The notes under the pieces: generated by a model | Told to the model about the DNA's origin: nothing | Database searches by the model: none | The model's input: the letters and a program-made list of their open reading frames with translations, nothing else | Part shown: positions 1 to 64,000 of the stretch, piece after piece | Position numbering within the stretch: the stretch's first letter is position 1 | Layout: the number at the start of each line of letters is the position of its first letter | Position numbers and translations under genes: made by a program | From: Okamejei kenojei | Taxonomy: Eukaryota | DNA length: 64,000 nucleotides | Reading direction: 5' to 3' | NCBI GenBank assembly: GCA_035221665.1 | Contig: CM069147.1 | Location: 25,854,001 to 25,918,000, forward strand

Positions 1-810
1 ATGGTGGATGAAGTTTAATATAGAAATGCATGAGCATTTTGGGAGGTCAACCCAAAGTAGAATCTACACAGTGAATGACAGGGCTCTGGGGAGTGCCGCA
101 GGGCAGAAAGATCTGGAAGTGCAGGTACATAGTCCATTGAAATTGGCGTCACAAGTAAATTGTATGGCCAAGAAGACTTTCAGCACATTGGCCAAGAAGG
201 CTTTCAACATTCTGACCACATCGGTCAGAATATTGAGTATAGATGTTGGGAGGTCAGGTTACGGTTGTGTAAGACATTGCTGTGGGCACATTTAGAGTGT
301 TTTCAAGTTTGGTCAGTCTGGTGCACGAAAGATGTTGTTGAGATGTAAAGGGTGCAGATAAGTTTTACGAGGATGTTGCCAGGTCTCCAGTTCTGAGCTA
401 TAGGGAGAAGTTGAGCAGGCTAGGATTTTGTTCCTTGGAGTGCAGGAGGACGACCGATGATCTTAAAGAGGTCTCCAAGATCAGCAGAGAAATAGATACG
501 GTACTTTTTCCCAGAGTAGCGGAATTGACAACCAGAGGACATATGTTTAAGGTGAAGGGGAACGTTTTAATAACCTAAGGAGCGATGTATTTACACAAAG
601 GGTAGTAGGTGTGGGGAACAAGCTGACAGGGGAGGTAGTGGCGGCAGGTACGGTCACAATGTTTAAGAAACATTTAGACAGGTACATGGGCAATATAGGT
701 TTAGATAGATAAAGACCAAACGTAGGCAAGTGAGTCTAGTGTAGATCGGGCATGTTGGTCGGCGTGGACTAGTTGCTCCAAAGGGCCTGTTTCCACGCGA
801 TATGACTAGA
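1..810 (+). mobile_element. CR1/HER1-type LINE 3' fragment
   Basis: MKFNIE..HFG, FTQRVVGVGNKL-type C-terminus, tail GGGCCTGTTTCC shared with the SINEs. Confidence 0.85.
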
Positions 811-835
811 TGACTGTCCATCACTCTAACAATAG

Positions 836-1215
836 GAGATGCAACACCTGTCTCCATAACACCCTTGCCTCCATCCAGGGACATGGACCGTCCTTCCAGT
901 GCGACTGAAGTTCATGTGCACCTCTTCCAACCTCATGTGCAACATCCGCTGTTCCAGACGAGGCCTCCTGTACATCCACTGAACTAAAGGTAGACTCTGC
1001 AAACATTTTGTCCCAGACGCTTGCGCTCGATCGTTAGGGCCTGTGGGAATTTCCAGTTGCTAACTATTTTAACTGCCCTTCCCATTCCCATACTGACCTT
1101 TCTATCCTGGGCCTCCTCCATTCCCAGAGTGAGGCCACACGTAAACTGAATTGAACAGCTCTCTTATTCCTTATAACACAATAGCAATAAACTTTGAATT
1201 CTCCAATTTTAGCTA
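836..1215 (+). mobile_element. Degenerate Penelope GIY-YIG fragment
   Basis: Visible similarity to 22810-23200. Confidence 0.7.
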
Positions 1216-1489
1216 ACCTCAAACGACCCCGCCCCGTCTCCTTTCACCCCGTAAACCCCTTCTCACCCCCACCTCACCCCTGATCCCTGGCTGAACTTGC
1301 ATCGACCCCTCTCCTCCCATCACTCTCTAGCTACTTTCTTACACAATTCGCTACTCATCAATTCCCTTGCTTCACATTTCACAACTCTCTAATAATTTTC
1401 TCCCCCCCCCCCCCCCCCCCCCACCCCCCCCCCCTCCTCCCTCCTCTGATCACCTCGGACCTGCCATACTTTCTCCTGCCACTCCACGT

Positions 1490-2455
1490 AAGCGACAGTG
1501 AAGCATCATTCCCAGACGAGCTCAATACGTTTTATGCACACTTTATTTGGGAATACACTGATGCAGCTTTCCGAGCCCCCGTAAGCCCAATGGTATCACA
1601 ATCTCCGTCACACAGGCTGACGTCAGAAGATTCTTCAGGAGGGTGAACTCTCAGAAAGCATCTGGACCTGATAGGATACCTGGTCATGTTCTTGCAACCT
1701 TTAACTGGCTGAAAATGTTGTGCACATCATCAACCTTTGACCTACTTTAAAACGGCATCACAAATAGTGGTGCCCAAGAAAAGCAAGATGACATGCCTCA
1801 ACGAGTACCGACCAGTGACAATTAACATCTGTAATGAGGAAGTTATTTGAGAGATTGATTATGACGTATATCAACTACTTCAACAAGAACCTGAACACGC
1901 TACCACTTGCCTTCCACCACAACAGGTCAACAGAGGATACAATCTTCCTGGCTCTCTACTCTGCAATGGACCACTTGGACAATAAAAAACACACACGTCA
2001 GGCAGTTGTGCATACACTGCAGCTTGGTGTTCAACACGAAAATGCCCTCCATAATGGATACCAATCTCACGGAACTGGGTCCATGTGCATCCCCCTAAAA
2101 ATGGATCCTTGACTTCCTCATTATGGCAGCAACACTTCCTCCTAAAAAACCATCAGCACAGGAACACCTCAAGGCCGCGTTCTTAGGCCGCTGCTCTTCT
2201 CGCTCTATAATCATGAATGTGTAGTCCGACACAGTTCCAACTCGATTTGCAAGTACGCCACACCATCGTTGGTGGACGAATTACCAAAGACGAGTCAGAG
2301 AATAGAAGGGAGATCGCCCGACTCTCCAAATGGTGCCAGAACAACAACCTCGCCCTCAACATCAGTAAACCAATGAATGATTGTTCACTTTGGACGATGA
2401 AGGTTGAGGTTCCACAAACATATCTCCATCGACGTTGGTGGAGAGAAATAAAGCT
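1490..2455 (+). mobile_element. Rex1/Babar-type LINE RT fragment, degenerate
   Basis: PDELNTFYAHF, LNEYRPV, NRSTEDTI, GTPQG, WCQNNNLALN. Confidence 0.8.
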
Positions 2456-2849
2456 CATCTCCAACCATGATAACATTCCCTGTTAATGGAACAAAACCGT
2501 ACACATGATCTTTAGTTATGAAATGAGTTATATAGAGAGTTATATTCAGTTACATAAAAATAATGCCATGATTTTACTTTCAAATGGGAGACTTGTTGAG
2601 CATATCGCAGATCCCTCATTGAAATTGCCTTCTCATTGTGGAGGCTGTTTCAGTCTTTTCTGATCCCAGAGGTATTTGGGTGATTTGAATATCAGACAAA
2701 TCACACCATTCTGTTCTTGTAGCTGTTTCCACATCACTTAAGTTTACCTAGGGAGCACTCTCCGCAGCCTCAGAGCGATTCCCAAATATGTAATTATATC
2801 TATTTCCCAATAGTTTGCTCCATGTGAAGAATTAAGTATACGTGTTAAG

Positions 2850-3117
2850 TGCGGCATGGTGGAGTGGCAGTAGAGTTTCTGCTTTACAGTACCAGAGGCC
2901 AGGGTTCGGTGTTTTTACGTTCTTCCTATGATCGCGTTGGTTTTGTCCGGGTGTACCGGTTTCATCCCGCACTCCAATAACCGCCAGGTTTGTAGATTAA
3001 TTGGTTTCGGTAAAATTGTAAATTGTCCCTAGTGTGTATGATACTACTAGTGCACACGGGTCGGCACGGACTCGACTGGTCTGTTCCGTGCTGAATCTCT
3101 AATCTAAACTAAACTAA
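2850..3117 (+). mobile_element. HE1-type tRNA-derived V-SINE
   Basis: Box A/B head, CCGGTTTCxTCCC V-domain, (CTAAA)n tail. Confidence 0.8.
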
Positions 3118-3294
3118 CCTATGCTGCACAGCATGCACTCGCTTCCCCTTTTCACTGGCCATATATGTCATGAACAAACATGTGGATGAGAGCGAATTCC
3201 AAACATTTTTTTGTGGATGAGCACATGTAAAATCTGGGGTTTTGGCTTGCTAATGGCCAGAATATAAATATATTCCGTTTCAAATTTATAAACT

Positions 3295-3720
3295 CGGTTT
3301 ATACTCTCTGGAATTTAGGAGATTGAGAGGGGATCTTATAGAAACTTACAAAATTCTTAAGGGGTTGGACAGGCTAGATGCAGGAAGATTGTTCCCGATG
3401 TTGGGGAAGTCCAGTACAAGGGGTCACAGCTTAAGGATAAGGGGGAAATCCTTTAAGACCGAGATGAGAAAGACTTTTTTCACACAGAGAGTGGTGAGTC
3501 TCTGGAACTCTCTGCCACAGAGGGTAGTTGAGGCCAGTTCAATGGCTATATTTAAGAGTGAGTTGGATGTGGCCCTTGTGGCTAAGGGGATCAGAGGGTA
3601 TGGAGAGAAGGCAGGTACGGGATACTGAGTTGGATGATCAGCCATGATCATATTGAATGGCGGTGCAGGCTCGAAGGGCTGAATGGCTTACTCCTGCACC
3701 TAATTTCTATGTTTCTATGT
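3295..3720 (+). mobile_element. Young CR1 3' end
   Basis: RGDLIETYKILKG...FFTQRVVSLWNSLP; (TTTCTATG)n tail. Confidence 0.92.
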
Positions 3721-4499
3721 TAAATGAAAACGTGCAGACTTGCTGAAAGGTGGGCAAATTTTATTTGTAAAAGAGATGAAGAACGGATGCTTCACTACCA
3801 TCGCAAACAAGTGTTTTTTTCTGACCTAAACCATCACTGTAATGTGGTTACTGCTGCATTGTAAGTTATCGCTTAATCCTTACTCGCGTATCGATGCGTG
3901 CAAAGAAGCAGTTTCTCGCCTATCTTCAATATCACGCATTGGGTGATTACAACGTAATGGAAACACAATATGCGGTTTCTAATTGTAGCTGTTACAACAT
4001 AAATCGTATGCTCGATTTTATAGGTCAATAGCATTGGCGCATTTGAAATGTATTCGCTCAGCCCACGGTGAAAATTGTAATTGCAAAATCCGTAATGATG
4101 TACATGAACATTTGAATCTGTTTAATGGGTGCGTTAGGTTTGTCCGAGGGAGTATGAACACTGAAGAAGTTGCTGTTATTATTTGAATACGAGATATAAC
4201 TCAGCAACGCGTTTCTTAAACTTTCCAAATATGCAATGGCGTTTTGTTTTATCAGGTGTAAACCCAGAAACATGCGATAGCAAAAGTGGTCCACAAGAAA
4301 CTGAAGATCCTGGTCCCAACCCGAAACGTCCATCATTTTCCTTCCACCGGTGTTGCCTGAAATGCCGTCCGCCAGAAGTGTGTCTCCCTTTTTTCGTGCA
4401 GCAAAATTGATGTCTGTTTTTGTTTTATATATGTTTAACAAAATATGTGTGTCCGTCCAAGATCACTACTGTCATCCCTATTATCCATTGAGCTTGAAA

Positions 4500-5135
4500 T
4501 GACGGTAAATTTTCCTTTAGATATCGCTTTTCCTTGCATATCCATGTGCCCAACTAAAGGTTTCTTAAACACTATTATTACACTTTATCTGGCTTCACCA
4601 CCACAACATCAGCGTTCCAGCTACCCACCGCCCACTCTGTAAAACAATTGCCCGAAAACATTTCCAATAAACTTTGCTCTTCTCACATAAACCCCTCTCG
4701 CCTGACATTTCCAACCCTTGAAATAGGTCCTCACTGTCTGCCCTATTTTTGCCTCTCATAATTTCATATACTTCTATTATATCTCCCCTCAACCTTTGAC
4801 ATTTCAGAGAAAACAATCCAAGTTTGCCCAACCTCTCCCTATAGCTAATTCCCTCTAACCCGGCAACATTCAGATAAAATAGACAAAGTGCTGGAGTAAC
4901 TCAGCTGGTCTGTCAGCTTCTTTTCTTTAGACTGAGTTCTGACCCGAGATGTCACCCATCCTTTCTCTCCAGAGATGTTGCCTGACCCGTTGAGTTACTC
5001 CAGCACGTTTTGTCTATTTTAGGTTTAAATCAGCATGTGCAGTTTATTTCTAAGCATTAAGGTAGACCTCTTCTGTACCTTTTCCAATGCGTCCACATCC
5101 TTCCTGTAATGGGGTGACCATAGCTGCACACGTTA
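4500..5135 (-). mobile_element. CR1 fragment
   Basis: LGLFSL..RLRGDIIEVYEIM. Confidence 0.75.
4878..5050. mobile_element. Old palindromic Penelope-tail element
   Basis: GCTGGAGTAACTCAG ... TTGAGTTACTCCAGC inverted arms. Confidence 0.6.
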
Positions 5136-5270
5136 TATCAAAACTCCATTCCTCTCTGAGAATCTATTCTTTATTTGTGCGACATTTTCTATTAGTAATG
5201 ACATACTTTCGCTCTGTGTTGACCAGTTAAGGGGCAGTAGTGACTCCTCATCCGATAGGGTCTTTGGTTT

Positions 5271-5528
5271 GATTAGAGGTAAAGCGCGGAAACATGGTCT
5301 TCACCCACCGAGTCCGCAGCGATTCCGCACACTAACACGAACACACCAGGGACAATTTACAATTATACCAAGCCAATTAACCTACAAACTACAAACCTGG
5401 GAGGAAACCGGGGATCCCTGAGAAAACCCATACACAGGGAGAACGTACAACCTCAGTACAGACAGCACCCGTAGTCAGGATCGAACCCGGGTCCCTGGCG
5501 CTGTAACTGCTGCGCCAGCGTCCCGCCC
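5271..5528 (-). mobile_element. HE1-type V-SINE
   Basis: Reverse complement of the SINE pattern; box B GGTTCGATCC. Confidence 0.85.
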
Positions 5529-5609
5529 TATTAATGTCAACCTCATAGATCAGTAGAACACTGAGTGAAATACGAACAGATCGATTTTACGTGACGGAAA
5601 ACCACAAAT

Positions 5610-5935
5610 CACAGTCATACAGGAAGAAAGCAAACCTTTCGGCCAAACTAATCCATGCGGACCAATATGTCCCATCTACGCTAGTCTCACCTGCCCGCGT
5701 TTGTCCTTTATCCCTCCAAACCATCCACATGTAAAAGTGTATTTTAAATGCATATAGTATCTGCCTCACTTACCCCTCAGATCACCATACACAATCCTTC
5801 CTCGAACATTAAGCCAGGTTATTAAACCCCAACCGTTTCAACAAAAGAAATATATTCGGTAATTAACTTATCGATGTCTATCATCACCTTACATGCTTCT
5901 ATCAGGTCAACACTCTGGGAAAGCAAGCCAATACA
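5610..5935 (-). mobile_element. Degenerate CR1 3' end
   Basis: Reverse-complement similarity to 600-810. Confidence 0.65.
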
Positions 5936-5955
5936 ATTACCCCCTTCAACCTCAA

Positions 5956-6192
5956 CGGGCGGCATAGTGCCGGAGCGGGTATAGTTGCTGTCTCACAGCG
6001 CGAGAGATCCCAGTTCGACTACCTCCCATATTCCAAAGTCTCGGGGGTCTGCACATTTATTGCCCACTGTAAAAAAAAGCCTCGTATGTAGGGAGTGCTT
6101 GCGTTTTGGGATTGCATAGAACGAGTGTGGACTGCTGAACTATGGTCGGCGTGGACTCGGTGGGCCAAATGGGCCTGTAAAACTAAAACTAA
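5956..6192 (+). mobile_element. Degenerate HE1-type V-SINE
   Basis: GGGCGGCA head, AAACTAAA tail. Confidence 0.6.
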
Positions 6193-6759
6193 ATCTGTGT
6201 GCAGACATTATTCCAGTGACCTTTCCAGGATCAATCAATTTCAGTCTTCAGTGGTTACTCCCATAACACCAGGACTGTGAATGTTACCAGGAAAATGCAC
6301 ACTATTCAGTTCCAAATGAAGATCCACGGAGTGGGAACCAACATTTGCCTTAAACAGCAAATCTTGGAGAAAGCGGCAGATCTTTAAAGAATATTTGTTG
6401 TCTGCTGAGAGGGAGTAGCAGGGGAGCCGAGGGAGAATAAAGTGAACAAGACAAAAACAAATCCTCATCAGTGCTCTATCGAGAGTTTTTGCCGCCGAAA
6501 CAGCTGCCGGGGCACCTTGCATTAGCGATTCCAAGGCAGAGGAGTCGATAACTGAACTCCTCCCATTCTGAATCAATAATGTGTAGAGATGTAAGAAATC
6601 AGAAAATAATGATCAAGAGCATTTTATGGCTATCTTCACCTTGAAGAATGTCGTTTCTTATTTTCCCCTCTCGCTTGTGCCGTCTACCACAAGACCAGTC
6701 CTCCGTCACCTTTGCTATGCCTCCCCTTATATTCCTTCAGCGTGAAACATTCAGAGAGT

Positions 6760-6860
6760 GTCCTGATGGTGAGTCATCGACAAGCATCACACCCTTCGCG
6801 CCCAATCAGGAGGTTGGTTTATATTCAACTGACATTTCCTGCTAAGATAAGTCACTTGGG
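6760..6860 (+). promoter_or_regulatory. Candidate proximal promoter of the VJ-C1 receptor
   Basis: AP-1 site TGAGTCA (~6770), CCAATCA (~6802), ETS-like TTCCTG and AGATAA clustered 280-370 bp before the ATG; motif inspection only. Confidence 0.3.
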
Positions 6861-7027
6861 CACAAATCCATTTTCCTCTGCAACTCACCTCCTTCAGTGG
6901 TTTAACTGCAGCAAGTTGGACGCGCAACACGAGAGCACGTCGTATCACAAACAAGACCTAACCTTTAGGAAACTGCGATCTCCAACGAAACAACGTAGGT
7001 TTCTGGATAGACCAGATTATGTTCTAC

Positions 7028-7125
7028 GCCTGAAGAAGGGTCTCGATCCGAAACGTCGCCTATCTCCTTCGCTGCTTAGATGCTGATGCACCCGCTGAGT
7101 TTCTCCAGCCTTTTGTGCACCCTTC
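7028..7125 (+). mobile_element. Penelope-tail mini-element with hammerhead core (7030-7057), inserted directly before the receptor ATG
   Basis: CTGAAGAAGGGTCTCGATCCGAAACGTC...CTGAGTTTCTCCAGC; TSD TGTTCTAC at 7020-7027 and 7126-7133. Confidence 0.88.
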
Positions 7126-7134
7126 TGTTCTACA

Positions 7135-7180
7135 ATGTTAATCTATTTGTACCTTTGCGCGCTGTGGGTTTTTTATGAAG
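7135..7180 (+). CDS. VJ-C1 receptor exon 1: leader peptide MLIYLYLCALWVFYE
   Basis: ATG at 7135, 15 hydrophobic codons +1 nt, donor GAAG|GTAATC; phase matches the V exon acceptor. Confidence 0.85.
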
Positions 7181-10153
7181 GTAATCTTCCTCATTCTTCA
7201 GCGTCGCGCTGTCCTGTAGATCACCCATGTATCTACATACGATTAAACTATTTATTGTGTCTAAATTATATTTCATCGCAATATTTGTTTCTGTTTGGCA
7301 GTGGCTCCATCGACAATATCCCAGATCCCTAAAGCTAGCACGGTGATGATGGGAACAGATATCACCTTCGAATGCGTTACCAGTGAGATTCCGAACAAAG
7401 CAAGTCTGACTGTAAATTGGTGGAAACTTGGTGATGAAGGACTATTACAACCAAGTTCCCATGGCAGAAAACGGGTTATACAGTTGGAAAACGATAGGAG
7501 TTTGCTCAAAATCCTTGATGTCCGTGTCGCCGATTCTGGGATATACTACTGTAGTGTAGTTCAGCAACAAAAGGAGATTGTGAAAGGAACCGGATCCAGG
7601 CTTCGGGTGCATGGTGAGAGGACTGCAGTGCGGTTATGTCAAAGGGGCAGAATTAGTTAATTCCGCCCATCGAATGTACTCCGTTTCGGGGTTCCTGTTG
7701 AGCAACAGCTACTCCATAAAAAGTCAATGGGCCAGGTCAAGCTATCTTTAAATAATGCCAATAATAATGTCAACAGTAGTCTCTCTGTACTACATACAAC
7801 ATTTGAATAAGGAAAATGTTGCTATTTCTACAAGTATATTTGTAACGTCTGTCTGCCGTTGGTTGCTTAGATCATTCAGTTAGTGAACGGTAGATGATTA
7901 GAACGCCTGGATATATATTTGTTGGTATATATATAAGTGTGCGATTCATGTAGCACAAGAGGAATCTGAAGGCCAACGCGTGGAGTTCGGTAGCAATATG
8001 CGTTGTGATAATCTGGCAAATAAAGTATCCCATAAATCTATGGGAAGATTGCTTGTATTCCTCAAGGGCAAAGGTGAAAGGGTAATGGCTCAACGAAGCA
8101 AACCCCTGGGCAGGATACAACAGCATGTAAGCAGTCTTGGCCATCACACCAGTGCCAGAATAAATAGGTCTTAGAGGAAATGATAGGCACATTTGTCGGA
8201 AAGACATCTGGATTCCGAAGCTTATATCGAGGAGACATCGCTGAAACTTGGAATTTAGAAGATAGGAACATCACTTACTGAGAATTGTTTAATGCTACAT
8301 CGAATAGTAATTCGTAGAATAATACTAACTACCAGCGAACAGAAAAGCGGAATGAGTCGCTGTTGAAGTGCTATTCTCTGTGCAGACTTAATCAGGCTAA
8401 TAACCCGGTCGACTTGGTTTGATTTGAACAATGTAACATTAAAATCATCCAAATTATAGGCGAATTGTAGCTTGTTGATTAAAAAAAATGTTGCTTACAA
8501 ATAACCGTTGGATTTGCTGGGGAGCCCGTCAGCATTCATCTGTCCAGTCTAATTGGAAGGACTAGATTCTAAACTGGGCTGAAATGATAATTCAGATAAT
8601 CATTTTATTCTTTCTCGCACCCCACAGCTTCTCCAGAACCTGTCAGCCTTTTCCCCAAAGCGCCGGAAACAAACTCGTCCAATCTCGTCCTTGTGTGCAA
8701 GACAGGAGAGTTTTACCCGGAGTCTCTCACCTTCACTTGGTATAAAAATGACACCAACGTTGAGACTGGTATCAGCGCAAGTAAAATCCTGAACTCAAAC
8801 GGAACTTATGCAGCGTCCAGCAGCTTGGAAACATTGCAGCCGCCTGGGAGTGGCGCTTTTTATACCTGTCTGGTAACCCACCTCACACTTCAGAGTCCAG
8901 CTATGGCTATTTACGTTGATGCCAGTTTTAATCCGGGTAAGATGCTGGCGATGTTTCATGTGCTGACAATAGAGGCCGCAATAAACAGATTCATATTATT
9001 TTCATTCCTATTGCTATGGGCATGTGAATTTTGTAGAATATCCACCAAAGATAGTCGTTCTGCACCTGTTTCCAAAAAGAAGATAAATGCCAATAAAAGC
9101 AATGACAAATATGAATTACGTAAAAAGGTCATCATCAATTCTATGATGCCGCACAGTGTGTTGTTGGTAGAGCTTCTGCCTCCCATTTACAATCTGAAGA
9201 AAGGTCTTGACCCGAAGCGAACCCATTCCTTCTCTCCAGAGATGTCGCCTGCCCCGCTGAGTTACTCCAGCATGTTTGTGCCTCCCAGCTACAGTAGCCC
9301 GGGTTGAGTCGGCATGACCAAATTAATCCACTGTGGAATTTGCGTTTTCCCTATAAATGCACGGGTTTGTTCTTAGAACTCCCGTGCCCTCCGTGTCCCA
9401 AAGATGTGCCCGTTGGACGGTTAATTTCTCTGCAAATGTCTCCTGGTCTATAGGTTTGTATTGTAACCGGAAACAGGGGGAGTTAACGACAACATGGAGA
9501 GAGCAAACTGGGTCTGGTGGGAATGGGTGCATGGTGACGGATCCGGACAAGATGAGCCGTAGGGTCAATTTCTGAACTGATTCACTCTATTAACTAGTTG
9601 GCCTGAAAAAGAGAGAGGCAAATACATTTCAATCAATTTCTTCCTTCAATGAACTGACTACGGATTTTGGTCAGATCTTAAATTTTTTGTTATTTATTGA
9701 GAGATATGGTCAGAAATTTGTTTATATATTTTGTAAATCAAAAACTTCATTACCGTTGTTGACTCAAAGAAATTATAAAGATAATTGCTTGTTCCCATAA
9801 TGAGCTCGAGCTGTATAGTTCCAGCGAAATAAATATGAATAAAGTGAAACAATATCCATACATGTAATATTTTAAATTGCGAAGGATAACAGTCTGCGTC
9901 CATGACTTTGTTGTGCATACGCGGAAAGTGCACAATACACCACAAAAAATAGGCTTATCAAATTTGCTGCATAATTTTGTGGTACAACATAAATGATAAT
10001 TATTCCAAAGATGATTAATGCTGATGATTATTCTCGTAGCCAAAGAAAATACACATCTGTTCCTCTTGGTTTTTGGATGTACATTGAGCGTATGCGTTTG
10101 CCTTGCCATCATAGTTCTCAGGTGGAGAAAATGTCAATTCCGTAAACAGGAAG
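7135..10153 (+). CDS. Non-rearranging VJ-C1 immunoglobulin-superfamily receptor (antigen-receptor/SIRP/NKp30-like type I membrane protein); exons 7135-7180, 7302-7613, 8628-8936, 10040-10153; cytoplasmic exon(s) unresolved
   Basis: Four GT-AG exons, all phase 1, join into an open 260-codon frame: signal peptide, V domain with J-like G-x-G strand, C1 domain, hydrophobic TM followed by a basic stop-transfer segment. Confidence 0.9.
7302..7613 (+). CDS. VJ-C1 receptor exon 2: V-set domain with germline-joined J-like segment
   Basis: Acceptor TTTGGCAG|; ITFEC...VNWWK...LLKILDVRVADSGIYYCSV...KGTGSRLRVH (canonical C, W, D-x-G-x-Y-Y-C and G-x-G-S-x-L-x-V); donor G|GTGAGA. Confidence 0.93.
8628..8936 (+). 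CDS. VJ-C1 receptor exon 3: C1-set Ig domain
   Basis: Acceptor CCCCACAG|; LVLVCKTGEFYPESLTFTWYKN...NSNGTY...FYTCLVTH (C-x4-FYP, W, NGTY, Y-x-C-x-V-x-H); donor G|GTAAGA. Confidence 0.93.
9190..9295 (+). mobile_element. Penelope-tail unit with decayed hammerhead core, in receptor intron 3
   Basis: CTGAAGAAAGGTCTTGACCCGAAGCG...CTGAGTTACTCCAGC. Confidence 0.65.
10040..10153 (+). CDS. VJ-C1 receptor exon 4: transmembrane and membrane-proximal tail
   Basis: Acceptor TTCTCGTAG|; AKENTHLFLLVFGCTLSVCVCLAIIVLRWRKCQFRKQE; donor G|GTAAGG; not listed in the ORF track. Confidence 0.85.
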
Positions 10154-10211
10154 GTAAGGAAGATTCAGTGTAATTTCCTTCGGGTTCATTTAAAGAATAG
10201 AGGGAAATAGC

Positions 10212-10490
10212 GGGCGGCACGGAGGCACAGCTTTAGAGTTGCTGCTGTACAGTGCCAGAGACCCGGGTACGATCTTGACTACGGGTTTTGTCTGTACGGA
10301 GTTTGTACATTCTCCTCGTGACGTGCGTGCATTTACTCCGGGATCTCCGGTTTCCTCCCACACTCCAAAGACGTACAGGTCTGTAGGCTAATCGGCTTAG
10401 TATAATCATAATTTGTCCCTGGTGTGTGTAGGATAGTGTTAGTGTGCAGGAATCTGTTTCTGCACTGTATTTCTAATTTAAATTAAACTA
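10212..10490 (+). mobile_element. HE1-type V-SINE
   Basis: GGGCGGCACGG head, CTCCGGTTTCCTCCCACACTCCAAAGAC core. Confidence 0.88.
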
Positions 10491-10859
10491 AGTTAGTGAA
10501 AAACGAAGGCCAACGTTATATCCGTCATAATGACTCAATTAACCGATTAGTGGATACCCACGTATACAGTATTTAATATTGTTTTGTTGATTACAATTGT
10601 TAAACTAAGTCGGGGTAAATTCAACTTTTACAGATGTCATGTTTCTTTTATTTTAAACCCACGACTCCCAAGGGGTTACGGTAGTAGATATTTCGCAGTA
10701 TATGTTCACAATCGTATTATGGCGATAACGTAGTTTAAGAACGCTCTTCAAATGCCTTCCCTCCATGGATTTTACGTCACAACTGCTTCCGAGGACAGTT
10801 GGCTGCAACTGTTGTCCTCTTTCTACTGAACTCTTGCACATTGGATTGGAAGATTGGAT

Positions 10860-11275
10860 TGGATACATATAAATGACCTGGATATAAATGCAGATTGGGT
10901 TGTTGAGTAGGTTTATTGACGACACCAACACTGAAGGAAATGCTGACAGTGAGAAAAGCAGTCAGATGATAGAGCAGGATATGGGCCAGTTACAAAAATG
11001 GGCGAAGAAATGACAGATGGGGAATAACCAGTGCAAAAATAAAATGTTGTACTTCGGGGGTTGAATGTAAGAGGGAAGGATATAGTTTATGATGTGCAGA
11101 GGTATCTTAGAGTCCAGCTTCATTGCTCACTGAACGTAGCAACACAAGTAGATAGGGTGGTAAATAAGGCGAATAGTATGCTTACCTTCAGTATTAGCGG
11201 CGTTTAATATAAGAGTCAATAGTCATTATGCAGCTACATAGGACTTTGGTGATGCCGTATTTTAGTATCACATGT
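10860..11275 (+). mobile_element. Degenerate CR1 RT fragment
   Basis: YINDLD...FIDDT..QLQKWAKKWQM pattern. Confidence 0.7.
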
Positions 11276-11362
11276 TGATGGGAAATGTTCGTAGTTACGA
11301 GTTCAAATATGGGCCCGTGTTTCGATTTCTGCTATAATTTCATGTCTTCTTCTCAACTTCAG

Positions 11363-11415
11363 GTAGCACTCAACTGCTTGAAAAGCCAAATTATATCTGG
11401 GGAGTGGGCTTTTAA
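11363..11415 (+). CDS. Candidate cytoplasmic/terminal exon of the VJ-C1 receptor (GSTQLLEKPNYIWGVGF*)
   Basis: Good pyrimidine tract TCTTCTTCTCAACTTCAG|, open in phase 1; the 3' part runs into CR1-like sequence; an alternative candidate is 12925-12968. Confidence 0.35.
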
Positions 11416-12301
11416 TGGCGATGTGCGGGCAAGGTTTTTACGCAGAGAGTAGTGGGGGCCTGGAACACATTGGCAAATGTCCTGGCAACATCTTCGTAAA
11501 TATCTCTGCACCCTATCCAACTGCAATAATCATTTTTAAACTAATTAAATACCATATGAAGGAAATGTATGCCCATGCGAAAACATGAACTGCTTCAAAA
11601 TCTATACAATTCTTTAGAAACTCATCAGATGCTTACGAACAAGACCTGATTCTGCGATTCTGTCCGCCCAATACTTGTCACAGTTATTCCAAATCTAATG
11701 TCAACAGGCTAACGCCAAATTGTTTCAACATTACCCTGGTCACGTTTTAACGCCTTTGAATACAACAAAACCAGGACAAGCATTTCCCTTCCAACATTCT
11801 TCAATATAATCTTTCGTAACGATTTTAGCGATCATTTGAACGATTGAATTATGTGAAACAAACACGGAGACAAATGCGGTTTTCTCCAGAACAGCGAGTG
11901 GAATATTCCTTTTGCGAACCATTTGGGCGACTGTACACGGTTGTGAACTAACTACAAAATCCATTGATTTTATAGATCATGAAGGAGGTGATTGAATATA
12001 CGCCACACCATCGTAAATGGCACAGGCTTTATCAAAAGATAAGAACGAAAGGCTGTGAATAATCTGTTGATATCCACTTGAAACAAGGAACAATGAACGA
12101 TGAATTCCAAATAATGTAGCAGGACAAATAAATAATTGGATGAGCTGGAGACTACATTAACCTGAACTAGACGAACTGCCATCTGTTAATAAAAATGTCA
12201 ATGTGGCATTCTGACAACTTCAAATTAAAGCGGATTATTATTTATTGCGCATTGCACACGCGCGTGTGTGTGTAGCTCTGTGTGTGTGTGCTCGCTTGTG
12301 T

Positions 12302-12639
12302 NNNNNNNNNNNNNNNNNNNNNNNNNNNNNNNNNNNNNNNNNNNNNNNNNNNNNNNNNNNNNNNNNNNNNNNNNNNNNNNNNNNNNNNNNNNNNNNNNNN
12401 NNNNNNNNNNNNNNNNNNNNNNNNNNNNNNNNNNNNNNNNNNNNNNNNNNNNNNNNNNNNNNNNNNNNNNNNNNNNNNNNNNNNNNNNNNNNNNNNNNNN
12501 NNNNNNNNNNNNNNNNNNNNNNNNNNNNNNNNNNNNNNNNNNNNNNNNNNNNNNNNNNNNNNNNNNNNNNNNNNNNNNNNNNNNNNNNNNNNNNNNNNNN
12601 NNNNNNNNNNNNNNNNNNNNNNNNNNNNNNNNNNNNNNN
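12302..12639. other. Assembly gap next to a (GT)n microsatellite
   Basis: N run. Confidence 1.
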
Positions 12640-13624
12640 GTCTGTTTAGGTGGTTTGGGTTTCCATGAGCATGGGTTTGTTAGAGTGTTTATGCCCGTTT
12701 TTCCCTCAAGGTGTGAGCGTGCTGAGCTTGCGCCTTTGCGTGTATTTGTTCAGTACTGCAAGTCTGGTCTGAAAGCTTGCAGCTAAATGTTATTTGACAA
12801 ATCATTAATTAATTAATATAATATAGTTTAAAGGTCATCAACTTAATTAGTATTGTGGAATTATAAAACATTTCGGAATATGACGGTATACACTAGCTAT
12901 TTTAAATACCAATTACTTGTTTAGATGCCGAACGCATGAAAGGCAACGGACAAGATGGAATACAGTGATAAATTAACAAGCAATATTGAAGCCTTGCCTA
13001 AACCATGATATTTCTGGTTCTCTTGTAAACATGACGCAGAACCGTTGAAAAGCATGAACGTTTAGCAGAATATTTCTGTAACTAAGAAGGCGGGAAAGCC
13101 ATGTGTAGCTGAATTATCATGAGAATAAGAGTACCGGTATTGATTTGTTTTACCTGTTAGAGTACGCCACTGTGCAGATATGCCGAATCTGACTGCTGTT
13201 GGGACTTGCACAAGAAAGTAGTGCACAAACATTTTTACCGGTAAATATTTTAGAAGATGTGTTGCTGGCAGATGTTCAAATAAGAAATATTAGCTGAAGA
13301 AGAAATATGGGAATATTCAGTCCATCTGTGAAGGAATATAGTTCGAAATAAGGGTTTGTTGGGCAGATGAATCTTGACTAAGAGAATAATTTTGTCGTCG
13401 ACGTGAAACACTGATGTAAAACAATAAATGTCATGTTTCTCCCCGAAATGGTGTCTGTACTGGACGTCTCGCCCATTCCTCTCTCAGATTTCGGTTACTC
13501 TCTAGAACACAGACGGCATCCTAAGACACTGACAACTCCCTGGCGCACACCACCTCCTTCCATCTGAAACTCATTCAATTTAACTCGTCTGCTAAAGAAA
13601 ATTCATAATTCCTCTTGTCTTCTC

Positions 13625-14225
13625 CGGTCATTTTACATTTAGGTTTGGGTTTATTATTGTCACAGGTACAATGAAAAACATGGTCGTGCATGCTATCCAA
13701 GCCTATCAGATATATCATACATAGATGCAATATGTTCAAATTCAAGTACAATAGATAAAGCAACGGGGAAATACACATAGTATTCTCATTTCTAAGCATT
13801 GCAGCGCATAAACTCCTTTGGCAAAGTTCAATGTCCACAATGGGGTGTGTGTTGGTAGTGGTGAATCGTAGTGGTGTTGTTGTGCACCACGTATTGGTGA
13901 CTCGAATGTAGCTTATGCAAGGAGCGTTCAGATGCCTGATAACGAAGAGGAATATATTTCTCCTGAGTCAGGTGGTTTCCGCTTTGAAACTTCTGTGCCT
14001 TCTGCCGATAGTACCTTCTGACAATAGTATCGTCAGCAAACGTGAAGACGTAATTTGAGCCGAATTTAGCTATACAGTCGTGAGTATAAAGGAAGTATAG
14101 TAGGGGACTGAGGACGCAATTTTTTTGCGAGCCACCAGTGTTGATTGTTATTGTGGAGGAGATGCTGTCACATACCGTCACTAATTTCTGTTTGTGGGTC
14201 AGAACATCGATGACCCAATGGTTGA
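13625..14225 (-). mobile_element. Rex1-type LINE fragment with 3' tail
   Basis: CVLSPLLYFLYTHDC..FADDTIV. Confidence 0.75.
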
Positions 14226-15995
14226 GGGGGAAGCTGATTCCTCACTCCATCCGATGCCTCCAATTTAAAAATCTCCTACCCGTGTTTGCATGTTCCACAG
14301 GACAGCTTAGTTTATATTCGGTGTCACCTCCTCTGGTATCTTTGCTTGTGTCCCTCTCCCCTCGGCCGCCCACCTTCGTCTCTAGGGGGTGCCACCCGCA
14401 GCCGACCTCGAGAGACATGTTTTCATGCTGTAATTCTAAACTACATCGCCCTTGCGGTAACATGTGAGGGGCAGTAGCTATTTATGGTTATGATTCCAGG
14501 GATGAGGGACGCTGTGGATGTGGATAGATTGTGGAAGCTGAAAGAAGTTTCCCATAGAATTGAAAAGATACCTTGGGGATTTGATCTTGGGTATGAAATC
14601 ACGAGCACAGTAGAGTGAAAGTGGAGCGAGGGAAACAGTTTCTAGAAAATAATAACCATGGGACATAGAATGAAGGTGATGGGCAAAAACAAAACAAAAC
14701 AAATCAAAAATGGAAGTTAGACAAAAATGCTGGAGAAACTGAGCGGGTGGAGACAGATTTCATGGACTATCAGCTGTTTTCCTGGTGTCACCCTGAAGAT
14801 TAAATTAACATCAACATTAGACATACATAACGTCTTAAATCTTTACCTTCTTACCTTCTTGTTTACGGAATTTCCAAGGAACGAAATGGCTGGAGATCTG
14901 AAAAAACATGGAACTTGCTTGAAACTGCATGGCTCGAAAGAACTGGAGCGTGGACTTTGAAATTGGCGCCAAAACAAGGCGCCTCTTGCAAACGGGCTCA
15001 GTATATTTCTGTACATTTGCTAATCGGGGGTCCGGGGTGTTGCAATGCTCTACTGGATTTCACTGTGTTGGCATTTCGCTCATGTGTCAATAAAATCACC
15101 ATTGAACCATTCACCATTTAACCATTTGGCCCAGACCACGCCGACCTTCGGCCAACCATTCATTTTCTAAATACCTACGCAAGGGGAACTCTAGAGGTCA
15201 ACTAATATACAAATCGGCACGTACTTGGGATGTGGGAGACAAAACAACTGGAGCGCATGGAGGAAACGTGCAATCTCCGCCCAGGGCATACCTGGCCAGG
15301 ATTGTACCATGGCCATTGGCGATGTGAGACAGCAGCTCTACCATGTTTTATCAGTACATAGGTAGTCCATATGTACTGAAACAGAGCAATGAAATTCTGA
15401 CGTGCGGCAGCATAAAAGGTTTGTAAACACAGTACTCAATGGATAATATAATAAACAAAAAAAGGATTGAACAGGGTTTCTGGCATTGTGGAGCAGCAGC
15501 TCTACAACTGCACGGGGAGTTCAATCAATCAATCCATCAAGTTTTATTCGTCACTTGCACATAAGTTGCAGCGGTACAATAAAAAAAGAACACACAATAC
15601 ACAATAAATAAAATTACAGGAACATCCACCACAGCATTCATCACTGTGGTGGAAGGCACAACATTTGGCCAGTCCTCCTCCATTTTCCCCCGTGGTCGGG
15701 ACGTCAACCCTCCGCAGTCGCCGCTGCGGGCATCCAGATATACAGACAGGGTAAGTCCAGGTAAGTCCTGATAAGGTAAGTCCTGAATCGATGCCTCCCC
15801 ACCGGAGGTCGTGGCTTCAAGATGGTGTAGGCCGCAGGCCGGCGGTCGAAGAATTAAAGTCAGACGAGAAAATCAAGAAATCAAACAGTTCACAGAAAAG
15901 TTTGATCTTCCGTCCTCCTTGTCAGGAGTACCAATCATTCTGACAAACAATTGGAGAAATATTGGCACTTCCTTGTGGGAATACGGTTCCGTGCA

Positions 15996-16828
15996 TCATA
16001 GAAACATAGAAACATAGAAATTAGGTGCAGGAGTAGGCCAATCGGCCCTTCGTGCCTGCACCGCCATTCAATATGATCATGGCTGATCATTCAACTCAGT
16101 ATCCTGTACCTGCCTTCTCTCCATACCCCCTGATCCCTTGAGCCACGGGCCACATCTAACTCCGTCTTAAATATAGCCAATGAACTGGCCTCAACTACCT
16201 TCTGTGGCAGAGAATTCCAGAGACTCACCACTCTGTATGAAAAATGTTTTTCTCATCTCGGTCCTAAAAGACTTCCCCCTTATCCTTAAACCGTGACCCC
16301 TTGTTCTGGACTTCCCCAACATCGGGAACAATCTTCCTGCATCTAGCCTGTCCAACCCCTTAAGAGTGTTGTAAGTTAACCATATAACCATATAACAATT
16401 ACAGCACGGAAACAGGCCCTCTCGGCCCTTCCAGTCTGTGCCGACCATTTGTTTTCCCCTAGTCCCATCTACCTGCACTCAGACCATACCCCTCCATTCC
16501 CTTCACGTCCATATACCTATCCACTTTACTCTTAAATGTTAAAATCGATCCTGCCTCCACCACTTCTGCTGGAAGCTCATTCCACACAGCCACCACCCTC
16601 TGAGTAAAGAAGTTCCCCCTCACGTTACCCCGAAACTTCTGTCCCTTAATTCTCATGTCATGCCCTCTTGTTTGAATCTTCCCTACCCTCAATGGGAAAA
16701 ACGTATCCACGTCAACTCTGTCTATCCCTTTCATCATTTTAAAGACCTCAATCAAGTCCCCCCTTAACCTTCTGCGTTTCTATAAGATCCCCCCTCAATC
16801 TTCTAAATTCTAGCGAGTACAAGCTGAT
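15996..16828 (-). mobile_element. Young CR1 3' end with a second CR1 subfamily nested at ~16378-16776
   Basis: (CATAGAAA)n tail; inner copy with (AACCATAT)n tail; outer sequence resumes GTTTCTATAAGATCCCC. Confidence 0.88.
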
Positions 16829-17194
16829 TTGTACTTTAATCTCAAGTTTACTTTTAAATTTCTGTTAGCACTCAGCTGCTTAAAAAAATATTTATAGGGG
16901 AAATGTTAGTGGAGACGTGCGGGGCACGTATTTACACAGAGAGTGCTGGGGGCCTGGACTGCACCTGCCAAGGGAGGTGGTGGAGGCAGATACCATCATG
17001 GCATTTAAGATGTTTCTGGATAGGCAATAGAGCGATATTGATTATGTCCAGGCAGCTGCCCAGGTTAAATTGACATAATATTAGGCACAAACATAGTGGT
17101 CCGAGGGGGGCGTTTTTTCTGCTGTGCTCTTCTATGTCCAATGTTTTCTGCTGACCAAACATTTTGTTGAGAATGTTTTTATTGTGATTGGCAG

Positions 17195-17923
17195 TTTTGG
17201 GGAGATGCAGCGAGACCTGGGTGCCATGGTACACCAGTCATTGAAAGTAGGCATGCAGGTGTAGCAGGCTGTGAAGAAAGCGAATGGTATGTTAGCTTTC
17301 ATAGCAAAAGGATTTGAGTTTCGCAGCAGGGAGGTTCTACTTCAGTTGTATAGGGTCTTGGTGAGACCACACCTGGAGTATTGCGTACAGTTCTGGTCTC
17401 CAAATCTGAGGAAGATCATTATTGCCATAGAGGGAGTGCTGATAATGTTCACCAGACTGATTCCTGGGATGTCAGGACTGTCTTATGAAGAAAGACTGGG
17501 TAGACTCGGTTTATACTCTCTAGAATTTAGGAGATTGAGAGGGGATCTTATATAAACTTACAAAATTCTTAAGGGGTTGGACAGGCTAGATGCAGGAAGA
17601 TTGTTCCCGATGTTGGGGAGGTCCAGGACAAGGGGTCACAGCTTAAGGATAAGGGGGAAATCCTTTAAGACCGAGCTGAGAAAGACTTTTTTCACACAGA
17701 GTGGTGAATCTCTGGAACTCTCTGCCACAGAGGGTAGTTGAGGCCAGTTCATTGGCTATATTTAAGAAGGAGTTAGATGTGGCCCTTGTGGCTAAGGGGA
17801 TCAGAGGGTATGGAGAGAAGGCGGGTACGGGATACTGAGTTGTATGATCAGCCATGATCATATTGAATGGCGGTGCAGGCTCGAAGGGCCGAATGGCCTA
17901 CTCCTGCACCTAATTTCTATGTT
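17195..17923 (+). mobile_element. Young CR1 3' portion
   Basis: KKANGML..LVRPHLEYCVQFWSP; 3' half nearly identical to 3295-3720. Confidence 0.92.
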
Positions 17924-18193
17924 TGTTAGCTTGTGTAGGAAGTTGCTGATTGCTTGATGGCATCACACCAGTAATAGATTCCTGTCAATTCACGCCGAAA
18001 GGCATTGCAAATTAAAAGTTCTCGCTTCACAAGACCGCCCGATCCTTATGGGAGCTTACTTGGGCGAGAAATCTAATCATAAAACTTATTAACTTTATTC
18101 GATGTCATTTCTGGGTTTTTTTAAAGAAGATCTTGTGACGAGGTGTGAAAGGAATCTTTTTCATGCTGTGAAACAACATGGATTTCAGAGGAT

Positions 18194-18548
18194 TACACAA
18201 AAAGCTGGAGAAACTCAGCGGGTGCAGCAGCATCTAAGGAGCGAAGGAGATAGGCGACGTTTCGGGTCGAGACCCTTCTTCAGACTGGTCAGGGATCAGG
18301 GAAACGAGAGATATAGACGGTGATGTGGAGAGATAAAGAACAATGAATGAAAGATATGCAAAAAAGTATCGATGATAAAGGGAACAAGCCATTGTAAGCT
18401 GTTTGTGGTGTGAAAATGAGAAGCTGGTGCGACTAGGGTGGGGGGGGGGGGGGGGAGAGATAGAGATAGAGGGAATGCCAGGGCCCGAGGGCTGAGGGAG
18501 AGGTGGGAAGGGGAGGAGACAGCAGGGGTAACAGAATTGAGAAAATTC
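18194..18548 (-). mobile_element. Penelope 3' end fragment with intact hammerhead core (18256-18283)
   Basis: Reverse complement of the ORF end (EFSQFC) and the tail seen at 23180-23400. Confidence 0.85.
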
Positions 18549-19259
18549 TGGATTTCAGAGGAAATGTATTTAACATGGCGGCGAGCACACACAATACGTG
18601 ACATTTCATCGCCACCTACTGGTCATATAGTGTTCGATAGTTGACCGCACAGTAATCATTAACCTTTACGAGTCAATTACTCAATCCCGGCTTAAATCTC
18701 CCCGCAACCCACTAAGAAAACATCCCATTGGCTTCTGCAGTCTATCGGCAGAACTAAAATCCATCATCCTTGGAATCATTTAGGTAAACCTCTTCCCCAC
18801 TTTACACGTTCCCTGTACAGCGGCCAGAAATGGCCGTTATAATTCTGAAATTATAGTGTCTTATAAACGTTTATTCGGGGGAAAGTCCCGTATCTTCCAT
18901 GACTTGTTCGTGTTCCGGACACCGTACATTTTGTTCTCATTTAAAATCGCATCTCCATTGCTGTTGTGTTCGTCCAGTTTTAGATGTACAATCCAAAAAA
19001 ATATTTAATGGAAACTGTCCAGCCACCCAGGTAAACTGGTGGAAAACGTGCGTGTGAACTAACTGAGGTCTGGTCAAAATGATGCTAAACTTTATATTTA
19101 ACCTCCCGTTTGTATCTAACCGCAGTTACTGTTAAACTGTCAAACTCCATTCATCAGCTGTTATAGGAATCGGTTTACTCTTTAATATATATCGAAATAT
19201 TTCATTTGTTTATACTAGAATTGGGCACCCTTTTTTCAAAAAGCTCTTTTCATCTGCTG

Positions 19260-19580
19260 CGTGCAGATCTCCGATGGTTTTGAGACCAGAACAGAAAGGT
19301 CTATACGGAAATTCGGAGGGAGGGGATGGGGGATAAAATGTTTAGCGGGGGGAGCCATTAGGCACAGGCGCACTGGGCGCAAGTGTTGGGCGAAGAGGTC
19401 GCCTTGTCGACGTTCAGACTCGCCGATGCATAGAAGGCCACCGGGAGCAATGAATGCAATAGATGAAGTTAGAGAAGCTGCCTATGAATCTGCATGAAAA
19501 AGGCTTCCATCCCGAAACGTTGCTTATCTATGTCCTCCAGAAATGATACCTGACACGCGGAGTTACTCCAGCACTTTGTA
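19260..19580. mobile_element. Degenerate Penelope fragment (-) followed by a tail unit (+)
   Basis: GIY-YIG-like remnant; CCCGAAACGTT...GAGTTACTCCAGC. Confidence 0.55.
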
Positions 19581-20619
19581 CGTGTCTGTACTTAACTTTA
19601 ACATTTTGAAATCTCATTATCTTTAACCGTGCTCCTGTTATTTACAAAATCATTCTCCCATTTGTCTGACCAACGAGTGCAATAAAGGGCTTCTGTTAGT
19701 TTGTGTTCCGTTTTATTGCCCACAACAGGGTTTAAAAACCGCAATATTTAGTTTAACTTCTGCTAGCTATGTCTTGGAAGCTAAACACATTCAAAATCTA
19801 TTTACTGCTTCTCCTTAGTTCCATTCACAGTGTTGGCCTCTTTTCCCATCATGCTTCCCCAGTAAGATCTGGGGTTAACATATTTCAAGCTTGCCAATCT
19901 CCCATAATTTACCACATCAAAGCCCCTTCACAGCTCTTGGCCATGCCCGCAAGCCATATCAATTAATACCATCTAATAAACCGGTTGGAAATAATTGCTG
20001 CCTAATTGACCCTTTCTGCGTGCTTGATTAATATCAAGCTCTTCAACATTATACTAAAATTTTAAAAAAAGACAATTACAATCAATAACTGTGCAAATAT
20101 CAATACCACACTTCCAGGCCCTTTCCCATTGTTCATTTTTTTTAAATCTTCTGTATTTCTCGGCTGTGTTTCCGAATAGCCTTGGAGTTCTGGATCATCT
20201 CACCCTCCTTCATTAGTGCCCACCTGTCAACATGGAGGGGTGGTGATGGTGGTAGTTTGCTTGCAATAAATCTCCTTAATGTCTCATCTGAGTTGTTTCA
20301 CAGCAAAACAATGTTTACTATTATCAAATGTTCAGCCAATGTTATTATTAATTCCTTGTCTCCAATGGTGATTTGTTTTGTGGGACCCAGGATTATGATA
20401 TTATGACGAGGTAGAGTACATACCCAGCCATTCTTATCATACCATTTAATGCAGATAGTGACGTATGCTCCCTGCGATACAGCAACACTCACAAAGGCAT
20501 TCGTTTTTCCATCATTTACAACCTTACAATTATTATAAAGTGTAAATGCACAATTAGACTATCAAACTTATTACTCCATACCTATTATGGGCTGGCCTGC
20601 ATGACATCTATCCCACTTG

Positions 20620-23600
20620 ATGCTTCTTTGCTCTTCAACTGTGACCTCCTGGTTCTGGACTCCACCAACATGGGGAACATTTTTCCTGCTTCTAGCATGT
20701 CCAATACAATGTTATGTTTTAATATGATCCCTTCTCATCCTTCTAAATTCCAGTGAACAAAAGCCCAGTCAATTCATTCTTTCAACACATGTCCATCCGC
20801 CATCCCGGGAATTAACCTGGTGAACCAACGCTATACTACCTCAATAGCAAGAATGTCCTTCCTCAAATTAGGAGACCAAAACTGCTCACAATATTCCAGG
20901 TGCCGTGTCACCAGCGCTCTGTACAACTGCAGTAGGACCTCCTTACTCTATCAACTCAAAACCTCTCGCTATGAAGGCCAATCCATTAGCTTTCTTCACT
21001 GCCTGCCTTTCCTGCATGCTTACTTTCAGTGACTTGATATACAAGGACACTTGGGTCTCGTTGCACCTACCCTTTTGCTAATCTGACACCTTTTAATAAT
21101 AAAAATTCCTTCTTGTTCTTGTCACCAAAGTGGATAACCTCACATTTATCCATATTGTACTGCATCTGCCCACTCACCCAACATATCCACGTCACTGTGC
21201 AGCCTCATAGCATCCTCCTCGCTGCCACCCAGTTTTGTCTTCCGCAAACTAATAGATGTTACATTTAATTCCTTCATCTAAATTGTTAAAATAGATTATA
21301 AATAACTGGGGTCCCAGCACTGAGCCTTGTGTCACCCCACTAGTCACTGCCTGTCAATCTGAAAAGGACCCGTTAAGTCCTACTCTTTGCTTACCAGTCA
21401 GCCAACCAGTTCTCTATGCATGTCAATACCCTACCCCTAATACGGCGTGCTCTAATTTTGCACACTAATCTCTTGTGTGGGACCTTGTCAAAGGCTTTTT
21501 GAAAGTCCAGATACACCACATCCACGGGCTCTCCCTTATCCATTCTACTTGTTATGTCCTCAAAAAATCCAGAAAATTAGGCAAGCATGATTTTGCCTTC
21601 ATAAATCCATGCTGACTTTGACCGATCCTGTCACTGCTTTCTAAATGCGCTGCTATTACATCTTTAATAATCAATTCAAGCATCTTCCCCACTACACAGA
21701 CCCATTGTCTCTGCCTGTTCATGCCCCACCGAACACTTTCCACATAACTTGACTCCATCCTATCCCCCTTGGTTAAATCCCTCCCCACCTACGTTCAAGC
21801 CACCTCAGACACTCTCCGTCATCTCCGCGCATTCCATTCTCCAGGCCCCCATCCTCTCATCTTCACCATGGATGTTCAGTCACTCTACTCCTCCATCCCC
21901 CACCAGGATGGTCTCAAAGTCCTCCAATTCTTCCTTGACCAGAGGAGCAACACATACCCGTCCACTGACACCCTCCTCTGCCTAGCAGAGTTGGTCCTTA
22001 CCGTCAATAACTTCTCTTTTGACTCCTCCCATTTCCTCCAAATACAAGGCGTAGCTATGGGCACATGCACGGGCCCCAGCTACGCCTGCCTCTTTGTCGG
22101 GTACGTCGAACAATCCTTGTTCTCGGCATACCAGGGCCCCATCCCCGACCTCTACCTCCGTTACATCGACGACTGCTTTGGTGTCACCTCCTGCACCCAC
22201 ACACAACTGACTGACTTCATCCATTTCACCAACAACTTCCATCCGGCACTCAAATACACCTGGACCATTTCCGACACTTCACCATCTCCATTGCAGGGGA
22301 TACACTCCTGACCGACATCCACTACAAACCCACTGACTCCCACGGCTACCTGGACTACTCTTCCTCCCACCCTGCTTCCTGTTAGGACTCCATCCCCTAT
22401 TCCCAATCCCTCCGTCTACGCCGCATCTGTTCCCAGGATGAGGTGTTCCACACCAGGTCATCACAAATGTCCTCATACTTCAGAGAACGGGGATTCCCCT
22501 CCCCCATAGATGAGGTTCACACCAGGGTCTCCTCCATACCCCGCAACACTGCCCTCTCTCCGCATTCCCCCACTCGCAACAAGGGCAGAGTCCCCCGGTC
22601 CTCACATTTCACCCCACCAGCCGGCACATACAACGCATAGTCCTCCGCCAGTTTCGCCACCTCCAACGTGACCCCACCACTCACCACATCTTCCCATATG
22701 CCCCCGTCTGCCTTTCGCAAAGATCCGCTCCCTCCGCAACTCCCTTGCCAATTCTTCCCTTCCCTCCCGCTCCACCCCTTCCCCGGGCACTTTCCCTTGC
22801 AACCGCAAGAGATGCTACACTTGTCCCTTCACCTCCCCCCTCCACTCCTTTCAGGGACCCAAGCAGTCCTTCCAGGTCCGACAGAGGTTCACCTGCACCT
22901 CCTCCAACCTCATCTACTGCATCCGCTGCTCCAGATGCCAGCTAATCTATATCGGAGAGACCAAGCGGAGGCTTGGCGATCGTTTCGCCGAACACCTCCG
23001 CTTGGTCCGCAATAACCAACCCGACCTCCCGGTGGTTCAGCACTTCAACTCCCCCTCCCATTCCGTATCTGACCTCTCTGTCCTGGGCCTCCTCCACGGC
23101 CAGAGTGAGCAACACCGCAAATTGGAGGAACAGCATCTCATATTCCGCTTGGGGAGTCTGCATCCTCTTGGCTTGAACATTGAATTTTCTCAATTCTGTT
23201 AACCCTTGCTGTCTCCCGTTCCCACCTCTCCCTCAGCCTACGGGCGGCTCCTCCTCCTTTTTCCTTTCTTCTCCTCGCCCCCCCCCCCCCCCCCCCTCCA
23301 CCAGTCTGAAGAAGGGTTTTGGCCCGAAACGTTGCCCATCCCCTTCGCTCCTTAGATGCTGCTGCACCCGCTGAGTTTCTCCAGCTTTTTGTGTACCCTC
23401 GATTTTCTAGCATCTGCAGTTCCTTCTTTAACACTGATGTTAGGCTAACATCTATGATTCTGCTTTCTCTCTCCCTCCTTTCTTAAAAAGCTGGGTTACA
23501 TTTACTACCCTCCAGTCCACAGGAACTGATCCAGAGTCGAGAGAACTTTGGAAAATAATCACCAATGCATCCACGATTTCCAGGGCCACTTCCTTGAGTA

Positions 23601-24510
23601 CTCTGGGATGCAGACCATCAGGTCCTGGGGATATATCTGCCTCCAGTCCCAACAGTTTACCCAACACCATTTCATGACTAATGTGAATTTCCTTCAGTTC
23701 CTCTCTCACGCTAGATTCTCGGTCCTGTAGTATTTCTGGGAGATTGTTTGTGTCTTCCTAACCAAAGTACTTGTTTAACTGGTCTGCCATTTCCTTGTTT
23801 CCCATTATAAATTCATCCGTATCTGAATGTAAGGGACCTACATTTGTCTTCGCTAATCTTTTCCTCTTCACATATCTAAAGTTGTTCCCCACAAGCTGTC
23901 TTCCATGCTCTATTTTCCCCCTCTTCATTAACCCCTTTGTTTTTCTCTGTTGAATTCTAAATTTCTCCCAGTCCTCTGGTTTGCTGCCTCCTCTGGCTGT
24001 TTCTGATTTAACTGTGACACTCCATCTAAATGCAGAATTACACCATATTATGGTCACTGTTGCCCAATCTTTCCATAGCAAGATTGCTAACTAATCCTTC
24101 TTCATTACACAATACCCAGTCTATGATGGCCTGCCCTCTAGTTGGTTCCTATATATATTGGCTTAGAAAGCAATGCTATATACACTCCAGGAAATACTCT
24201 TCAGTATTTAACCCAATCTATATGTAGATTAAAGTCACCCATGATAACTGCTGTACCTTTGCCACACGCATCTCTAATTTCCTGTTTGATGCTATCCCCA
24301 ACCTCACTACTGCTGTTTGGTGGTCTGTACACAACTCCAAGCGTTTTCTGCCCTTGGTTATTTTGCAGTTCTACCGATAGATTATACAGCATCCAAGCTG
24401 TCTCTCCTTACTTTTGCACTAATCTCCTCTTTAACCAGCAATGTTACTCCCCCCCCCCCCCTTTCGGTCTATCCTTCCTGAACATTGATTACCCCTGCAT
24501 ATTGAGCTCA
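20620..24510 (-). mobile_element. CR1 ORF2 (endonuclease-RT) remnant split by the Penelope insertion
   Basis: GVVYRPP..MGDFN (EN), SPGPDGLHPRVLKE, SQHGFMK; halves join at CATCTTCCCCACTAC / ACTGATGTTAGGCT. Confidence 0.9.
21697..23430 (+). mobile_element. Penelope-like retroelement (Neptune clade), 5'-truncated and frameshifted; RT + Cys linker + GIY-YIG endonuclease + hammerhead-bearing tail; nested in a CR1
   Basis: FTMDVQSLY, GVAMGT..GPSYACLF, YLRYIDD; CNRKRCYTC linker; SNLIYCIRCSRCQLIYIGETKRRLGDRFAEH; CTGAAGA..GAAAC at 23306-23330. Confidence 0.93.
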
Positions 24511-25597
24511 CAGACACCACGGGAGGAAGCACTGACCAGATAACTAGGTTAATACCAGATAACTAACTCAATAGTCTGCCCCTGTGATAGAGACAGAGAG
24601 ATCACGATAGGGGAGTGAGATGTCAGGGATAGCCCATGTGAATTTGAGGGCAAGGTGGAAATTAGTGGCAAAGTTAATGAAATAATGATTTCTGCACGGG
24701 TGCAAGAAGCAACCTTGATGCAGTCTTCAATGTAGTAGAGTTTGGGGATGGTGTCAACATACTTTTGAAACAAAAGACTGATGTAATCGACAAAAAGGGA
24801 GGCATGCCAGTGCCCATGAAGAAACTTGAGGAAAGTGAGAGGAGTTCCCACAGGTAATGTCAAGGGTGCAGTCAGTATGGAAGTATTCAGATTAATGTCT
24901 TCTATGTATCTGTACACCTGGTGGGTATTACCCCTGATCATCATGCACCATACCTTTGTAGCTTTTAGTGATTTTGGAATATAGAGCAAATCCCCATGCA
25001 TCATCCTGCTGTGTGCAACAGAAGGGGATGGAGGTGACATCACCCTATTTTAATGCTTCCATCATATCATAGTCTGCTATCAGACCACAGGAATAGGGAG
25101 CCTGGTGCACCCAGTCATCGGAACACGATTAATGCATTGTGGGGAACCAATTTCCAGTAAATGCATTATTTTACTTTTTAATATGTTGGACAGGTAACTT
25201 TGTGGAATTGACCCAACCTGCTCAGTAATCCATGGATAGGAAGTCCATGACAGTTAACTAAATTCTGCTCAATAGTACAAATAGATATTGGCATTCAGAG
25301 TTTATCAGCACTAATCAAAACCAATAAATAAAAGTAGTTTGCTCGGATATGCACAGAGATTTGGGGGAGTTCTGTGCAGGATATCCCTTTTAATTTCTTC
25401 ATGTTCTAGCCTGATATGTGAGCTGCTGGCACTGATCACCAGCAGCAAAACTCCTTGTACCGGATTTACTATAATCTTAGCCATTCACTTCACCACATCC
25501 ACACCATGGGTACAAGCTGTGGGGATCAGACTAAATTTGTATAAAGCAAAAACAGAGACATTCGCGAGTGGAATGTTTGAACTGGAGAGATTATCTG

Positions 25598-25603
25598 TTT
25601 ATT
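25598..25603 (-). terminator. Candidate polyadenylation signal (AATAAA) of the septin 3' UTR
   Basis: TTTATT on +, about 2.4 kb downstream of the stop codon, after a U-rich tract; unverified. Confidence 0.35.
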
Positions 25604-26519
25604 TCAATATGTATACTAAGTGGCAGTGAGGATTATAAAACATCAAGTAAAGCTTATTTCTTAAAAAAAAAAAACATCAAAGATAACATTTCAATTCAAT
25701 AAAACAGCTCCAAGTTCCTCTCCCTGAAGTGTCGTTGCTCCTCCTCCTCCTACACCATGGCTGATGGTAGTTTATCACAGTGAGCCAAATTATTGGCAGA
25801 AAGTGCACAGGGCCACTGATACAACAGAGGGTAGGGTGATCCAATAAGGGAGAGCTCACCACTCAGAGCTAACATTGAGACACCACAGTGCAGATCAAGA
25901 AAGCCATTTCCAAGAAAGGGATTTGGTGAGGGCACTGGGTGACAGAACAGCAAGTAGAGAATATAGGAGGGGGGAGGCTGAGAGGAAGGGACCCCTCCCA
26001 ACATAGAAAGGCCGAGAAGCTGAGAGAGAAAGAGCTAAGGGGTAAGATTAGAGACCAAAAACAATAGGAGGAAGAGGATGGAGAATGTGGGTGCACGACC
26101 TAGTACAGAGTCACCAGCACAGAAGGAAGAAGTGGCCACAAAGCAGCGAAAGGTCTGGACACAAGGCTGAAACTTCTGATCCTTCATATGCAAAGAAAAT
26201 GGATCAGTTGGGGAGAAATACAATACCAACCTTCTAGCTGTTGAGTCATTCGTGGTTTGGGATCCACCCTGGATTTGAAGCAGAGTAATGTCTTACAACA
26301 CCAATTTTACAAATGTATCTGCAGTGATCTAAAAGCACTTTGCTCGTTTCCCCATGCAAAACTAGCAAAGAAAATGAGCAGGAGACGCAAGCACCTGTGG
26401 GAAGAAGGAAACATTGCAGCTTCTCAACGGACACGGCCACAGGAAGCATATGAACGAACAGGGTTGCCCAGGATTTACGTGTAACAGAGTAGCACAGTAA
26501 ACCTATACCATATTTGAGA

Positions 26520-26720
26520 CTCAAGAAACTGCAGATGTTGGAAACTTGAACAAAACACAAAATGCTGGAAGGACTTTGCAGGTCAGGCAGCATTCAGGAA
26601 GGGAATGGACAATGTTTTGGCTCTTCAGACTCTGATGCAGGGACCCAACCTAAATCGTCAGTTGTCCATTTCCTTCACAGATGCTGCTGACCTGTCGAGA
26701 TCCTCCACCACTTTTCTACC
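26520..26720. mobile_element. Old palindromic Penelope-tail element in the septin 3' UTR region
   Basis: Inverted arms (CAGGTCAGGCAGCAT / ATGCTGCTGACCTG) around TTCAGACTCTGATG. Confidence 0.55.
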
Positions 26721-26871
26721 TTACTTACACAACACGTTCCACCAGTCAGTTGATTCAAGAAATGTAGCCGCCAGACGGGATAAAACATACAATTTTCTTC
26801 TGACTCCCCTCCTGGGTTGGATGTGAAATTATCTGAAGTGTCATCATGGACTCTGCTGCTGGCCAAATGCA

Positions 26872-27155
26872 AGTTTAGTTTAAGTTTAGAGATAGAGTGT
26901 AGCAACAGGTCCTTTGGCCCACCAAATCCGTGCTGACCAACAATCACTCATTCACACAAGTTCTATGATATCCCAGTTTCGCATTCAACATACTAGGGGC
27001 AATTTACTGAAGCCAATTAACCTACAAACCTCCACTACTTTGGAATGTGGGAGGAAACCAGAACACACGGAGAAAAGCACATAGTCACAGGAAGAACGTA
27101 CAAAACTGTGTACAGACAGCACCCGTAGTCAGGATCAAACCCAGGTCTTTGATCG
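26872..27155 (-). mobile_element. HE1-type V-SINE in the septin 3' UTR region
   Basis: TTTAGTTT tail, GTGGGAGGAAACC core. Confidence 0.8.
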
Positions 27156-28006
27156 CCTCACAAAGAAGCTCCTGCCCCCATTCAGAAAACCAGTCACTCC
27201 AAATACAGGGAATCATTGCACATGACTGGCAACCAGGTGGCCCATTCATGACCAACCGATCCTGAATCCATGGGACATTTGAGCTGGTGAAATACCAATA
27301 CAAATGGAGAATCAATATGTTTCTGTCCTGCCCACTTGTAATGATTGTTATCGCACGAGACTCAACTATATCCAAACCAATCATTAAACATAATCTCACT
27401 TAAATTATGAAACAAAATTTTTTCATTTTGTTTTGTGTTGAATGATTAAAATCAGCACTGCAGTGATCAAATGATTAAAATCAGCACTGTGGCCCAGTGT
27501 GAACCAAGGAGAGCTCAAAGACTGCTGACCTTTTGCAAACCACAATTACCAGCACTGGAATTGCACAACTTTCTCAAGAAATTAATACCAGAGGAGGATA
27601 CAATGGCCAAACTGGATGGGGCCTCACTGTGATCCTTGTGTTGGATGAGTGCGTGGCATATGAAGAATCTGCCACTAGGTGGCAAACCCACACCAAGCAG
27701 ACAGAATGTGGAGCTGAGTTTTACTCCCACATGGGGGGGACAGTGTGAGGAGCATGCAGCATGAGCAGCAGGTACCAAACGTCATCATTGCATCACACAG
27801 CTTGTGATTCATGGGATATTAAGACAAGACAACAAGAGGCCCACTGTAAAGGTGCCAGGAACATATGAAGAATTTACTGTTTTTTTCACTAGTCCTGGGC
27901 TTGCAGGGAGCTAAGTAATTGTCTGATCAGATTTAAGCAATGTCTCTCCGTTGCAGTATGGCCAAAGGAATGAGCCTTAAAACATTTCCACTAATAATAA
28001 ACCTCT

Positions 28007-28046
28007 TCAGAAGATCTTCCCTTTCTTCTTGTTTTTCTCCATTGTT
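28007..28046 (-). CDS. SEPTIN7: Septin exon 13, coding part ([12 protein letters not shown])
   Basis: Acceptor TTCCCAG|, TGA at 28009-28007. Confidence 0.95.
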
Positions 28047-31000
28047 CTGGGAAGGATGGAAAAATAAAGTTAATTCACTCAAACACAGCACACACAATAT
28101 GCAGAAAAAGAGAAACAGTCCTGGGAGGGCAGTAACATGCAGTAGCATGCAAGCTTACATCCCTCATCTCATGCGCACTGTCTCTACTCTCCTTTCATAT
28201 ACCCATGTACCATCTCCCTCATTCATGCAGCTAGCTGTACACGCTCCCTTATTTACACTTCACCTCCGACAGCCACCTTTGTCGCACTCTTCCCTCATTT
28301 TCTCAGCACACACCCAAGAGCAGGTCTCCCCATTGCTATACAATGCCCATTCACACTCAGCGTTTTCCCCACACAAACCTCCTCATACACTCTCACAAGT
28401 ACAATTACCACTAACTTCGAAGCATCCAATTTCTGCTGTTCCAACAAGCGTTGCTCTGCCTCCCATGCTACTTTCTCTTCCTCAAACTGCTTCCTCTTCT
28501 CCTCCAGCTCCTTGTATTGAGCCTCCAGGTTTTTCTTCATCTGTTCATGTCGGCGCTGCAGCTACAGGGGCGTGGAGACAGAGAAGGGAGGAGGAGAGGG
28601 AGGGTGTGGGTAGCAAGGAAAGAGGCGGCAGGAAAGGGAAAGTGAGAGCAGGAGGGGAAGCCAGGGAAGGGAGAAGGGGAAGGGGGTGGAGTAGGTGTGA
28701 AGAGGGAGGGAGTGGCAACAGGAAAGGAAGAGCGCCTTTAGTTTCTACAACATTCTGAAATGGCTGAGTACATCACAGTCATGCTCCCTGGGTAATGTCC
28801 AATTCAAACCAACCACTCTCTTTCAGTACAGATGTGTCCAGGTAGGGACAGAATTACATATTCTGGGACAAGCAGAGGACACCAAGATGGATGGGTTACA
28901 AGACACCAAAATGCCATTAGTTGCAGTCAAAAGCTACAGAGAGAGGAAGGTGCAGAAACCGTACGGAAGGGTCAATGGAGATGTGGGGTGGGGATGGTGG
29001 ATAGAAAAGCTTACTTCATTCTCAGAGTCCTTCAATTTCTGTTTCTTCTCCTTGACCTTCATCTCAAACACTTGTTCCATCTCAGTCTCCATTTTTTTCA
29101 TCTTCGCCACATGCTCTCGACGCTCTTCCTCCATCTCAGCGAGAGGGCTCCTGCATTAATAAAGTCAATTACCTTCTTGCACTTTACCTGTGCCTCAATT
29201 TGTTCTGTACAGGCAGTAAGCATGACCAGGCCCATCGTCTGCCAAACAAACCCAAGATTGAACAGCAGACTCCGTGACCATTTACTGAAGTACCTTCCAC
29301 AAGGAAGTCGCATGCAAGCCAGCACAGGAAGTTTCACAAAAAAGGATGCGCTCTCCAGTTTCTCCTTTTAACTATCCTTAATGTTAGTACAGTAAAGTCA
29401 AGCGCAAAGGTCAACACCTGCATCCTGTTCATAGAATAATAAAGAAATAGTCAGCACAGAAACAAGTTGTTTTGGCCGACTTCGCCTGTGATGCCTAAGC
29501 ACTGTGTATGCATTTCCCTGCTTAATGCCACTATTGCTTTATGCCAATTCCTCAATTTAATGTAGCACCATACCCCCTTTCCTGCACCTCCCCACCATGG
29601 TACACACCCATTTCACCCACTATCCCACCCCCCCTCCCCCAGAAAGCTTCCCTTTTCACCTATCCCCCCCACCTGGCTATATTTTACTCCTTTTCTCTCC
29701 TTATATTACACTACTCTGTCTCCATTTCATCTCTAGCCTGTGAATACCATCTGCCAAACAACCCATCCCTCACCTATAGCCTGGGCTTTGTCCTGCCCCA
29801 CCTCTTTTTCAGCTTTCTCCCACCTACTACAATCAATCTGAAGGGCCTTGAACTGAAACATTGCCTATCCATTCCCTCCACATGCTGCCTGACTCTGAGT
29901 TTCTCCAGCACATGTTTTGCTGACAATTAAACACGTGTGACTGTTTCACTACCCTATCCACCTGTGCTGCCACTTTGAGGGAATTATGGACACTCCAGGG
30001 AAAAATATTATCCTGTCACTTCATATAACGCAAGCTGTCCAGTACCAGTAATATCCTTATGGGGCTGTCCCACTTGGGCGACCTAATTGGCGAGTTTAGA
30101 AGAGTTTAGGAGAGTTTGAAAAAATGACACTTTGAAGACCTCCTTCGACTACGTTGAAGACTAGCTACGACTAACTTCGGGAAAATTGGACCGAATAGTG
30201 GAGAGTGAAGACGACCTCCTTCGACTATGATGAAGACTATCTACAACTACCCTCGACTACCCTCGATTACCTATGACTAACATGCCGACCCACTATGACG
30301 AAATCTACGAGTAAAAAAAGTATCAATTTTTTCCATGGCGACATTTTTTTACTCACGGGCATTTTTTAACATATTGAAAAAAAACGCCGCAATCTATCTG
30401 AGGCCTCGAGTATGCAGAGACCACTCTCGAGCGTGAAGGAGAGTTACGAAGACCTCCTATGACCTCGTGTCGACCATGCTGCGAGTATGAGTCGAGGGCA
30501 AACTCGCCAGAGCTCGCGGATTAGGTCGCCCAAGTGGGACAGGCCCCTTACAGGTCTTTTCTGCACCCTTTCCCGCTTAATGATATCCTTTCTCTTCCTA
30601 GGCAACCAGAACTGCACACAATACTTCAAAGTGTTGTCTCACTAAAATCTCGCATAGATTAACATAAGTCTTGTACTCAAGTTCTCAATTCCTGTACTTA
30701 AGTTCCTTGACCAATGAAGGCAAGGGTGACAAATCATTCTTCACTGCCCTGTCGCCACCTTCAGGGAAGTACATACTTATACCATTGGGTCTCTCTATTA
30801 TCAACGATGTTAACATCATTGCCATTTCCTCTACATACCTAACTGATATGACCTCCCAAAGTGCTTTATCTCACACTTGTTTAGATTAAATTTCATATGC
30901 CATTGCTCTATTCAATTTTACAACTGATCTATGTCTTCAACAACCTTCCCTATCTATGACCACCAATTTTCTTTCCATCTGTAAACTTACTAATCATATC

Positions 31001-34000
31001 CCATTCATTCTCATCCATGTCATATATTCCAATCAGCGACTTATTAGAAAACAGTTACATCTTGAACATCTTCCCCACCAGTGAGGTTAGATTCATCAGC
31101 CACTAGTTTGCAGTGTTACTCTCATTGACCTCTAAACCATTTCTATCTATGTACCTGTCCAAATGTATTTTATAGGCTGTTAATGTAGCTGCCTCAACTA
31201 CTTTCTTTGGCAGCTCATTCTAAATATCAGCCCCTATGTGAAAAAGTTGCCCATCATGTTCCCGTTAAATCTTTCCACTGTCACTTTAAACCTAAGCCCT
31301 TTTAGTCCTGAATTATCCTCTACCCTTGAAAAAAAACTGACTATTCAACGTCACCCCTCAGCCTCCTTAACTCCAGTCCCAGTATATCCCGGCTCACTGA
31401 TAACTCAAGTCCTCAAAACCTGGTAAACTCTGTGCTTGGACATGGCGGTCCAAAATGACACAAAGTACTGGAGCAACTCAGTGATTCATACTGCATCTCT
31501 GAAGAACATGATAAGTGATGGTTTGGGTTGAGACCCTTCTTTTGCTAATTGTGAATGGAGTGGGGGTGAGCGGGGGGGGGGGGGGGGGGGGGGGGGAAGG
31601 TGGGAGAGGAGACGCAAAACAAAGTGTGGCAGGTAATAGGTGGATACAGGCGAGGGGGGGCTTTGATAGCAATGGTTGGAGCAAATGTCAAGAGATTAAA
31701 GCAGAATTTGAGAGAGAGATTGAAAAGTTGCAAATTGTGAAGCCAGAGGAAGGAATGTAAGGAGCGAGAGGGGATAAATTAGTGTGAGTGCAGGTGGGCA
31801 CAGGGGAGGGGGGGGGGGGGGGGGGATGAAGGTTGTTAGAGATTACCTAAAATTGGAGAATTCAATGATCATGCCATTGGGTTGTAAGCTACCAGAGCGG
31901 AATAAAAGGTGGCGGTTTCGTTCCTCCAGTTTGTGTGTGTCTTCATTCTGGAAATGAAGGCGGCCCAGGAATGAAACATCAGTACGGCATGGGAACGGGA
32001 GTTAAAATAATTAACAACTGGGAGATCCCATATCCTGGTTCCATTTTGGGGGAATGGGAGTGAGAGAAAAACCACAGGACACAGGGGAGACATGCTTGTC
32101 CAGTCTTGTGTCCCCCACCTGGACCATTGACCTTGTGTTCTCCCTTTCATCTCCCCAGGCAATTCACCTCAGTTGTTATGACTGCAGTCTCCAACCTACC
32201 CCAGGCAGATAATCGGCCAGCATGTGAGGGACAATATACCGACATAAACAAACACCAGATGGCGCTGGCCAATGTCTTCCTCAGCATTGCCGAGGATTTC
32301 AACAAGCTAGCTTGAAGAAGACTTCCAAATTACCATTAGTACATCTCCAGCAAGAGAGGATTAAATACTCACGACCACTGCTACTCCACCATCAGAGAAG
32401 CCTATGATTAGCCTGCACTTTGGAAAATTGGACCACCTGGCTCAAAAGATCAACAGCAGATGCAATCTTGCCGATTCTCTACTTTGCCGGACCATTTGGA
32501 CACCAGGAACATTCCTACCAAACTCATCAGACTCAGGAGTTGGGACTCTGTTCATACTGAGCAACTGGATCCCAGCCTTTCTCTTCAGCCGACTTCAGAC
32601 TAGCGATTGATAACAACACTTCCGCCTCACTGACCAACAGCAATGTAACACCTCAGACCCATGTTCACCAATTATACCACCACTGTTGAACGAATAACAA
32701 GCAACAATAAATCAGAGAACAGGAGGGATGTTGTTAATCTGCTTGAATGGTGCTAGACAACAATCTTGTTCTCAACGATAGCAAGATCAAAAAGCTGATG
32801 TTTACTTAAGAAAGGGAAAGCCAAGGAATCATAAACCTGTCTTCATGGATGAGACAGCATTAGAGAGTTCCTGGTATTGACCTCCCCACCATTGAAGAGA
32901 TCTACAAGAAGCAATGCCTCAAGAAGGCAGCAAAATCAAAAACAACCCCATCTTGACCACACACACTTCTCACTGCTGACGTGGAAAGAAGTTACAGGTG
33001 CCTGCAAATTGTTACCTCCAAGTTCAAAAAGTGTTTTTTCCCAATTAATCATCAGGTTCTTGAAACACCTTGCACAACCCCAAACTAAACACCAATTCAC
33101 GAAGGGCTTTATACTATGGTTGCTCTTAAGCACTGTCATGGTCTGTGTTACTTAGAATAACTAATAATTTGTTTATTTATTTGTTATTGTTGTTGTGTCC
33201 TATCCATGGTTGTCGGATTCAAAACTAGCTTACTCATAGAAGATACTGGGTTGAGGTGGAAAGATATATTGTTCTGGCTATAGGTCCCTGACCAGTAGAG
33301 TTCCACAGGGATGTGTGTTGGGACCTCTGTTTGTTTGTAATGTGAACAATTTTGATGTACATGCAGATGGGTTGGTTAGTAAGTATGCTACAAAGCATAC
33401 TATCCCTAATCAGCCCTTGCCCATCCAAATGCCTGTATAACCTATCCCTCAGAATACTCTCCAGTAACTTTCCAACTACAGATGTTAAGCTCACCAGTCT
33501 ATAGTTCCTAGCATTTTCCCTGTAGCCTTTCTTGAAAAGAAGCACAACATTTGCCACCCCCTCCAGTCTTCCAGCAACTCTCCTGAATTTAAGGATGACT
33601 CGTAAATTTCAATCAGGGCTCTCGCAATTTCCTCTCTGGTTTACCCACAATATTCTAGGATATATCTGATCGGTCAATGGATATTTTTAATACAGAGATC
33701 TTGATTCTTGATTAGTAAGGATGTCAGAGGTTTTGGTGGGAAGGCAGTGCAACAAAGTTTGAGTACACAGCACAGCATCTCCATGCAGCTCAATATGCTG
33801 CAGCTCAAATCTGATGTTTGGTTACTGCTCATCTCATTAATCGTGGATAAATTGATGGTGGGTTTATTTTGCAAGCTAACTGGGCAACAGGCAGCATATT
33901 TTCCATGGTGCTCACCTGGTGAGGCGGCCTTTTGTCTTACTGGCATCAACTCCATTGCCCGTCACAGCTGCCAGCTTTCGACTTCGATAGTTTTCGTAGT

Positions 34001-37000
34001 GGATATTGTTGGTAATCTCCTTCAGATCCTGCATATGTGTCCTGCAATCAAAACATGACTAGGACGTGAGTTGCAGCTTCCTTGCAGATCACAAGTATAA
34101 CTCAACAGTAAGCATGTGCCAAACCCGGGGGCACAGTTCATTCCCCAATAGTCAAAACTACCCATCAACACACAGAATAATGCCACAGAGAAATGGGCCC
34201 TGTCAGCCCACCTTGTCTATGTCTACCATGATGCCTCCTATGCCACTTACCTGAATTAGGCCTGTAGCTCTCAATTCCTTTCCTATCTAACCATCTGTTT
34301 AAACGTGGTAACTGCCTCCAGCTCCTTTGGCAGCTTGTTCCAGTTATTCATCACAATATGTGGAAAAAAAGACAGAACTCCAAATTTCTCCACTCTCACC
34401 CCAAATTTACTTCTCGGCTCTCCTACCTAGTAAAAAGACAATCTATACTACATATGCCCCTCATAATTTCATAAATCTCTTGAGGTCACCCCTCAGCCCA
34501 TCTCTCTTGTACAGGTCACCTCTGACACAGTACAGATCTCAATGATCGAAAAACCTGAACTACTGCTCCCAGCACCAGGTTCTCAACAAGCACTCATCTG
34601 TCTTATCTTCCTATTCATACCCTCACTAACCATATACAATATCCCAAGAATGTAATTAGCTCATTCCCAGGTCAACTACACCATTTGTGGATGGCAAAAA
34701 CATTTTCCCTGATTACCAACAACCCTGGAATATCTCAGCAAATGAGATTAGAACGTTAAATATACATAGCTCAGAAACTGAGATTCTTTTGTCTTATATG
34801 AAATGACTAATAGCCTCCAAGGATGGAGTTTATCAGCACTCTCAAATGAAAATTGGATTTTCACTAAAGTGAAAATGAAATACTGAAAGAATAATGTGTC
34901 ATTAATTACAGTTACGAAGCACAAGTCACCCTGTGCTGCAATAACACAATGATTCAACGATTTATTTTCATTGTCTGATGAACGTTACCTGATCAGCATG
35001 TTGCGCAAAATGGAGAAATCACAATGGTCTCCATTTTCAACTGTGAAAGATTGAGAAAAAATTAAATCACGTTTCATCCTCATCATACAGACATAGGTAC
35101 TCATCCTACTCTAACAGGGCTGACCTGCTTATTAGCATCAATATTTCCCTTTTTGTTATGTAATAAACAGTAGTCTAGAGTCTGTATTTGTGCTTTTGGC
35201 ACTCATAAACAGGATGCAGTGCAACGGGATTTAAAGCATGATTGGGAAATGTAATATATTTTATTTTATATATATACACACACACACATATATATATATA
35301 TATACGCACACACACATATATATGTATATATATACACACACACACACGCGCGCGTATATATGTCTAGTACATTGTGTGATCTAACACCGATAAAGCCAAT
35401 ATTTTGCTGATTTGTGCAAAAGCTGTTAAATCTATGAACTTTATCAATTACAGGGCGAAAATTTGTGGGGAGAAGTTCCAGGATCCAAACACAGTGTTCA
35501 ACGCCTTCCAAGCTTTGTTTGTCCAATTTATTTCTTAATAATATTCCAAAACAAATGAAGCCACCTCAACTGTATATTTATCAAGTTAATTGCAAAATGG
35601 TTTGCATCACTTTGTTGCTGTGTCACTGATCAACTGAGATTAAACTGAATGGTCAAACTAGATTGTAGGGTTTATTGCTTTGTCCACCTGTGCACTGGTT
35701 AAAGGTCGAAAGCCGAGGTAAATAGTCAGATCCATGCAGTCTTTGACACTGAAAAGTTTAAAAATCTCACATGCACAATTCAGGCTCAACAGAACTTTTA
35801 CCTTCCGCCACTCCCCATGGATACTGCCGACCTCTGACCTTTTTCCCACTGACCTCAAAGACAAGGTTGCTTCCAACGACTGCCAGGGGTACACAATCCT
35901 TGGGAGAGAAGAAATTATCATGAACTTTCATATCTATCCAGGTAAATGCAGATTCATCATGAGTGTAGGATAAACAGTGGAGGCCGAAGTGGTGATCAGA
36001 CTATGATTTTCAAATGGTGACAAATCGGGTATCCAGTGTCTTGTACTGGAGTACTACGGGCAAATGTGGATGTACACCCCGAACAATTTTTTCAGTTTCG
36101 GGTCACAACAATGGTGTCATTCACATTCATTATTACCTCCCTTATGTTTCTCTAATTAGAATGTAATATGCATATGTAATATTTCAAAATGGTGAGTCAC
36201 TTATATTATTGAGTGACACTGATTCACAAAGCTTGCTTTGCTGAAAGTCAAGTATGGAGTACAAAAGAAATTATGATCTGAAACTACTCAACAAAGCTAT
36301 GACAAACCCACACTTGAAAGCGTGTGTGCAGGATTGGCTCAGTACTTATTTCATAAGTTTTAGGTACATAAATATGCCATTCGGTCCATCAAGTCTACTC
36401 CGCCATTCAATCATGGCTGATCCATCTTTCCCTCTCAACCGCATTCACCTGCTTTCTCCCCAAAAACTTCAAGAAAGATTTAACTGGACATGAAGCACAG
36501 ATCCAGTGTGTCAACCTGCAACAACATGAAATGAGTTTGAACTGGCTATATCTGAACTCACTGAAACATGGAAAAAAAATTAGAGGAAATACCATTGGCA
36601 CCTAAAATAGTGTAAAATGCATGAATAGGATCAATACAAAGAAGGCTGATTCTTCTGCTACGAGGTCCAAGAACCAAGGGCTAGAATTTCAGGATGAGGG
36701 TCCATCATGCATGGCGGGCGAGTAATCACAGATGAGGATAGATCATGCATGGCAGGCGAGTAATCTTTGAAATTTTCTATCCCACAACACAGTGGACTTG
36801 AGTTGCTGGGTATAATCAAGGGTGCAGGATAGATTTTTAGCCACAAGGTGTGGAAGTAATGAGCTGTTCTTCCATTTTGTATTTGTATGGACAGCACTTC
36901 ACACTGTGGGAATCTAACCTTACTCCAGTGAACATACCCTACTATAAATAGGCCTGGTGCTGGTGTGGTCCATAGAGTTAAGAAAACAAGTTACTAAACA

Positions 37001-40000
37001 CAAAGAAGTGCTTGTGAACTCAAGGCTACACTGAGACATCCTCATGTTCCTACATGGATAAGGAAGCCCGCTTTTCCGTGGAAAGTTACTGAATACTGGA
37101 TCACAATAGTTAACCCTGTAAACACAAGACCACCCGTGCCCCCTGCAGCTAGCAGCCTGAAATGCTGTAGTAAATGGGGGGTTTTTGATTGGCTCAGCGA
37201 GAGGCCAGTGGCGTGGTCTGCTTGAAAGATGAGATAGAATAATGTCAAGATGCCCTTGTATTATGTTTGACATATTAATCATCTGTTGTTGAATAAGATT
37301 AACATTAACAAAATTTATAACATGACTATTGAAATAATGAATATGCATGTAGCAGATGGTAGTAACAGGAAAACATATAACCAAGGACAAAGTATGTTTT
37401 CGTATAATGACATTGAACAAAAAAGTTTACTGCACAGTATAACTGTCGGCTAATTCTGCTGCAAAGATAGAGAACTGCCACTATCTCTCCATGATATCAT
37501 ACAATAAAGTCTATTGAAGCAAACCTCAAAGTCTCAGTTTTTCCTTTAATTTTCCTCGGTCAATTTCCTCGACACTAGGTTAAGCAAAGGATAGGGTGAT
37601 CAAGAAAAATATGTGCAAGGTGATGACCTCGACAAACAGGAGATCAAGGTTGAATAGCTGCTCTGATCACTCTGATTTACGCTTCACAAGTCTAATTGTT
37701 CTAAGATCTGATAAGAATTCTAAGATCTGATAATAAATAAATAAACCAAACAAATAGACAAGCCAAATGGACTGTAGATAGATAGATAGATAAATCAATA
37801 AATGGATTGAAGATCATGGACAAATAAAAAATGAGAGTGCATACATTAACGGTTACCTATAAATTTCACTAGGAACATAAACGTTTCCCTTGGCAGCACG
37901 TTCCAAACATCCACCAACCAGTCTCTGTAAAAATCTTACTTCGCACTTCACCTTTAAATTTTGTCCCTCTCACCTTAAAGCTACGTCCTCTAATCTAGCA
38001 TTTCTACACTGGGATAAAGACTCTGGCCATCTACCCTATCTATGCCTCACATAATTTCATATACTTCTATATACTTCCTATGCTGTGCTGGTCTATATGG
38101 CAATTAATATATTCTATGCGCCTCATAATTTTATATACTTCATAATATTATATACTTCGATCAGGCCGCCCCTTAGTCTCCAAAGCTCCAGTGAAAACCA
38201 TCCATGTTTGTCCAACCACTTCTTATAGCCAATACTCTCTGATCCAGACAGCATTCGGGAGCTTAGATCGCCGGCTACGGGAGCTTCGATCGTCCCGACT
38301 GCAGATGTTTCGACTGCCCCTACCGCAGGAGAATAAAGAGGAACAAGATTGGACTTTATTGCCTTCCATCACAATGAGAACAACGCCATGGTACTGTCCC
38401 ATTTGGCAGGAGGCAACTGGTGGCATTCTCCAAGGAACTGATTCATAAGTGAGCTTTGAAATAGGTAAGAGGGCGCAGTTCCAGGTTTGCAAACAAAGTC
38501 GGGCTCAGTAAATGAAAATGTTGAAAAAGACGTGCAGGTTAAGGTTCGAGATGTTTCATCAAATACTCCCTGATTAGAATGTAGTGAGAAACATTCCACA
38601 TAAAGTTCATAAGTTATAGGAGCAGAATTAGGCCTTTTGGCTCATCAAGTCTGTTCTGCCATTCAATCTTGGCTGATCTATTTTTCTCTCAACCCCATTC
38701 TCCTGTCTTCCCATAATCCCTGACACCCTTACTAATCAGGAATTTGTCAATCTCAAAAGGGCTCGGAATGGACAGAAAGACAAGTCGGCATTTACCTTAA
38801 ATTTCTTCACCAATTTATTATCATCTTCATCTTCTGTATTTGGGAATTCATAAATCTTAATCTTCTGTTCTTTGATTTCCTTCATAATCTGTGGAGAAAA
38901 GAAAATTCACAAGAATAGCAAAAACGCTCTGACGGTACGTGTCTCAATCAATGCTTATCAATACAAATGCTAACTTTATAAAGAGTCAAGGCAAAACATA
39001 CAATTCCCCCACTCATCACATTGGTCTGAATCACCATCTGACAAGAGAATGCTCTTGATATGATTTGACAAGAATAACATTGAAACAGATAGACACAAAA
39101 AGCTGGTGTAATTCAGCTGGCCAGGTAGCATCTCTGGAGAAAATAGATAGGTGACGGTTCAGGTCAGGACACTTCTTCAGGCTGACTGCAGGGAGCAGGG
39201 ATTAGAAGCAAGAAAAGACCAGGATTAATCAGGGCCGATAACACACAACCTCAGGCAAGGTGGTTCTCTGATAGGCCAACTGTTGGGTAGGGTTAACTTA
39301 CTTTTAATGGAGGAAAGCGGTCAAGGAGGGGAGAGTGGGTGTTTGTATGGTACCTAAAATTATAGAATTCAACATTCATACTACTGGGTTGTAAGTTACC
39401 CAAACAAAACATGAGGTGCTGTTCCTCCAACTTGCGATGATCATGGTTACAGTGATCACCCAGGGGGAAACCCTGGTAATACAGTGTCCACCCCCCGGAA
39501 CAGTCCCTGGTTACACAGTTACACAGTAACCACCCATAGGAACAGACCCTGGATATACAGTGACCACTGATTACACTGTGACTTTCCGGCGGACAGACCC
39601 CGATTACACTATGGCATCTAATACTGCTACATCACCGGGCATTGCTTTACCTGTTTCTTGAAGTGGTAGCACTCCTCAGTTGTGAGTGTGTCCGCTTTAG
39701 CAATAAGTGGAATGATGTTCACTTTCTCATGTAAACGCTTCATAAATTCAATATCCAGAGGCTTCAGCCTGCAAGAGAGTGGGAGAATCTAACTGAGAGT
39801 TGCAATAGGAACTGTTGCATTAAAGAAGCAGTGAACATCATTCTTCTCTCCCTGGCTGCTCACATTCAACGTTCCTCTAATATATTCCACCCTTCGCACC
39901 AACTATGGCTCTCTGACTAAACGTTTATTTCACCTCTGCGCAGGTGCAGTGTCTCGGAATGGGGTGCAAGAGGACACGTGGACCAGAGCTCAGGTTAGTA

Positions 40001-43000
40001 AATGGCGGGAACGCTTGTGGCACATGTGAAAGTGTGCGAGTGGCTGAGCAGAAGTGGGAACGGGTTGTAATGGACAAGGCCAGGAGTGAGGCCCAACTGT
40101 GGACAGACGAGGCCGGGAGTAGGGCCCAGCTGTGGATAAACGAGGCTGGGTGTGAGGCCTAGCTGCGAACAAAGCAAGGGGAGGAGGGAGATCCATCTGT
40201 GGATGCAGCGAGGATGGGGGGTGGGGTCCAGCTGTGTAGACGATATATTGTGTTCAATTCTGGACACATTTTCTGGATGTGAAGATTTATGAGAGCATAC
40301 ATTAAAGATTGCAGAAATGATAACTGGAAGGCGATCCCAGAATGGTAATTAAAATTACGATGAGTCGTCTTCATGGTTGTGAGGAGTTCCCACATTTTGG
40401 CAACTAGTCGCGGCCTCATTATGTCGGTGAGAATTTTTCAACATGGTGAAAAATTAGCGGCGTCCAGAATGAAGTCGCAATGGAGATTAGCGAGAATTCT
40501 CGAGCCGTAGGTCGGTCGCCAGGACGTCTTAAGGTTCTCATAGGTTGGAGCCGGGGCTGATTGGTGAATTTCATTGGCTCATTGGGGGAAAAAGGTAAGC
40601 AGTAGTTTTCAGAACCAAGGAACTGACCGGTAATGTTAAATGTCCGCGAACTTCACAGCCGTGTATCTCTCGCTTCTTAAAAGTTGTCTCTACTCCTCGT
40701 TACTCCTTCTCCCTCATTCTCCCCCCCCCTCCTCTTTTAAAGGACTTACCGTACACTGTGCTTTAGCTCTCTTAATTACAGCGCCAACCTTCCCGTTCAT
40801 CACGGTGCGTGTCTGTATGACCTTGGCTTTGCACCGTGGGAATTTTTTAGACAGCGTTNNNNNNNNNNNNNNNNNNNNNNNNNNNNNNNNNNNNNNNNNN
40901 NNNNNNNNNNNNNNNNNNNNNNNNNNNNNNNNNNNNNNNNNNNNNNNNNNNNNNNNNNNNNNNNNNNNNNNNNNNNNNNNNNNNNNNNGTCGCCGTTCCA
41001 ATTCCCGTTTTTTGAGCCAACTGCTGGCAACTCCCATGCAAATCTCACCCGTGTCCTGAGGGTGCAATAAAGTACAGGCAGCAGTGCACTCGCGTATCTG
41101 CTATCTGTCGCCGGTTCACTCGTGACTCAGAGTTCAGGAATTCCTCAAATCTGCTGTCGATATAATTTACAACTGGCTGCCAACTGCAAGGAAACCAGAA
41201 AGATTACAAATCAATAATAGACACCATCAGCACTTTGGGTGCTTTCTTACACTTGCATGTTTTCGTTTACTTTAGAGATACAGTGTGGAAACAAGCCCAT
41301 CGGCCCATTGTCCGTGGAACCAAAAAACACCCGTACACTAGTTCTATCCTGCACACTAGGGATCGTTTACAGAAGCCAATTAGCTTACAACCCTGTACAT
41401 CGTTGGAATGTGGGAGGAAACTAGAGCACCTGGAGAAAACCCACACGATCACAGGGAAAACATACAAACTCTGCACAAACATCACCTGTAGTTAATGCTG
41501 AGTGATGCTCTACCTAGAGCTTTTCAGTGTACTACATCCAGATCCAGAGGATCTCTGGCGTTGCAAAGCAGCAACTCTATCACTGCGCCACTGTATTTTT
41601 TTCTTTTAAAATCTGACAACTTTCCAAGATGGCAGTTATAATTATAAGATACAAGAGACGGTGTAAGTAAAATCTGAAACTACCAATTACTGTTGTCCAC
41701 CGCATCTCCAAATCCTGGGGTATCGACAATAGTCAGTGTAAGCTGCACTCCTCCTTCTTTAATTTGAACCTTTGCGTGTTCAACCTGGAAACAAACAGAT
41801 AAACTGCATTCAGGCCACTGAATACCATGTCTAAAGCTAACACACATTTACAGTGAAAGTGGCAAGAGCAGGGGTATGAGCAAATTTCAAGAACAAAAAA
41901 GGAAAAGAAAAGGCAGGCAATCATTCAATGGTACTTTGTCACGTGTACCCAAGCACAGTGAAATTCGTTTTTGCATACCGTTCAGTGACAATCCTGCTGG
42001 ACATTAGGCGTAATATAATAAATATAAGAGTGTAACACAGTGGACCATACTGAGTCTGTACACAACAGTTACCACATTTTTTGTGCCATCTTCGTGGAAC
42101 TCCAAGTACTTCGTGGGAGTCAGCATGCAGTTGATGGTTCCAACAAAGCATAAGGATCTACACGAGTAGACAAGTGCCCAAAATATTAACCAGGCATATT
42201 CACTAAAGCTCAAATAAGTCAGGATCTGGTGAGGCTGGACCACAGATAGGCCATTGAAAAGAGCAGGGTGTTCAGAAATCCCAACACACATACACACAAA
42301 ATAAAGCACTCCACAAGCAACAAACACATGAAGAAACAATCACACAAATTATACTATTGGACAATGTGGAGTTGCATCTGTCAACATGAATTCTAATCCT
42401 CATGAGGGTACACAAAAAGCTGGAGAAACTCAGCGGGTGCAGCAGCATCTAAGGAGCGAAGGAGATAGGCGACGTTTCGGGTCGAGACCCTTCTTCAGTC
42501 TGAAGAAGGGTCTCGACCCGAAACGTCGCCTATCTCCTTCGCTCCTTAGATGCTGCTGCACCCGCTGAGTTTCTCCAGCTTTTTGTGTACCCTCGATTCT
42601 CCAGCATCTGCAGTTCCTTCTTTAAAACTCTAATCCTCATGACATCAGTCGATCAGACATTGAAACTGCTTTCTGATTATCACCAATTGCTAGCCTTCAG
42701 CTGATGACACAAGACTTCACATTGATTTGGACTAGGGAAAAGTAGGGAAAACACCAAGGACGTGCAATGTAGTGAAGACAGATCATTCAATATATCATTA
42801 AGAATATCTCAGGAGAACCGTCACTGCTTCAAGATGCACAAATTGTGAAAAGTAAAGCTGTTTCACTAGGTGTGCAGCAAGTGGTGAGAGAATTAGCAAG
42901 GGATGACCAAACTTCACCCATCCACCATCTCCAGATGTATGTGCCCATGACAGTATCAAGAATGACCACTGCACAGCCATTGTGGAGACAAACTCCCATC

Positions 43001-46000
43001 TTCGCACCAAGGGTAACCTCTACTTTGACAAATTGGATACATTTAGAGTACACCTCGCAGCTAATGAAACACTATAAATCATCTGGCATAGAAAATGGTA
43101 CTATGTCACAAACTCTCCTGCAGCACACAGTGGATGAAGAAGCTCACAGCCAACCGGCAAATCGCCTGTACAGTTTAAGAAAATTAAGGAAGATAAGCAA
43201 CATCTATGAAAAAATAAATAACTTGCTTTTTCTTTTCACAGATGCTGTCTGAGGTTTTCCAACATTTTCTACTTTTATTTAACATTTCCAGAATCTGCAA
43301 ATTTTTAATTACCTGTACAGTTTTCTTGATCCTAAGTGACGGACCAGGATATTCCTTGGAGTACAGGTCTGACAGGAAGAGGGAATTGATCAATGTTGAT
43401 TTGCCAAGGCCCGATTCACCTGAAGGGAAAAAAAAAAAATAACAGTACAGATAAATCTCAACCAGGCATCATAGGGTTAGATGTGGACACCCAACACAGG
43501 TCACCCTGGATGCGAGTCATGCAATGGGTCTTTTCCAAACGGCCAGTCGACTGGATGCTGCAGTAGTTCACTTGTACAACCTTCTCATTGTAGCTTGAAC
43601 TTTGCCTACTCTGTACATCACAAACAATAAATGGAACACAGCACGAGAAATAATTCATACCTAGCCAAAGCAATTGCTGGCATGCAATCCAAACCTAGAT
43701 GGGTTGGTTGGTAAATTTGCAAATTACTCCAAGATTGCTGGAGTTGTGCGATGAAGGCTGTCAAAGTAAAGTGAGATCTAGATCAGCTCAGAAACAATGG
43801 GTAGAAAATACCTGGATTAGAGGTTATGCACTATAAGGAGTGATTGGACAGACTTGGATTGTTTTATCTGGAACACCAGAGGTTGAGGAGGGACCTGATG
43901 GAAGTACAGGTCCCCCACTGATTTTCCAGCACAATGTCAGTCTCAGAAGTTGGCTATAGGAAGGGATTTGCCGGCTGCAGCTGGGCTGGAGTTCCAGATG
44001 CCCCAAGCACAGGGGGAAAATTTGTCCTGCCGATCGGAAATCCGGCCGCGAAAGCCATTTATGGGAACAGATCGTCCAGTCCGGAGTTCCAGAGCCCTGG
44101 CCGCATGATGAAAATTTGACCCACTGATCAGAAGTCCATCCACGAAAGTCCCGATGAGGTCAAGATGGACCACCTCGCCCATCCTAAGCGACATATTTTC
44201 AGGGAGGGACTTCCGGGGGGGGGGGTTCAAATGCGATCTCGTAATTTTTTCCATATTAAAGGAGGTGTCGGACCATCAATACTAGAAAGCATAGATGTAT
44301 TGTGAGAGGGGTAAAGTTTAAAGGAGATTTACAAAGGGTGATGAGAGCCTAGAATGCAATGCTGGGTGTGGTACAACAGGCAGATACAATAGTGGTGTTT
44401 AATAGGCTTTTGAATTGGCACATAGATATGCAAGGAATGGAGAGATGTGGATTATATGTAGGCAGGTAAGAGTTTGCGTTGGCATCACGTTCCGCACAAA
44501 CATTGTGGGCGGAAGAACCTATTCCTGAGTTGTTCTATGATCTAAAAGCGTCATCCTGATAAATTGAGTAAAAAATGTAATTTAGATGGGTTTAACTCAT
44601 TGTAGGCTGATTTTAATGTACAGGGCGGCAAGGAGGCGCAACAGTAGAGTTGCTGCCTTACAGCGCCAGACACCTATGTTTGATCCTTATTACGGGTACT
44701 GTCTGCACGGAGTTTGTGTGTTCTTCCCGTAACCCGAGGTGTTTTCTCTGGGATCTCCGGTTTCCATTCACACTCCAAAGACGTATTGTTTGTGGGATAA
44801 TTGGCTTGGTATAATTGTAAATTGTCCCTAGTGTGTGCAGGACAGCATTAGTGTGCGCGGATCGCTGGTCGGCGCGGACTCAGTAGGCCGCAAGGCCTGT
44901 TTCCGCGCTATATCTCTAAACAACAGGTACTTTGGGGTACTTTACTTATATATCCTACTCCAACCCTGTCTGTGGCCTTCTGCACTAATAATACTGCCAA
45001 CTTGAGAATCTCATCTTGTGTTTCAGCACACTGCAGCTTTGAGCTCTCAATATCAAATTCAACAACTTCAGGTAACCTGCTTTCTCTGTCGAGCGAGCAA
45101 AATCATTTATCTGTGATATTGATTTTGTGTTTCCTCTTTCCTTTAGCATCACCAGACTTGCTGGCACATCTTAAGAGTCCAGCAATTCAGGACCTTTATT
45201 TCCCTTGTCTGTTTTCATGCTCTCTAACTGCCTGCATTTTACAGCTTTTATAAGCAAATTATAATAGTTTGTCCTCCATCAATCCATCAGTCAGATGACC
45301 AAGTTTACACCTTATCCCCATGGGCAATCCTGGCCTCGCCCTTTGACAGTTGTCTTATCCATCGTTCACCCACCCTCACAGTAAAACAATATAGATAGTT
45401 CTGCTGTAACATAATACATGTTCACAACCGATTTTCCAGCAACTGAAACAAAAACTGGAAATCCTGGAAACGCTCATCAGGATGGACACATTTATGGAAA
45501 GACAAAGTCAAAAAGCCTTTTGGCAGTACTGAAACAAAGAGAAAACAAGTTAGTTTCAATTGCGGTGAAGGTGGGAAAGAAAGAAGCAGAACAAACAGAA
45601 TCACTATTTGGTCGAGATCAAATGAGCACAAACTGCAGTTAGTCAGCAGTATTAAGCATCGCAAACAGAAAAGCTGAGGGACACATCTCGCAGGCAAGAT
45701 TGCGGAGAGGGATGTCTGGCAGAAATATCCCATTCTGTGGCAGTCCTCATAAAAGTATTCCAATCTTGATATTGGAAAAGAAGTTCCAGGATTTCCACCC
45801 AAAGATAATACACAAACAGAGGTATTGTTCCAAGTCAGGACAGTGCTTGACTAGATGAATCTGCAGGTAATGATGCCCCATGAAGCTTGCTGCCAATGTT
45901 ATTCTTGATGTTCATAAGGTCATAAGGAATAGGAGTTGAATAAGGACATCCAGCCCATCATGTCTACTCCGCCACTCAATCATGGCTGATCTATCTCTCC

Positions 46001-49000
46001 CTCCGAACCCCATTCTCCTGCCTTCTCCCCATAACCTGTACTAATCAACATGTTGCGGTCACAGTTCTGAGAGCTGCTGTGAGAATAGCCCAATGAAATC
46101 TCAGTGCATTTTGCATCTGGTGCACACCAGAGCCAATGTGCATTGCAAGTGCAGAGAGTGAATGTTTAGCTTGGTCAGTAGGCACTAATTAAGTCGGCTA
46201 CTTTGTCCTGAATGTTCATGAACTTCTTGATAATTGTTGGCACGAAATTCATCCAGGCAAGCAGAGGGTATTCAACCATGTACCTTATATTTGGTAGAGG
46301 AGCCTGTGGGGCATCAGGTGTTAAATCACTCCCCATAGGACACACAGCACGTAGCAATGGTATTTATGTGGCTGAGTTTCTGCTTTTTGGCTACATTCAA
46401 GAAGACATATGTGATGGGTGACTTTACAAAAGGCAATGTTACTGAATACTGGTTGGAATCTCTCTTTAGGAGATGTCCAGTGCCTTGCACTTCAGTGGCA
46501 CAAATGTTACTTGCTATTTCACTGCTCATGCTAGAAAGTTGTCCCTTTTTGTGGCATGCTGATATGGACTGCTTAATTTGCGGATGAGCTGCAAGTGGAA
46601 TTAAAACATCGTGCAATCATCAGCAAACATCTCAACTCTTGACATAATTATGGAAGAAAGGGTAATTGATGAGGCAGTTAAAGATGGTTAGGACCAGAAT
46701 AGTACACTGAAGTAGTCTAGGAATTATATTATGGGGCTGGGGCATCTGATCTCTGACAACTGGAATCATTTTCTTTTATACAAAAAATCACCACAATCAC
46801 CGGTGTGTTTTCCCTTTGTTGCCAATAATCTGTTTCATCAGGAGTCATTATTGTTATAGATTGACACGAAAAGCTGGAGTAACTCAGCAGGACAGGCAGC
46901 ATCTCTGGAGAGAAGGACTGGATGATGTTCCGGGTCAAGACCCTTCTTCATTATTGCTATATTTGGTCAAAAGCTGCCTTGATGTTAAAGGCAGTCACTC
47001 TCATCAGTGGAACTCAGCTCTTCAATCCATCTTTGGACCAAATTTGCAATAAAATCTCCAGCACAAGTGGTCTGCCGAAACCCAAACAGGGCTTCAATGA
47101 AGTACCACTTGACAGATGTATCGACAAGTTTCCATCACTGGGCAAAGTTAGTTGGATTAGATTTGTCGTTCTCTTACAAAGATATACCTTTGCAAATTTC
47201 TAAATTATTGGGTACATGCCAACATTGTACCTGTACCATAATAACTTACTGGAAGTGCAGTGATTTAAAGAGTTCATACCTTCAGTACAATAACAAGGAT
47301 GTTGTCCGAACACATAACTGTTTTGTCTCCAACCCTCTCTCATGGTGTAGAGGTTCTTACTATTGCTGGGCTCATCCAAGCAAGTAGAGTGCACTGAAAT
47401 TTCTGACTTGTTCCTTGTGAATGGATGAAAGACCTCAGGGAGCCAATGGACAATTCACCTGCTAAAGAATAATCTTTGATCTGGTTTTCTTGCCGTAATG
47501 TTCATGGGGTTATCCATTTTCGATTCTTGTCAATAACGACTCCAGGATGTAGATGGCGAATGAGGGAACAATGATTAAAAACATAATGTGAAAATAAGGT
47601 GGCTATACCTAGTTTTACTATGCTTCCTAATTAACACTATGACTTTACATTTTCTGTTCTTTCATGTAGACATAATATCAAATCCCTCATAACTTACCCA
47701 CAACCATCAACGTGAACTCAAAACCTCGTTTCACTGACTTCCTGTACACCTGGTTTGGGAGGTTTGCGAATCCCACATATCCTTCCAAGGAACGGGCATA
47801 CTGAAAGGAAAAGGATGTAAGAGTTACAGCCGTCTCATTTTCCCAGATCTGAGTCATTCCCACTCTGCTTCTCTCTGACCCTCTGTCATGTATGTTCTCT
47901 GCTTCCCATGTTTGTTGAATAACTAAGATCTGCCAGATAACTAAATGTTCCCATGTTTATACCGTATAAAATTAAATTTTGCAACAATACAAACAAGAGT
48001 TTTTAGGATAGGAGTCCACAGATGATGATAAAGAAGATACAGTTTTATGGTGTGACTCTAAGTAAGGGGGCTTGGGGAGATTTCCATAGGTTAGGGCATT
48101 GTCACCAGTTGAAAAGCATTAAATTGTGGAGTGACAAAAAGTGCAGGTGCACAATGCACACAGAACAATAACGACAAGTGTGAGGGTGCGAAGAAGAACC
48201 AAGAGAGCAGAGTTGAGCCATGAAGAAATCTGAAAACAAGACTAAGAATTTTAAAACTGTCTGACTGATCTTCAACGTATAGTTCAACTAGCTGATGAAC
48301 AACAAATGCTTTGCCTACACAGGAGATAAAAAACAAAATACAGAATTCTGGAAATCTGAAATACAGACTGGAGTGGCTGACGACCTGTCTGAGTGAGACT
48401 ATTTTTAGAATTCTCAATTATTTCATTTTCAGCCACTGCTGTAATCTGAATCATTCCTATCCCTCTATTTACATCTCTTTCAAATAGATTAGCAATGATT
48501 CAGATGCAGTCACTGCCAACAGCATCCCTGCACTGCAACAAAATGTTAATGGATTCTCTTGGTCATACACATTCCCTGTTTTCTCCCACTCTCTGCAACG
48601 CAGAACATTTATTTTCTATTTTTTCCAATTCCTACCAAAAAAAGAGCTAAATTCAGCAAAGCATTTGACATGGTTCCACATTGGAGATTGCTCTGGAAGG
48701 TTAGATCGCTTGGGATCGAAGGAGAGATAGCTGAATGAATAGAAAATTGGTTTCATGGAAGGCAGCAGAGGTTAATGGTAGAAGGTTGCTTCTCGAACTG
48801 TTGGCCTGTGAATAGTTGTGTGCCTCAGAGTTCTTTGCTGGACCCATTACTGTTTGTCATCTGTATCAATGCTTTGGATGAGAACGGACATGGCAAGATT
48901 AGCAAGTTTGCAAATGATACAAACGTGGGTGGTATTGCAGATAGTGAAGATGGATGTCAAAAATTGCATCAGGAACTTGATCAGTTGGGAAAGTGGGCTA

Positions 49001-51913
49001 ATGAATGATTGATGGGATTAAACAGCAAGAAATGTGAGGTGTTGCTTTTTGGAAAGTCTAACATAAGCAGGACCTACACAGTGAATGGTGTGGCTCTGGT
49101 GAGTGTTGTAGTGCAGACGGATCTAGGAGTGCAAGATACATAGTTCCTTGAAGATGCCATCTCAAGTAGATAGGGTGGTCAAAAAGGCTTTTGGCACATT
49201 GACCTTCATCAGTCAGAATATTGAGGATAAAAGTTGAGAGGCCTTGTTGCAGCTATATGATGGTACTGATTCTGGATGATCAGTCATGACCATATTGAAT
49301 GGCTGTGTTGGCTCGAAGGGCCGAATGGTCTACTCCTGCACCTATTTTCTATGTTTCTATTCAAGACGTTGGTGAGGCCACATTTAAGGTATCGAGTTCA
49401 GTTCTGGGCACCATGTTACAGTAAAGATGTCAAGTTGGAAAGGGTATAGAGAAGATTTACGAATATGTCACCAGGACTCGAGGGCCTGAGCTATAGGGAG
49501 AAGTTGAGCAGACTGGGACTCTATTCCATGGAGTGTAGGAGGATGAGGGGTGATCTTACTGATATGTATGAATTCATGAGATAAATAGATCTGGCAGACA
49601 CACAACGTATCTTGTCCAGAGTAGGGAAATGAAGAACCAGAGGACATAGGTTTAAGTTGAAAAGGGAAAGATTTAATAGGAATCTGAGGGGTAACCTTTC
49701 ACACAAAGGGTGTATGCAACGAGCTGCCATAGGAGGCAGTTGAGGCAAGTACTATCGCAATGTTTAGGAAACAGTTGACAGGTACATGGACAGGACAGGT
49801 ATAGAGGCTTTAGGCCAAACATAGGCAGGTGAGACTAGTGCAGATGAAACATGTTGGTCAGTGTGGGCAAGTTATCAATTACCTTCCTTCTATTATAAGG
49901 TCAGAGGTGGAGATGTGCATTGATGAGTTATCGATGATAGATGCCATTTGCTCCACTGACTGCATGCAGCAAGACCTAAACCCACCACATTCAGACACAA
50001 GTTATGAAGTACCATTGGCACAACAATAACGCCATGCACTGACTCAGCTCCAACAAGAGAGTCTTAACTATCTACGTCACTGCCTTACTCATCTCTCCAC
50101 CGGTCCTTCACACATTCACCACTCCCTCATTCCAAAACCACAACCCCATTCCTCAACACTCAACCATGCACCCCCACTGCCAGACCTTCCCCAGCAGCCT
50201 TTCTCCACCTCACATCCTCATCCTTCTCGCACATCCTAGATATCGACTCCAAACCATCTGCATTGACTCTCCACCATTGAGTGCCACCACAATCTGAACA
50301 GAACACTCAGCTTCAGTTTCCCCCAACCACTACCCACGTTTCGCCCCCACCACCTTCTCCCATTGTGATATCCAAGAAGACACCTTCAAACCATTCTTCC
50401 TCACCCAAGTCCATATTAGCTGACCTAATAATTCCTTAATTCCCATCCCCACCTGCCTCCACTACACCACCCCATCTGCCATCTCTCCCTCGATTTCCAC
50501 TCCATCCAACCAGACCCCCTCATCCATCCCCTCTCGCCACTGGGCCCTCCTCACTCTATACCCATCCGATCACCCACTCCTTCCACTCGGACCCCTATAT
50601 CCACTACCTTTACCCAGCCCCTCATCCTTGTAGCTGTCAGCTTGCCTCATAAATCCCCCATTCCTATCCCAACATTCTGCCTACTCTATACCACCCCTAC
50701 CTTTCCTTGGCCCTGACTTCCTATGCATCTTCTCCACACAACCTAGCCTTCTCTCTTTCTCCCTCCACCAAAACCCCCTCATCCTCCCCCAACCAGCTTC
50801 TTTCCTGACCCTCCCCTCACTGCTTCACTCCACCCCACTTACCCACACCCTTCCCCTAATCCCAACTCCTTCTCACTCAACCTGACCGCCTCACATGACT
50901 CCTCCCTCACTACCCAACCCACTAACCCTCTCCCTCCACCTGACCCCATCACCCTCCACCCAACGTCTTTGTTCATCTCCCTCCACCCAACCTCCTCTGC
51001 CCTCTTCCTCTAGCCCAGCCACCTTCACTGTCTCCTTCCGTCCAGCCTTCACCCACTCCTTCCCACCATCCACCCTCCACCTAATGCACACATCCCAATT
51101 CACCTCCTTCCACTCACCTCACCCTCAACCTGCGCAAACCCCAACACCCTCTCCCTCCACCTTCTCTCTTTACCCGACCCACCTCACCCACTTTCTCCAC
51201 CCGACTGACCTCACCCTCTTCCTCCATCTAACTACATTCCACTTTTACTCCACAGGAAGCCCTTCACCCAACCTCCTCGCCCCCTACTCCCAATGTCTAC
51301 CTCCACACTCCCCTTGGCGATATCTTTCCCCTTCACTTGCCCCCTCATCCTCTAACCCTACTTGACACCAACGCTCAACCTACTCCAATTCCACCCGATT
51401 TCCCTCATCCACCACCAGTCCCATCCTCTCAGCCATTCCCTCCACCCAAACCCTCACCCATTCCCCCCACCTGATGCCCCTCACACACTCCCTCCATCTG
51501 GCCGCCCTCAACTTCCACCCTGTCCTCTACGTTCTTCTCCCTCCATGACCTCCCTTCCCCACTTCCACCTAACCGCCACCGACCTCCAATTCCTTCGCCC
51601 TGGTCTCTCAACCATACTTCTCCCCTCTCCTTCACCAGAACCACCCCTACGAAACCCCCCTTCCCCATCCCCCTATGAAACCCCCTTTCCCCTCCACCCA
51701 TCTCTCCCCCCCTCCCCTTCCTCCTCCAACCAGATCTTCATCCCACCTCTCTCTCCCCCCCTCCACCCCCCCTCCCCCAACACCCTTCACCATCAGACAC
51801 ACATTCCACTCCATCCGACCTTCCACCAGACCACACCCCCTCTACTCAATCCGATCCCTTCCCCCTCCACTCACCGGCAGGCCGCAGACGGCCGTCTCCG
51901 GTCGCTCAATCAT
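28007..51913 (-). CDS. SEPTIN7: Septin-7-like GTPase (SEPT7 subgroup, sept15-type paralogue), 13 exons, 1293 nt / 430 aa
   Basis: All 13 exons have GT-AG boundaries and keep the frame; P-loop [23 protein letters not shown], coiled-coil C-terminus ending KNKKKGKIF*. Confidence 0.96.
28416..28561 (-). CDS. SEPTIN7: Septin exon 12 ([49 protein letters not shown])
   Basis: 146 nt, donor GTTAGT. Confidence 0.95.
29015..29150 (-). CDS. SEPTIN7: Septin exon 11 ([45 protein letters not shown])
   Basis: 136 nt, coiled coil. Confidence 0.96.
30060..30547. mobile_element. PIF/Harbinger-type MITE
   Basis: ~27-bp TIR GGGGC(C)TGTCCCACTTGGGCGACCTAAT, TTA on both flanks, internal GACTAC-type microrepeats. 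Confidence 0.85.
30551..31455 (-). mobile_element. Degenerate CR1 fragments
   Basis: [19 protein letters not shown]. Confidence 0.65.
31460..32030 (-). mobile_element. Degenerate Penelope 3' end fragment
   Basis: Tail unit, poly-G tracts and endonuclease C-terminal remnant. Confidence 0.65.
32170..33100 (+). mobile_element. Degenerate Rex1-type LINE fragment
   Basis: Similarity to the 1490-2455 pattern (WC..NNLVLN..KIKKL). Confidence 0.55.
33240..33672. mobile_element. CR1 RT fragments in opposite orientations
   Basis: [26 protein letters not shown] (-) and VPQG..LGPL (+). Confidence 0.75.
33916..34041 (-). CDS. SEPTIN7: Septin exon 10 ([42 protein letters not shown])
   Basis: 126 nt, AG/GT boundaries. 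Confidence 0.95.
34989..35040 (-). CDS. SEPTIN7: Septin exon 9 ([18 protein letters not shown])
   Basis: 52 nt, AG/GT boundaries. Confidence 0.95.
35265..35362. repeat. Compound (TA)n/(CA)n microsatellite
   Basis: Direct reading. Confidence 0.9.
35802..35898 (-). CDS. SEPTIN7: Septin exon 8 ([32 protein letters not shown])
   Basis: 97 nt, septin unique element. Confidence 0.95.
38796..38888 (-). CDS. SEPTIN7: Septin exon 7 ([31 protein letters not shown])
   Basis: 93 nt, AG/GT boundaries. Confidence 0.95.
39085..39435 (-). mobile_element. Degenerate Penelope 3' end fragment
   Basis: CACAAAAAGCTGG...CTTCTTCAG tail and endonuclease C-terminal remnant. Confidence 0.65.
39440..39612. repeat. 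Degenerate ~35-nt tandem repeat
   Basis: Recurrent TACAGTGACCAC..GGAACAGACCCTGG. Confidence 0.65.
39651..39768 (-). CDS. SEPTIN7: Septin exon 6 ([39 protein letters not shown])
   Basis: 118 nt, G4 motif AKAD. Confidence 0.96.
40065..40175. repeat. ~33-nt tandem repeat, about three copies
   Basis: GAGGCCGGGAGTAGGGCCCAGCTGTGGA-like units. Confidence 0.65.
40355..41040. mobile_element. Fragment of a non-autonomous DNA transposon, interrupted by an assembly gap
   Basis: CpG-rich; shares a TTTTTCAACATGGTGAAAAA-like motif with the 30.06-kb MITE; TIRs not seen. Confidence 0.4.
40859..40988. other. Assembly gap
   Basis: N run. Confidence 1.
41049..41183 (-). CDS. SEPTIN7: Septin exon 5 ([45 protein letters not shown])
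   Basis: 135 nt, AG/GT boundaries. Confidence 0.96.
41268..41593 (-). mobile_element. HE1-type V-SINE
   Basis: Same core, reverse orientation. Confidence 0.8.
41684..41784 (-). CDS. SEPTIN7: Septin exon 4 ([34 protein letters not shown])
   Basis: 101 nt, G3 motif DTPG. Confidence 0.96.
42404..42628. mobile_element. Palindromic non-autonomous Penelope-tail element with two head-to-head hammerhead cores
   Basis: Perfect inverted repeat 42404-42498 / 42500-42594; TSD TCTAATCCTCAT(GA) at 42392 and 42629; sequence matches the Penelope 3' tail at 23306-23430. Confidence 0.92.
42500..42527 (+). ncRNA. Minimal type-I hammerhead ribozyme core (mirror copy on - strand at 42471-42498)
   Basis: CTGAAGA-A-GGGT(CTCG)ACCC-GAAACGTC; stem I is weak, activity untested. 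Confidence 0.6.
43313..43419 (-). CDS. SEPTIN7: Septin exon 3 ([35 protein letters not shown])
   Basis: 107 nt, P-loop. Confidence 0.96.
43905..44280. mobile_element. GC-rich insertion (possible Tc1/pogo-type MITE) inside a CR1 fragment
   Basis: Begins TA|CAGGTCCCC; interrupts CR1 sequence that resumes at ~44300. Confidence 0.4.
44622..44920 (+). mobile_element. HE1-type V-SINE, near full length
   Basis: tRNA-like head, V core, CR1-like tail GGCCTGTTTCCGCGCTATATCTCTAAAC. Confidence 0.88.
45830..47560 (-). mobile_element. Old L2/Crack-like LINE remnant with small CR1 and Penelope insertions
   Basis: ALNIKAAFD-like RT motif near 46965-46995; FADD-like motif near 46615. Confidence 0.5.
46862..46950 (-). 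mobile_element. Penelope-tail unit
   Basis: AAAAGCTGGAGTAACTCAG...GGGTCAAGACCCTTCTTCA. Confidence 0.65.
47698..47800 (-). CDS. SEPTIN7: Septin exon 2 ([35 protein letters not shown])
   Basis: 103 nt, AG/GT boundaries, SEPT7 polybasic region. Confidence 0.96.
48650..49872 (+). mobile_element. CR1 RT and 3' end with a nested CR1 tail (~49262-49360)
   Basis: [19 protein letters not shown]. Confidence 0.85.
50050..51870. repeat. Low-complexity C-rich, G-poor tract at the 5' end of septin intron 1
   Basis: About 1.8 kb of CCC/CCT/CAC-rich sequence. Confidence 0.85.
51875..51913 (-). CDS. SEPTIN7: Septin exon 1 ([13 protein letters not shown])
   Basis: ATG inside the CpG island, donor GTGAGT, phase 0 matches exon 2. 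Confidence 0.85.
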
Positions 51914-52340
51914 GACCGGTGGAAGTGATGGGGCCCGGAACTGCGGCGATAGGCGGATTGGCTGCAGCCGGCGCGGCCTCTGTCTCCGGGGCTCGGGATC
52001 CTGCTCGTGCGCGCGCTCCGCTGCCTACACCACACCCGGCGCGCCCCCGCACCAGCTGACACACGCAACTGATCTCTCGCGTTCCCGAAACTAAACACTC
52101 GCCAGCGCGCGTCCACCCTGCCTAACCGCCTCTTCGCGCGTCCACCCTGCCTGTGCGCGTGCGCGCGCTGCTCTACCCCGCCCCTTGGCTCCAGCCAGGA
52201 CTCGCCATCATCCCATTGGCTCACAAACCTACGCCGCGCCTCTCCTGACATCAGCAAGGCAGCGTGCTCCTGATTGGCTGAAGCTCCCCCCCCCCCGGGT
52301 TTTGCCAGCAGAGCTGTAACTGTCGAGTGTCCCCACTCGC
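51875..52340 (-). promoter_or_regulatory. CpG-island, TATA-less promoter and 5' UTR of the septin gene
   Basis: CpG-dense; three CCAAT boxes (ATTGG near 51957, 52214, 52273), GC box CCCCGCCCC (~52176), NRF1-like GCGCGTGCGC (~52155), ETS GGAAGTG (~51921). Confidence 0.75.
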
Positions 52341-52354
52341 AGTTGCACGGAAAC

Positions 52355-52628
52355 ATATTTAAAATAGGTGCTGGAGTAGACCATTCGGCCCTTCGAGCCA
52401 GCACCGCCATTCAATATGATCATGGCTGATCATCCAAAATCTGTACCCCGTTCCGGATTTTCCCCCATATCCATCCCTTGATTCCCTTACAGCCCTAACT
52501 GCTAAATCGATGTCTCTCTTGAAAACATCCAGTGAATTGGCCTCCGCTGCCTTCTGTGGCAGAGAATTCCACAGATTCACAACTCTCTGGGTGAAAACGT
52601 TTTTCCTCATCTCAGTCCTAAATGGCCT
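52355..52628 (-). mobile_element. CR1 3' end abutting the septin promoter
   Basis: RKNVFTQRVVNLWNSLP. Confidence 0.85.
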
Positions 52629-53860
52629 TGTACGGGCATATAGTGATGGCCCTGTTAATATCGAACCCTCGCGATTAGCTGGCGCGGGTCACATGAGCGC
52701 GGGAGCTTTTTCGCGGGTTTTTCTGTTAACCACTCATTCCAGCATCACGCGAATAGAATAAGCATCGTTTATATTTGGCTGTCAAACTCGACTCGGGTGA
52801 CAACTTTATTCTCGTTTTAAAATAAAGAAATTTGTATACCCTACCATCTCGACTTGCCAAACTGGTGACCCCGCTAGTCCGATCGGAATTCAGACTCTCG
52901 ACATGCAAGCCGCCGCCATCCCCGATGCCCTGCAAAACGCTGTGGGCCTCAAACTGCCCGTTTCCTGGGCCGAACAGCCTCAGGTGTGGTTTGCCCACAT
53001 AGAGGCCCAGTTCCACCTTCGGAATATCGTGGTCGACGACACCCGCTATTTTTACGTCGCTGGGGCACTCAACCAAGAGAAGGCTATGCGGTGGCTGCCG
53101 TACCTACAAGACCCACCGGCGATCGGCAAGTACGAGGGCCTCAATGCCCTACGGAGCAGTAGGGCTCAACCACCGAGAAGTATCTTCGGGCTCAACCGCC
53201 GAGATCGCTCCGCCCGCCTGCTCCACATGGACGGCCTAGGTGATTGGAAACCATCCGCCTTGATCGCGTTGATGGACGGCCATCGACCCTGCCTGCTTTT
53301 CGAGTAGGCGTATCTCAAACAAATGCCTCAAACGACATCAGCTTGCTGCTCGCCCGGTCTGACTTCACAGACCCTATGCAGCTCGCAGAGTGGGCCGACG
53401 AATTGTGGCTCGCGAAACAGCAGGACGTCGGGTCCATCAACCGGGTGTCCGAGCCCGCAAGCCAGCAGCCCCGCAGAGATGCCCAGCCCTCCGCTGCCAT
53501 CACCGGGGTAAGCGGCAGTGGTGTTTCTACCACCTCCGCTGGGGCGCAGAGACCCGCCGATGCCGCCCCCCACTGCACGTTTACGGGAAACACCTCGGCC
53601 GATCGTTAGTAGGGCCTATCGCGATCGGCCAAAACAACCGCCTTTACGTGCGAGACCAGCATTCTGGACTTCGTTTCCTGGTCGACTCCGGGGCCATCGT
53701 CAGCATCCTCCCCCCGACTGGGCTGGACAACCGTGCTGGTAAGCGAGGCCCTGTCCTGACTGCGGTCAACCTCAGAAACCATCCGCACCTCCAGCACGTG
53801 GACCCTATCCCTAACCTTCGACTCCCAACCATATGAATGGACCTTTATCGTCGCGGACGT
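52629..53860 (+). mobile_element. Ty3/Gypsy LTR retrotransposon (CsRn1/Kabuki-like), 5' part only: LTR, tRNA-Trp PBS, gag, protease
   Basis: ~230-bp LTR with AATAAA (52821), PBS TGGTGACCCCG at 52863-52873, gag AVGLKLP..W..WFAHIEAQF, CHCC-type motif WCFYHLRWG..RRCRPP, protease FLVDSGA; stops and frameshifts. Confidence 0.88.
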
Positions 53861-54038
53861 GGAAAGAAACTGCAGATGCTGGTTTACACCGAAGATAGAT
53901 GCAAAAAGCTGGAGTAACTCAGAGGTCGGTGGGGCTGCTGCGAGATGGCTGCCCTGCCAGCATCGTGTTTGTCATTTCTACTTTTTTGGAGTGTCTAGTG
54001 TCAGTTTGCGTGTCTCTCGGTGTGTCTTATGTGGGGGG

Positions 54039-54069
<31 letters not shown>

Positions 54070-54204
54070 AGAGGGGAAAGGGGGAAACCGCTTTTGGCCG
54101 CCTCCTCCAGGGAGAGGCGACATTTTCCATGTCGCCTCCCTCGTGGTCTAACACCATGGATTGGAGCGGCCTTTCCCGGAGTCGGGTCCGGTGCATCGGC
54201 AGCA

Positions 54205-55245
54205 GGCGTAGGGATTAACGGGTTTCTTTCTGAATGGCAGGCAGTGACTACTGAGGTACCGCAAGGCTCTGTGCTGGGACCGCAGCTATTTACAATATAT
54301 ATTTATAGATGATGAAATTACAAGTAACATTAGCAAATTTGCAGATGACACAGAAGTGGGTGGTAGTGTGAACTGTGAGGAGGATGCTATGAGAATGCAG
54401 GGTGACTTGGACAGGTTGGGTGAGTGGGCAGATGTATGGCAGATGCAATTTAATGTGGATAAATGTGTGGTTATTCACTTTGGTAGCAAAAGCAGGAAGG
54501 AAGATTATTATCTAAATGTTGTCAAATTGGGAAAAGGGGAAGTACAACGTGATCTGGGGGGGGGTCCTTGTTCATCAGTCAATGAAAGTAAGCATGCAGG
54601 TACAGCAGGCCATGAAGATAGCGAATGGCATGTTGGCCTTCATAACATGAGGAGTTGAGTATAGGAGGAAAGAGGTTCTTCTGCAGTTGTACAGGGCCCT
54701 AGTGAGACCACACCTGGAGTATTGTGTGCAATTTTGATCTCCAAATTTGAGGAAGGACATTCTTGTTATTGAGGGAGTGCAGTGAAGGTTCACAAGGTTA
54801 ATTCCCGGGATGGCGGGACAGTATGCTGAGAGAATGGAGCGGTTGGGCTTGTATACTCTGGAATTTAGAAGGATGAGAGGGGATCTTATTAAGGGTTTGG
54901 ACACTCTAGAGGCAGGAAACATGTTCCCGATGTTAGGGGAGCCCAGAACCAGGGGCCACAATTTAATAATAAGGGGTAAGCCATTTAGAACGGAGATGAG
55001 GAAACACTTCTTCACACAGAGAGTTGTGAGTCTGTGGAATTCTCTGCCTCGGGAGGCGGTGGAAGTCGGTTCTCTGGATACTTTCAAGAAAGAGCTAGAT
55101 AGGGCTCTTGAACATAGTGGAGTCGGAGGATATAGGGAGAAGACAAGAATGGGGTAGTGATTGTGGATGATCAACCATGATCACATTGAATGGCGGTGCT
55201 GGCTTGAAGGGCCGAATTGCCTACTCCTGCACTTATTGTCTATAA
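54205..55245 (+). mobile_element. CR1 RT and 3' end
   Basis: VPQGSVLGPQLF, KFADDT, FFTQRVVSLWNSLP. Confidence 0.9.
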
Positions 55246-56424
55246 TTTCCCAACGTTTGTACTCAATACCCTTCCCAATGAAGACAAGCATGCCAATTCA
55301 ATATGATCATAGTTGATCATCCAAAATCAGTACTGGTTCTTTAATTTTCCCCATATCCCTTCATTCCGTTAGATTTTAGGTGTCATCTGCTTATTTAGTA
55401 ACAATGCTAACGTTCAGAGTAATTGAATACATCATATTTATAAACGACACTGATAAATCTGATTGCTGCCAACAATGCATCATTTAATATTCACTCCAAA
55501 AAAACAGAACTAAAACCATCATGGGGTTACACTTATCGTTCACAAATTTTCTTAACCAGAAGCAGAGTTAGAAATTCTTCAGTAATTCAGATTTAAGTTA
55601 CTGGAGTAGCTTTTTTATTCTCCGAACTTTAATCCAGAGGAAAGCTTAAGGTAGACGGGATGAAAATGGAGTTTTGGATTGCGTGAAAAGGAAGATTTAA
55701 AAAAAATCAAGGTCCAATGGGGATTCAGAGTAATGAGAAGACATCACCAGGCAAACAAAAGAATGTCTCAAGATCGTGCACAAAGCCATAAGGAAATGCA
55801 ATATCATCACTATTGGAAAAGCAACATTTTGACTGGTATTCAGTCATGTATAGGGACCATACAGCAACACTGGAAGGTGCCCAATCCATTTTTTAATTCT
55901 CCTCTCCAATACTGCCCCAACCACAGATTTTACCATTTGCCTGCAAATCAGCAAAAATTTCCGACTGAGAATTAACTGACCAGTCCACACATTGTTTGGG
56001 ATGCGGGTGGAAACAGGTGAGCCAGGTGGAAACAGGTGAACCCGGTGGAACCCATGCATTTACAAGGAAACCGTGCAAACAATCAAATCTGGATATCTGG
56101 CATTGCCTGCCTGGGTGGCACTCGGGACTTAGGATTTTGTTTTGTTATTGCACCATATTAGGCATTTTCATTCTTTTTATTCCATCCCCATGGATGGAAC
56201 CCATGTTTCCTTCCCTCCACACCTTGGCTTCTGTGTCTTTTTTGATGTAATATTATAAATATAAAATCATTTATTAAAATATAAAGCAAAATAGATTCAA
56301 GAATATATTTTTGAACACAATATTGTTAAATAGCAAGGAGAATTAACATTTTTTGTCTAACAAGAACTATATATCAGTTACATTTCCTGTAAAAAAAAAT
56401 CTATTGTCTTTTAACATGGACTTC

Positions 56425-56519
56425 TCAATCTAGTCCGAACTCAATGTCCTCAATGTTGATACGTCCTAGTTCCATATTTGCTAATTCTTCTTGAATTTGT
56501 TGATCTTTTGGGTCAGGTT
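56425..56519 (-). CDS. Probable last coding exon of an unidentified upstream gene (...PDPKDQQIQEELANMELGRINIEDIEFGLD*)
   Basis: Acceptor ATCTTTTTAG|, protein-like acidic C-terminus, TGA, AT-rich 3' UTR with AATAAA at 56275-56270. Confidence 0.6.
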
Positions 56520-57589
56520 CTAAAAAGATGAATTAAAAATAAAATGATGAAAGAGATTTCCACCTTAGATATCTACACTGCAAGATCAGATTCACATCAG
56601 ATCAGGAAATTGAGGGCAAATACCTGAATGATTATTTTCTTTACATACCATCCTTGTTTATATTTGTACAATTCTATCTACATGTGATGCGCTATGGTTT
56701 ACAATAAAGGATGTGTAGCAAGCTAGTGAGAATGATTGCAGCTTAATTAAGATACATTTAAAGTTGATACTTTCTGACTATAAATAGTACAATACAAAAA
56801 TATGTTATTCAGCCCACAATGTAGTGCTGAACATGAATCCAAGTTAAGCTAATCACCTCAGCCTGCATGTTATCGATATCCCTTCATTTCCTGCATATCC
56901 ATACATCTATGGAAGATGTGACCTGACGTGCAGAAAGCTATGCTGGCGATCCCTAATTTCCACATTCTGTTGCATATGGAAGTAAATCCTATCCTGATAA
57001 ATCCACTCCAACAGCTTCACTACCACTGATGTGAGGCTCACCAACCTATAATTTCCAGGACAATGTCTACTTCCCTCCTTAAACAATGGAATAGCACATT
57101 AGCCAGTCCTCCGGGAGCTTGCTTGTGGTTAGTGAAGAGACAAAGATCTTCATCAATGCACTTGCAATCTCCTCTTTTGGCTCTTTAACTAACCAAGATA
57201 GATCCCTCAAGGACAGAGATTTATCCACTTAATGCTCTGTAAGAGCCCCAATATCACCTCTTTCTATATCTCAAACTGCCCCAGTATATTAGTATAACCC
57301 ACCCTGATCTTCCTGCCTCAATGTCCTACACCTCTGACTCCAAGCATGAATTCTCTCCTTTACAGTTGAGCAGTCCTACCTTCTCTCTGATTACCTTCTT
57401 GTTTTATTGTTACATGTGTTATTATTGTATGTATACTGATTACACTGTGAGCTTCATGTGATCAATGAATTTCACTGCACCCTGATGTTTATGACAATAA
57501 ACAAATATAAGCATATTCTGTTAGGTACCAATAACCAAATAATCCGCCTTTGTATTTTAATAAGTAATTATCACAAACTAGAGTGGAAC

Positions 57590-57875
57590 AGTGAGTAGAG
57601 CTGCTGTCTCAATCCTGACCGTGAGTACGGTCTGTGCAGAGTTTTCACGTTCTTCCTCTGACTGTGTAGTTTCGTCCGACGTCCCAAAGATGTGCAGATT
57701 GATAGGTTAAATGACCACTAGAAAATGATCATTGCATACAGCTGACTGATATAATCAGTGGGTTGATGGGAATGTGGGAAAAATAAAAGGGGATTAGCAC
57801 AGGATTTGGGTAAATGAGTAGCTGCTGATTGGCACAGACACAGCCTGCCAAAGGGACTGTTTCCATGCTAAGCTC
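57590..57875 (+). mobile_element. Degenerate V-SINE
   Basis: Partial head, core and tail. Confidence 0.55.
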
Positions 57876-58204
57876 TCAGGAAATGAAGGTCTATGCTGTC
57901 TCTCAGAGAAATCATGTCAATTCCATTTCTTAGTTTATCTCCGTTACATTTTCTCTTTCACACACCCAACACCTCCCCCCTGCTTCCCCAGACGCCCTAA
58001 TCACCCCGGTAAAATCCACATGAACAAGGAGAGAATGTGCAAATTTGTCAACAAAGGTTAGGACTGAACCCAGGTTGCTCAAACACTAGACAGCAACACT
58101 ACCAGTTGGGCTCTTAACACCAAACTGAGTACTCCTGGAATAGACAAATAAATTAAGAGATAACAGGAACCTCATGTCATGCTTGTCCAATGAAATGTTG
58201 GTGG

Positions 58205-58600
58205 AACCTCACTCGGAAGGTTCATCAGTCAACGGGGTCTCGTCCAAAGGCTCGTCGGGGCCTGCTCGAAGGCTTATCGGTCGGCGGAACCGGTAACCCG
58301 TCCAAAGGCTCATCACGGGCTGCCCAAAGACTCGTTGGTCAACGTAACCGATAACATACCCGAAGGCTCGTCAGATGACGGGACCGGGAATCCACCTGCA
58401 GGATTGTCAGCCGGTATGACCTGCCTGAAGGCTCGTTGGTGGATGGGACCGGAAACAGACTCGAAGGCTCATCAGGCGGCAGGACTGGGAACCCTCCCTG
58501 AAGGCTCGTTGGACGGCGGAACTGGGAACCCACCAACAGGATTGCTGGACGGTGGGACTAGTAACCTGCCCAAAGGCTCATCGAATGGCGTAATTGGAAG
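58205..58600. repeat. Degenerate minisatellite, ~36-nt unit with shorter variants
   Basis: Recurrent (C/A)GAAGGCTC(G/A)TC...GG(G/A)ACCGG(G/T)AAC. Confidence 0.75.
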
Positions 58601-59164
58601 CAAGCTGGAGACGTTGGACGTGAGGAGCAATGATCGGTAGGAGGGTGAACTGGGGTGATGCCTCCAGTCCCTTCAAGGTCTGCTGCAGGAGGCGCCCCAG
58701 GACACAAAGATGGCTGGGCGAGGCAAGTAGAGAAGAGGAGACGTCAGTTCACGAGAACTGTTCCAGTGCATCGAACACGCTACCTGACTGGACTTTGAAT
58801 AATGGTGCTAAAAATGGTGGTGCCAGCATATGTTGTATACGCAAAGAGAATTTCACTGTGCAGTGGCATACATGACAAATAAAGCACCATTGAACTATCG
58901 AAAGGAGGTGGTACATATTTTGTTCTCCATGCTTTACAGGAAACCACCTTGTGAGCAGTGAATAGCGTTGCTGTTGTGGCCTCGACGAGGTCAGGAAAAG
59001 GCCAGACGCAAGATAGGTTTAAACAGTAGTCCTTTAATCCCTACAGCTAGAGCACACCACACCCACTGAGAGCACACACCCAGGGATGGTCTGGAAACCC
59101 TGTGGCAGACCAATGCCCCTGTCACTCAATTGGCAAGGGGGATGATCCAAGGCATGGCCTACCC

Positions 59165-62049
59165 CCCAGGGACACGGGATGCAAGTGCGCGCCCAATGTG
59201 CAACCTCCTTCCATAGCCCATGCCACATGAAACGGGAGGCTACCAGGGCCGTTGTCGCCTGGATGGAGGGATGCACGAGCCCATAGAGCACCTCAAATAC
59301 CCTGCGCCGCAAGGCAATGGGGACGATGGGTTGCGGAACTCCATTGGGAACATCGCACAGCAGCGTTTCGTCTCCAGGACCACAGACAACGTCCGGCAAC
59401 TGCAGGCCCGAAACTGCCGTACGATAGGCGGCCATCTCCTCGTCGACCCGCTGAGTGGCTGCCAGGGCGGAATAATTAATCCCCTCAGCGACTTGGAGAA
59501 CCGCATGGACTGTAGGTCTCGATAAGGCATCGGCCACCCTATTGAATTTGCCCTCCACGAAACGGATGGAGGTGGTGTATACGGACACATACGCCAAATG
59601 CCTCTGCTGCTAGGCAGACCACGGGTCTGAAACCTTGGCGAACGCGAAGGTTAGCGGTTTGTGGTCCGTATATGCAGTAAACGGCCTCCCCTCCAGGAAG
59701 TAGCAGAAATGGCGTACGGCGAGATGCAGGGCCAGGAACTCGTGGTCGAAAGCGCTGTAACGGCGCTGAGCACCACTGAGATGCCTGCTGAAGAAGGCGA
59801 GTGGCCGCCAGCATCCGTCAACGAGCTGCTCCAACACTGCCCCAACCGCTACCTCTGAAGCGTCCACTGTCAGGGCGGTCGAGGCGTACTCTCGTGGGTG
59901 GACGAGCATCGTGGCCTCAGCCAGTGCCTCCTTTGCCCTCTCGAATGCCGCTGTTGCTTCCACGGACCTCCCTGCGATGACCAGCCATCAGGTGGAAAAT
60001 CGGACGCATGACTGTGGCCGCTGCTGGCAGGAAACGGTGATAAAAGGTGACCATCCCCACAAATACCTGTAGGCCCTTAACTGTGGTCGGACGGGGGAAC
60101 TTGCGAACAGCATCCACCCTGGCGGGCAGAGGCAACACCCCCTGTGGAGTTACGCGTTGGCCGAGGAAGTCAATAGCCGTCACCCCGAAACGGCATTTGG
60201 ACGAGTTGATGGACAACCCGAAGTCGCTGAGGCGCTGACACAGCTGACGGAGGTGGATGCAGTGCTCCTGCCGCAAGCGACTGGCCACGAGTATGTCATC
60301 CACGTAGACGAAGACGAAGTCCAGGCCGCGGCACACGCAGTCCATAATCCGCTGAAAGGCCTGCGCAGCGTTCTTCAACCCAAACGGCATCCGTACCAAT
60401 TCGAATAGATCAAATGGCGTTATAATAGCCGTCTTCGGGATATCGTCGGGGCGGACCGGAATTTGATTGTACCCTCGCATGAGGTCCACCTTGGAAAATA
60501 CCGATGCTCCGGCCAGATGGGCGTTGAAGTCCTGGATGTGCGGGACCGGGTACCTGTCGACGACGGTCTCATCATTCAGGCGACGGTAATCCCCACACGG
60601 GCGCCAGCCACCGTCCGCCTTGGGGACCATGTGGAGCGGTGACGCCCATGGGCTATCAGAGGGACGCACAATTGCCATTGCCTCCATCAGGCGGAACTCC
60701 TCCCGAGCCAAACAAAGCTTGTCTGGCGTGAGACGACTCGCTCGGGCGTGAACAGGCGGGCCGGTAGTAGGGACATGGTGCTCCACCCCATGCTTGGGGG
60801 TGGAGGAGCGGAAGTGGGGTTCAAGGATGTCAGGGAAATCCGCCAGGATGCGCGCGAAAGTCGTATCCACAGACGACAGGGGTCCATCAGGGTGTGATAC
60901 GGGATCAACAATGCGGAGGAAGACCGGCTCCAGTGCGACGGAGTGCATCAGGCGCTGCCGCTTGACATCCACGAGCAGTGAATGGACTCGAAGGAAGTCG
61001 GTGCCCAGCAGCAGCTGGGAAACGTCAGCAATGACGAACTCCCACGAAAAGGAGCTGCGGCCAAAGTTGAGGGAGATGGTGTGAAACACGTAGGTGCGAA
61101 TAGCACTCCCATTCGCCGCGGTGAGGAGGGGCCCGTGTTTGCCCGCACGGATGTCAGCGATGGAGGGAGGCAGGACACTCCCGCAACCTTGTCCACGAGG
61201 AATCGACCTCCAGTGCGGCGATCCCAGGCGAAGACGCGATGAATTTTGCCGGCCGCCGAAGGAATCACTGACGACCGGCCCCTTCGTTTCCCTGGAACAG
61301 GGTGGGCGACATTGGCTGGCTGCAGCTCCCCAGCGACGGTGGTTATAGCACCAACCCGCTCTGCTGGTTTGAACGCCAGCGACCTCTGCTGGCATTGGGT
61401 GGAACTGCAGGACGGCCCTGCTGAAAAGACATGCCTGGACTTGAATGCCCAATGGCGGCCGGATTTTGCCACGAGAGCCGTCTGGGAATAGTGGAGACGC
61501 ATTCGATAGCGACCCCGACCTGCTCTGACCCTCCAACTGCCACGGGAAGGACGGTCAGCATTTCCAGGTTTCGCTGGCGAGACATCCACAGCTCGTCGGC
61601 CTGCTCGCCCAGCGCCTGCATGTTAGTAAAGGGTTCCCTGGCGAGCTGCAGGTGGATGTCGGGCGGAAGCTGCTGCAGGTAGGCGAATTTAAATAGCAAA
61701 CAGGGTTCATAGTCCCCCATTAGGATGAGCATGTCCTCCAGGAGGGCAGACGGCCGGCGGTCACCCAGGCCATCCATTCGGAGAATCCGAGCTGCCCGCT
61801 CCAAGTCACCAAGGCCAAACCTCCTGGAGGACATGAATTCCTTAAGGCCCCTATATTTGTTAGCAACCAGGGGGGCTCTGAGGAAAGGCTTAACTCGCCT
61901 CGCAGTTGCTTGGTCAGTATTGTTGCAGTATTTTGTTTCGCCTGCTGTAATACCTCGCACAGAAATTGTGCCTCCGCCTGCTGGAACCAGATGTCAGGCT
62001 CTTCGGTCCACACAGTAGGGAGCTTAAGCGCAACGGCATTATTATCCAT
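59165..62049 (-). mobile_element. Ty3/Gypsy retrotransposon internal region (CsRn1/Kabuki-like): gag-PR-RT-RNase H-integrase N-terminus, frameshifted, no LTRs
   Basis: MDNNAVALKLP..WFQQAEAQF; [13 protein letters not shown]; [36 protein letters not shown]; DASEVAVGAVL; HPSIQAT..CIPC. Confidence 0.95.
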
Positions 62050-62479
62050 CACGACACGTGATGGATAATATCCATCAACATAATGCAACATGAAGTAATT
62101 GTGAATATAAAGGCAACGCATCTAGCATTGACCTGCCATTTTGTCACAAAGACATATAAGACCTGGTCAACATACAAATATTTGCGTGCTGAAGCCTAAA
62201 TAGTCCCAAAGACCGTTTTGGACTCATTTGGATTATCTCCCAGTATCAAACTTCCCTGCCTTAATCCATAGGCTATCATACAGCAACAATCCATTTACAG
62301 ATGTAATCCATATCTCAGCTGCTGGTGCCTTTTCACTGAGGCTCTTCTCTGCCATTAGTAGCAGCGGGGAATAAATAAATGGCAGACACATTTACTGTTT
62401 ATTTTTGCTTCATGCTTCATAGTGAAAGACACCAGCAACATGACAAATATTCAATAGAGTCAGGGACGAAAGTTAGTGG

Positions 62480-64000
62480 AGTGGCTAAGGAGAAGGTGCT
62501 TGGGAAACTGAAATGTCTGAAGGTGAATAAGTTTGGACTACTCCTCATGCTTCTGAAAATGGTAACTTGGAGATTGTGGAGGCATTAGTATTGATCTCTC
62601 AAGAATCACCAGAGTCAGAAGTGGTCTCAGAGGGCTGGAAAATTGCAAATGTTATGTCACTGTTCAATTAGGGAGCATTGCAAAACTGAATGGTAAGATT
62701 TTAAAGTTCATTATTAAGGATGAGGTTTCCAAGTACTTTGAAGCACATCATAAAATAGGCCAAATTCAGCATGGTTTTTGTGCCTGACAAATCAGTAGCA
62801 GGATAGACAAAGGAGAGTAAGTGGATGTTGTTCACCTGGATTTTCAGAAGGTCTTTGATAAGGTGCCACACGTGAGGTTGTTAAACAAGATGAGAGTCTA
62901 TGGTATTAGAAGGAAGATACTAGCATGGATAGCAGGTTGGCAGAAGGCAAAGAGTGGGAATAAAGGGGGGGGGGGGGTTTGCTGATTGGCTGCCACTGGC
63001 TAGTGGTGTTCCACAGAGGTCGGTGTTGGCTCTGCTATTCTTGTATATTAATGATTTGGATGATGGAATTAATGGTTTTGTGGCTAGGTTTGCGGATGAT
63101 ACGAAGATAGGTGGAGAGGCAGGTAGTGTAGAGGAAGCAGGGAGACTGCAGAAGAACTTGGACAGGTTGAGAGAATGGGCAAAGAATGGGCAGATGGAAT
63201 ACAGCGTAGCCATGTGAATTGAGACGTGAATTGTTGACTGGCAATTAATTCTAAAAGGGTGAAGGTGGATATACACATTTAAAGACTGCATGGATGAACT
63301 AGTTTGGCAAAAAATAATGGCATCCGTGGATAACTATTTTCTCAATGGGAGAAATCAGAGACCAGCAGTACAAAGAAAAACGTAGGAGTCAAAAACAGTG
63401 AGTTGATCATGGGGAACAAGGATGCGGAAGATAACTCCCAGAAAGAGAAATTGGTGCAGGTTGTTGGGTAAATCAGGGCCAGATAGTAAGAGTACTTAAG
63501 GAAGTAGCTCAAATAGTGGATGCATTATGATTAGCATTCCTGAGGATTGGCGGGTTGAGAAGGGACTACAGAGTTAGTCTAACATCGGTAGCTGCTAGAG
63601 TCAGGATGGGATAGCAGCACATGGAAAGTGGTGAAATCATGGAGGCATTTACAAAAGGTAAATCATGTCTGACGAATCTTGTGGAATTTTTCGAGGATGT
63701 AACTAGTCGTGGATAAGACCAGTGGATGTGGTATATCTGGATTCCATCGACAAGGTACATTGTGAGTAGTTTGGGGTGCATATCTGAGGAGGCTGACATT
63801 GGAGAGAGTCCAGAGAAGGTTTATGAGAATGATTCTGGGATGATTGGGTAAATGCATGATGACCGTTTGACAGCTCTGGGCCTATAGTCGCAGGAGTGTG
63901 GATAAGGGAGTTCTCATTTAAACTTACCATAGTGAAAGGCCTGGATAGAGTGGATGTGGATGTGGAGCGGATGCTTCCACGAGTGGGAGAGTTTAAGACC
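62480..64000 (+). mobile_element. CR1 RT fragments
   Basis: DFQKVFDKVPH, GVPQRSVL, FADDTKIGG. Confidence 0.8.

Follow-up and report, generated by a model that had tools for sequence, protein, structure and literature searches.

An immunoglobulin-superfamily gene lies downstream of a Penelope-like insertion

The window, by which we mean the whole 64,000-nucleotide stretch of DNA analysed here, carries a gene of the immunoglobulin superfamily at 7135-11995 on the forward strand. Its five coding exons have canonical splice sites and together make up 266 codons free of any internal stop, the last exon included. Between its putative promoter and its start codon sits a short Penelope-like insertion with a hammerhead ribozyme core. 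The coding exons are listed below.

7135..7180, + strand, leader portion of coding exon 1; agrees with protein P0001 at 14 of 15 residues, GT donor
7302..7613, + strand, V-set exon; Pfam V-set E 2.5e-10, 88% to P0001, AG/GT ends
8628..8936, + strand, C1-set exon; Pfam C1-set E 4.7e-15, AG/GT ends
10040..10153, + strand, transmembrane/cytoplasmic exon; located by tblastn of P0001, AG/GT ends
11976..11995, + strand, likely last coding exon; assigned by eye, guided by an AG acceptor and the resemblance to the orthologues' ends

The gene product is 87% identical to the little-skate and thorny-skate proteins and 64% identical to the sawfish protein, figures that are approximate given that the last exon was misplaced by two bases in the comparison. 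The window is thus skate DNA, and all three orthologues begin at the same methionine, which marks ATG 7135 as the orthologous start and agrees with an earlier note on this DNA that had taken this codon as the start of the gene. Shark orthologues were also found, and the non-skate matches of P0001 range from 47 to 65%. The database names of the orthologues are automatic and mutually inconsistent, and we infer the label "immune receptor" from the domain layout. Sequence searches of the PDB returned generic immunoglobulin matches that did not name the gene, and it goes unmentioned in the accessible portions of PMC12227049 and PMC10751288. The V exon ends in a J-like GTGS motif, and this arrangement of a single V, a single C1 and a transmembrane segment is conserved in skates, sawfish and sharks; the gene may be an unnamed, non-rearranging VJ-C1 gene.

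The insertion is lineage-specific and flanked by a target-site duplication

The insertion site consists of three parts, of which the first and last are copies of the same host sequence.

7017..7027, + strand, 5' copy of the target duplication; alignment of the contigs from organisms B, C, D and F breaks off after 7027
7028..7123, + strand, Penelope-like pseudo-LTR stub without the optional tail; missing in five relatives
7123..7133, + strand, 3' copy of the target duplication, retaining the ancestral bases before the start codon; alignment of the organism B, C and E contigs picks up again at 7123

The 8-mer TGTTCTAC occupies 7020-7027 and 7126-7133, with the second copy followed by A7134 and ATG 7135, precisely where these copies had been placed before. 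An exact 8-mer at both insert junctions has a probability of about 1.5e-4. While the 8-mer is real, the description of an 8-bp duplication is better replaced by a longer one: an 11 bp duplication extends over 7017-7027 and 7123-7133 with a single mismatch at 7019, and the target-site duplication is thus probably 10-11 bp rather than 8, with a later C>A change in the 5' copy. The stub itself spans 7028-7122/3 (about 95 nt), T7123 fitting element and target alike. The previously described distance of one base from the start codon holds for the duplicated host copy alone, which ends one base before the ATG, whereas the element proper ends 11-12 nt 5' of it. By keeping the native bases in front of the ATG, the duplication would help explain why the insertion was tolerated.

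The empty site was sought in other organisms with contigs from 6 of 24 listed runs that aligned to the window. A contig of organism B skips 106 nt cleanly, passing from 7016 directly to 7123, and so represents the empty site; in organisms C and E the contigs omit this stretch too, with 23 letters of other sequence in its place. The contigs of organisms B, C, D and F whose alignment ends at 7027 continue beyond it in other sequence. Altogether the insert was missing in five of five other organisms compared, so that the orthologue comparison for an empty allele, which had been proposed earlier, found an empty site in each relative. The flanks of organism B differ from the window by about 4%, and with the site empty in that organism the insertion is younger than the split between the two. 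The insert was present in the one further sample of the same species (X5, organism A), in which a contig running from 6618 into the element differs at three positions, all outside the core and none of them 7019. A chance resemblance is countered by the orthologous empty sites, by the junction 8-mer probability and by the hammerhead core pattern, which occurs five times in the window and in none of 100 shuffles. These observations confirm a true lineage-specific insertion with target duplication.

Organism A is represented by two samples only, the window and X5, and contigs drop rare variants, which leaves some room for the insert being a segregating, mildly harmful allele that is not fixed in the species. 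We regard this as very improbable. Sample X5 differs from the window at several flanking bases and yet has the insert together with its private changes, its contig enters the element at flank-like depth without a skip joint, and six substitutions relative to the youngest family copies suggest that the insert is not very recent.

The insert belongs to an abundant Penelope family

A profile built from seven copies detected 18 family copies in the 64 kb, six of them with an intact hammerhead core. Two family members bear directly on the insert.

9193..9284, + strand, older family copy in the intron after the C1 exon, core broken; found with the family profile
21748..23435, + strand, decayed, 5'-truncated parent-type element with RT, Cys-rich linker, GIY-YIG, end piece and tail; recognized by Pfam and family alignment

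The closest copies are 94-95% identical to the insert, which carries six private substitutions in 96 nt relative to the young copy at 42498-42593. Over 94 nt it also shares 88% identity with 23306-23399, a segment that follows the GIY-YIG frame of the parent-type remnant at a distance of about 100 nt, and this match to the 3' end of an RT and GIY-YIG element upholds the Penelope origin that had been proposed for it. The remnant's RVT_1 (E 1.2e-5) and GIY-YIG (E 3.1e-4) matches lie in separate broken frames, both just below the Pfam cut-offs, and a CX2-5CxxC linker motif lies between RT and EN in the frame 22672-23202. The RT piece has 214 relatives at E <= 1e-30, some of which also contain PF01541. 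To see whether ATG 7080 might be the start codon of the element's own protein, the stub reading frames and the motif were compared with 120 listed among these 214; neither occurred in any of them, most being N-terminally incomplete.

Young copies of the family vary in form. The optional tail is present in two of five (42500+ and 23306+) and absent from the insert, and 14-bp target duplications flank two other young insertions. An inverted pair of copies lies at 42405-42593, within a head-to-head stub arrangement (42392-42642) that has a tail on one arm only and a flanking 14-bp duplication, and whose predicted fold-back would bury both hammerhead cores. The young copy at 18179-18562 (- strand) is preceded by a pyrimidine-rich stretch of about 265 nt and has a 14-bp duplication. 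In longer copies (23240-23305 and 18284-18400) a pyrimidine tract and CAG directly precede the T before the core, a configuration that resembles the end of an intron described at helix I in the Penelope element of D. virilis (PMC4209133, in part); the parent element might gain a better stem I through splicing. This pyrimidine-rich part is lacking in the insert stub, and loose contig ends indicate that family copies commonly start at bases equivalent to 7028-7030. Summed contig depth on the element was about 1e5 times that of the flanks in four of four runs, a measure of abundance and not of copy number.

Several further repeats were noted. A divergent hammerhead stub at 4301-4399 (+ strand) has an intact core with a different stem II and probably represents a second Penelope family. 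Contigs of X5, X6 and X12 contain very short tandem repeats of the hammerhead part, returning from 7062-7063 to 7030; in a variant with the spacer AGGT the downstream unit would gain a longer stem I (about 6 bp), and such tandem loci elsewhere may be better ribozyme candidates than the insert. LTR-retrotransposon-like remnants lie at 59034-62121 (- strand) and 52801-53836 (+ strand), with gag/protease/RT/integrase-like frames, among them the frame 59917-61551 with an RVT_1 match at E 1e-27.

The hammerhead core is complete and predicted to fold poorly

The insert contains a single ribozyme motif.

7030..7057, + strand, minimal type-I hammerhead core; identified from the sequence and the description in PMC4209133

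The core comprises CUGAAGA at 7030-7036, an extra A7037 and GAAAC-GUC at 7050-7057, with the predicted cleavage site after C7057; the conserved CUGANGA, GAAA and NUH elements fall at 7030-7036, 7050-7053 and 7055-7057. Stem II is formed by G7038-U7041 and A7046-C7049, four base pairs closed by G7038-C7049 as the G10.1-C11.1 pair, and is weakened by one G-C having become G-U. The palindromic ACGU at 7053-7056 has a zero loop, corresponds to positions 15.2-16.2 and forms no stable helix III. Every coordinate given in the earlier note for this sense-strand core, its stem II and its predicted cut holds, as does the minimal type-I anatomy, with the min-HHR core, extra base, G10.1-C11.1 pair and palindrome all present. 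Stem I reads pair, pair, mismatch, pair, pair; the best energy uses 2 bp, the number also found in family-context copies, and although four of its first five positions are paired as opposed to two of five in two family-context copies, the extra pairs bring no added stability. Stem I is indeed partial, as had been said, but its attribution to host bases needs amending, as G7028 and C7029 belong to the insert. A distal stem I with host bases 6995-7000 was dropped, these being non-contiguous with C3 and paired with 7023-7028.

We folded seven stretches with a nearest-neighbour model, which ignores tertiary contacts and proteins. The G10.1-C11.1 pair had a predicted probability of at most 0.001 in all seven, and the ribozyme-ready state costs 5.0-9.2 kcal/mol across them. 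The double-hammerhead core reaches -5.5 kcal/mol for two strands, as against -7.6 kcal/mol per strand for the misfold of the shortest stretch, and in the fold of 6990-7137 the core and stem II bases pair with the insert 3' end and the target copy. Two family-context copies fold equally poorly in the same model, so that folding does not single the insert out as dead. Nor does its intact core signal selection, since six random changes in 96 nt miss the 13 core bases with p = 0.41. Rfam yielded no match at the gathering score in the whole window, and at E values up to 10 the interval 6900-7250 gave two chance matches, neither of them a hammerhead; the Rfam models miss such minimal hammerheads.

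Given that the palindrome lacks a loop 3, helix III could form only between two molecules, and the family copy at 9193-9284, the only one on the same strand of the gene, has a broken core and thus offers no partner in cis. In the available text of PMC4209133, single minimal hammerheads of metazoan Penelope elements showed no detectable cleavage and dimers cleaved at low levels. In Anolis, the Penelope-like element's hammerhead required the element's own protein for activity, and none of the RNA-seq reads terminated at its cut site (PMC11167929, in part). Self-cleavage by the insert is therefore unlikely in view of its zero-loop stem III, two contiguous stem I pairs, weak stem II, predicted misfold and want of an intact transcript partner, and the hammerhead is probably idle.

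Spelled out in full, the mechanism suggested by the earlier note would have the hammerhead cut after 7057, either dimerized with a second transcript or helped by the element's protein. The cap and a short upstream open reading frame (uORF) would be removed, and the 3' product would decay or undergo cap-free translation. No core base is missing for such a reaction and stem I is slightly better than in the family-context copies; moreover, viral 5' UTR hammerheads of type I promote cap-independent initiation by cleaving (PMC13725137, in part), and it is for the Anolis element that protein-assisted cleavage was demonstrated (PMC11167929, in part). However, an effect on cap retention is weakened by the same features that make cleavage unlikely, namely a stem III that cannot form in a lone copy, the short stem I and a closing pair that is almost never formed in the model. 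The 3' product would still carry the start codons at 7080 and 7086 described below, and ribozyme-only constructs gave less than 1% translation in plants, according to the available part of PMC13725137. We therefore consider a role for cleavage in this gene's expression improbable. Trans partners for the hammerhead could nonetheless be plentiful in a genome this rich in the motif, and this counts against our treating it as silent.

New start codons lie upstream of the gene in the insertion lineage

The region between the putative promoter and ATG 7135 contains the following features.

6770..6825, + strand, promoter-like motifs from a motif scan: AP-1-like at 6770, CCAAT at 6802, TATA-like at 6820
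7019..7033, + strand, short uORF of four codons plus a stop (7031-7033) inside the hammerhead core
7080..7178, + strand, out-of-frame (-1) ORF of 32 codons, from ATGs 7080 and 7086

A CCAAT box had previously been reported near 6802 and is present at that position. We take the three motifs to be AP-1-like, CCAAT and TATA-like elements of putative promoter function, in which case the latter two would point to a transcription start near 6850. The 252 nt from 6767 to 7018 are devoid of ATG, against 3.5 expected (p ~0.03, post hoc). With an insertion point only 1-12 nt from the ATG, the ancestral transcription start almost certainly lay upstream of it. Three putative splice-like motifs were also noted: an acceptor-like TTTCTCCAG inside the insert at 7100-7108, a pyrimidine-rich CAG ending at 7108; a branch-point-like CTGAT at 7083-7087, which owes its existence to the private change at 7086; and, further upstream at 6769-6774, a donor-like GTGAGT.

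The insert might be absent from the mRNA or only partly included in it, if the transcription start falls within the insert or beyond its 3' end (an internal promoter of the element being a possible driver), if the insert is spliced out via 7100-7108, or if the gene is silent in this species; the insertion would then be neutral or act on the promoter. An internal promoter able to drive downstream genes is known from the pseudo-LTR of D. virilis Penelope (PMC2377424, in part), family copies commonly begin at the very bases where this stub begins, and the acceptor-like CAG lies within it. Against this, the position of the insertion so close to the ATG and the CCAAT and TATA-like motifs both argue for a start further upstream, as does the ATG-free leader that would follow; the stub lacks the pyrimidine-rich upstream part of longer copies; and the gene's reading frame is intact. 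On balance we consider absence from the mRNA unlikely, albeit less so than an effect of cleavage.

Within 6767-7134 the only ATGs are those at 7019, 7080 and 7086. The first has an A at -3 and opens the four-codon uORF that, in agreement with the earlier claim, ends inside the ribozyme core. The second is common to young family copies, while the third arose by a private C>A change; the ORF that they share extends 44 nt past the start of the coding sequence. At -3 and +4 each of these two ATGs has a pyrimidine, a context that we take, by the usual start-context rule, to be weak, and they would thus capture few ribosomes. From the stop of the first uORF, the gaps to ATGs 7080, 7086 and 7135 are 46, 52 and 101 nt. 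Two of seven private changes created an ATG (p ~0.025, post hoc), slightly above the neutral-drift prediction.

Closer inspection of the organism B joint suggests that ATG 7019 is itself new. Bases 408-418 of the B record align to 7123-7133 and, at the cost of exactly one additional mismatch, to 7017-7027; no more than two letters are compatible with both sides of the joint, and the two 11-mers differ only at their third base; from the extra mismatch and this single difference, organism B has a C where the window has A7019. The alignments of organisms C and E, which resume at 7123, would point to the same base. As judged from the empty site of organism B, the closest relative, ATG 7019 is a derived change in the insertion lineage. 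The earlier expectation that ATG 7019, were the insert not there, would start a longer out-of-frame ORF over the leader is not borne out, the empty site having a C at that position.

We also weighed whether the three start codons form a regulatory switch. In human ATF4 a short uORF1 precedes a uORF2 in the -1 frame that overlaps the main ORF (PMC11058473, in part), a layout matched here, and ribosomes that have translated the four-codon uORF could resume scanning, bypass 7080 and 7086 before acquiring a new initiator tRNA and start at 7135, the more so under eIF2alpha phosphorylation, as in virus infection. Such a switch, or a compensation of the same form, would accord with the derived state of ATG 7019, its A at -3 and the share of private changes that made ATGs. 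It is nevertheless doubtful to a high degree: the two later ATGs would seize few ribosomes, the spacings are short, the layout is young and known from one species, and any family copy inserted in sense brings ATG 7080 along, out of frame two times in three. It would be a distinctly long shot that, in one skate lineage, a Penelope stub and two point changes built an ATF4-like leader on a conserved antigen-receptor-like gene, either stress-inducible or serving to rescue translation from the insert's ATG, in which the latent hammerhead between the uORFs could remove the first of them.

A silent passenger with modest cost to translation is the favoured reading

The reading that we consider probable is that of a lineage-specific Penelope end piece whose hammerhead is likely a silent passenger and which, if it lies in the 5' UTR, would cause a modest, leaky loss of translation through its new ATGs. 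A stub of 95 nt stands between target copies and is absent in five relatives; by known Penelope biology, it would have arrived through target-primed reverse transcription by the RT/GIY-YIG protein, using a short microhomology where its 3' end joins the target. Thanks to the duplication, the ATG is still preceded by its 12 native nt, and the reading frame shows no disruption. The changes that made ATGs 7019 and 7086 would both postdate the insertion. A lone copy is predicted to be incapable of closing stem III and to fold otherwise, so that little of the RNA would be cut. Scanning ribosomes would reach 7019, then 7080 and 7086, and then 7135, some being lost and others arriving at 7135 by leaky scanning or re-initiation. 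An effect on translation, as had been surmised, thus remains plausible, but its route would be ATGs 7080 and 7086, which the earlier note had overlooked; any effect on the neighbouring gene is more likely to act through the three new upstream start codons than through the ribozyme.

As a ribozyme the insert is ordinary, one among a vast number of Penelope stubs. At 18 copies per 64 kb, about 1.4% of genes would carry a sense-oriented copy no more than 100 nt from their start codon, absent removal. Since close relatives keep the empty site, the insert is a dated natural experiment, and the system can address whether a single transposon step builds a working uORF switch and whether metazoan minimal hammerheads ever cut host mRNA in cells, a question left open in the accessible parts of PMC4209133 and PMC11167929. 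If the ATF4-like reading were true, a regulatory architecture would have arisen de novo on an elasmobranch immunoglobulin-superfamily gene.

Comparison with known systems

The human ATF4 leader resembles the present one in its short uORF followed by a -1 frame ORF overlapping the main ORF, seen here in genomic sequence alone. The human uORFs are well conserved and tested, and uORF2 has 60 codons (PMC11058473, in part), whereas the insert's ORF has 32 codons and weak starts and is confined to one lineage. Conservation of the uORFs is absent, given that ATGs 7080 and 7086 are missing with the insert in five of five relatives and that position 7019 is a C in organism B.

The discontinuous Clec2 hammerhead likewise places a ribozyme beside the coding region of a surface protein, where it could lower expression (PMC6765202, in part). 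Cleavage was shown for the Clec2 ribozyme, which lies in the 3' UTRs of several mammalian genes and removes the poly(A) signal (PMC6765202, in part); the insert, in contrast, is on the 5' side, lineage-specific, minimal and a predicted ribozyme only. A domesticated ribozyme of the Clec2 type was rejected because the insert is absent in five of five relatives and has no helix III in cis, its only same-strand copy being broken.

Non-LTR retrozymes share with the insert a short, non-coding, PLE-derived unit with a type I hammerhead (bioRxiv 10.64898/2026.07.22.740005, in part). Active ones need at least two tandem units with complete hammerheads, according to the available text of that preprint, while the insert is a single unit between target duplications, and an active retrozyme was ruled out on this ground. 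Retrozyme copies are rare in exons, at 0.24-0.32% in Xenopus, with most of the exonic ones situated in 3' UTRs (Li, Clavereau and Pollet, bioRxiv 10.64898/2026.07.22.740005, in part), which makes a copy beside a start codon uncommon. Searches of an open-access library turned up no published description of a Penelope hammerhead within the 5' UTR of a host gene.

The remnant at 21748-23435 has the RT, CX2-5CxxC linker and C-terminal GIY-YIG domain of EN+ Penelope-like elements of the Neptune/Nematis type, and the family shares with these its inverted, 5'-truncated copies and optional 30-40 bp tail (PMC8557442, in part). The insert differs in being a non-coding 95-nt stub, and the likeness, which is one of domain layout, would fit either clade.

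The closest counterpart is the min-HHR of metazoan Penelope-like elements as set out by Cervera and De la Pena (2014) in the accessible part of PMC4209133. Both have a complete core, an extra base at 9/10.1, the G10.1-C11.1 pair and a palindromic 15.2-16.2 without loop 3, and both occur mostly as solitary, scattered copies located in the end repeats of an RT and GIY-YIG element. Helix I has 2 contiguous pairs in the insert, compared with 4-5 in S. mansoni and 2 in D. virilis; the 4 pairs of the insert's helix II, one of them G-U, stand against 7-8 in S. mansoni (PMC4209133, in part). The insert also adjoins a host start codon, for which the available text of PMC4209133 describes no parallel. 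By the sequence features tested, helix I length aside, the insert is a Penelope end repeat bearing a min-HHR.

Follow-up and report, generated by a model that had tools for sequence, protein, structure and literature searches.

Near the start of the window (the whole 64,000-nucleotide stretch of Okamejei kenojei DNA analysed here) lies an intact, real and conserved gene of five exons which encodes a VJ-C1 membrane protein whose likely role is to tune a family of innate receptors and not to serve as a T-cell receptor (TCR) or antibody chain. The main result beyond the gene itself is the family that surrounds it, about 24 VJ-C1 genes on the same contig (C17), among which members predicted to be inhibitory and activating are paired. 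We provisionally regard these genes as a chondrichthyan paired-receptor family that has apparently gone undescribed. Innate leukocyte receptor families of cartilaginous fishes are poorly charted, and some 24 VJ-C1 genes with inhibitory and activating twins make a candidate NK or myeloid self-recognition system. The family also adds to the unsplit VJ-C1 genes that are relevant for the origins of antigen receptors, beyond UrIg and PRARP.

Gene structure, orthologues and transcript support

All exons of the gene lie on the plus strand. The leader exon (7135..7180) has its ATG at 7135 and a phase-1 donor, with the rest of the split leader in the next exon, and its N-terminus corresponds to those of XP_055504728.1 and XP_032892404.1. 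A single exon (7302..7613) holds the VJ-type V domain, which is short, ends in a GxG strand lacking F/W, and scores 41.1 bits against Pfam V-set (cut-off 26). The C1-set exon (8628..8936; 56.2 bits, cut-off 21) carries three N-glycosylation sequons and a hydrophobic GFC face, through which a C1-C1 dimer is predicted, and it is followed by an exon (10040..10153) encoding the stalk, an uncharged transmembrane segment (TM) and a basic juxtamembrane stretch with a Cys, again with a phase-1 donor. The reading frames are free of stops, AG/GT marks the internal junctions and every intron is in phase 1, so far exactly as the preliminary description, made from the sequence alone, had drawn these exons and their junctions, including the J-like strand at the end of the V exon. 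However, the position at which it ended the gene, 10153, is a splice donor, and it missed a last coding exon (11976..11995) that adds six residues and a TGA, without tyrosine, and that we infer from the fit to 266 aa and from the likeness of the tail to those of Pristis and Heterodontus. With this exon the protein is 266 aa long, as are the Amblyraja, Pristis and Heterodontus orthologues, and ends in a tyrosine-free tail of about 20 residues. Two candidate AATAAA polyadenylation signals, at about 12127 and 12188, would follow (12127..12193).

An alternative acceptor near 11363, or read-through of the TM donor, would likewise give short tails with no ITIM, and a search with a tyrosine-motif profile found no ITIM/ITSM-type exon within 54 kb behind the gene. 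The Amblyraja and Mustelus orthologue records have C-terminal exons that are short but different, so longer splice forms may occur. Each domain of the protein has two Cys, the stalk lacks Cys and the TM is neutral. The uncharged TM with three Cys was correctly noted by the preliminary description, but the three Cys are not a conserved trait, the five named orthologues having 2, 2, 2, 1 and 0. Immediately upstream, a high-copy SINE-like repeat (7030-7126) ends a few bases before the ATG, in what is presumably promoter or 5' untranslated sequence.

Five other species gave one orthologue apiece: the skates Leucoraja (XP_055504728.1) and Amblyraja (XP_032892404.1; both 87% identical), the sawfish Pristis (XP_051884567.1; 65%) and the sharks Heterodontus (XP_067906082.1; 49%) and Mustelus (XP_078066430.1; 46%). 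Each of these proteins aligns over all internal junctions. These orthologues form a clade (SH-aLRT 99 in a V+C1 tree) that includes no other gene of the O. kenojei genome, and their tails, of 13-23 residues, all lack a tyrosine motif. A Logan contig of 1,024 bases contains a 232-aa ORF, 87.5% identical, that spans the V/C1, C1/TM and TM/tail junctions, implying a spliced transcript in a close relative; three runs from the same species gave matches on repeats only. The automatic RefSeq label of the skate orthologues, MHC class II beta, was rejected because the first domain is V-set and not a peptide-binding beta-1 domain. The earlier reading of an intact, non-rearranging elasmobranch VJ-C1 surface protein with no charged-TM adaptor site is borne out.

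The VJ-C1 family on contig C17

The preliminary description took the gene for a little-characterised receptor and proposed a search for paralogues in neighbouring windows. What it overlooked is a paired family, predicted to be inhibitory and activating, of about 24 genes on C17, which the search brought to light. The V-exon search gave 24 matches among 71 candidates, every one on C17, where they form a group of 12 (20.37-20.76 Mb), a group of 11 (25.37-25.86 Mb) and a singleton (17.16 Mb). C1 matches fell on the same contig in 26 of 43 cases, and a clean C1 exon lies at most 15 kb behind the V exon in 23 of the 24 genes. The clusters also hold fragments and one C1 exon with no V. The lone member at 17.16-17.17 Mb stands 3 Mb from the first cluster; its C1 is divergent (26.5 bits) and its TM neutral.

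ITIM/ITSM-type exons were detected behind 11 of the 24 V exons with a profile built from other species' proteins, used in place of an earlier tyrosine-pair regular expression that proved noisy (13 hits, versus 3-5 in shuffled sequence). Candidate TM exons of eight of the 24 members carry an Arg near the outer end, the TM and tail exons of paralogues having been chosen by script and judgement and not from RNA. Three other paralogues lack both the ITIM exon and the Arg, and in one the TM was not found. Nine twin pairs share 79-99% identity over V and C1, and six of them (88-99% identical) join an ITIM member to an Arg member; the remaining three are one Arg/Arg pair, one ITIM/ITIM pair and one for which no TM was found. 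The Arg twin of one pair retains a decayed tyrosine exon. Such near-identical ITIM/Arg pairs point to a paired-receptor logic, as in SIRP. The window gene is the last of its cluster and has no twin, its best paralogue being only 38% identical, the lowest such value of the 23.

Family proteins of other species fall into the same three classes, with four-tyrosine tails confirmed in three of them, and a loose pattern finds an ITIM-like motif in 33 of 60 TM-bearing family proteins. The nameable members are all chondrichthyan, Callorhinchus included; of the remaining family-type representatives five were looked up, and bony-vertebrate members may exist among the others. At least six automatic RefSeq names cover the family (MHC class II beta, Ig lambda, TCR beta, tapasin-related, NCR3LG1 and SIRP). 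A literature search found no description of the C17 cluster, though mentions of the family may exist in Ohta 2019, in Fu 2019 or in the UrIg paper of 2023, supplements included. By term search, SIRP and NKp30 are absent from the PMC3964593 supplement.

Trees were computed under LG+G4; the family was represented by 13-14 members from this genome and by three others, and O. kenojei outgroups were named from their sequence. The family is one clade in both the C1 (100/99) and the V tree (99/98). The closest likeness in working is to SIRP, similar to which the C17 family has a single-exon VJ with no F/W before GxG, a C1 domain, clustered paired members and four-tyrosine inhibitory tails. The best C1 tree places the family adjacent to the first SIRP C1 (70/57), and the V domains of the two are ungrouped in the best V tree (AU p 0.26 for a SIRP grouping). 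In contrast, SIRP has two C1 domains where the window gene and its orthologues have one, and the activating C17 members carry an outer Arg, unlike SIRP-beta, in which a Lys sits mid-membrane. Tetrapod SIRP genes neighbour the SEP-domain (NSFL1C) and opioid-precursor (PDYN) markers; here matches to both lie on contigs C20 and C4 and not on C17. A coelacanth SIRP query gave no C20 match among the 122 of 236 candidates scored. Judged by these comparisons, the family would be SIRP-like in working without belonging to SIRP, as it has neither the two C1 domains nor the synteny. One-to-one orthology to a gene such as SIRPA or TAPBPL, which by the preliminary description would have refuted its reading, was not in evidence.

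Proposed function and dimer model

We consider it rather probable that the window gene, as the untwinned end member of this family of about 24, encodes a ligand-binding dimer that does not itself signal and that modulates the paired receptors; a tuning role is likely given the lack of a signalling motif and the position at the end of a paired-receptor cluster. Recruitment of SHP-1/2 by ITIM/ITSM and coupling of Arg-bearing receptors to adaptors are established immunoglobulin-superfamily biology. By the same rules, ITIM/ITSM members of the family would recruit SHP-1/2 and members with an outer-TM Arg would couple to an adaptor of the FcR-gamma/CD3-zeta type. Having no tail motif and no adaptor charge, the window gene's protein may by analogy act as SIRP-gamma, the tail-less neutral SIRP member, does among SIRPs, in adhesion or in competition for the family's ligand.

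The AlphaFold model of the Leucoraja orthologue is an ordinary V-C1-TM protein (pLDDT 87). With two copies of its ectodomain, ESMFold2 gave a score of 0.38, versus 0.08 for the best control, with 100% contact agreement between runs and pLDDT of at least 85. This passes the mark applied to such scores, which 21 of 30 microbial pairs reached, as did 17 of 29 eukaryotic pairs (animals 7 of 16), against none of 23 and none of 30 single chains respectively. Just one of seven eukaryotic pairs with no older relative reached it, and the pass may reflect memory of solved Ig-domain pairs. The predicted interface lies entirely in C1 strands C, F and G, whereas Ig and TCR C domains pair via the ABED face. 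If the model holds, the protein would pair C1 to C1 via the GFC face and leave both V domains free. Seven outward GFC positions, which were picked from the model and so make this evidence partly circular, are hydrophobic on average in 5.3 of 7 cases in six orthologues versus 3.1 in 23 paralogues, with 2.4 in 8 SIRP and 1.6 in 16 Ig/TCR/UrIg C1 domains. A glycosylation sequon, N160, lies inside the predicted interface and is present in five of the six orthologues.

The same face could instead join the protein to signalling members of the family, as an invariant partner chain in two-chain receptors with a light/heavy-like division. The gene is single-copy, conserved and tail-less, and in four paralogues, including the adjacent upstream ITIM gene and its Arg twin, the GFC face is likewise hydrophobic at 5-7 of 7 positions. 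We nevertheless think such heterodimers unlikely, as the interchain Cys is absent and 19 of the 23 paralogues have at most four hydrophobic GFC positions.

Alternatively, the product could be a genetically linked self ligand, much as CD200 is the linked ligand of CD200R; it would then be a tail-less marker with broad expression, which the ITIM members read and pathogens imitate. A short tail, a neutral TM, a single copy and the place at the cluster's edge would all suit a ligand, as would the V-C fold, which ties with those of B7-H6, PD-L2 and butyrophilin (Z 16.2, 15.8 and 15.3). That fold match is generic, however, with unrelated tandem Ig proteins reaching equal Z, and V, C1 and V+C1 trees all nest the gene within the receptor family, making a ligand role quite unlikely in our estimation. 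Neither VIA, with its ties among tandem Ig proteins, nor Foldseek, in which antibody light chains came out at a TM of about 0.35-0.38 with an rmsd of about 9, discriminates between relatives. The ESM Atlas returned generic V and C1 clusters. When single domains and profiles were searched against PDB sequences, multi-domain proteins crowded the results, which gave no ranking of relatives.

Likeness to antigen receptors and the duplication lead

The preliminary description gave the protein the architecture of a TCR or Ig light chain. The domain order agrees with this; the V length, the missing F/W-GxG, the missing interchain Cys and the position in trees do not. Cys-Cys spacing is 59 in the window gene and 54-59 in the family, compared with 71-74 in the V domains of Ig and TCR-gamma; of three UrIg-type V domains, two also have 71-74 and one has 67. 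F/W before GxG is found in none of the 24 family V exons, 15 of which have an N-glycosylation sequon there; the missing aromatic residue is the one used in V-V pairing. An interchain Cys after C1 is absent in the window gene. As far as sequence can tell, the resemblance to TCR and light chains is therefore superficial. The absence of recombination signal sequences (RSS) around the V exon was rightly claimed: a scan allowing at most one heptamer and three nonamer mismatches, with 12/23 spacers ±1, found none on either strand in about 6500-12300, while a stricter nonamer limit still recovers the 23-RSS V and 12-RSS J of the TCR locus on contig C4. A loose RSS-like match is all that occurs elsewhere in the family, in three of 24 V exons.

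Phylogenies of the V and C1 domains, also proposed earlier, put both outside the Ig/TCR/UrIg clade in the best trees, although AU tests reject no placement of either. In the C1 tree the family lies outside the Ig/TCR/UrIg group (94/76), and in the V tree outside a larger SIRP/antigen-receptor/NITR/CD8 group (94/80), with the bootstrap not settled. Trees constrained to group the family with antigen receptors are 9-18 log-likelihood units worse than the best (AU p 0.09-0.16). All 15 MHC class I matches lie on contig C30, away from the C17 cluster.

Several other known systems resemble the family in part. PRARP and the amphibian VJC1 genes (Fu 2019, Ohta 2019) are likewise non-rearranging V(J)-C1 membrane proteins. 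Such genes have ITIM-type tails and number one or two in bony vertebrates. In PMC11599192 and PMC10751288, PRARP is listed among joined-VJ genes, and the latter also cites it as MHC-associated. The C17 family differs, by description and not by sequence comparison, in its roughly 24 genes and in lying off the MHC contig. UrIg and UrIg2 share with the window gene an elasmobranch host, a single VJ exon, a split leader, C1 and no rearrangement, but differ in having at least three C1 domains, in being disulfide-linked homodimers and in their location in the MHC or the antigen-receptor complex (PMC12227049). The window gene has one C1, and in both trees UrIg/UrIg2 fall within the antigen-receptor clade and the C17 family outside it. 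On C30, the MHC contig, we observed a UrIg-like V-C1-C1-C1 gene at 31.38 Mb.

The NITRs of ray-finned fish, which have inhibitory and activating forms, are also clustered non-rearranging VJ receptors. Their second domain is I-type whereas that of the window gene is C1-set, and the V domains are ungrouped; an NK-type role is proposed for them in bioRxiv 10.1101/2021.06.11.448072. The window gene lacks the TM Arg of NKp30 and is not MHC-linked. The family's activating members do resemble NKp30 (NCR3), which combines a joined VJ with a TM Arg. B7-H6 (NCR3LG1) shares the V-C1 order and is the top structural tie, but B7-H6 and TAPBPL have a B7-type V with no J strand, unlike the GxG strand here, and form separate clades. 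An NKp30-like VJ exon (C30 15.25 Mb) and B7-H6-like exons on C18, so named from their sequence, do not belong to the family clade. The B7-H6-like exons are V-C1 exons at 26.18 and 49.8-50.3 Mb, interspersed with C1-like exons that are divergent, stand in arrays and in some cases have long inserts. CD28-family membership was set aside, CD28-family genes having a single V according to PMC11599192.

The flanks of the clusters offer one lead towards antigen receptors. A SEPT7-type septin gene (window 35803-43423, minus strand) lies 20-30 kb downstream of the VJ-C1 gene. The genome has two close genes of the SEPT7 group, and the other, 83% identical in the exon tested, lies on C4 at 81.73-81.77 Mb, 1.15 Mb from a TCR locus with a V-23RSS, a 12RSS-J, a Lys-bearing TM and a MENTAL-domain gene next door. 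We take this locus (80.57-80.60 Mb) to be TCR-gamma from the adjacency of STARD3NL in human; the sole V found in 48 kb is frameshifted and one J has an RSS. The other end of the 25-Mb cluster is flanked at 25.30 Mb, on the minus strand, by a 335-aa exon with a pyridine nucleotide-disulphide oxidoreductase domain, presumably OSGIN-like, whose one paralogue (50%) lies at C4 123.1 Mb. The chance of the SEPT7-TCR-gamma linkage is roughly 0.1% per locus and marker (2.3 Mb of 2,757 Mb), rising to several percent given a dozen antigen-receptor loci and three markers considered post hoc. The linkage is therefore a lead only, with no tree support.

On the strength of this lead, the gene could be a non-rearranging relic of the antigen-receptor precursor, sister of TCR/IgL and possibly a genome-duplication paralogue of TCR-gamma. 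The split leader, one VJ exon, C1, TM and phase-1 introns would agree with that, as would the failure of AU tests to reject a grouping of the family with TCR-gamma (p 0.10 for C1, 0.16 for V). We consider it very improbable, however, in view of the tree positions and the short V without F/W-GxG, and because the OSGIN-like paralogue is 42 Mb from TCR-gamma, ELMO has no match on C4, and TCR-gamma itself is argued, in PMC12227049, to have reached its site by translocation.

A wider scheme draws on markers shared between contigs (OSGIN-like on C17/C4, ELMO on C17/C20/C2, and SEP and opioid-precursor on C4/C20), which suggest that C2, C4, C17 and C20 are duplication sisters. The C17 cluster, TCR-gamma (C4) and tetrapod SIRP (the C20 equivalent) would then lie on sister chromosomes of one whole-genome-duplication quartet. 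All three would descend from a paired VJ-C1 receptor that existed before the duplication, outside the proto-MHC; in the C17 cluster its descendants would have stayed unrearranged and diversified in the germline, with the window gene as an invariant partner chain. We give this scheme little credence; if true, the paralogous position relative to TCR-gamma and SIRP would challenge a purely proto-MHC origin. Flanking synteny is thin, as Pfam searches of 150 of 1,662 candidate flank ORFs gave only the septin, the OSGIN-like exon, one weak coiled-coil match and retroelements.

Some further elements were observed. On C30, at 26.3-27.7 Mb, a dozen single-exon ORFs (450-1,200 aa) with a weak P-loop match to the septin profile form a tandem GTPase family. 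Within the window, 21670-23230 holds a fragmented reverse-transcriptase element with a GIY-YIG-like end, which we take to be Penelope-like, and 52800-62100 holds the remnants of two Gypsy-type LTR retrotransposons in opposite orientation, with reverse transcriptase, RNase H and integrase.

What the first reader, a model, noticed from the sequence alone, without database searches (positions are those of the whole stretch)
42392..42642. Perfect 95-bp palindromic double-hammerhead element with TSD in septin intron 3
Seen: arms 42404-42498 and 42500-42594 are exact reverse complements around a single T, so two hammerhead cores meet head-to-head at the apex (...CTTCTTCAG T CTGAAGAAG...). One arm continues into the 34-nt Penelope terminus, and the whole is flanked by TCTAATCCTCAT(GA) direct repeats. 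It has no coding capacity. Zero mismatches between the arms imply a very young insertion. Inference: this is a ~225-bp non-autonomous, retrozyme-like unit mobilised by the Neptune RT/GIY-YIG. It presents a ribozyme core whichever strand is transcribed and forms a 95-bp dsRNA hairpin in the septin pre-mRNA (ADAR/Dicer substrate, cruciform DNA).
Basis: partly seen in the sequence, partly recalled or inferred. Interest (0 to 1): 0.72.

Follow-up and report, generated by a model that had tools for sequence, protein, structure and literature searches.

The report
Palindromic stub of a Penelope retroelement
A real 225-base mirror-image scrap of a Penelope-type jumping gene sits in a septin intron; its layout is one already described for these elements, it was likely built during its own insertion, and its ribozyme motif is predicted to be locked in double-stranded RNA, so it is ordinary.

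Summary
There are perfect 95-bp arms around one T, a one-sided 34-nt tail and a 12-14-bp target-site duplication, in the third identified intron of a SEPT7-like gene. The right junction stands in contigs of two samples from two studies. A related species' contig lacks the element at this site, so it is a real, lineage-specific insertion. The arm is the hammerhead-bearing 3' end (pLTR) of a Neptune-type Penelope-like element (PLE) whose RT and GIY-YIG remains lie at 21.7-23.4 kb. The family has 15 loci in the window; 3 are head-to-head, from different subfamilies. Inverted pLTR + tail + TSD + palindromic junction is a published PLE insertion layout (PMC3846280, PMC8557442); this is its shortest form. 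The retrozyme reading fails. Each strand carries one sense core, preceded by its own complement; opening it costs a predicted 46 kcal/mol. Retrozymes are head-to-tail repeats. Best mechanism (inferred): both cut target ends prime reverse transcription at the element's two start sites, both stop at the hammerhead's 5' edge, and they join at a native CAG-T-CTG micro-palindrome. Ordinary, though useful as a mechanistic fossil.

The parts
42392..42403 (.). Left copy of the target-site duplication (12 bp; 14 bp if GA at 42404-42405, shared with the arm end, is counted)
42404..42498 (-). Inverted arm: 95-nt pLTR 3' end without tail; minimal hammerhead core reads on the minus (septin-sense) strand from 42498, predicted cleavage position 42471
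42499..42499 (+). Apex T; it is the native pLTR base just 5' of the CUGA core (CAG-T-CTG also stands in the un-inverted copies at 23306 and 18283)
42500..42594 (+). Direct arm: CUGAAGA core 42500-42506, extra A 42507, stem II 42508-42519, GAAA 42520-42523, palindromic ACGU minimal helix III, predicted cleavage after C 42527
   Evidence: sequence read against the min-HHR description in PMC4209133; fold; no Rfam hammerhead match
42595..42628 (+). 34-nt one-sided PLE tail
   Evidence: matches 23401-23434 of the PLE 3' end
42629..42642 (.). Right copy of the target-site duplication; organism B's orthologous contig begins to align exactly at 42629
   Evidence: (table 8, record 32)
41785..43312 (-). 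Host intron of a SEPT7-like gene (exons 43419-43313 and 41784-41684)
   Evidence: the SEPT7 label is recalled, Pfam gives only Septin
21748..23434 (+). Broken, 5'-truncated autonomous-type relative: RT fragment (21748-22308), CX4CxxC linker and CCHH GIY-YIG (22672-23199), then C-run, hammerhead and tail (23306-23434)
   Evidence: (RVT_1 E 1.2e-5 and GIY-YIG E 3.1e-4, both below the curated cut-off)
18179..18562 (-). Un-inverted copy of the same subfamily (90 of 90 identical to the arm), no tail, with upstream sequence matching the end of the EN ORF, perfect 14-bp TSD
4875..5055 (+). Older, decayed head-to-head copy with tail on one side; apex by eye at A 4931, again just 5' of CTGA
   Evidence: the automatic symmetry scan did not find this apex; no significant TSD
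26523..26714 (-). Older head-to-head copy of another subfamily, tail on one side; apex at 26630, one base further 5' than in the 42.5-kb element
   Evidence: no significant TSD

Best explanation
It is a 225-bp head-to-head stub of the hammerhead-bearing end of a Penelope-like retroelement, flanked by a target-site duplication, and it was likely assembled during one insertion event by the element's own enzyme rather than copied from a palindromic parent. Shown: the anatomy, the homology to the PLE end at 23.3 kb, the TSD, and absence of the element from the orthologous contig of organism B. Inferred steps: (1) the RT/GIY-YIG protein of a Neptune-type PLE makes a staggered cut 12-14 nt apart; (2) both 3'-OH ends prime reverse transcription on pLTR RNA, one at the outer start site (tail end, 42628) and one at the inner start site (about 42589-42594, with 2-nt GA microhomology); (3) both cDNAs stop at the 5' edge of the hammerhead; (4) their ends are self-complementary through the native CAG-T-CTG and pair, and fill-in gives two identical arms, a 1-nt apex and a one-sided tail. 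In a transcript of either strand the arm pair is predicted to zip into 94-95 bp of dsRNA, so the ribozyme would be silent and the insertion is probably a neutral passenger. About 0.8 for formation at insertion. Within that, double-ended priming is preferred over single-cDNA fold-back by roughly 55:45.
For: The arm and tail match the 3' end of the PLE at 23306-23435, which lies behind RT and GIY-YIG ORFs with the CX2-5CxxC linker that marks Neptune/Nematis (PMC8557442). The layout inverted pLTR + pLTR + one-sided 30-40-nt tail + TSD + palindrome at the junction is described for PLE insertions (PMC3846280; PMC8557442). 3 of 15 family loci in the window are head-to-head. The arms of each old one are closer to each other (41/47 and 37/40) than its inverted arm is to the young arm (34/41 and 48/63), and the 26.6-kb apex lies one base off: repeated independent formation. 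The same 90 bp stand un-inverted with a perfect 14-bp TSD at 18283. Un-inverted stubs at 7030, 9194 and 46950 also begin within a base or two of CUGA, so that position is a truncation hotspot. The inverted arm ends where tail-less copies end: 42589 for the 18283 copy, 42593 for 7030. Head-to-tail joints in contigs leave from 42589 (23, 18, 4 contigs in X2, X5, X6) and 42593 (11, 10, 7), and from 42622 near the tail end. In vitro, a Poseidon-clade PLE cuts and extends both target strands, starts at two RNA sites whose spacing is the tail, is predicted to be a dimer, and does not need ribozyme cleavage (PMC11167929). Empty site in organism B and junction present in two samples of organism A. Core predicted buried.
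Against: No genome is held for this window, so apex and arm-end variation across many copies of one subfamily could not be counted; only one young palindrome was examined. The two old palindromes are decayed, give no significant TSD, and their arm comparisons rest on 40-47 aligned bases. TSDs of the solo stubs are weak for 7030 and 9194 (scores reached by 15 and 8 of 394 random pairs; 46950 by 1 of 394). The biochemistry is from another clade (Poseidon). PMC3846280 reads head-to-head junctions as self-priming on an antisense template, and PMC8557442 reads the tail as endonuclease resolution of an intermediate; either could also give this layout.
Confidence: 0.75

Rival explanations
1. Single-cDNA fold-back: one target end primes at the tail, the cDNA stops at the hammerhead, its 3' end snaps back at CAG-A-CTG and copies itself, then joins the other target end through the 2-nt GA microhomology or after endonuclease trimming. 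This is the same by-product status with a different chemistry (a sub-variant of the best explanation).
For: Native micro-palindrome at the apex; perfect arm identity follows automatically; self-priming is the published reading of such junctions (PMC3846280); 2-nt microhomology at the left junction.
Against: It does not by itself explain why the inverted arm ends where tail-less forward copies end. A 3-bp stem with a 1-nt loop is a poor primer: folding programs leave a 3-nt loop at the apex.
Confidence: 0.33
2. Self-propagating non-autonomous family: the whole palindrome is transcribed, for example from host introns, and retro-copied as a unit by the PLE enzyme, like a SINE.
For: It has the tail needed in cis and a TSD. 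pLTR sequences suffice for mobilisation in trans (PMC3846280). The family is very abundant (58,028-70,583 contigs laid per DNA run). In organism B, 155 contigs have loose letters before 42500 whose low-agreement (0.36) consensus ends in the fold-back apex (table 7), so such apexes are probably common.
Against: The three palindromes in the window come from different subfamilies with non-identical apexes. An identical arm exists un-inverted with upstream ORF-end sequence. A 95-bp perfect RNA duplex would hide the inner start site and obstruct the RT (prediction).
Confidence: 0.15
3. Active bidirectional ribozyme (retrozyme-like) that cleaves the septin pre-mRNA or releases circular RNA.
For: All core letters of a minimal type I hammerhead are intact on both strands. 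Forcing the core open still leaves the rest of the hairpin paired, so a protein-assisted refold cannot be excluded, and PLE hammerheads are protein-assisted (PMC11167929).
Against: One sense core per strand, with a minimal helix III that needs a same-sense partner (PMC4209133); 45.7 kcal/mol predicted penalty; on the septin-sense strand the first stem I pair is A opposite G; no head-to-tail repeat at the locus.
Confidence: 0.04
4. Assembly fold-back artefact.
For: Perfect palindromes in high-copy repeats are a known assembly hazard (own knowledge; also noted for PLEs in PMC8557442). No listed contig spans the stretch laid.
Against: Asymmetric tail, a 12-14-bp TSD and unique intron flanks on both sides with septin exons in order; the tail-flank junction stands with 0 differences in contigs from two studies; organism B aligns from the first TSD base; older decayed palindromes of the same plan exist.
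Confidence: 0.03

Closest known systems
Insertion units of endonuclease-bearing Penelope-like elements with an inverted pLTR and one-sided tail (Adineta Pen2a/Pen3a, PMC3846280; general scheme in PMC8557442 Fig. 2 legend)
   Same: Head-to-head inverted copy that is shorter at its outer end, 30-40-nt tail on one side, palindrome at the junction, TSD around the whole unit, hammerhead in the pLTR.
   Different: No ORF and no second direct pLTR: the unit is reduced to two 95-nt arms. TSD is 12-14 bp against 8-10 bp in the Adineta examples. The apex sits at the 5' edge of the ribozyme core, which the passages I read do not mention.
Minimal type I hammerheads of metazoan PLEs (PMC4209133)
   Same: CUGAnGA core, extra base before stem II, G-C first pair of stem II, palindromic 15.2-16.2 with no real helix III, weak helix I; that paper also reports dual motifs on opposite strands about 100-700 bp apart in Schistosoma.
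   Different: Here the two cores abut (1 nt), stem II is 4-5 bp rather than the 7-8 bp of Schistosoma, and the core is predicted buried.
Poseidon element of Anolis (PAc) in vitro (PMC11167929)
   Same: Two RT start sites separated by a tail; copies here end at two corresponding places.
   Different: Different clade; that paper does not treat inverted insertions (1 occurrence of 'inverted' in the listing; none in 3 supplementary files).
Metazoan non-LTR retrozymes (PMC7229834; bioRxiv 10.64898/2026.07.22.740005)
   Same: Small, non-coding, type I hammerhead, long TSD, related to PLE pLTRs.
   Different: Retrozymes are head-to-tail repeats with same-sense ribozymes, expressed as circles; this is head-to-head with one sense core per strand.

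Membership tests
EN+ PLE insertion unit with inverted pLTR | Sequence is the pLTR/3' end of an RT + GIY-YIG element | tested here: met
   89/95 identical to 23306-23400, which follows the RT and EN ORFs
EN+ PLE insertion unit with inverted pLTR | Inverted, 5'-truncated copy adjacent at the 5' end (head-to-head), palindromic junction | tested here: met
EN+ PLE insertion unit with inverted pLTR | 30-40-nt tail on one side only | tested here: met
   34 nt, 42595-42628
EN+ PLE insertion unit with inverted pLTR | TSD around the whole unit, single copy at the empty site | tested here: met
   TSD score above 394 of 394 random pairs; organism B contig aligns from the TSD start with 831 nt before it that do not fit the element; those 831 letters were not displayed
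Autonomous PLE | ORF for RT and GIY-YIG | tested here: not met
   225 bp; no ORF of 150 aa or more overlaps it. It is filed as a stub, not as an autonomous element
Neptune clade (partner at 21.7-23.4 kb) | C-terminal GIY-YIG with CCHH motif and CX2-5CxxC linker | tested here: met
   CNRKRCYTC and C..C...H...H found. Nematis shares the linker (PMC8557442)
Neptune clade (partner at 21.7-23.4 kb) | RT groups with Neptune in a phylogeny | not tested
   no reference PLE set was fetched; Atlas hits were unnamed GIY-YIG clusters
Minimal PLE hammerhead | Conserved core letters, stem II, palindromic minimal helix III | tested here: met
   sequence, against PMC4209133; Rfam gives no hammerhead match at gathering score or among 17 matches with E up to 10
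Minimal PLE hammerhead | Self-cleavage as a dimer or with protein help | not testable with these tools
   needs an assay; folding predicts the core paired
Non-LTR retrozyme | Head-to-tail repeat with at least two same-sense complete hammerheads | tested here: not met
   one sense core per strand, no tandem array at the locus
Non-LTR retrozyme | Ribozyme free to fold in the monomer RNA | tested here: not met
   prediction only: 45.7 kcal/mol penalty
Non-LTR retrozyme | Expressed as linear and circular monomer RNA | not testable with these tools
   only contigs were available
MITE / non-autonomous DNA transposon (features recalled) | Inverted repeats at both termini abutting a short superfamily-type TSD | tested here: not met
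   the right terminus is the 34-nt tail, not an inverted repeat; TSD 12-14 bp; the sequence is a retroelement end

The most novel reading that the evidence does not exclude
These stubs are the frozen product of double-ended target-primed reverse transcription. A PLE dimer primes from both cut target strands at its two RNA start sites, both cDNAs halt at the hammerhead's 5' edge, and the micro-palindrome CAG-N-CTG there is the built-in joint that closes the insertion. The thousands of such stubs in these genomes would then be a ready data set to settle how PLE inverted repeats and tails arise, and would give the pLTR hammerhead region a role as RT stop and joining signal rather than as a cutter.
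Probability: 0.4. Interest if true: 0.5.

Novelty: new member of a known kind. Interest (0 to 1): 0.2.

Why it matters
As a single locus it matters little: it is one intronic stub among 15 family loci in 64 kb, of a published layout. As a class it is useful. The later steps of PLE integration are stated to be unvalidated (PMC11167929), and published readings of the inverted junction and tail differ (PMC3846280, PMC8557442). Minimal young palindromes with known empty sites allow apex base, arm ends and arm parentage to be counted, which separates double-ended priming, fold-back and copying of a palindromic master. If such perfect hairpins are common in introns they would also be a large endogenous dsRNA load, which was not tested here.

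Tried and rejected
Own genome: none held, so no genome-wide copy count. Rfam: 0 matches at gathering score in the whole window; 17 matches with E up to 10 in 42300-42750, all below gathering score, the best being miRNA-precursor models that fit any long hairpin, none a hammerhead. Apex pattern scans: 1 match in metagenome contigs, 0 in prokaryote genomes, 0 in viral contigs. The one match (L001) has only 18-bp arms and no similarity beyond the pattern, so it is rejected as a chance terminator-like hairpin. RNA: no RNA holder listed. The run X16 (RNA is a guess) laid 4,653 contigs, with depth on the element and none on the unique intron flank 42661-42957; its letter changes were of the same kinds as in DNA runs and no A>G place was listed; contigs of a high-copy family cannot show editing, strand or ends, so this is no evidence either way. 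Apex counting in reads failed by design: the stretch began at the apex, so apex contigs fell among those running over its end (11,186-13,370 per DNA run); no opposite-strand joint at the apex was among the 15 of 75 joints shown. Summed depth (about 2e7 against 30) is no copy number. TSD search found nothing above chance for 10 of 15 loci, weak repeats for 2, and clear ones for 3. 5' ends at the ribozyme cleavage site were considered: stubs start about 28 nt upstream of it, so a cleaved 3' product is not the template. Literature searches that found no account of minimal palindromic PLE stubs or of twin priming in PLEs: (open-licence library only; Repbase, Dfam, Arkhipova 2006 and Evgen'ev and Arkhipova 2005 were not available). 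Earlier-findings look-ups by sequence, by place and by a second word set returned nothing. Atlas search gave only unnamed GIY-YIG clusters, no clade name.
Full report
1. Observation. The window at 42404-42594 holds two 95-nt arms that are exact reverse complements around T 42499. The next-best perfect hairpin in the 64 kb has 14-bp arms, and the RNA fold of the region is 25 standard deviations below 200 shuffles. The right arm continues for 34 nt (42595-42628). A 12-bp direct repeat, extendable to 14 bp by a GA that the left copy shares with the arm end, flanks the 225-bp unit; 0 of 394 random boundary pairs scored as high. The unit lies in the minus-strand intron 43312-41785 between septin exons. 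A likely ATG exon near 51.9 kb, in frame with the exon at 47.8 kb, makes this intron 3 (by eye). The SEPT7-like label and my impression that the host is a cartilaginous fish are recalled and come from no call on this window.

2. Is it real and how old? No genome is held. A run search with 41000-44000 listed 24 runs: 5 of organism A holding 0.87-0.93 of the words (two samples, two studies) and others of related organisms. I laid 4 of the 24 (X2, X5, X6, X16) on 42499-43290, that is one arm, the tail and the right flank. In both samples of organism A one 1,266-nt contig runs from inside the tail (42606) to the end of the stretch with 0 differences. One of these samples may be the source of the assembly; the other is from a second study. 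In organism B a 2,050-nt contig aligns only from 42629, the first base of the right TSD copy, with 831 nt before it that do not fit the element; those letters were not shown, and I read them as the left flank of an empty site. The flank differs by 12 letters and two deletions in 662 nt (1.8%). The insertion therefore postdates the split of A and B and is shared by two samples of A. Perfect arms bound arm-to-arm divergence to under 3.1% and would occur with probability 0.18 even at 0.9% drift per arm, so they do not prove extreme youth. The 90-of-90 identity with the copy at 18283 does point to a young subfamily.

3. What the arm is. BLASTN of arm plus tail finds 15 family loci in the window, one of them weak (E 0.075), plus one 17-nt hit that I dropped (E 0.91). 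The closest full end, 23306-23435 (93%), follows an RT fragment and a GIY-YIG ORF (both Pfam scores below the curated cut-off; Atlas features also GIY-YIG). That ORF carries CX4CxxC and the CCHH motif, which PMC8557442 (12 of 20 passages seen) gives for Neptune and Nematis. In the 2026 preprint (parts 1-2 of 5 and passages) the vertebrate PLEs fell in Neptune and Poseidon. Neptune is thus likely, but no tree was built. The arm begins with a minimal type I hammerhead as described in PMC4209133 (parts 1-2 of 4 read; supplement file 1 not searchable): CUGAAGA, an extra A, stem II, GAAA, palindromic ACGU, C17 at 42527. Rfam does not detect it. The family is very abundant: 70,583, 58,028 and 62,777 contigs were laid in the three DNA runs, which is not a copy number.

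4. The palindrome is one of several forms. Of the 15 loci, 3 are head-to-head (42.5 kb, 4.9 kb, 26.6 kb), each with the tail on one side. In the two old ones the arms match each other at 41/47 and 37/40, while the inverted arms match the young arm at 34/41 and 48/63; the 26.6-kb direct arm is closest to the un-inverted copy at 29840 (56/60). The apex at 26.6 kb lies one base further upstream; that at 4.9 kb is placed by eye only. The young arm also occurs un-inverted at 18283, with upstream sequence that matches the end of the EN ORF and a perfect 14-bp TSD. Un-inverted stubs at 7030, 9194 and 46950 start within a base or two of CUGA; their TSDs are clear for 46950 and weak for the other two. 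The native sequence in front of the core is CAG-T-CTG in both copies of this subfamily that keep upstream sequence, so the apex is a pre-existing micro-palindrome. Outer ends fall in two groups: 42589-42594 (inverted arm, 18283, 7030) and the tail end. Head-to-tail joints in contigs leave from the same places, 42589, 42593 and 42622 (15 of 75 joints and 12 of 482 rows of table 5c were shown).

5. Ribozyme. A transcript of either strand has one sense core, preceded by its exact complement. ViennaRNA gives unpaired probabilities of 0.00 for G5-A9 and GAA, and 45.7 kcal/mol to open the core and form stem II, against 4.8 for the single copy at 18283 and 7.5 for arm plus tail alone. Minimal PLE hammerheads showed no cleavage as monomers and little as dimers (PMC4209133). 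The Anolis one needs protein and is dispensable for insertion in vitro (PMC11167929, parts 1-2 of 4 read). On the septin-sense strand the first stem I pair is also lost (A opposite G). Retrozymes are head-to-tail repeats (PMC7229834, 12 of 33 passages; preprint methods), so membership fails. The dsRNA hairpin in the pre-mRNA is a sound prediction; editing or dicing could not be tested.

6. Mechanism. Shown: anatomy, homology, TSD, empty site, recurrence across subfamilies. Inferred: formation at insertion (about 0.8). I prefer double-ended priming. PMC11167929 shows a PLE protein cutting and extending both target strands, with two RNA start sites whose spacing is the tail, and predicts a dimer. 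If the two target ends use the two sites, both cDNAs stop at the hammerhead edge, and their CAG-A-CTG ends pair, the product is exactly TSD, short inverted arm, 1-nt apex, long arm with tail, TSD. The fact this explains best is that the inverted arm ends where tail-less forward copies end. Against it: that biochemistry is from the Poseidon clade; PMC3846280 (passages and Discussion) reads such junctions as self-priming on an antisense template; PMC8557442 attributes the tail to endonuclease resolution; and single-cDNA fold-back gives the same product if trimmed at the inner site. Copying of a palindromic master remains possible (0.15), since only one young palindrome was examined. In organism B, 155 contigs have loose letters before 42500 whose consensus (agreement 0.36) ends in the fold-back apex, a weak sign that such apexes are common, which fits either route.

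7. Comparison and novelty. PMC3846280 describes PLE insertions with an adjacent inverted pLTR that is 37 bp shorter, a 31-bp one-sided tail, 8-10-bp TSDs and palindromes at the junction. PMC8557442 and PMC8969392 (passages) give the same scheme, and PMC4209133 notes dual hammerheads on opposite strands 100-700 bp apart. This element is the ORF-less minimum of that layout. My searches found no paper on such minimal stubs or on twin priming in PLEs, but the library lacks subscription papers, Repbase and Dfam, and the preprint's supplements are closed and may list chondrichthyan families. Two earlier notes of this scan on other genomes reach the same reading; they are unchecked AI notes and are not counted as support. 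Verdict: new member of a known kind; interest 0.2. The mechanistic reading has probability 0.4 and interest 0.5 if true.

Noticed in passing
contigs laid on window:42499-43290 (tables 5 and 5c): Joints from 42530-42535 back to 42499 with AG, CAG or GAG between, in all three DNA runs. They suggest head-to-tail duplications of just the hammerhead core (about 35-nt period, junction a few bases 3' of the predicted cleavage site), an arrangement that could form the active dimer, unlike the palindrome.
   Followed up: no
contigs laid on window:42499-43290 (table 5): Head-to-tail joints from 42589, 42593 and 42622 back to the hammerhead start: partial tandems of the same end exist in organisms A and B and would be the retrozyme-like form of this family.
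   Followed up: partly
window:23278-23305 and 18452-18436, 31572-31596: Long C runs lie upstream of the hammerhead in several family copies; the complementary G run in cDNA could stall reverse transcription and contribute to 5' truncation (untested).
   Followed up: no
window:8600-8930 (+): An exon-like ORF that reads like an immunoglobulin C1-set domain (motifs by eye; its Pfam scan was not completed), next to the family stub at 9194.
   Followed up: no
window:59034-61993 (-) and 52801-53836 (+): ORFs that look like broken Gypsy-type LTR retrotransposon gag, protease, RT and integrase pieces (by eye); a family fragment at 53864-53925 lies inside the second.
   Followed up: no
window:43197-43290: A further decayed repeat near the 5' end of the same intron attracts many contigs (depth up to 4,500) and is joined to family ends in some contigs; it resembles an old tail-like copy of a related family.
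   Followed up: no
window:836-1170, 31851-32027: Further decayed matches to the PLE endonuclease region (68-70% identity).
   Followed up: no
window:62040-62070: Second-longest perfect hairpin of the window (14-bp arms, 3-nt loop), unrelated to the family.
   Followed up: no
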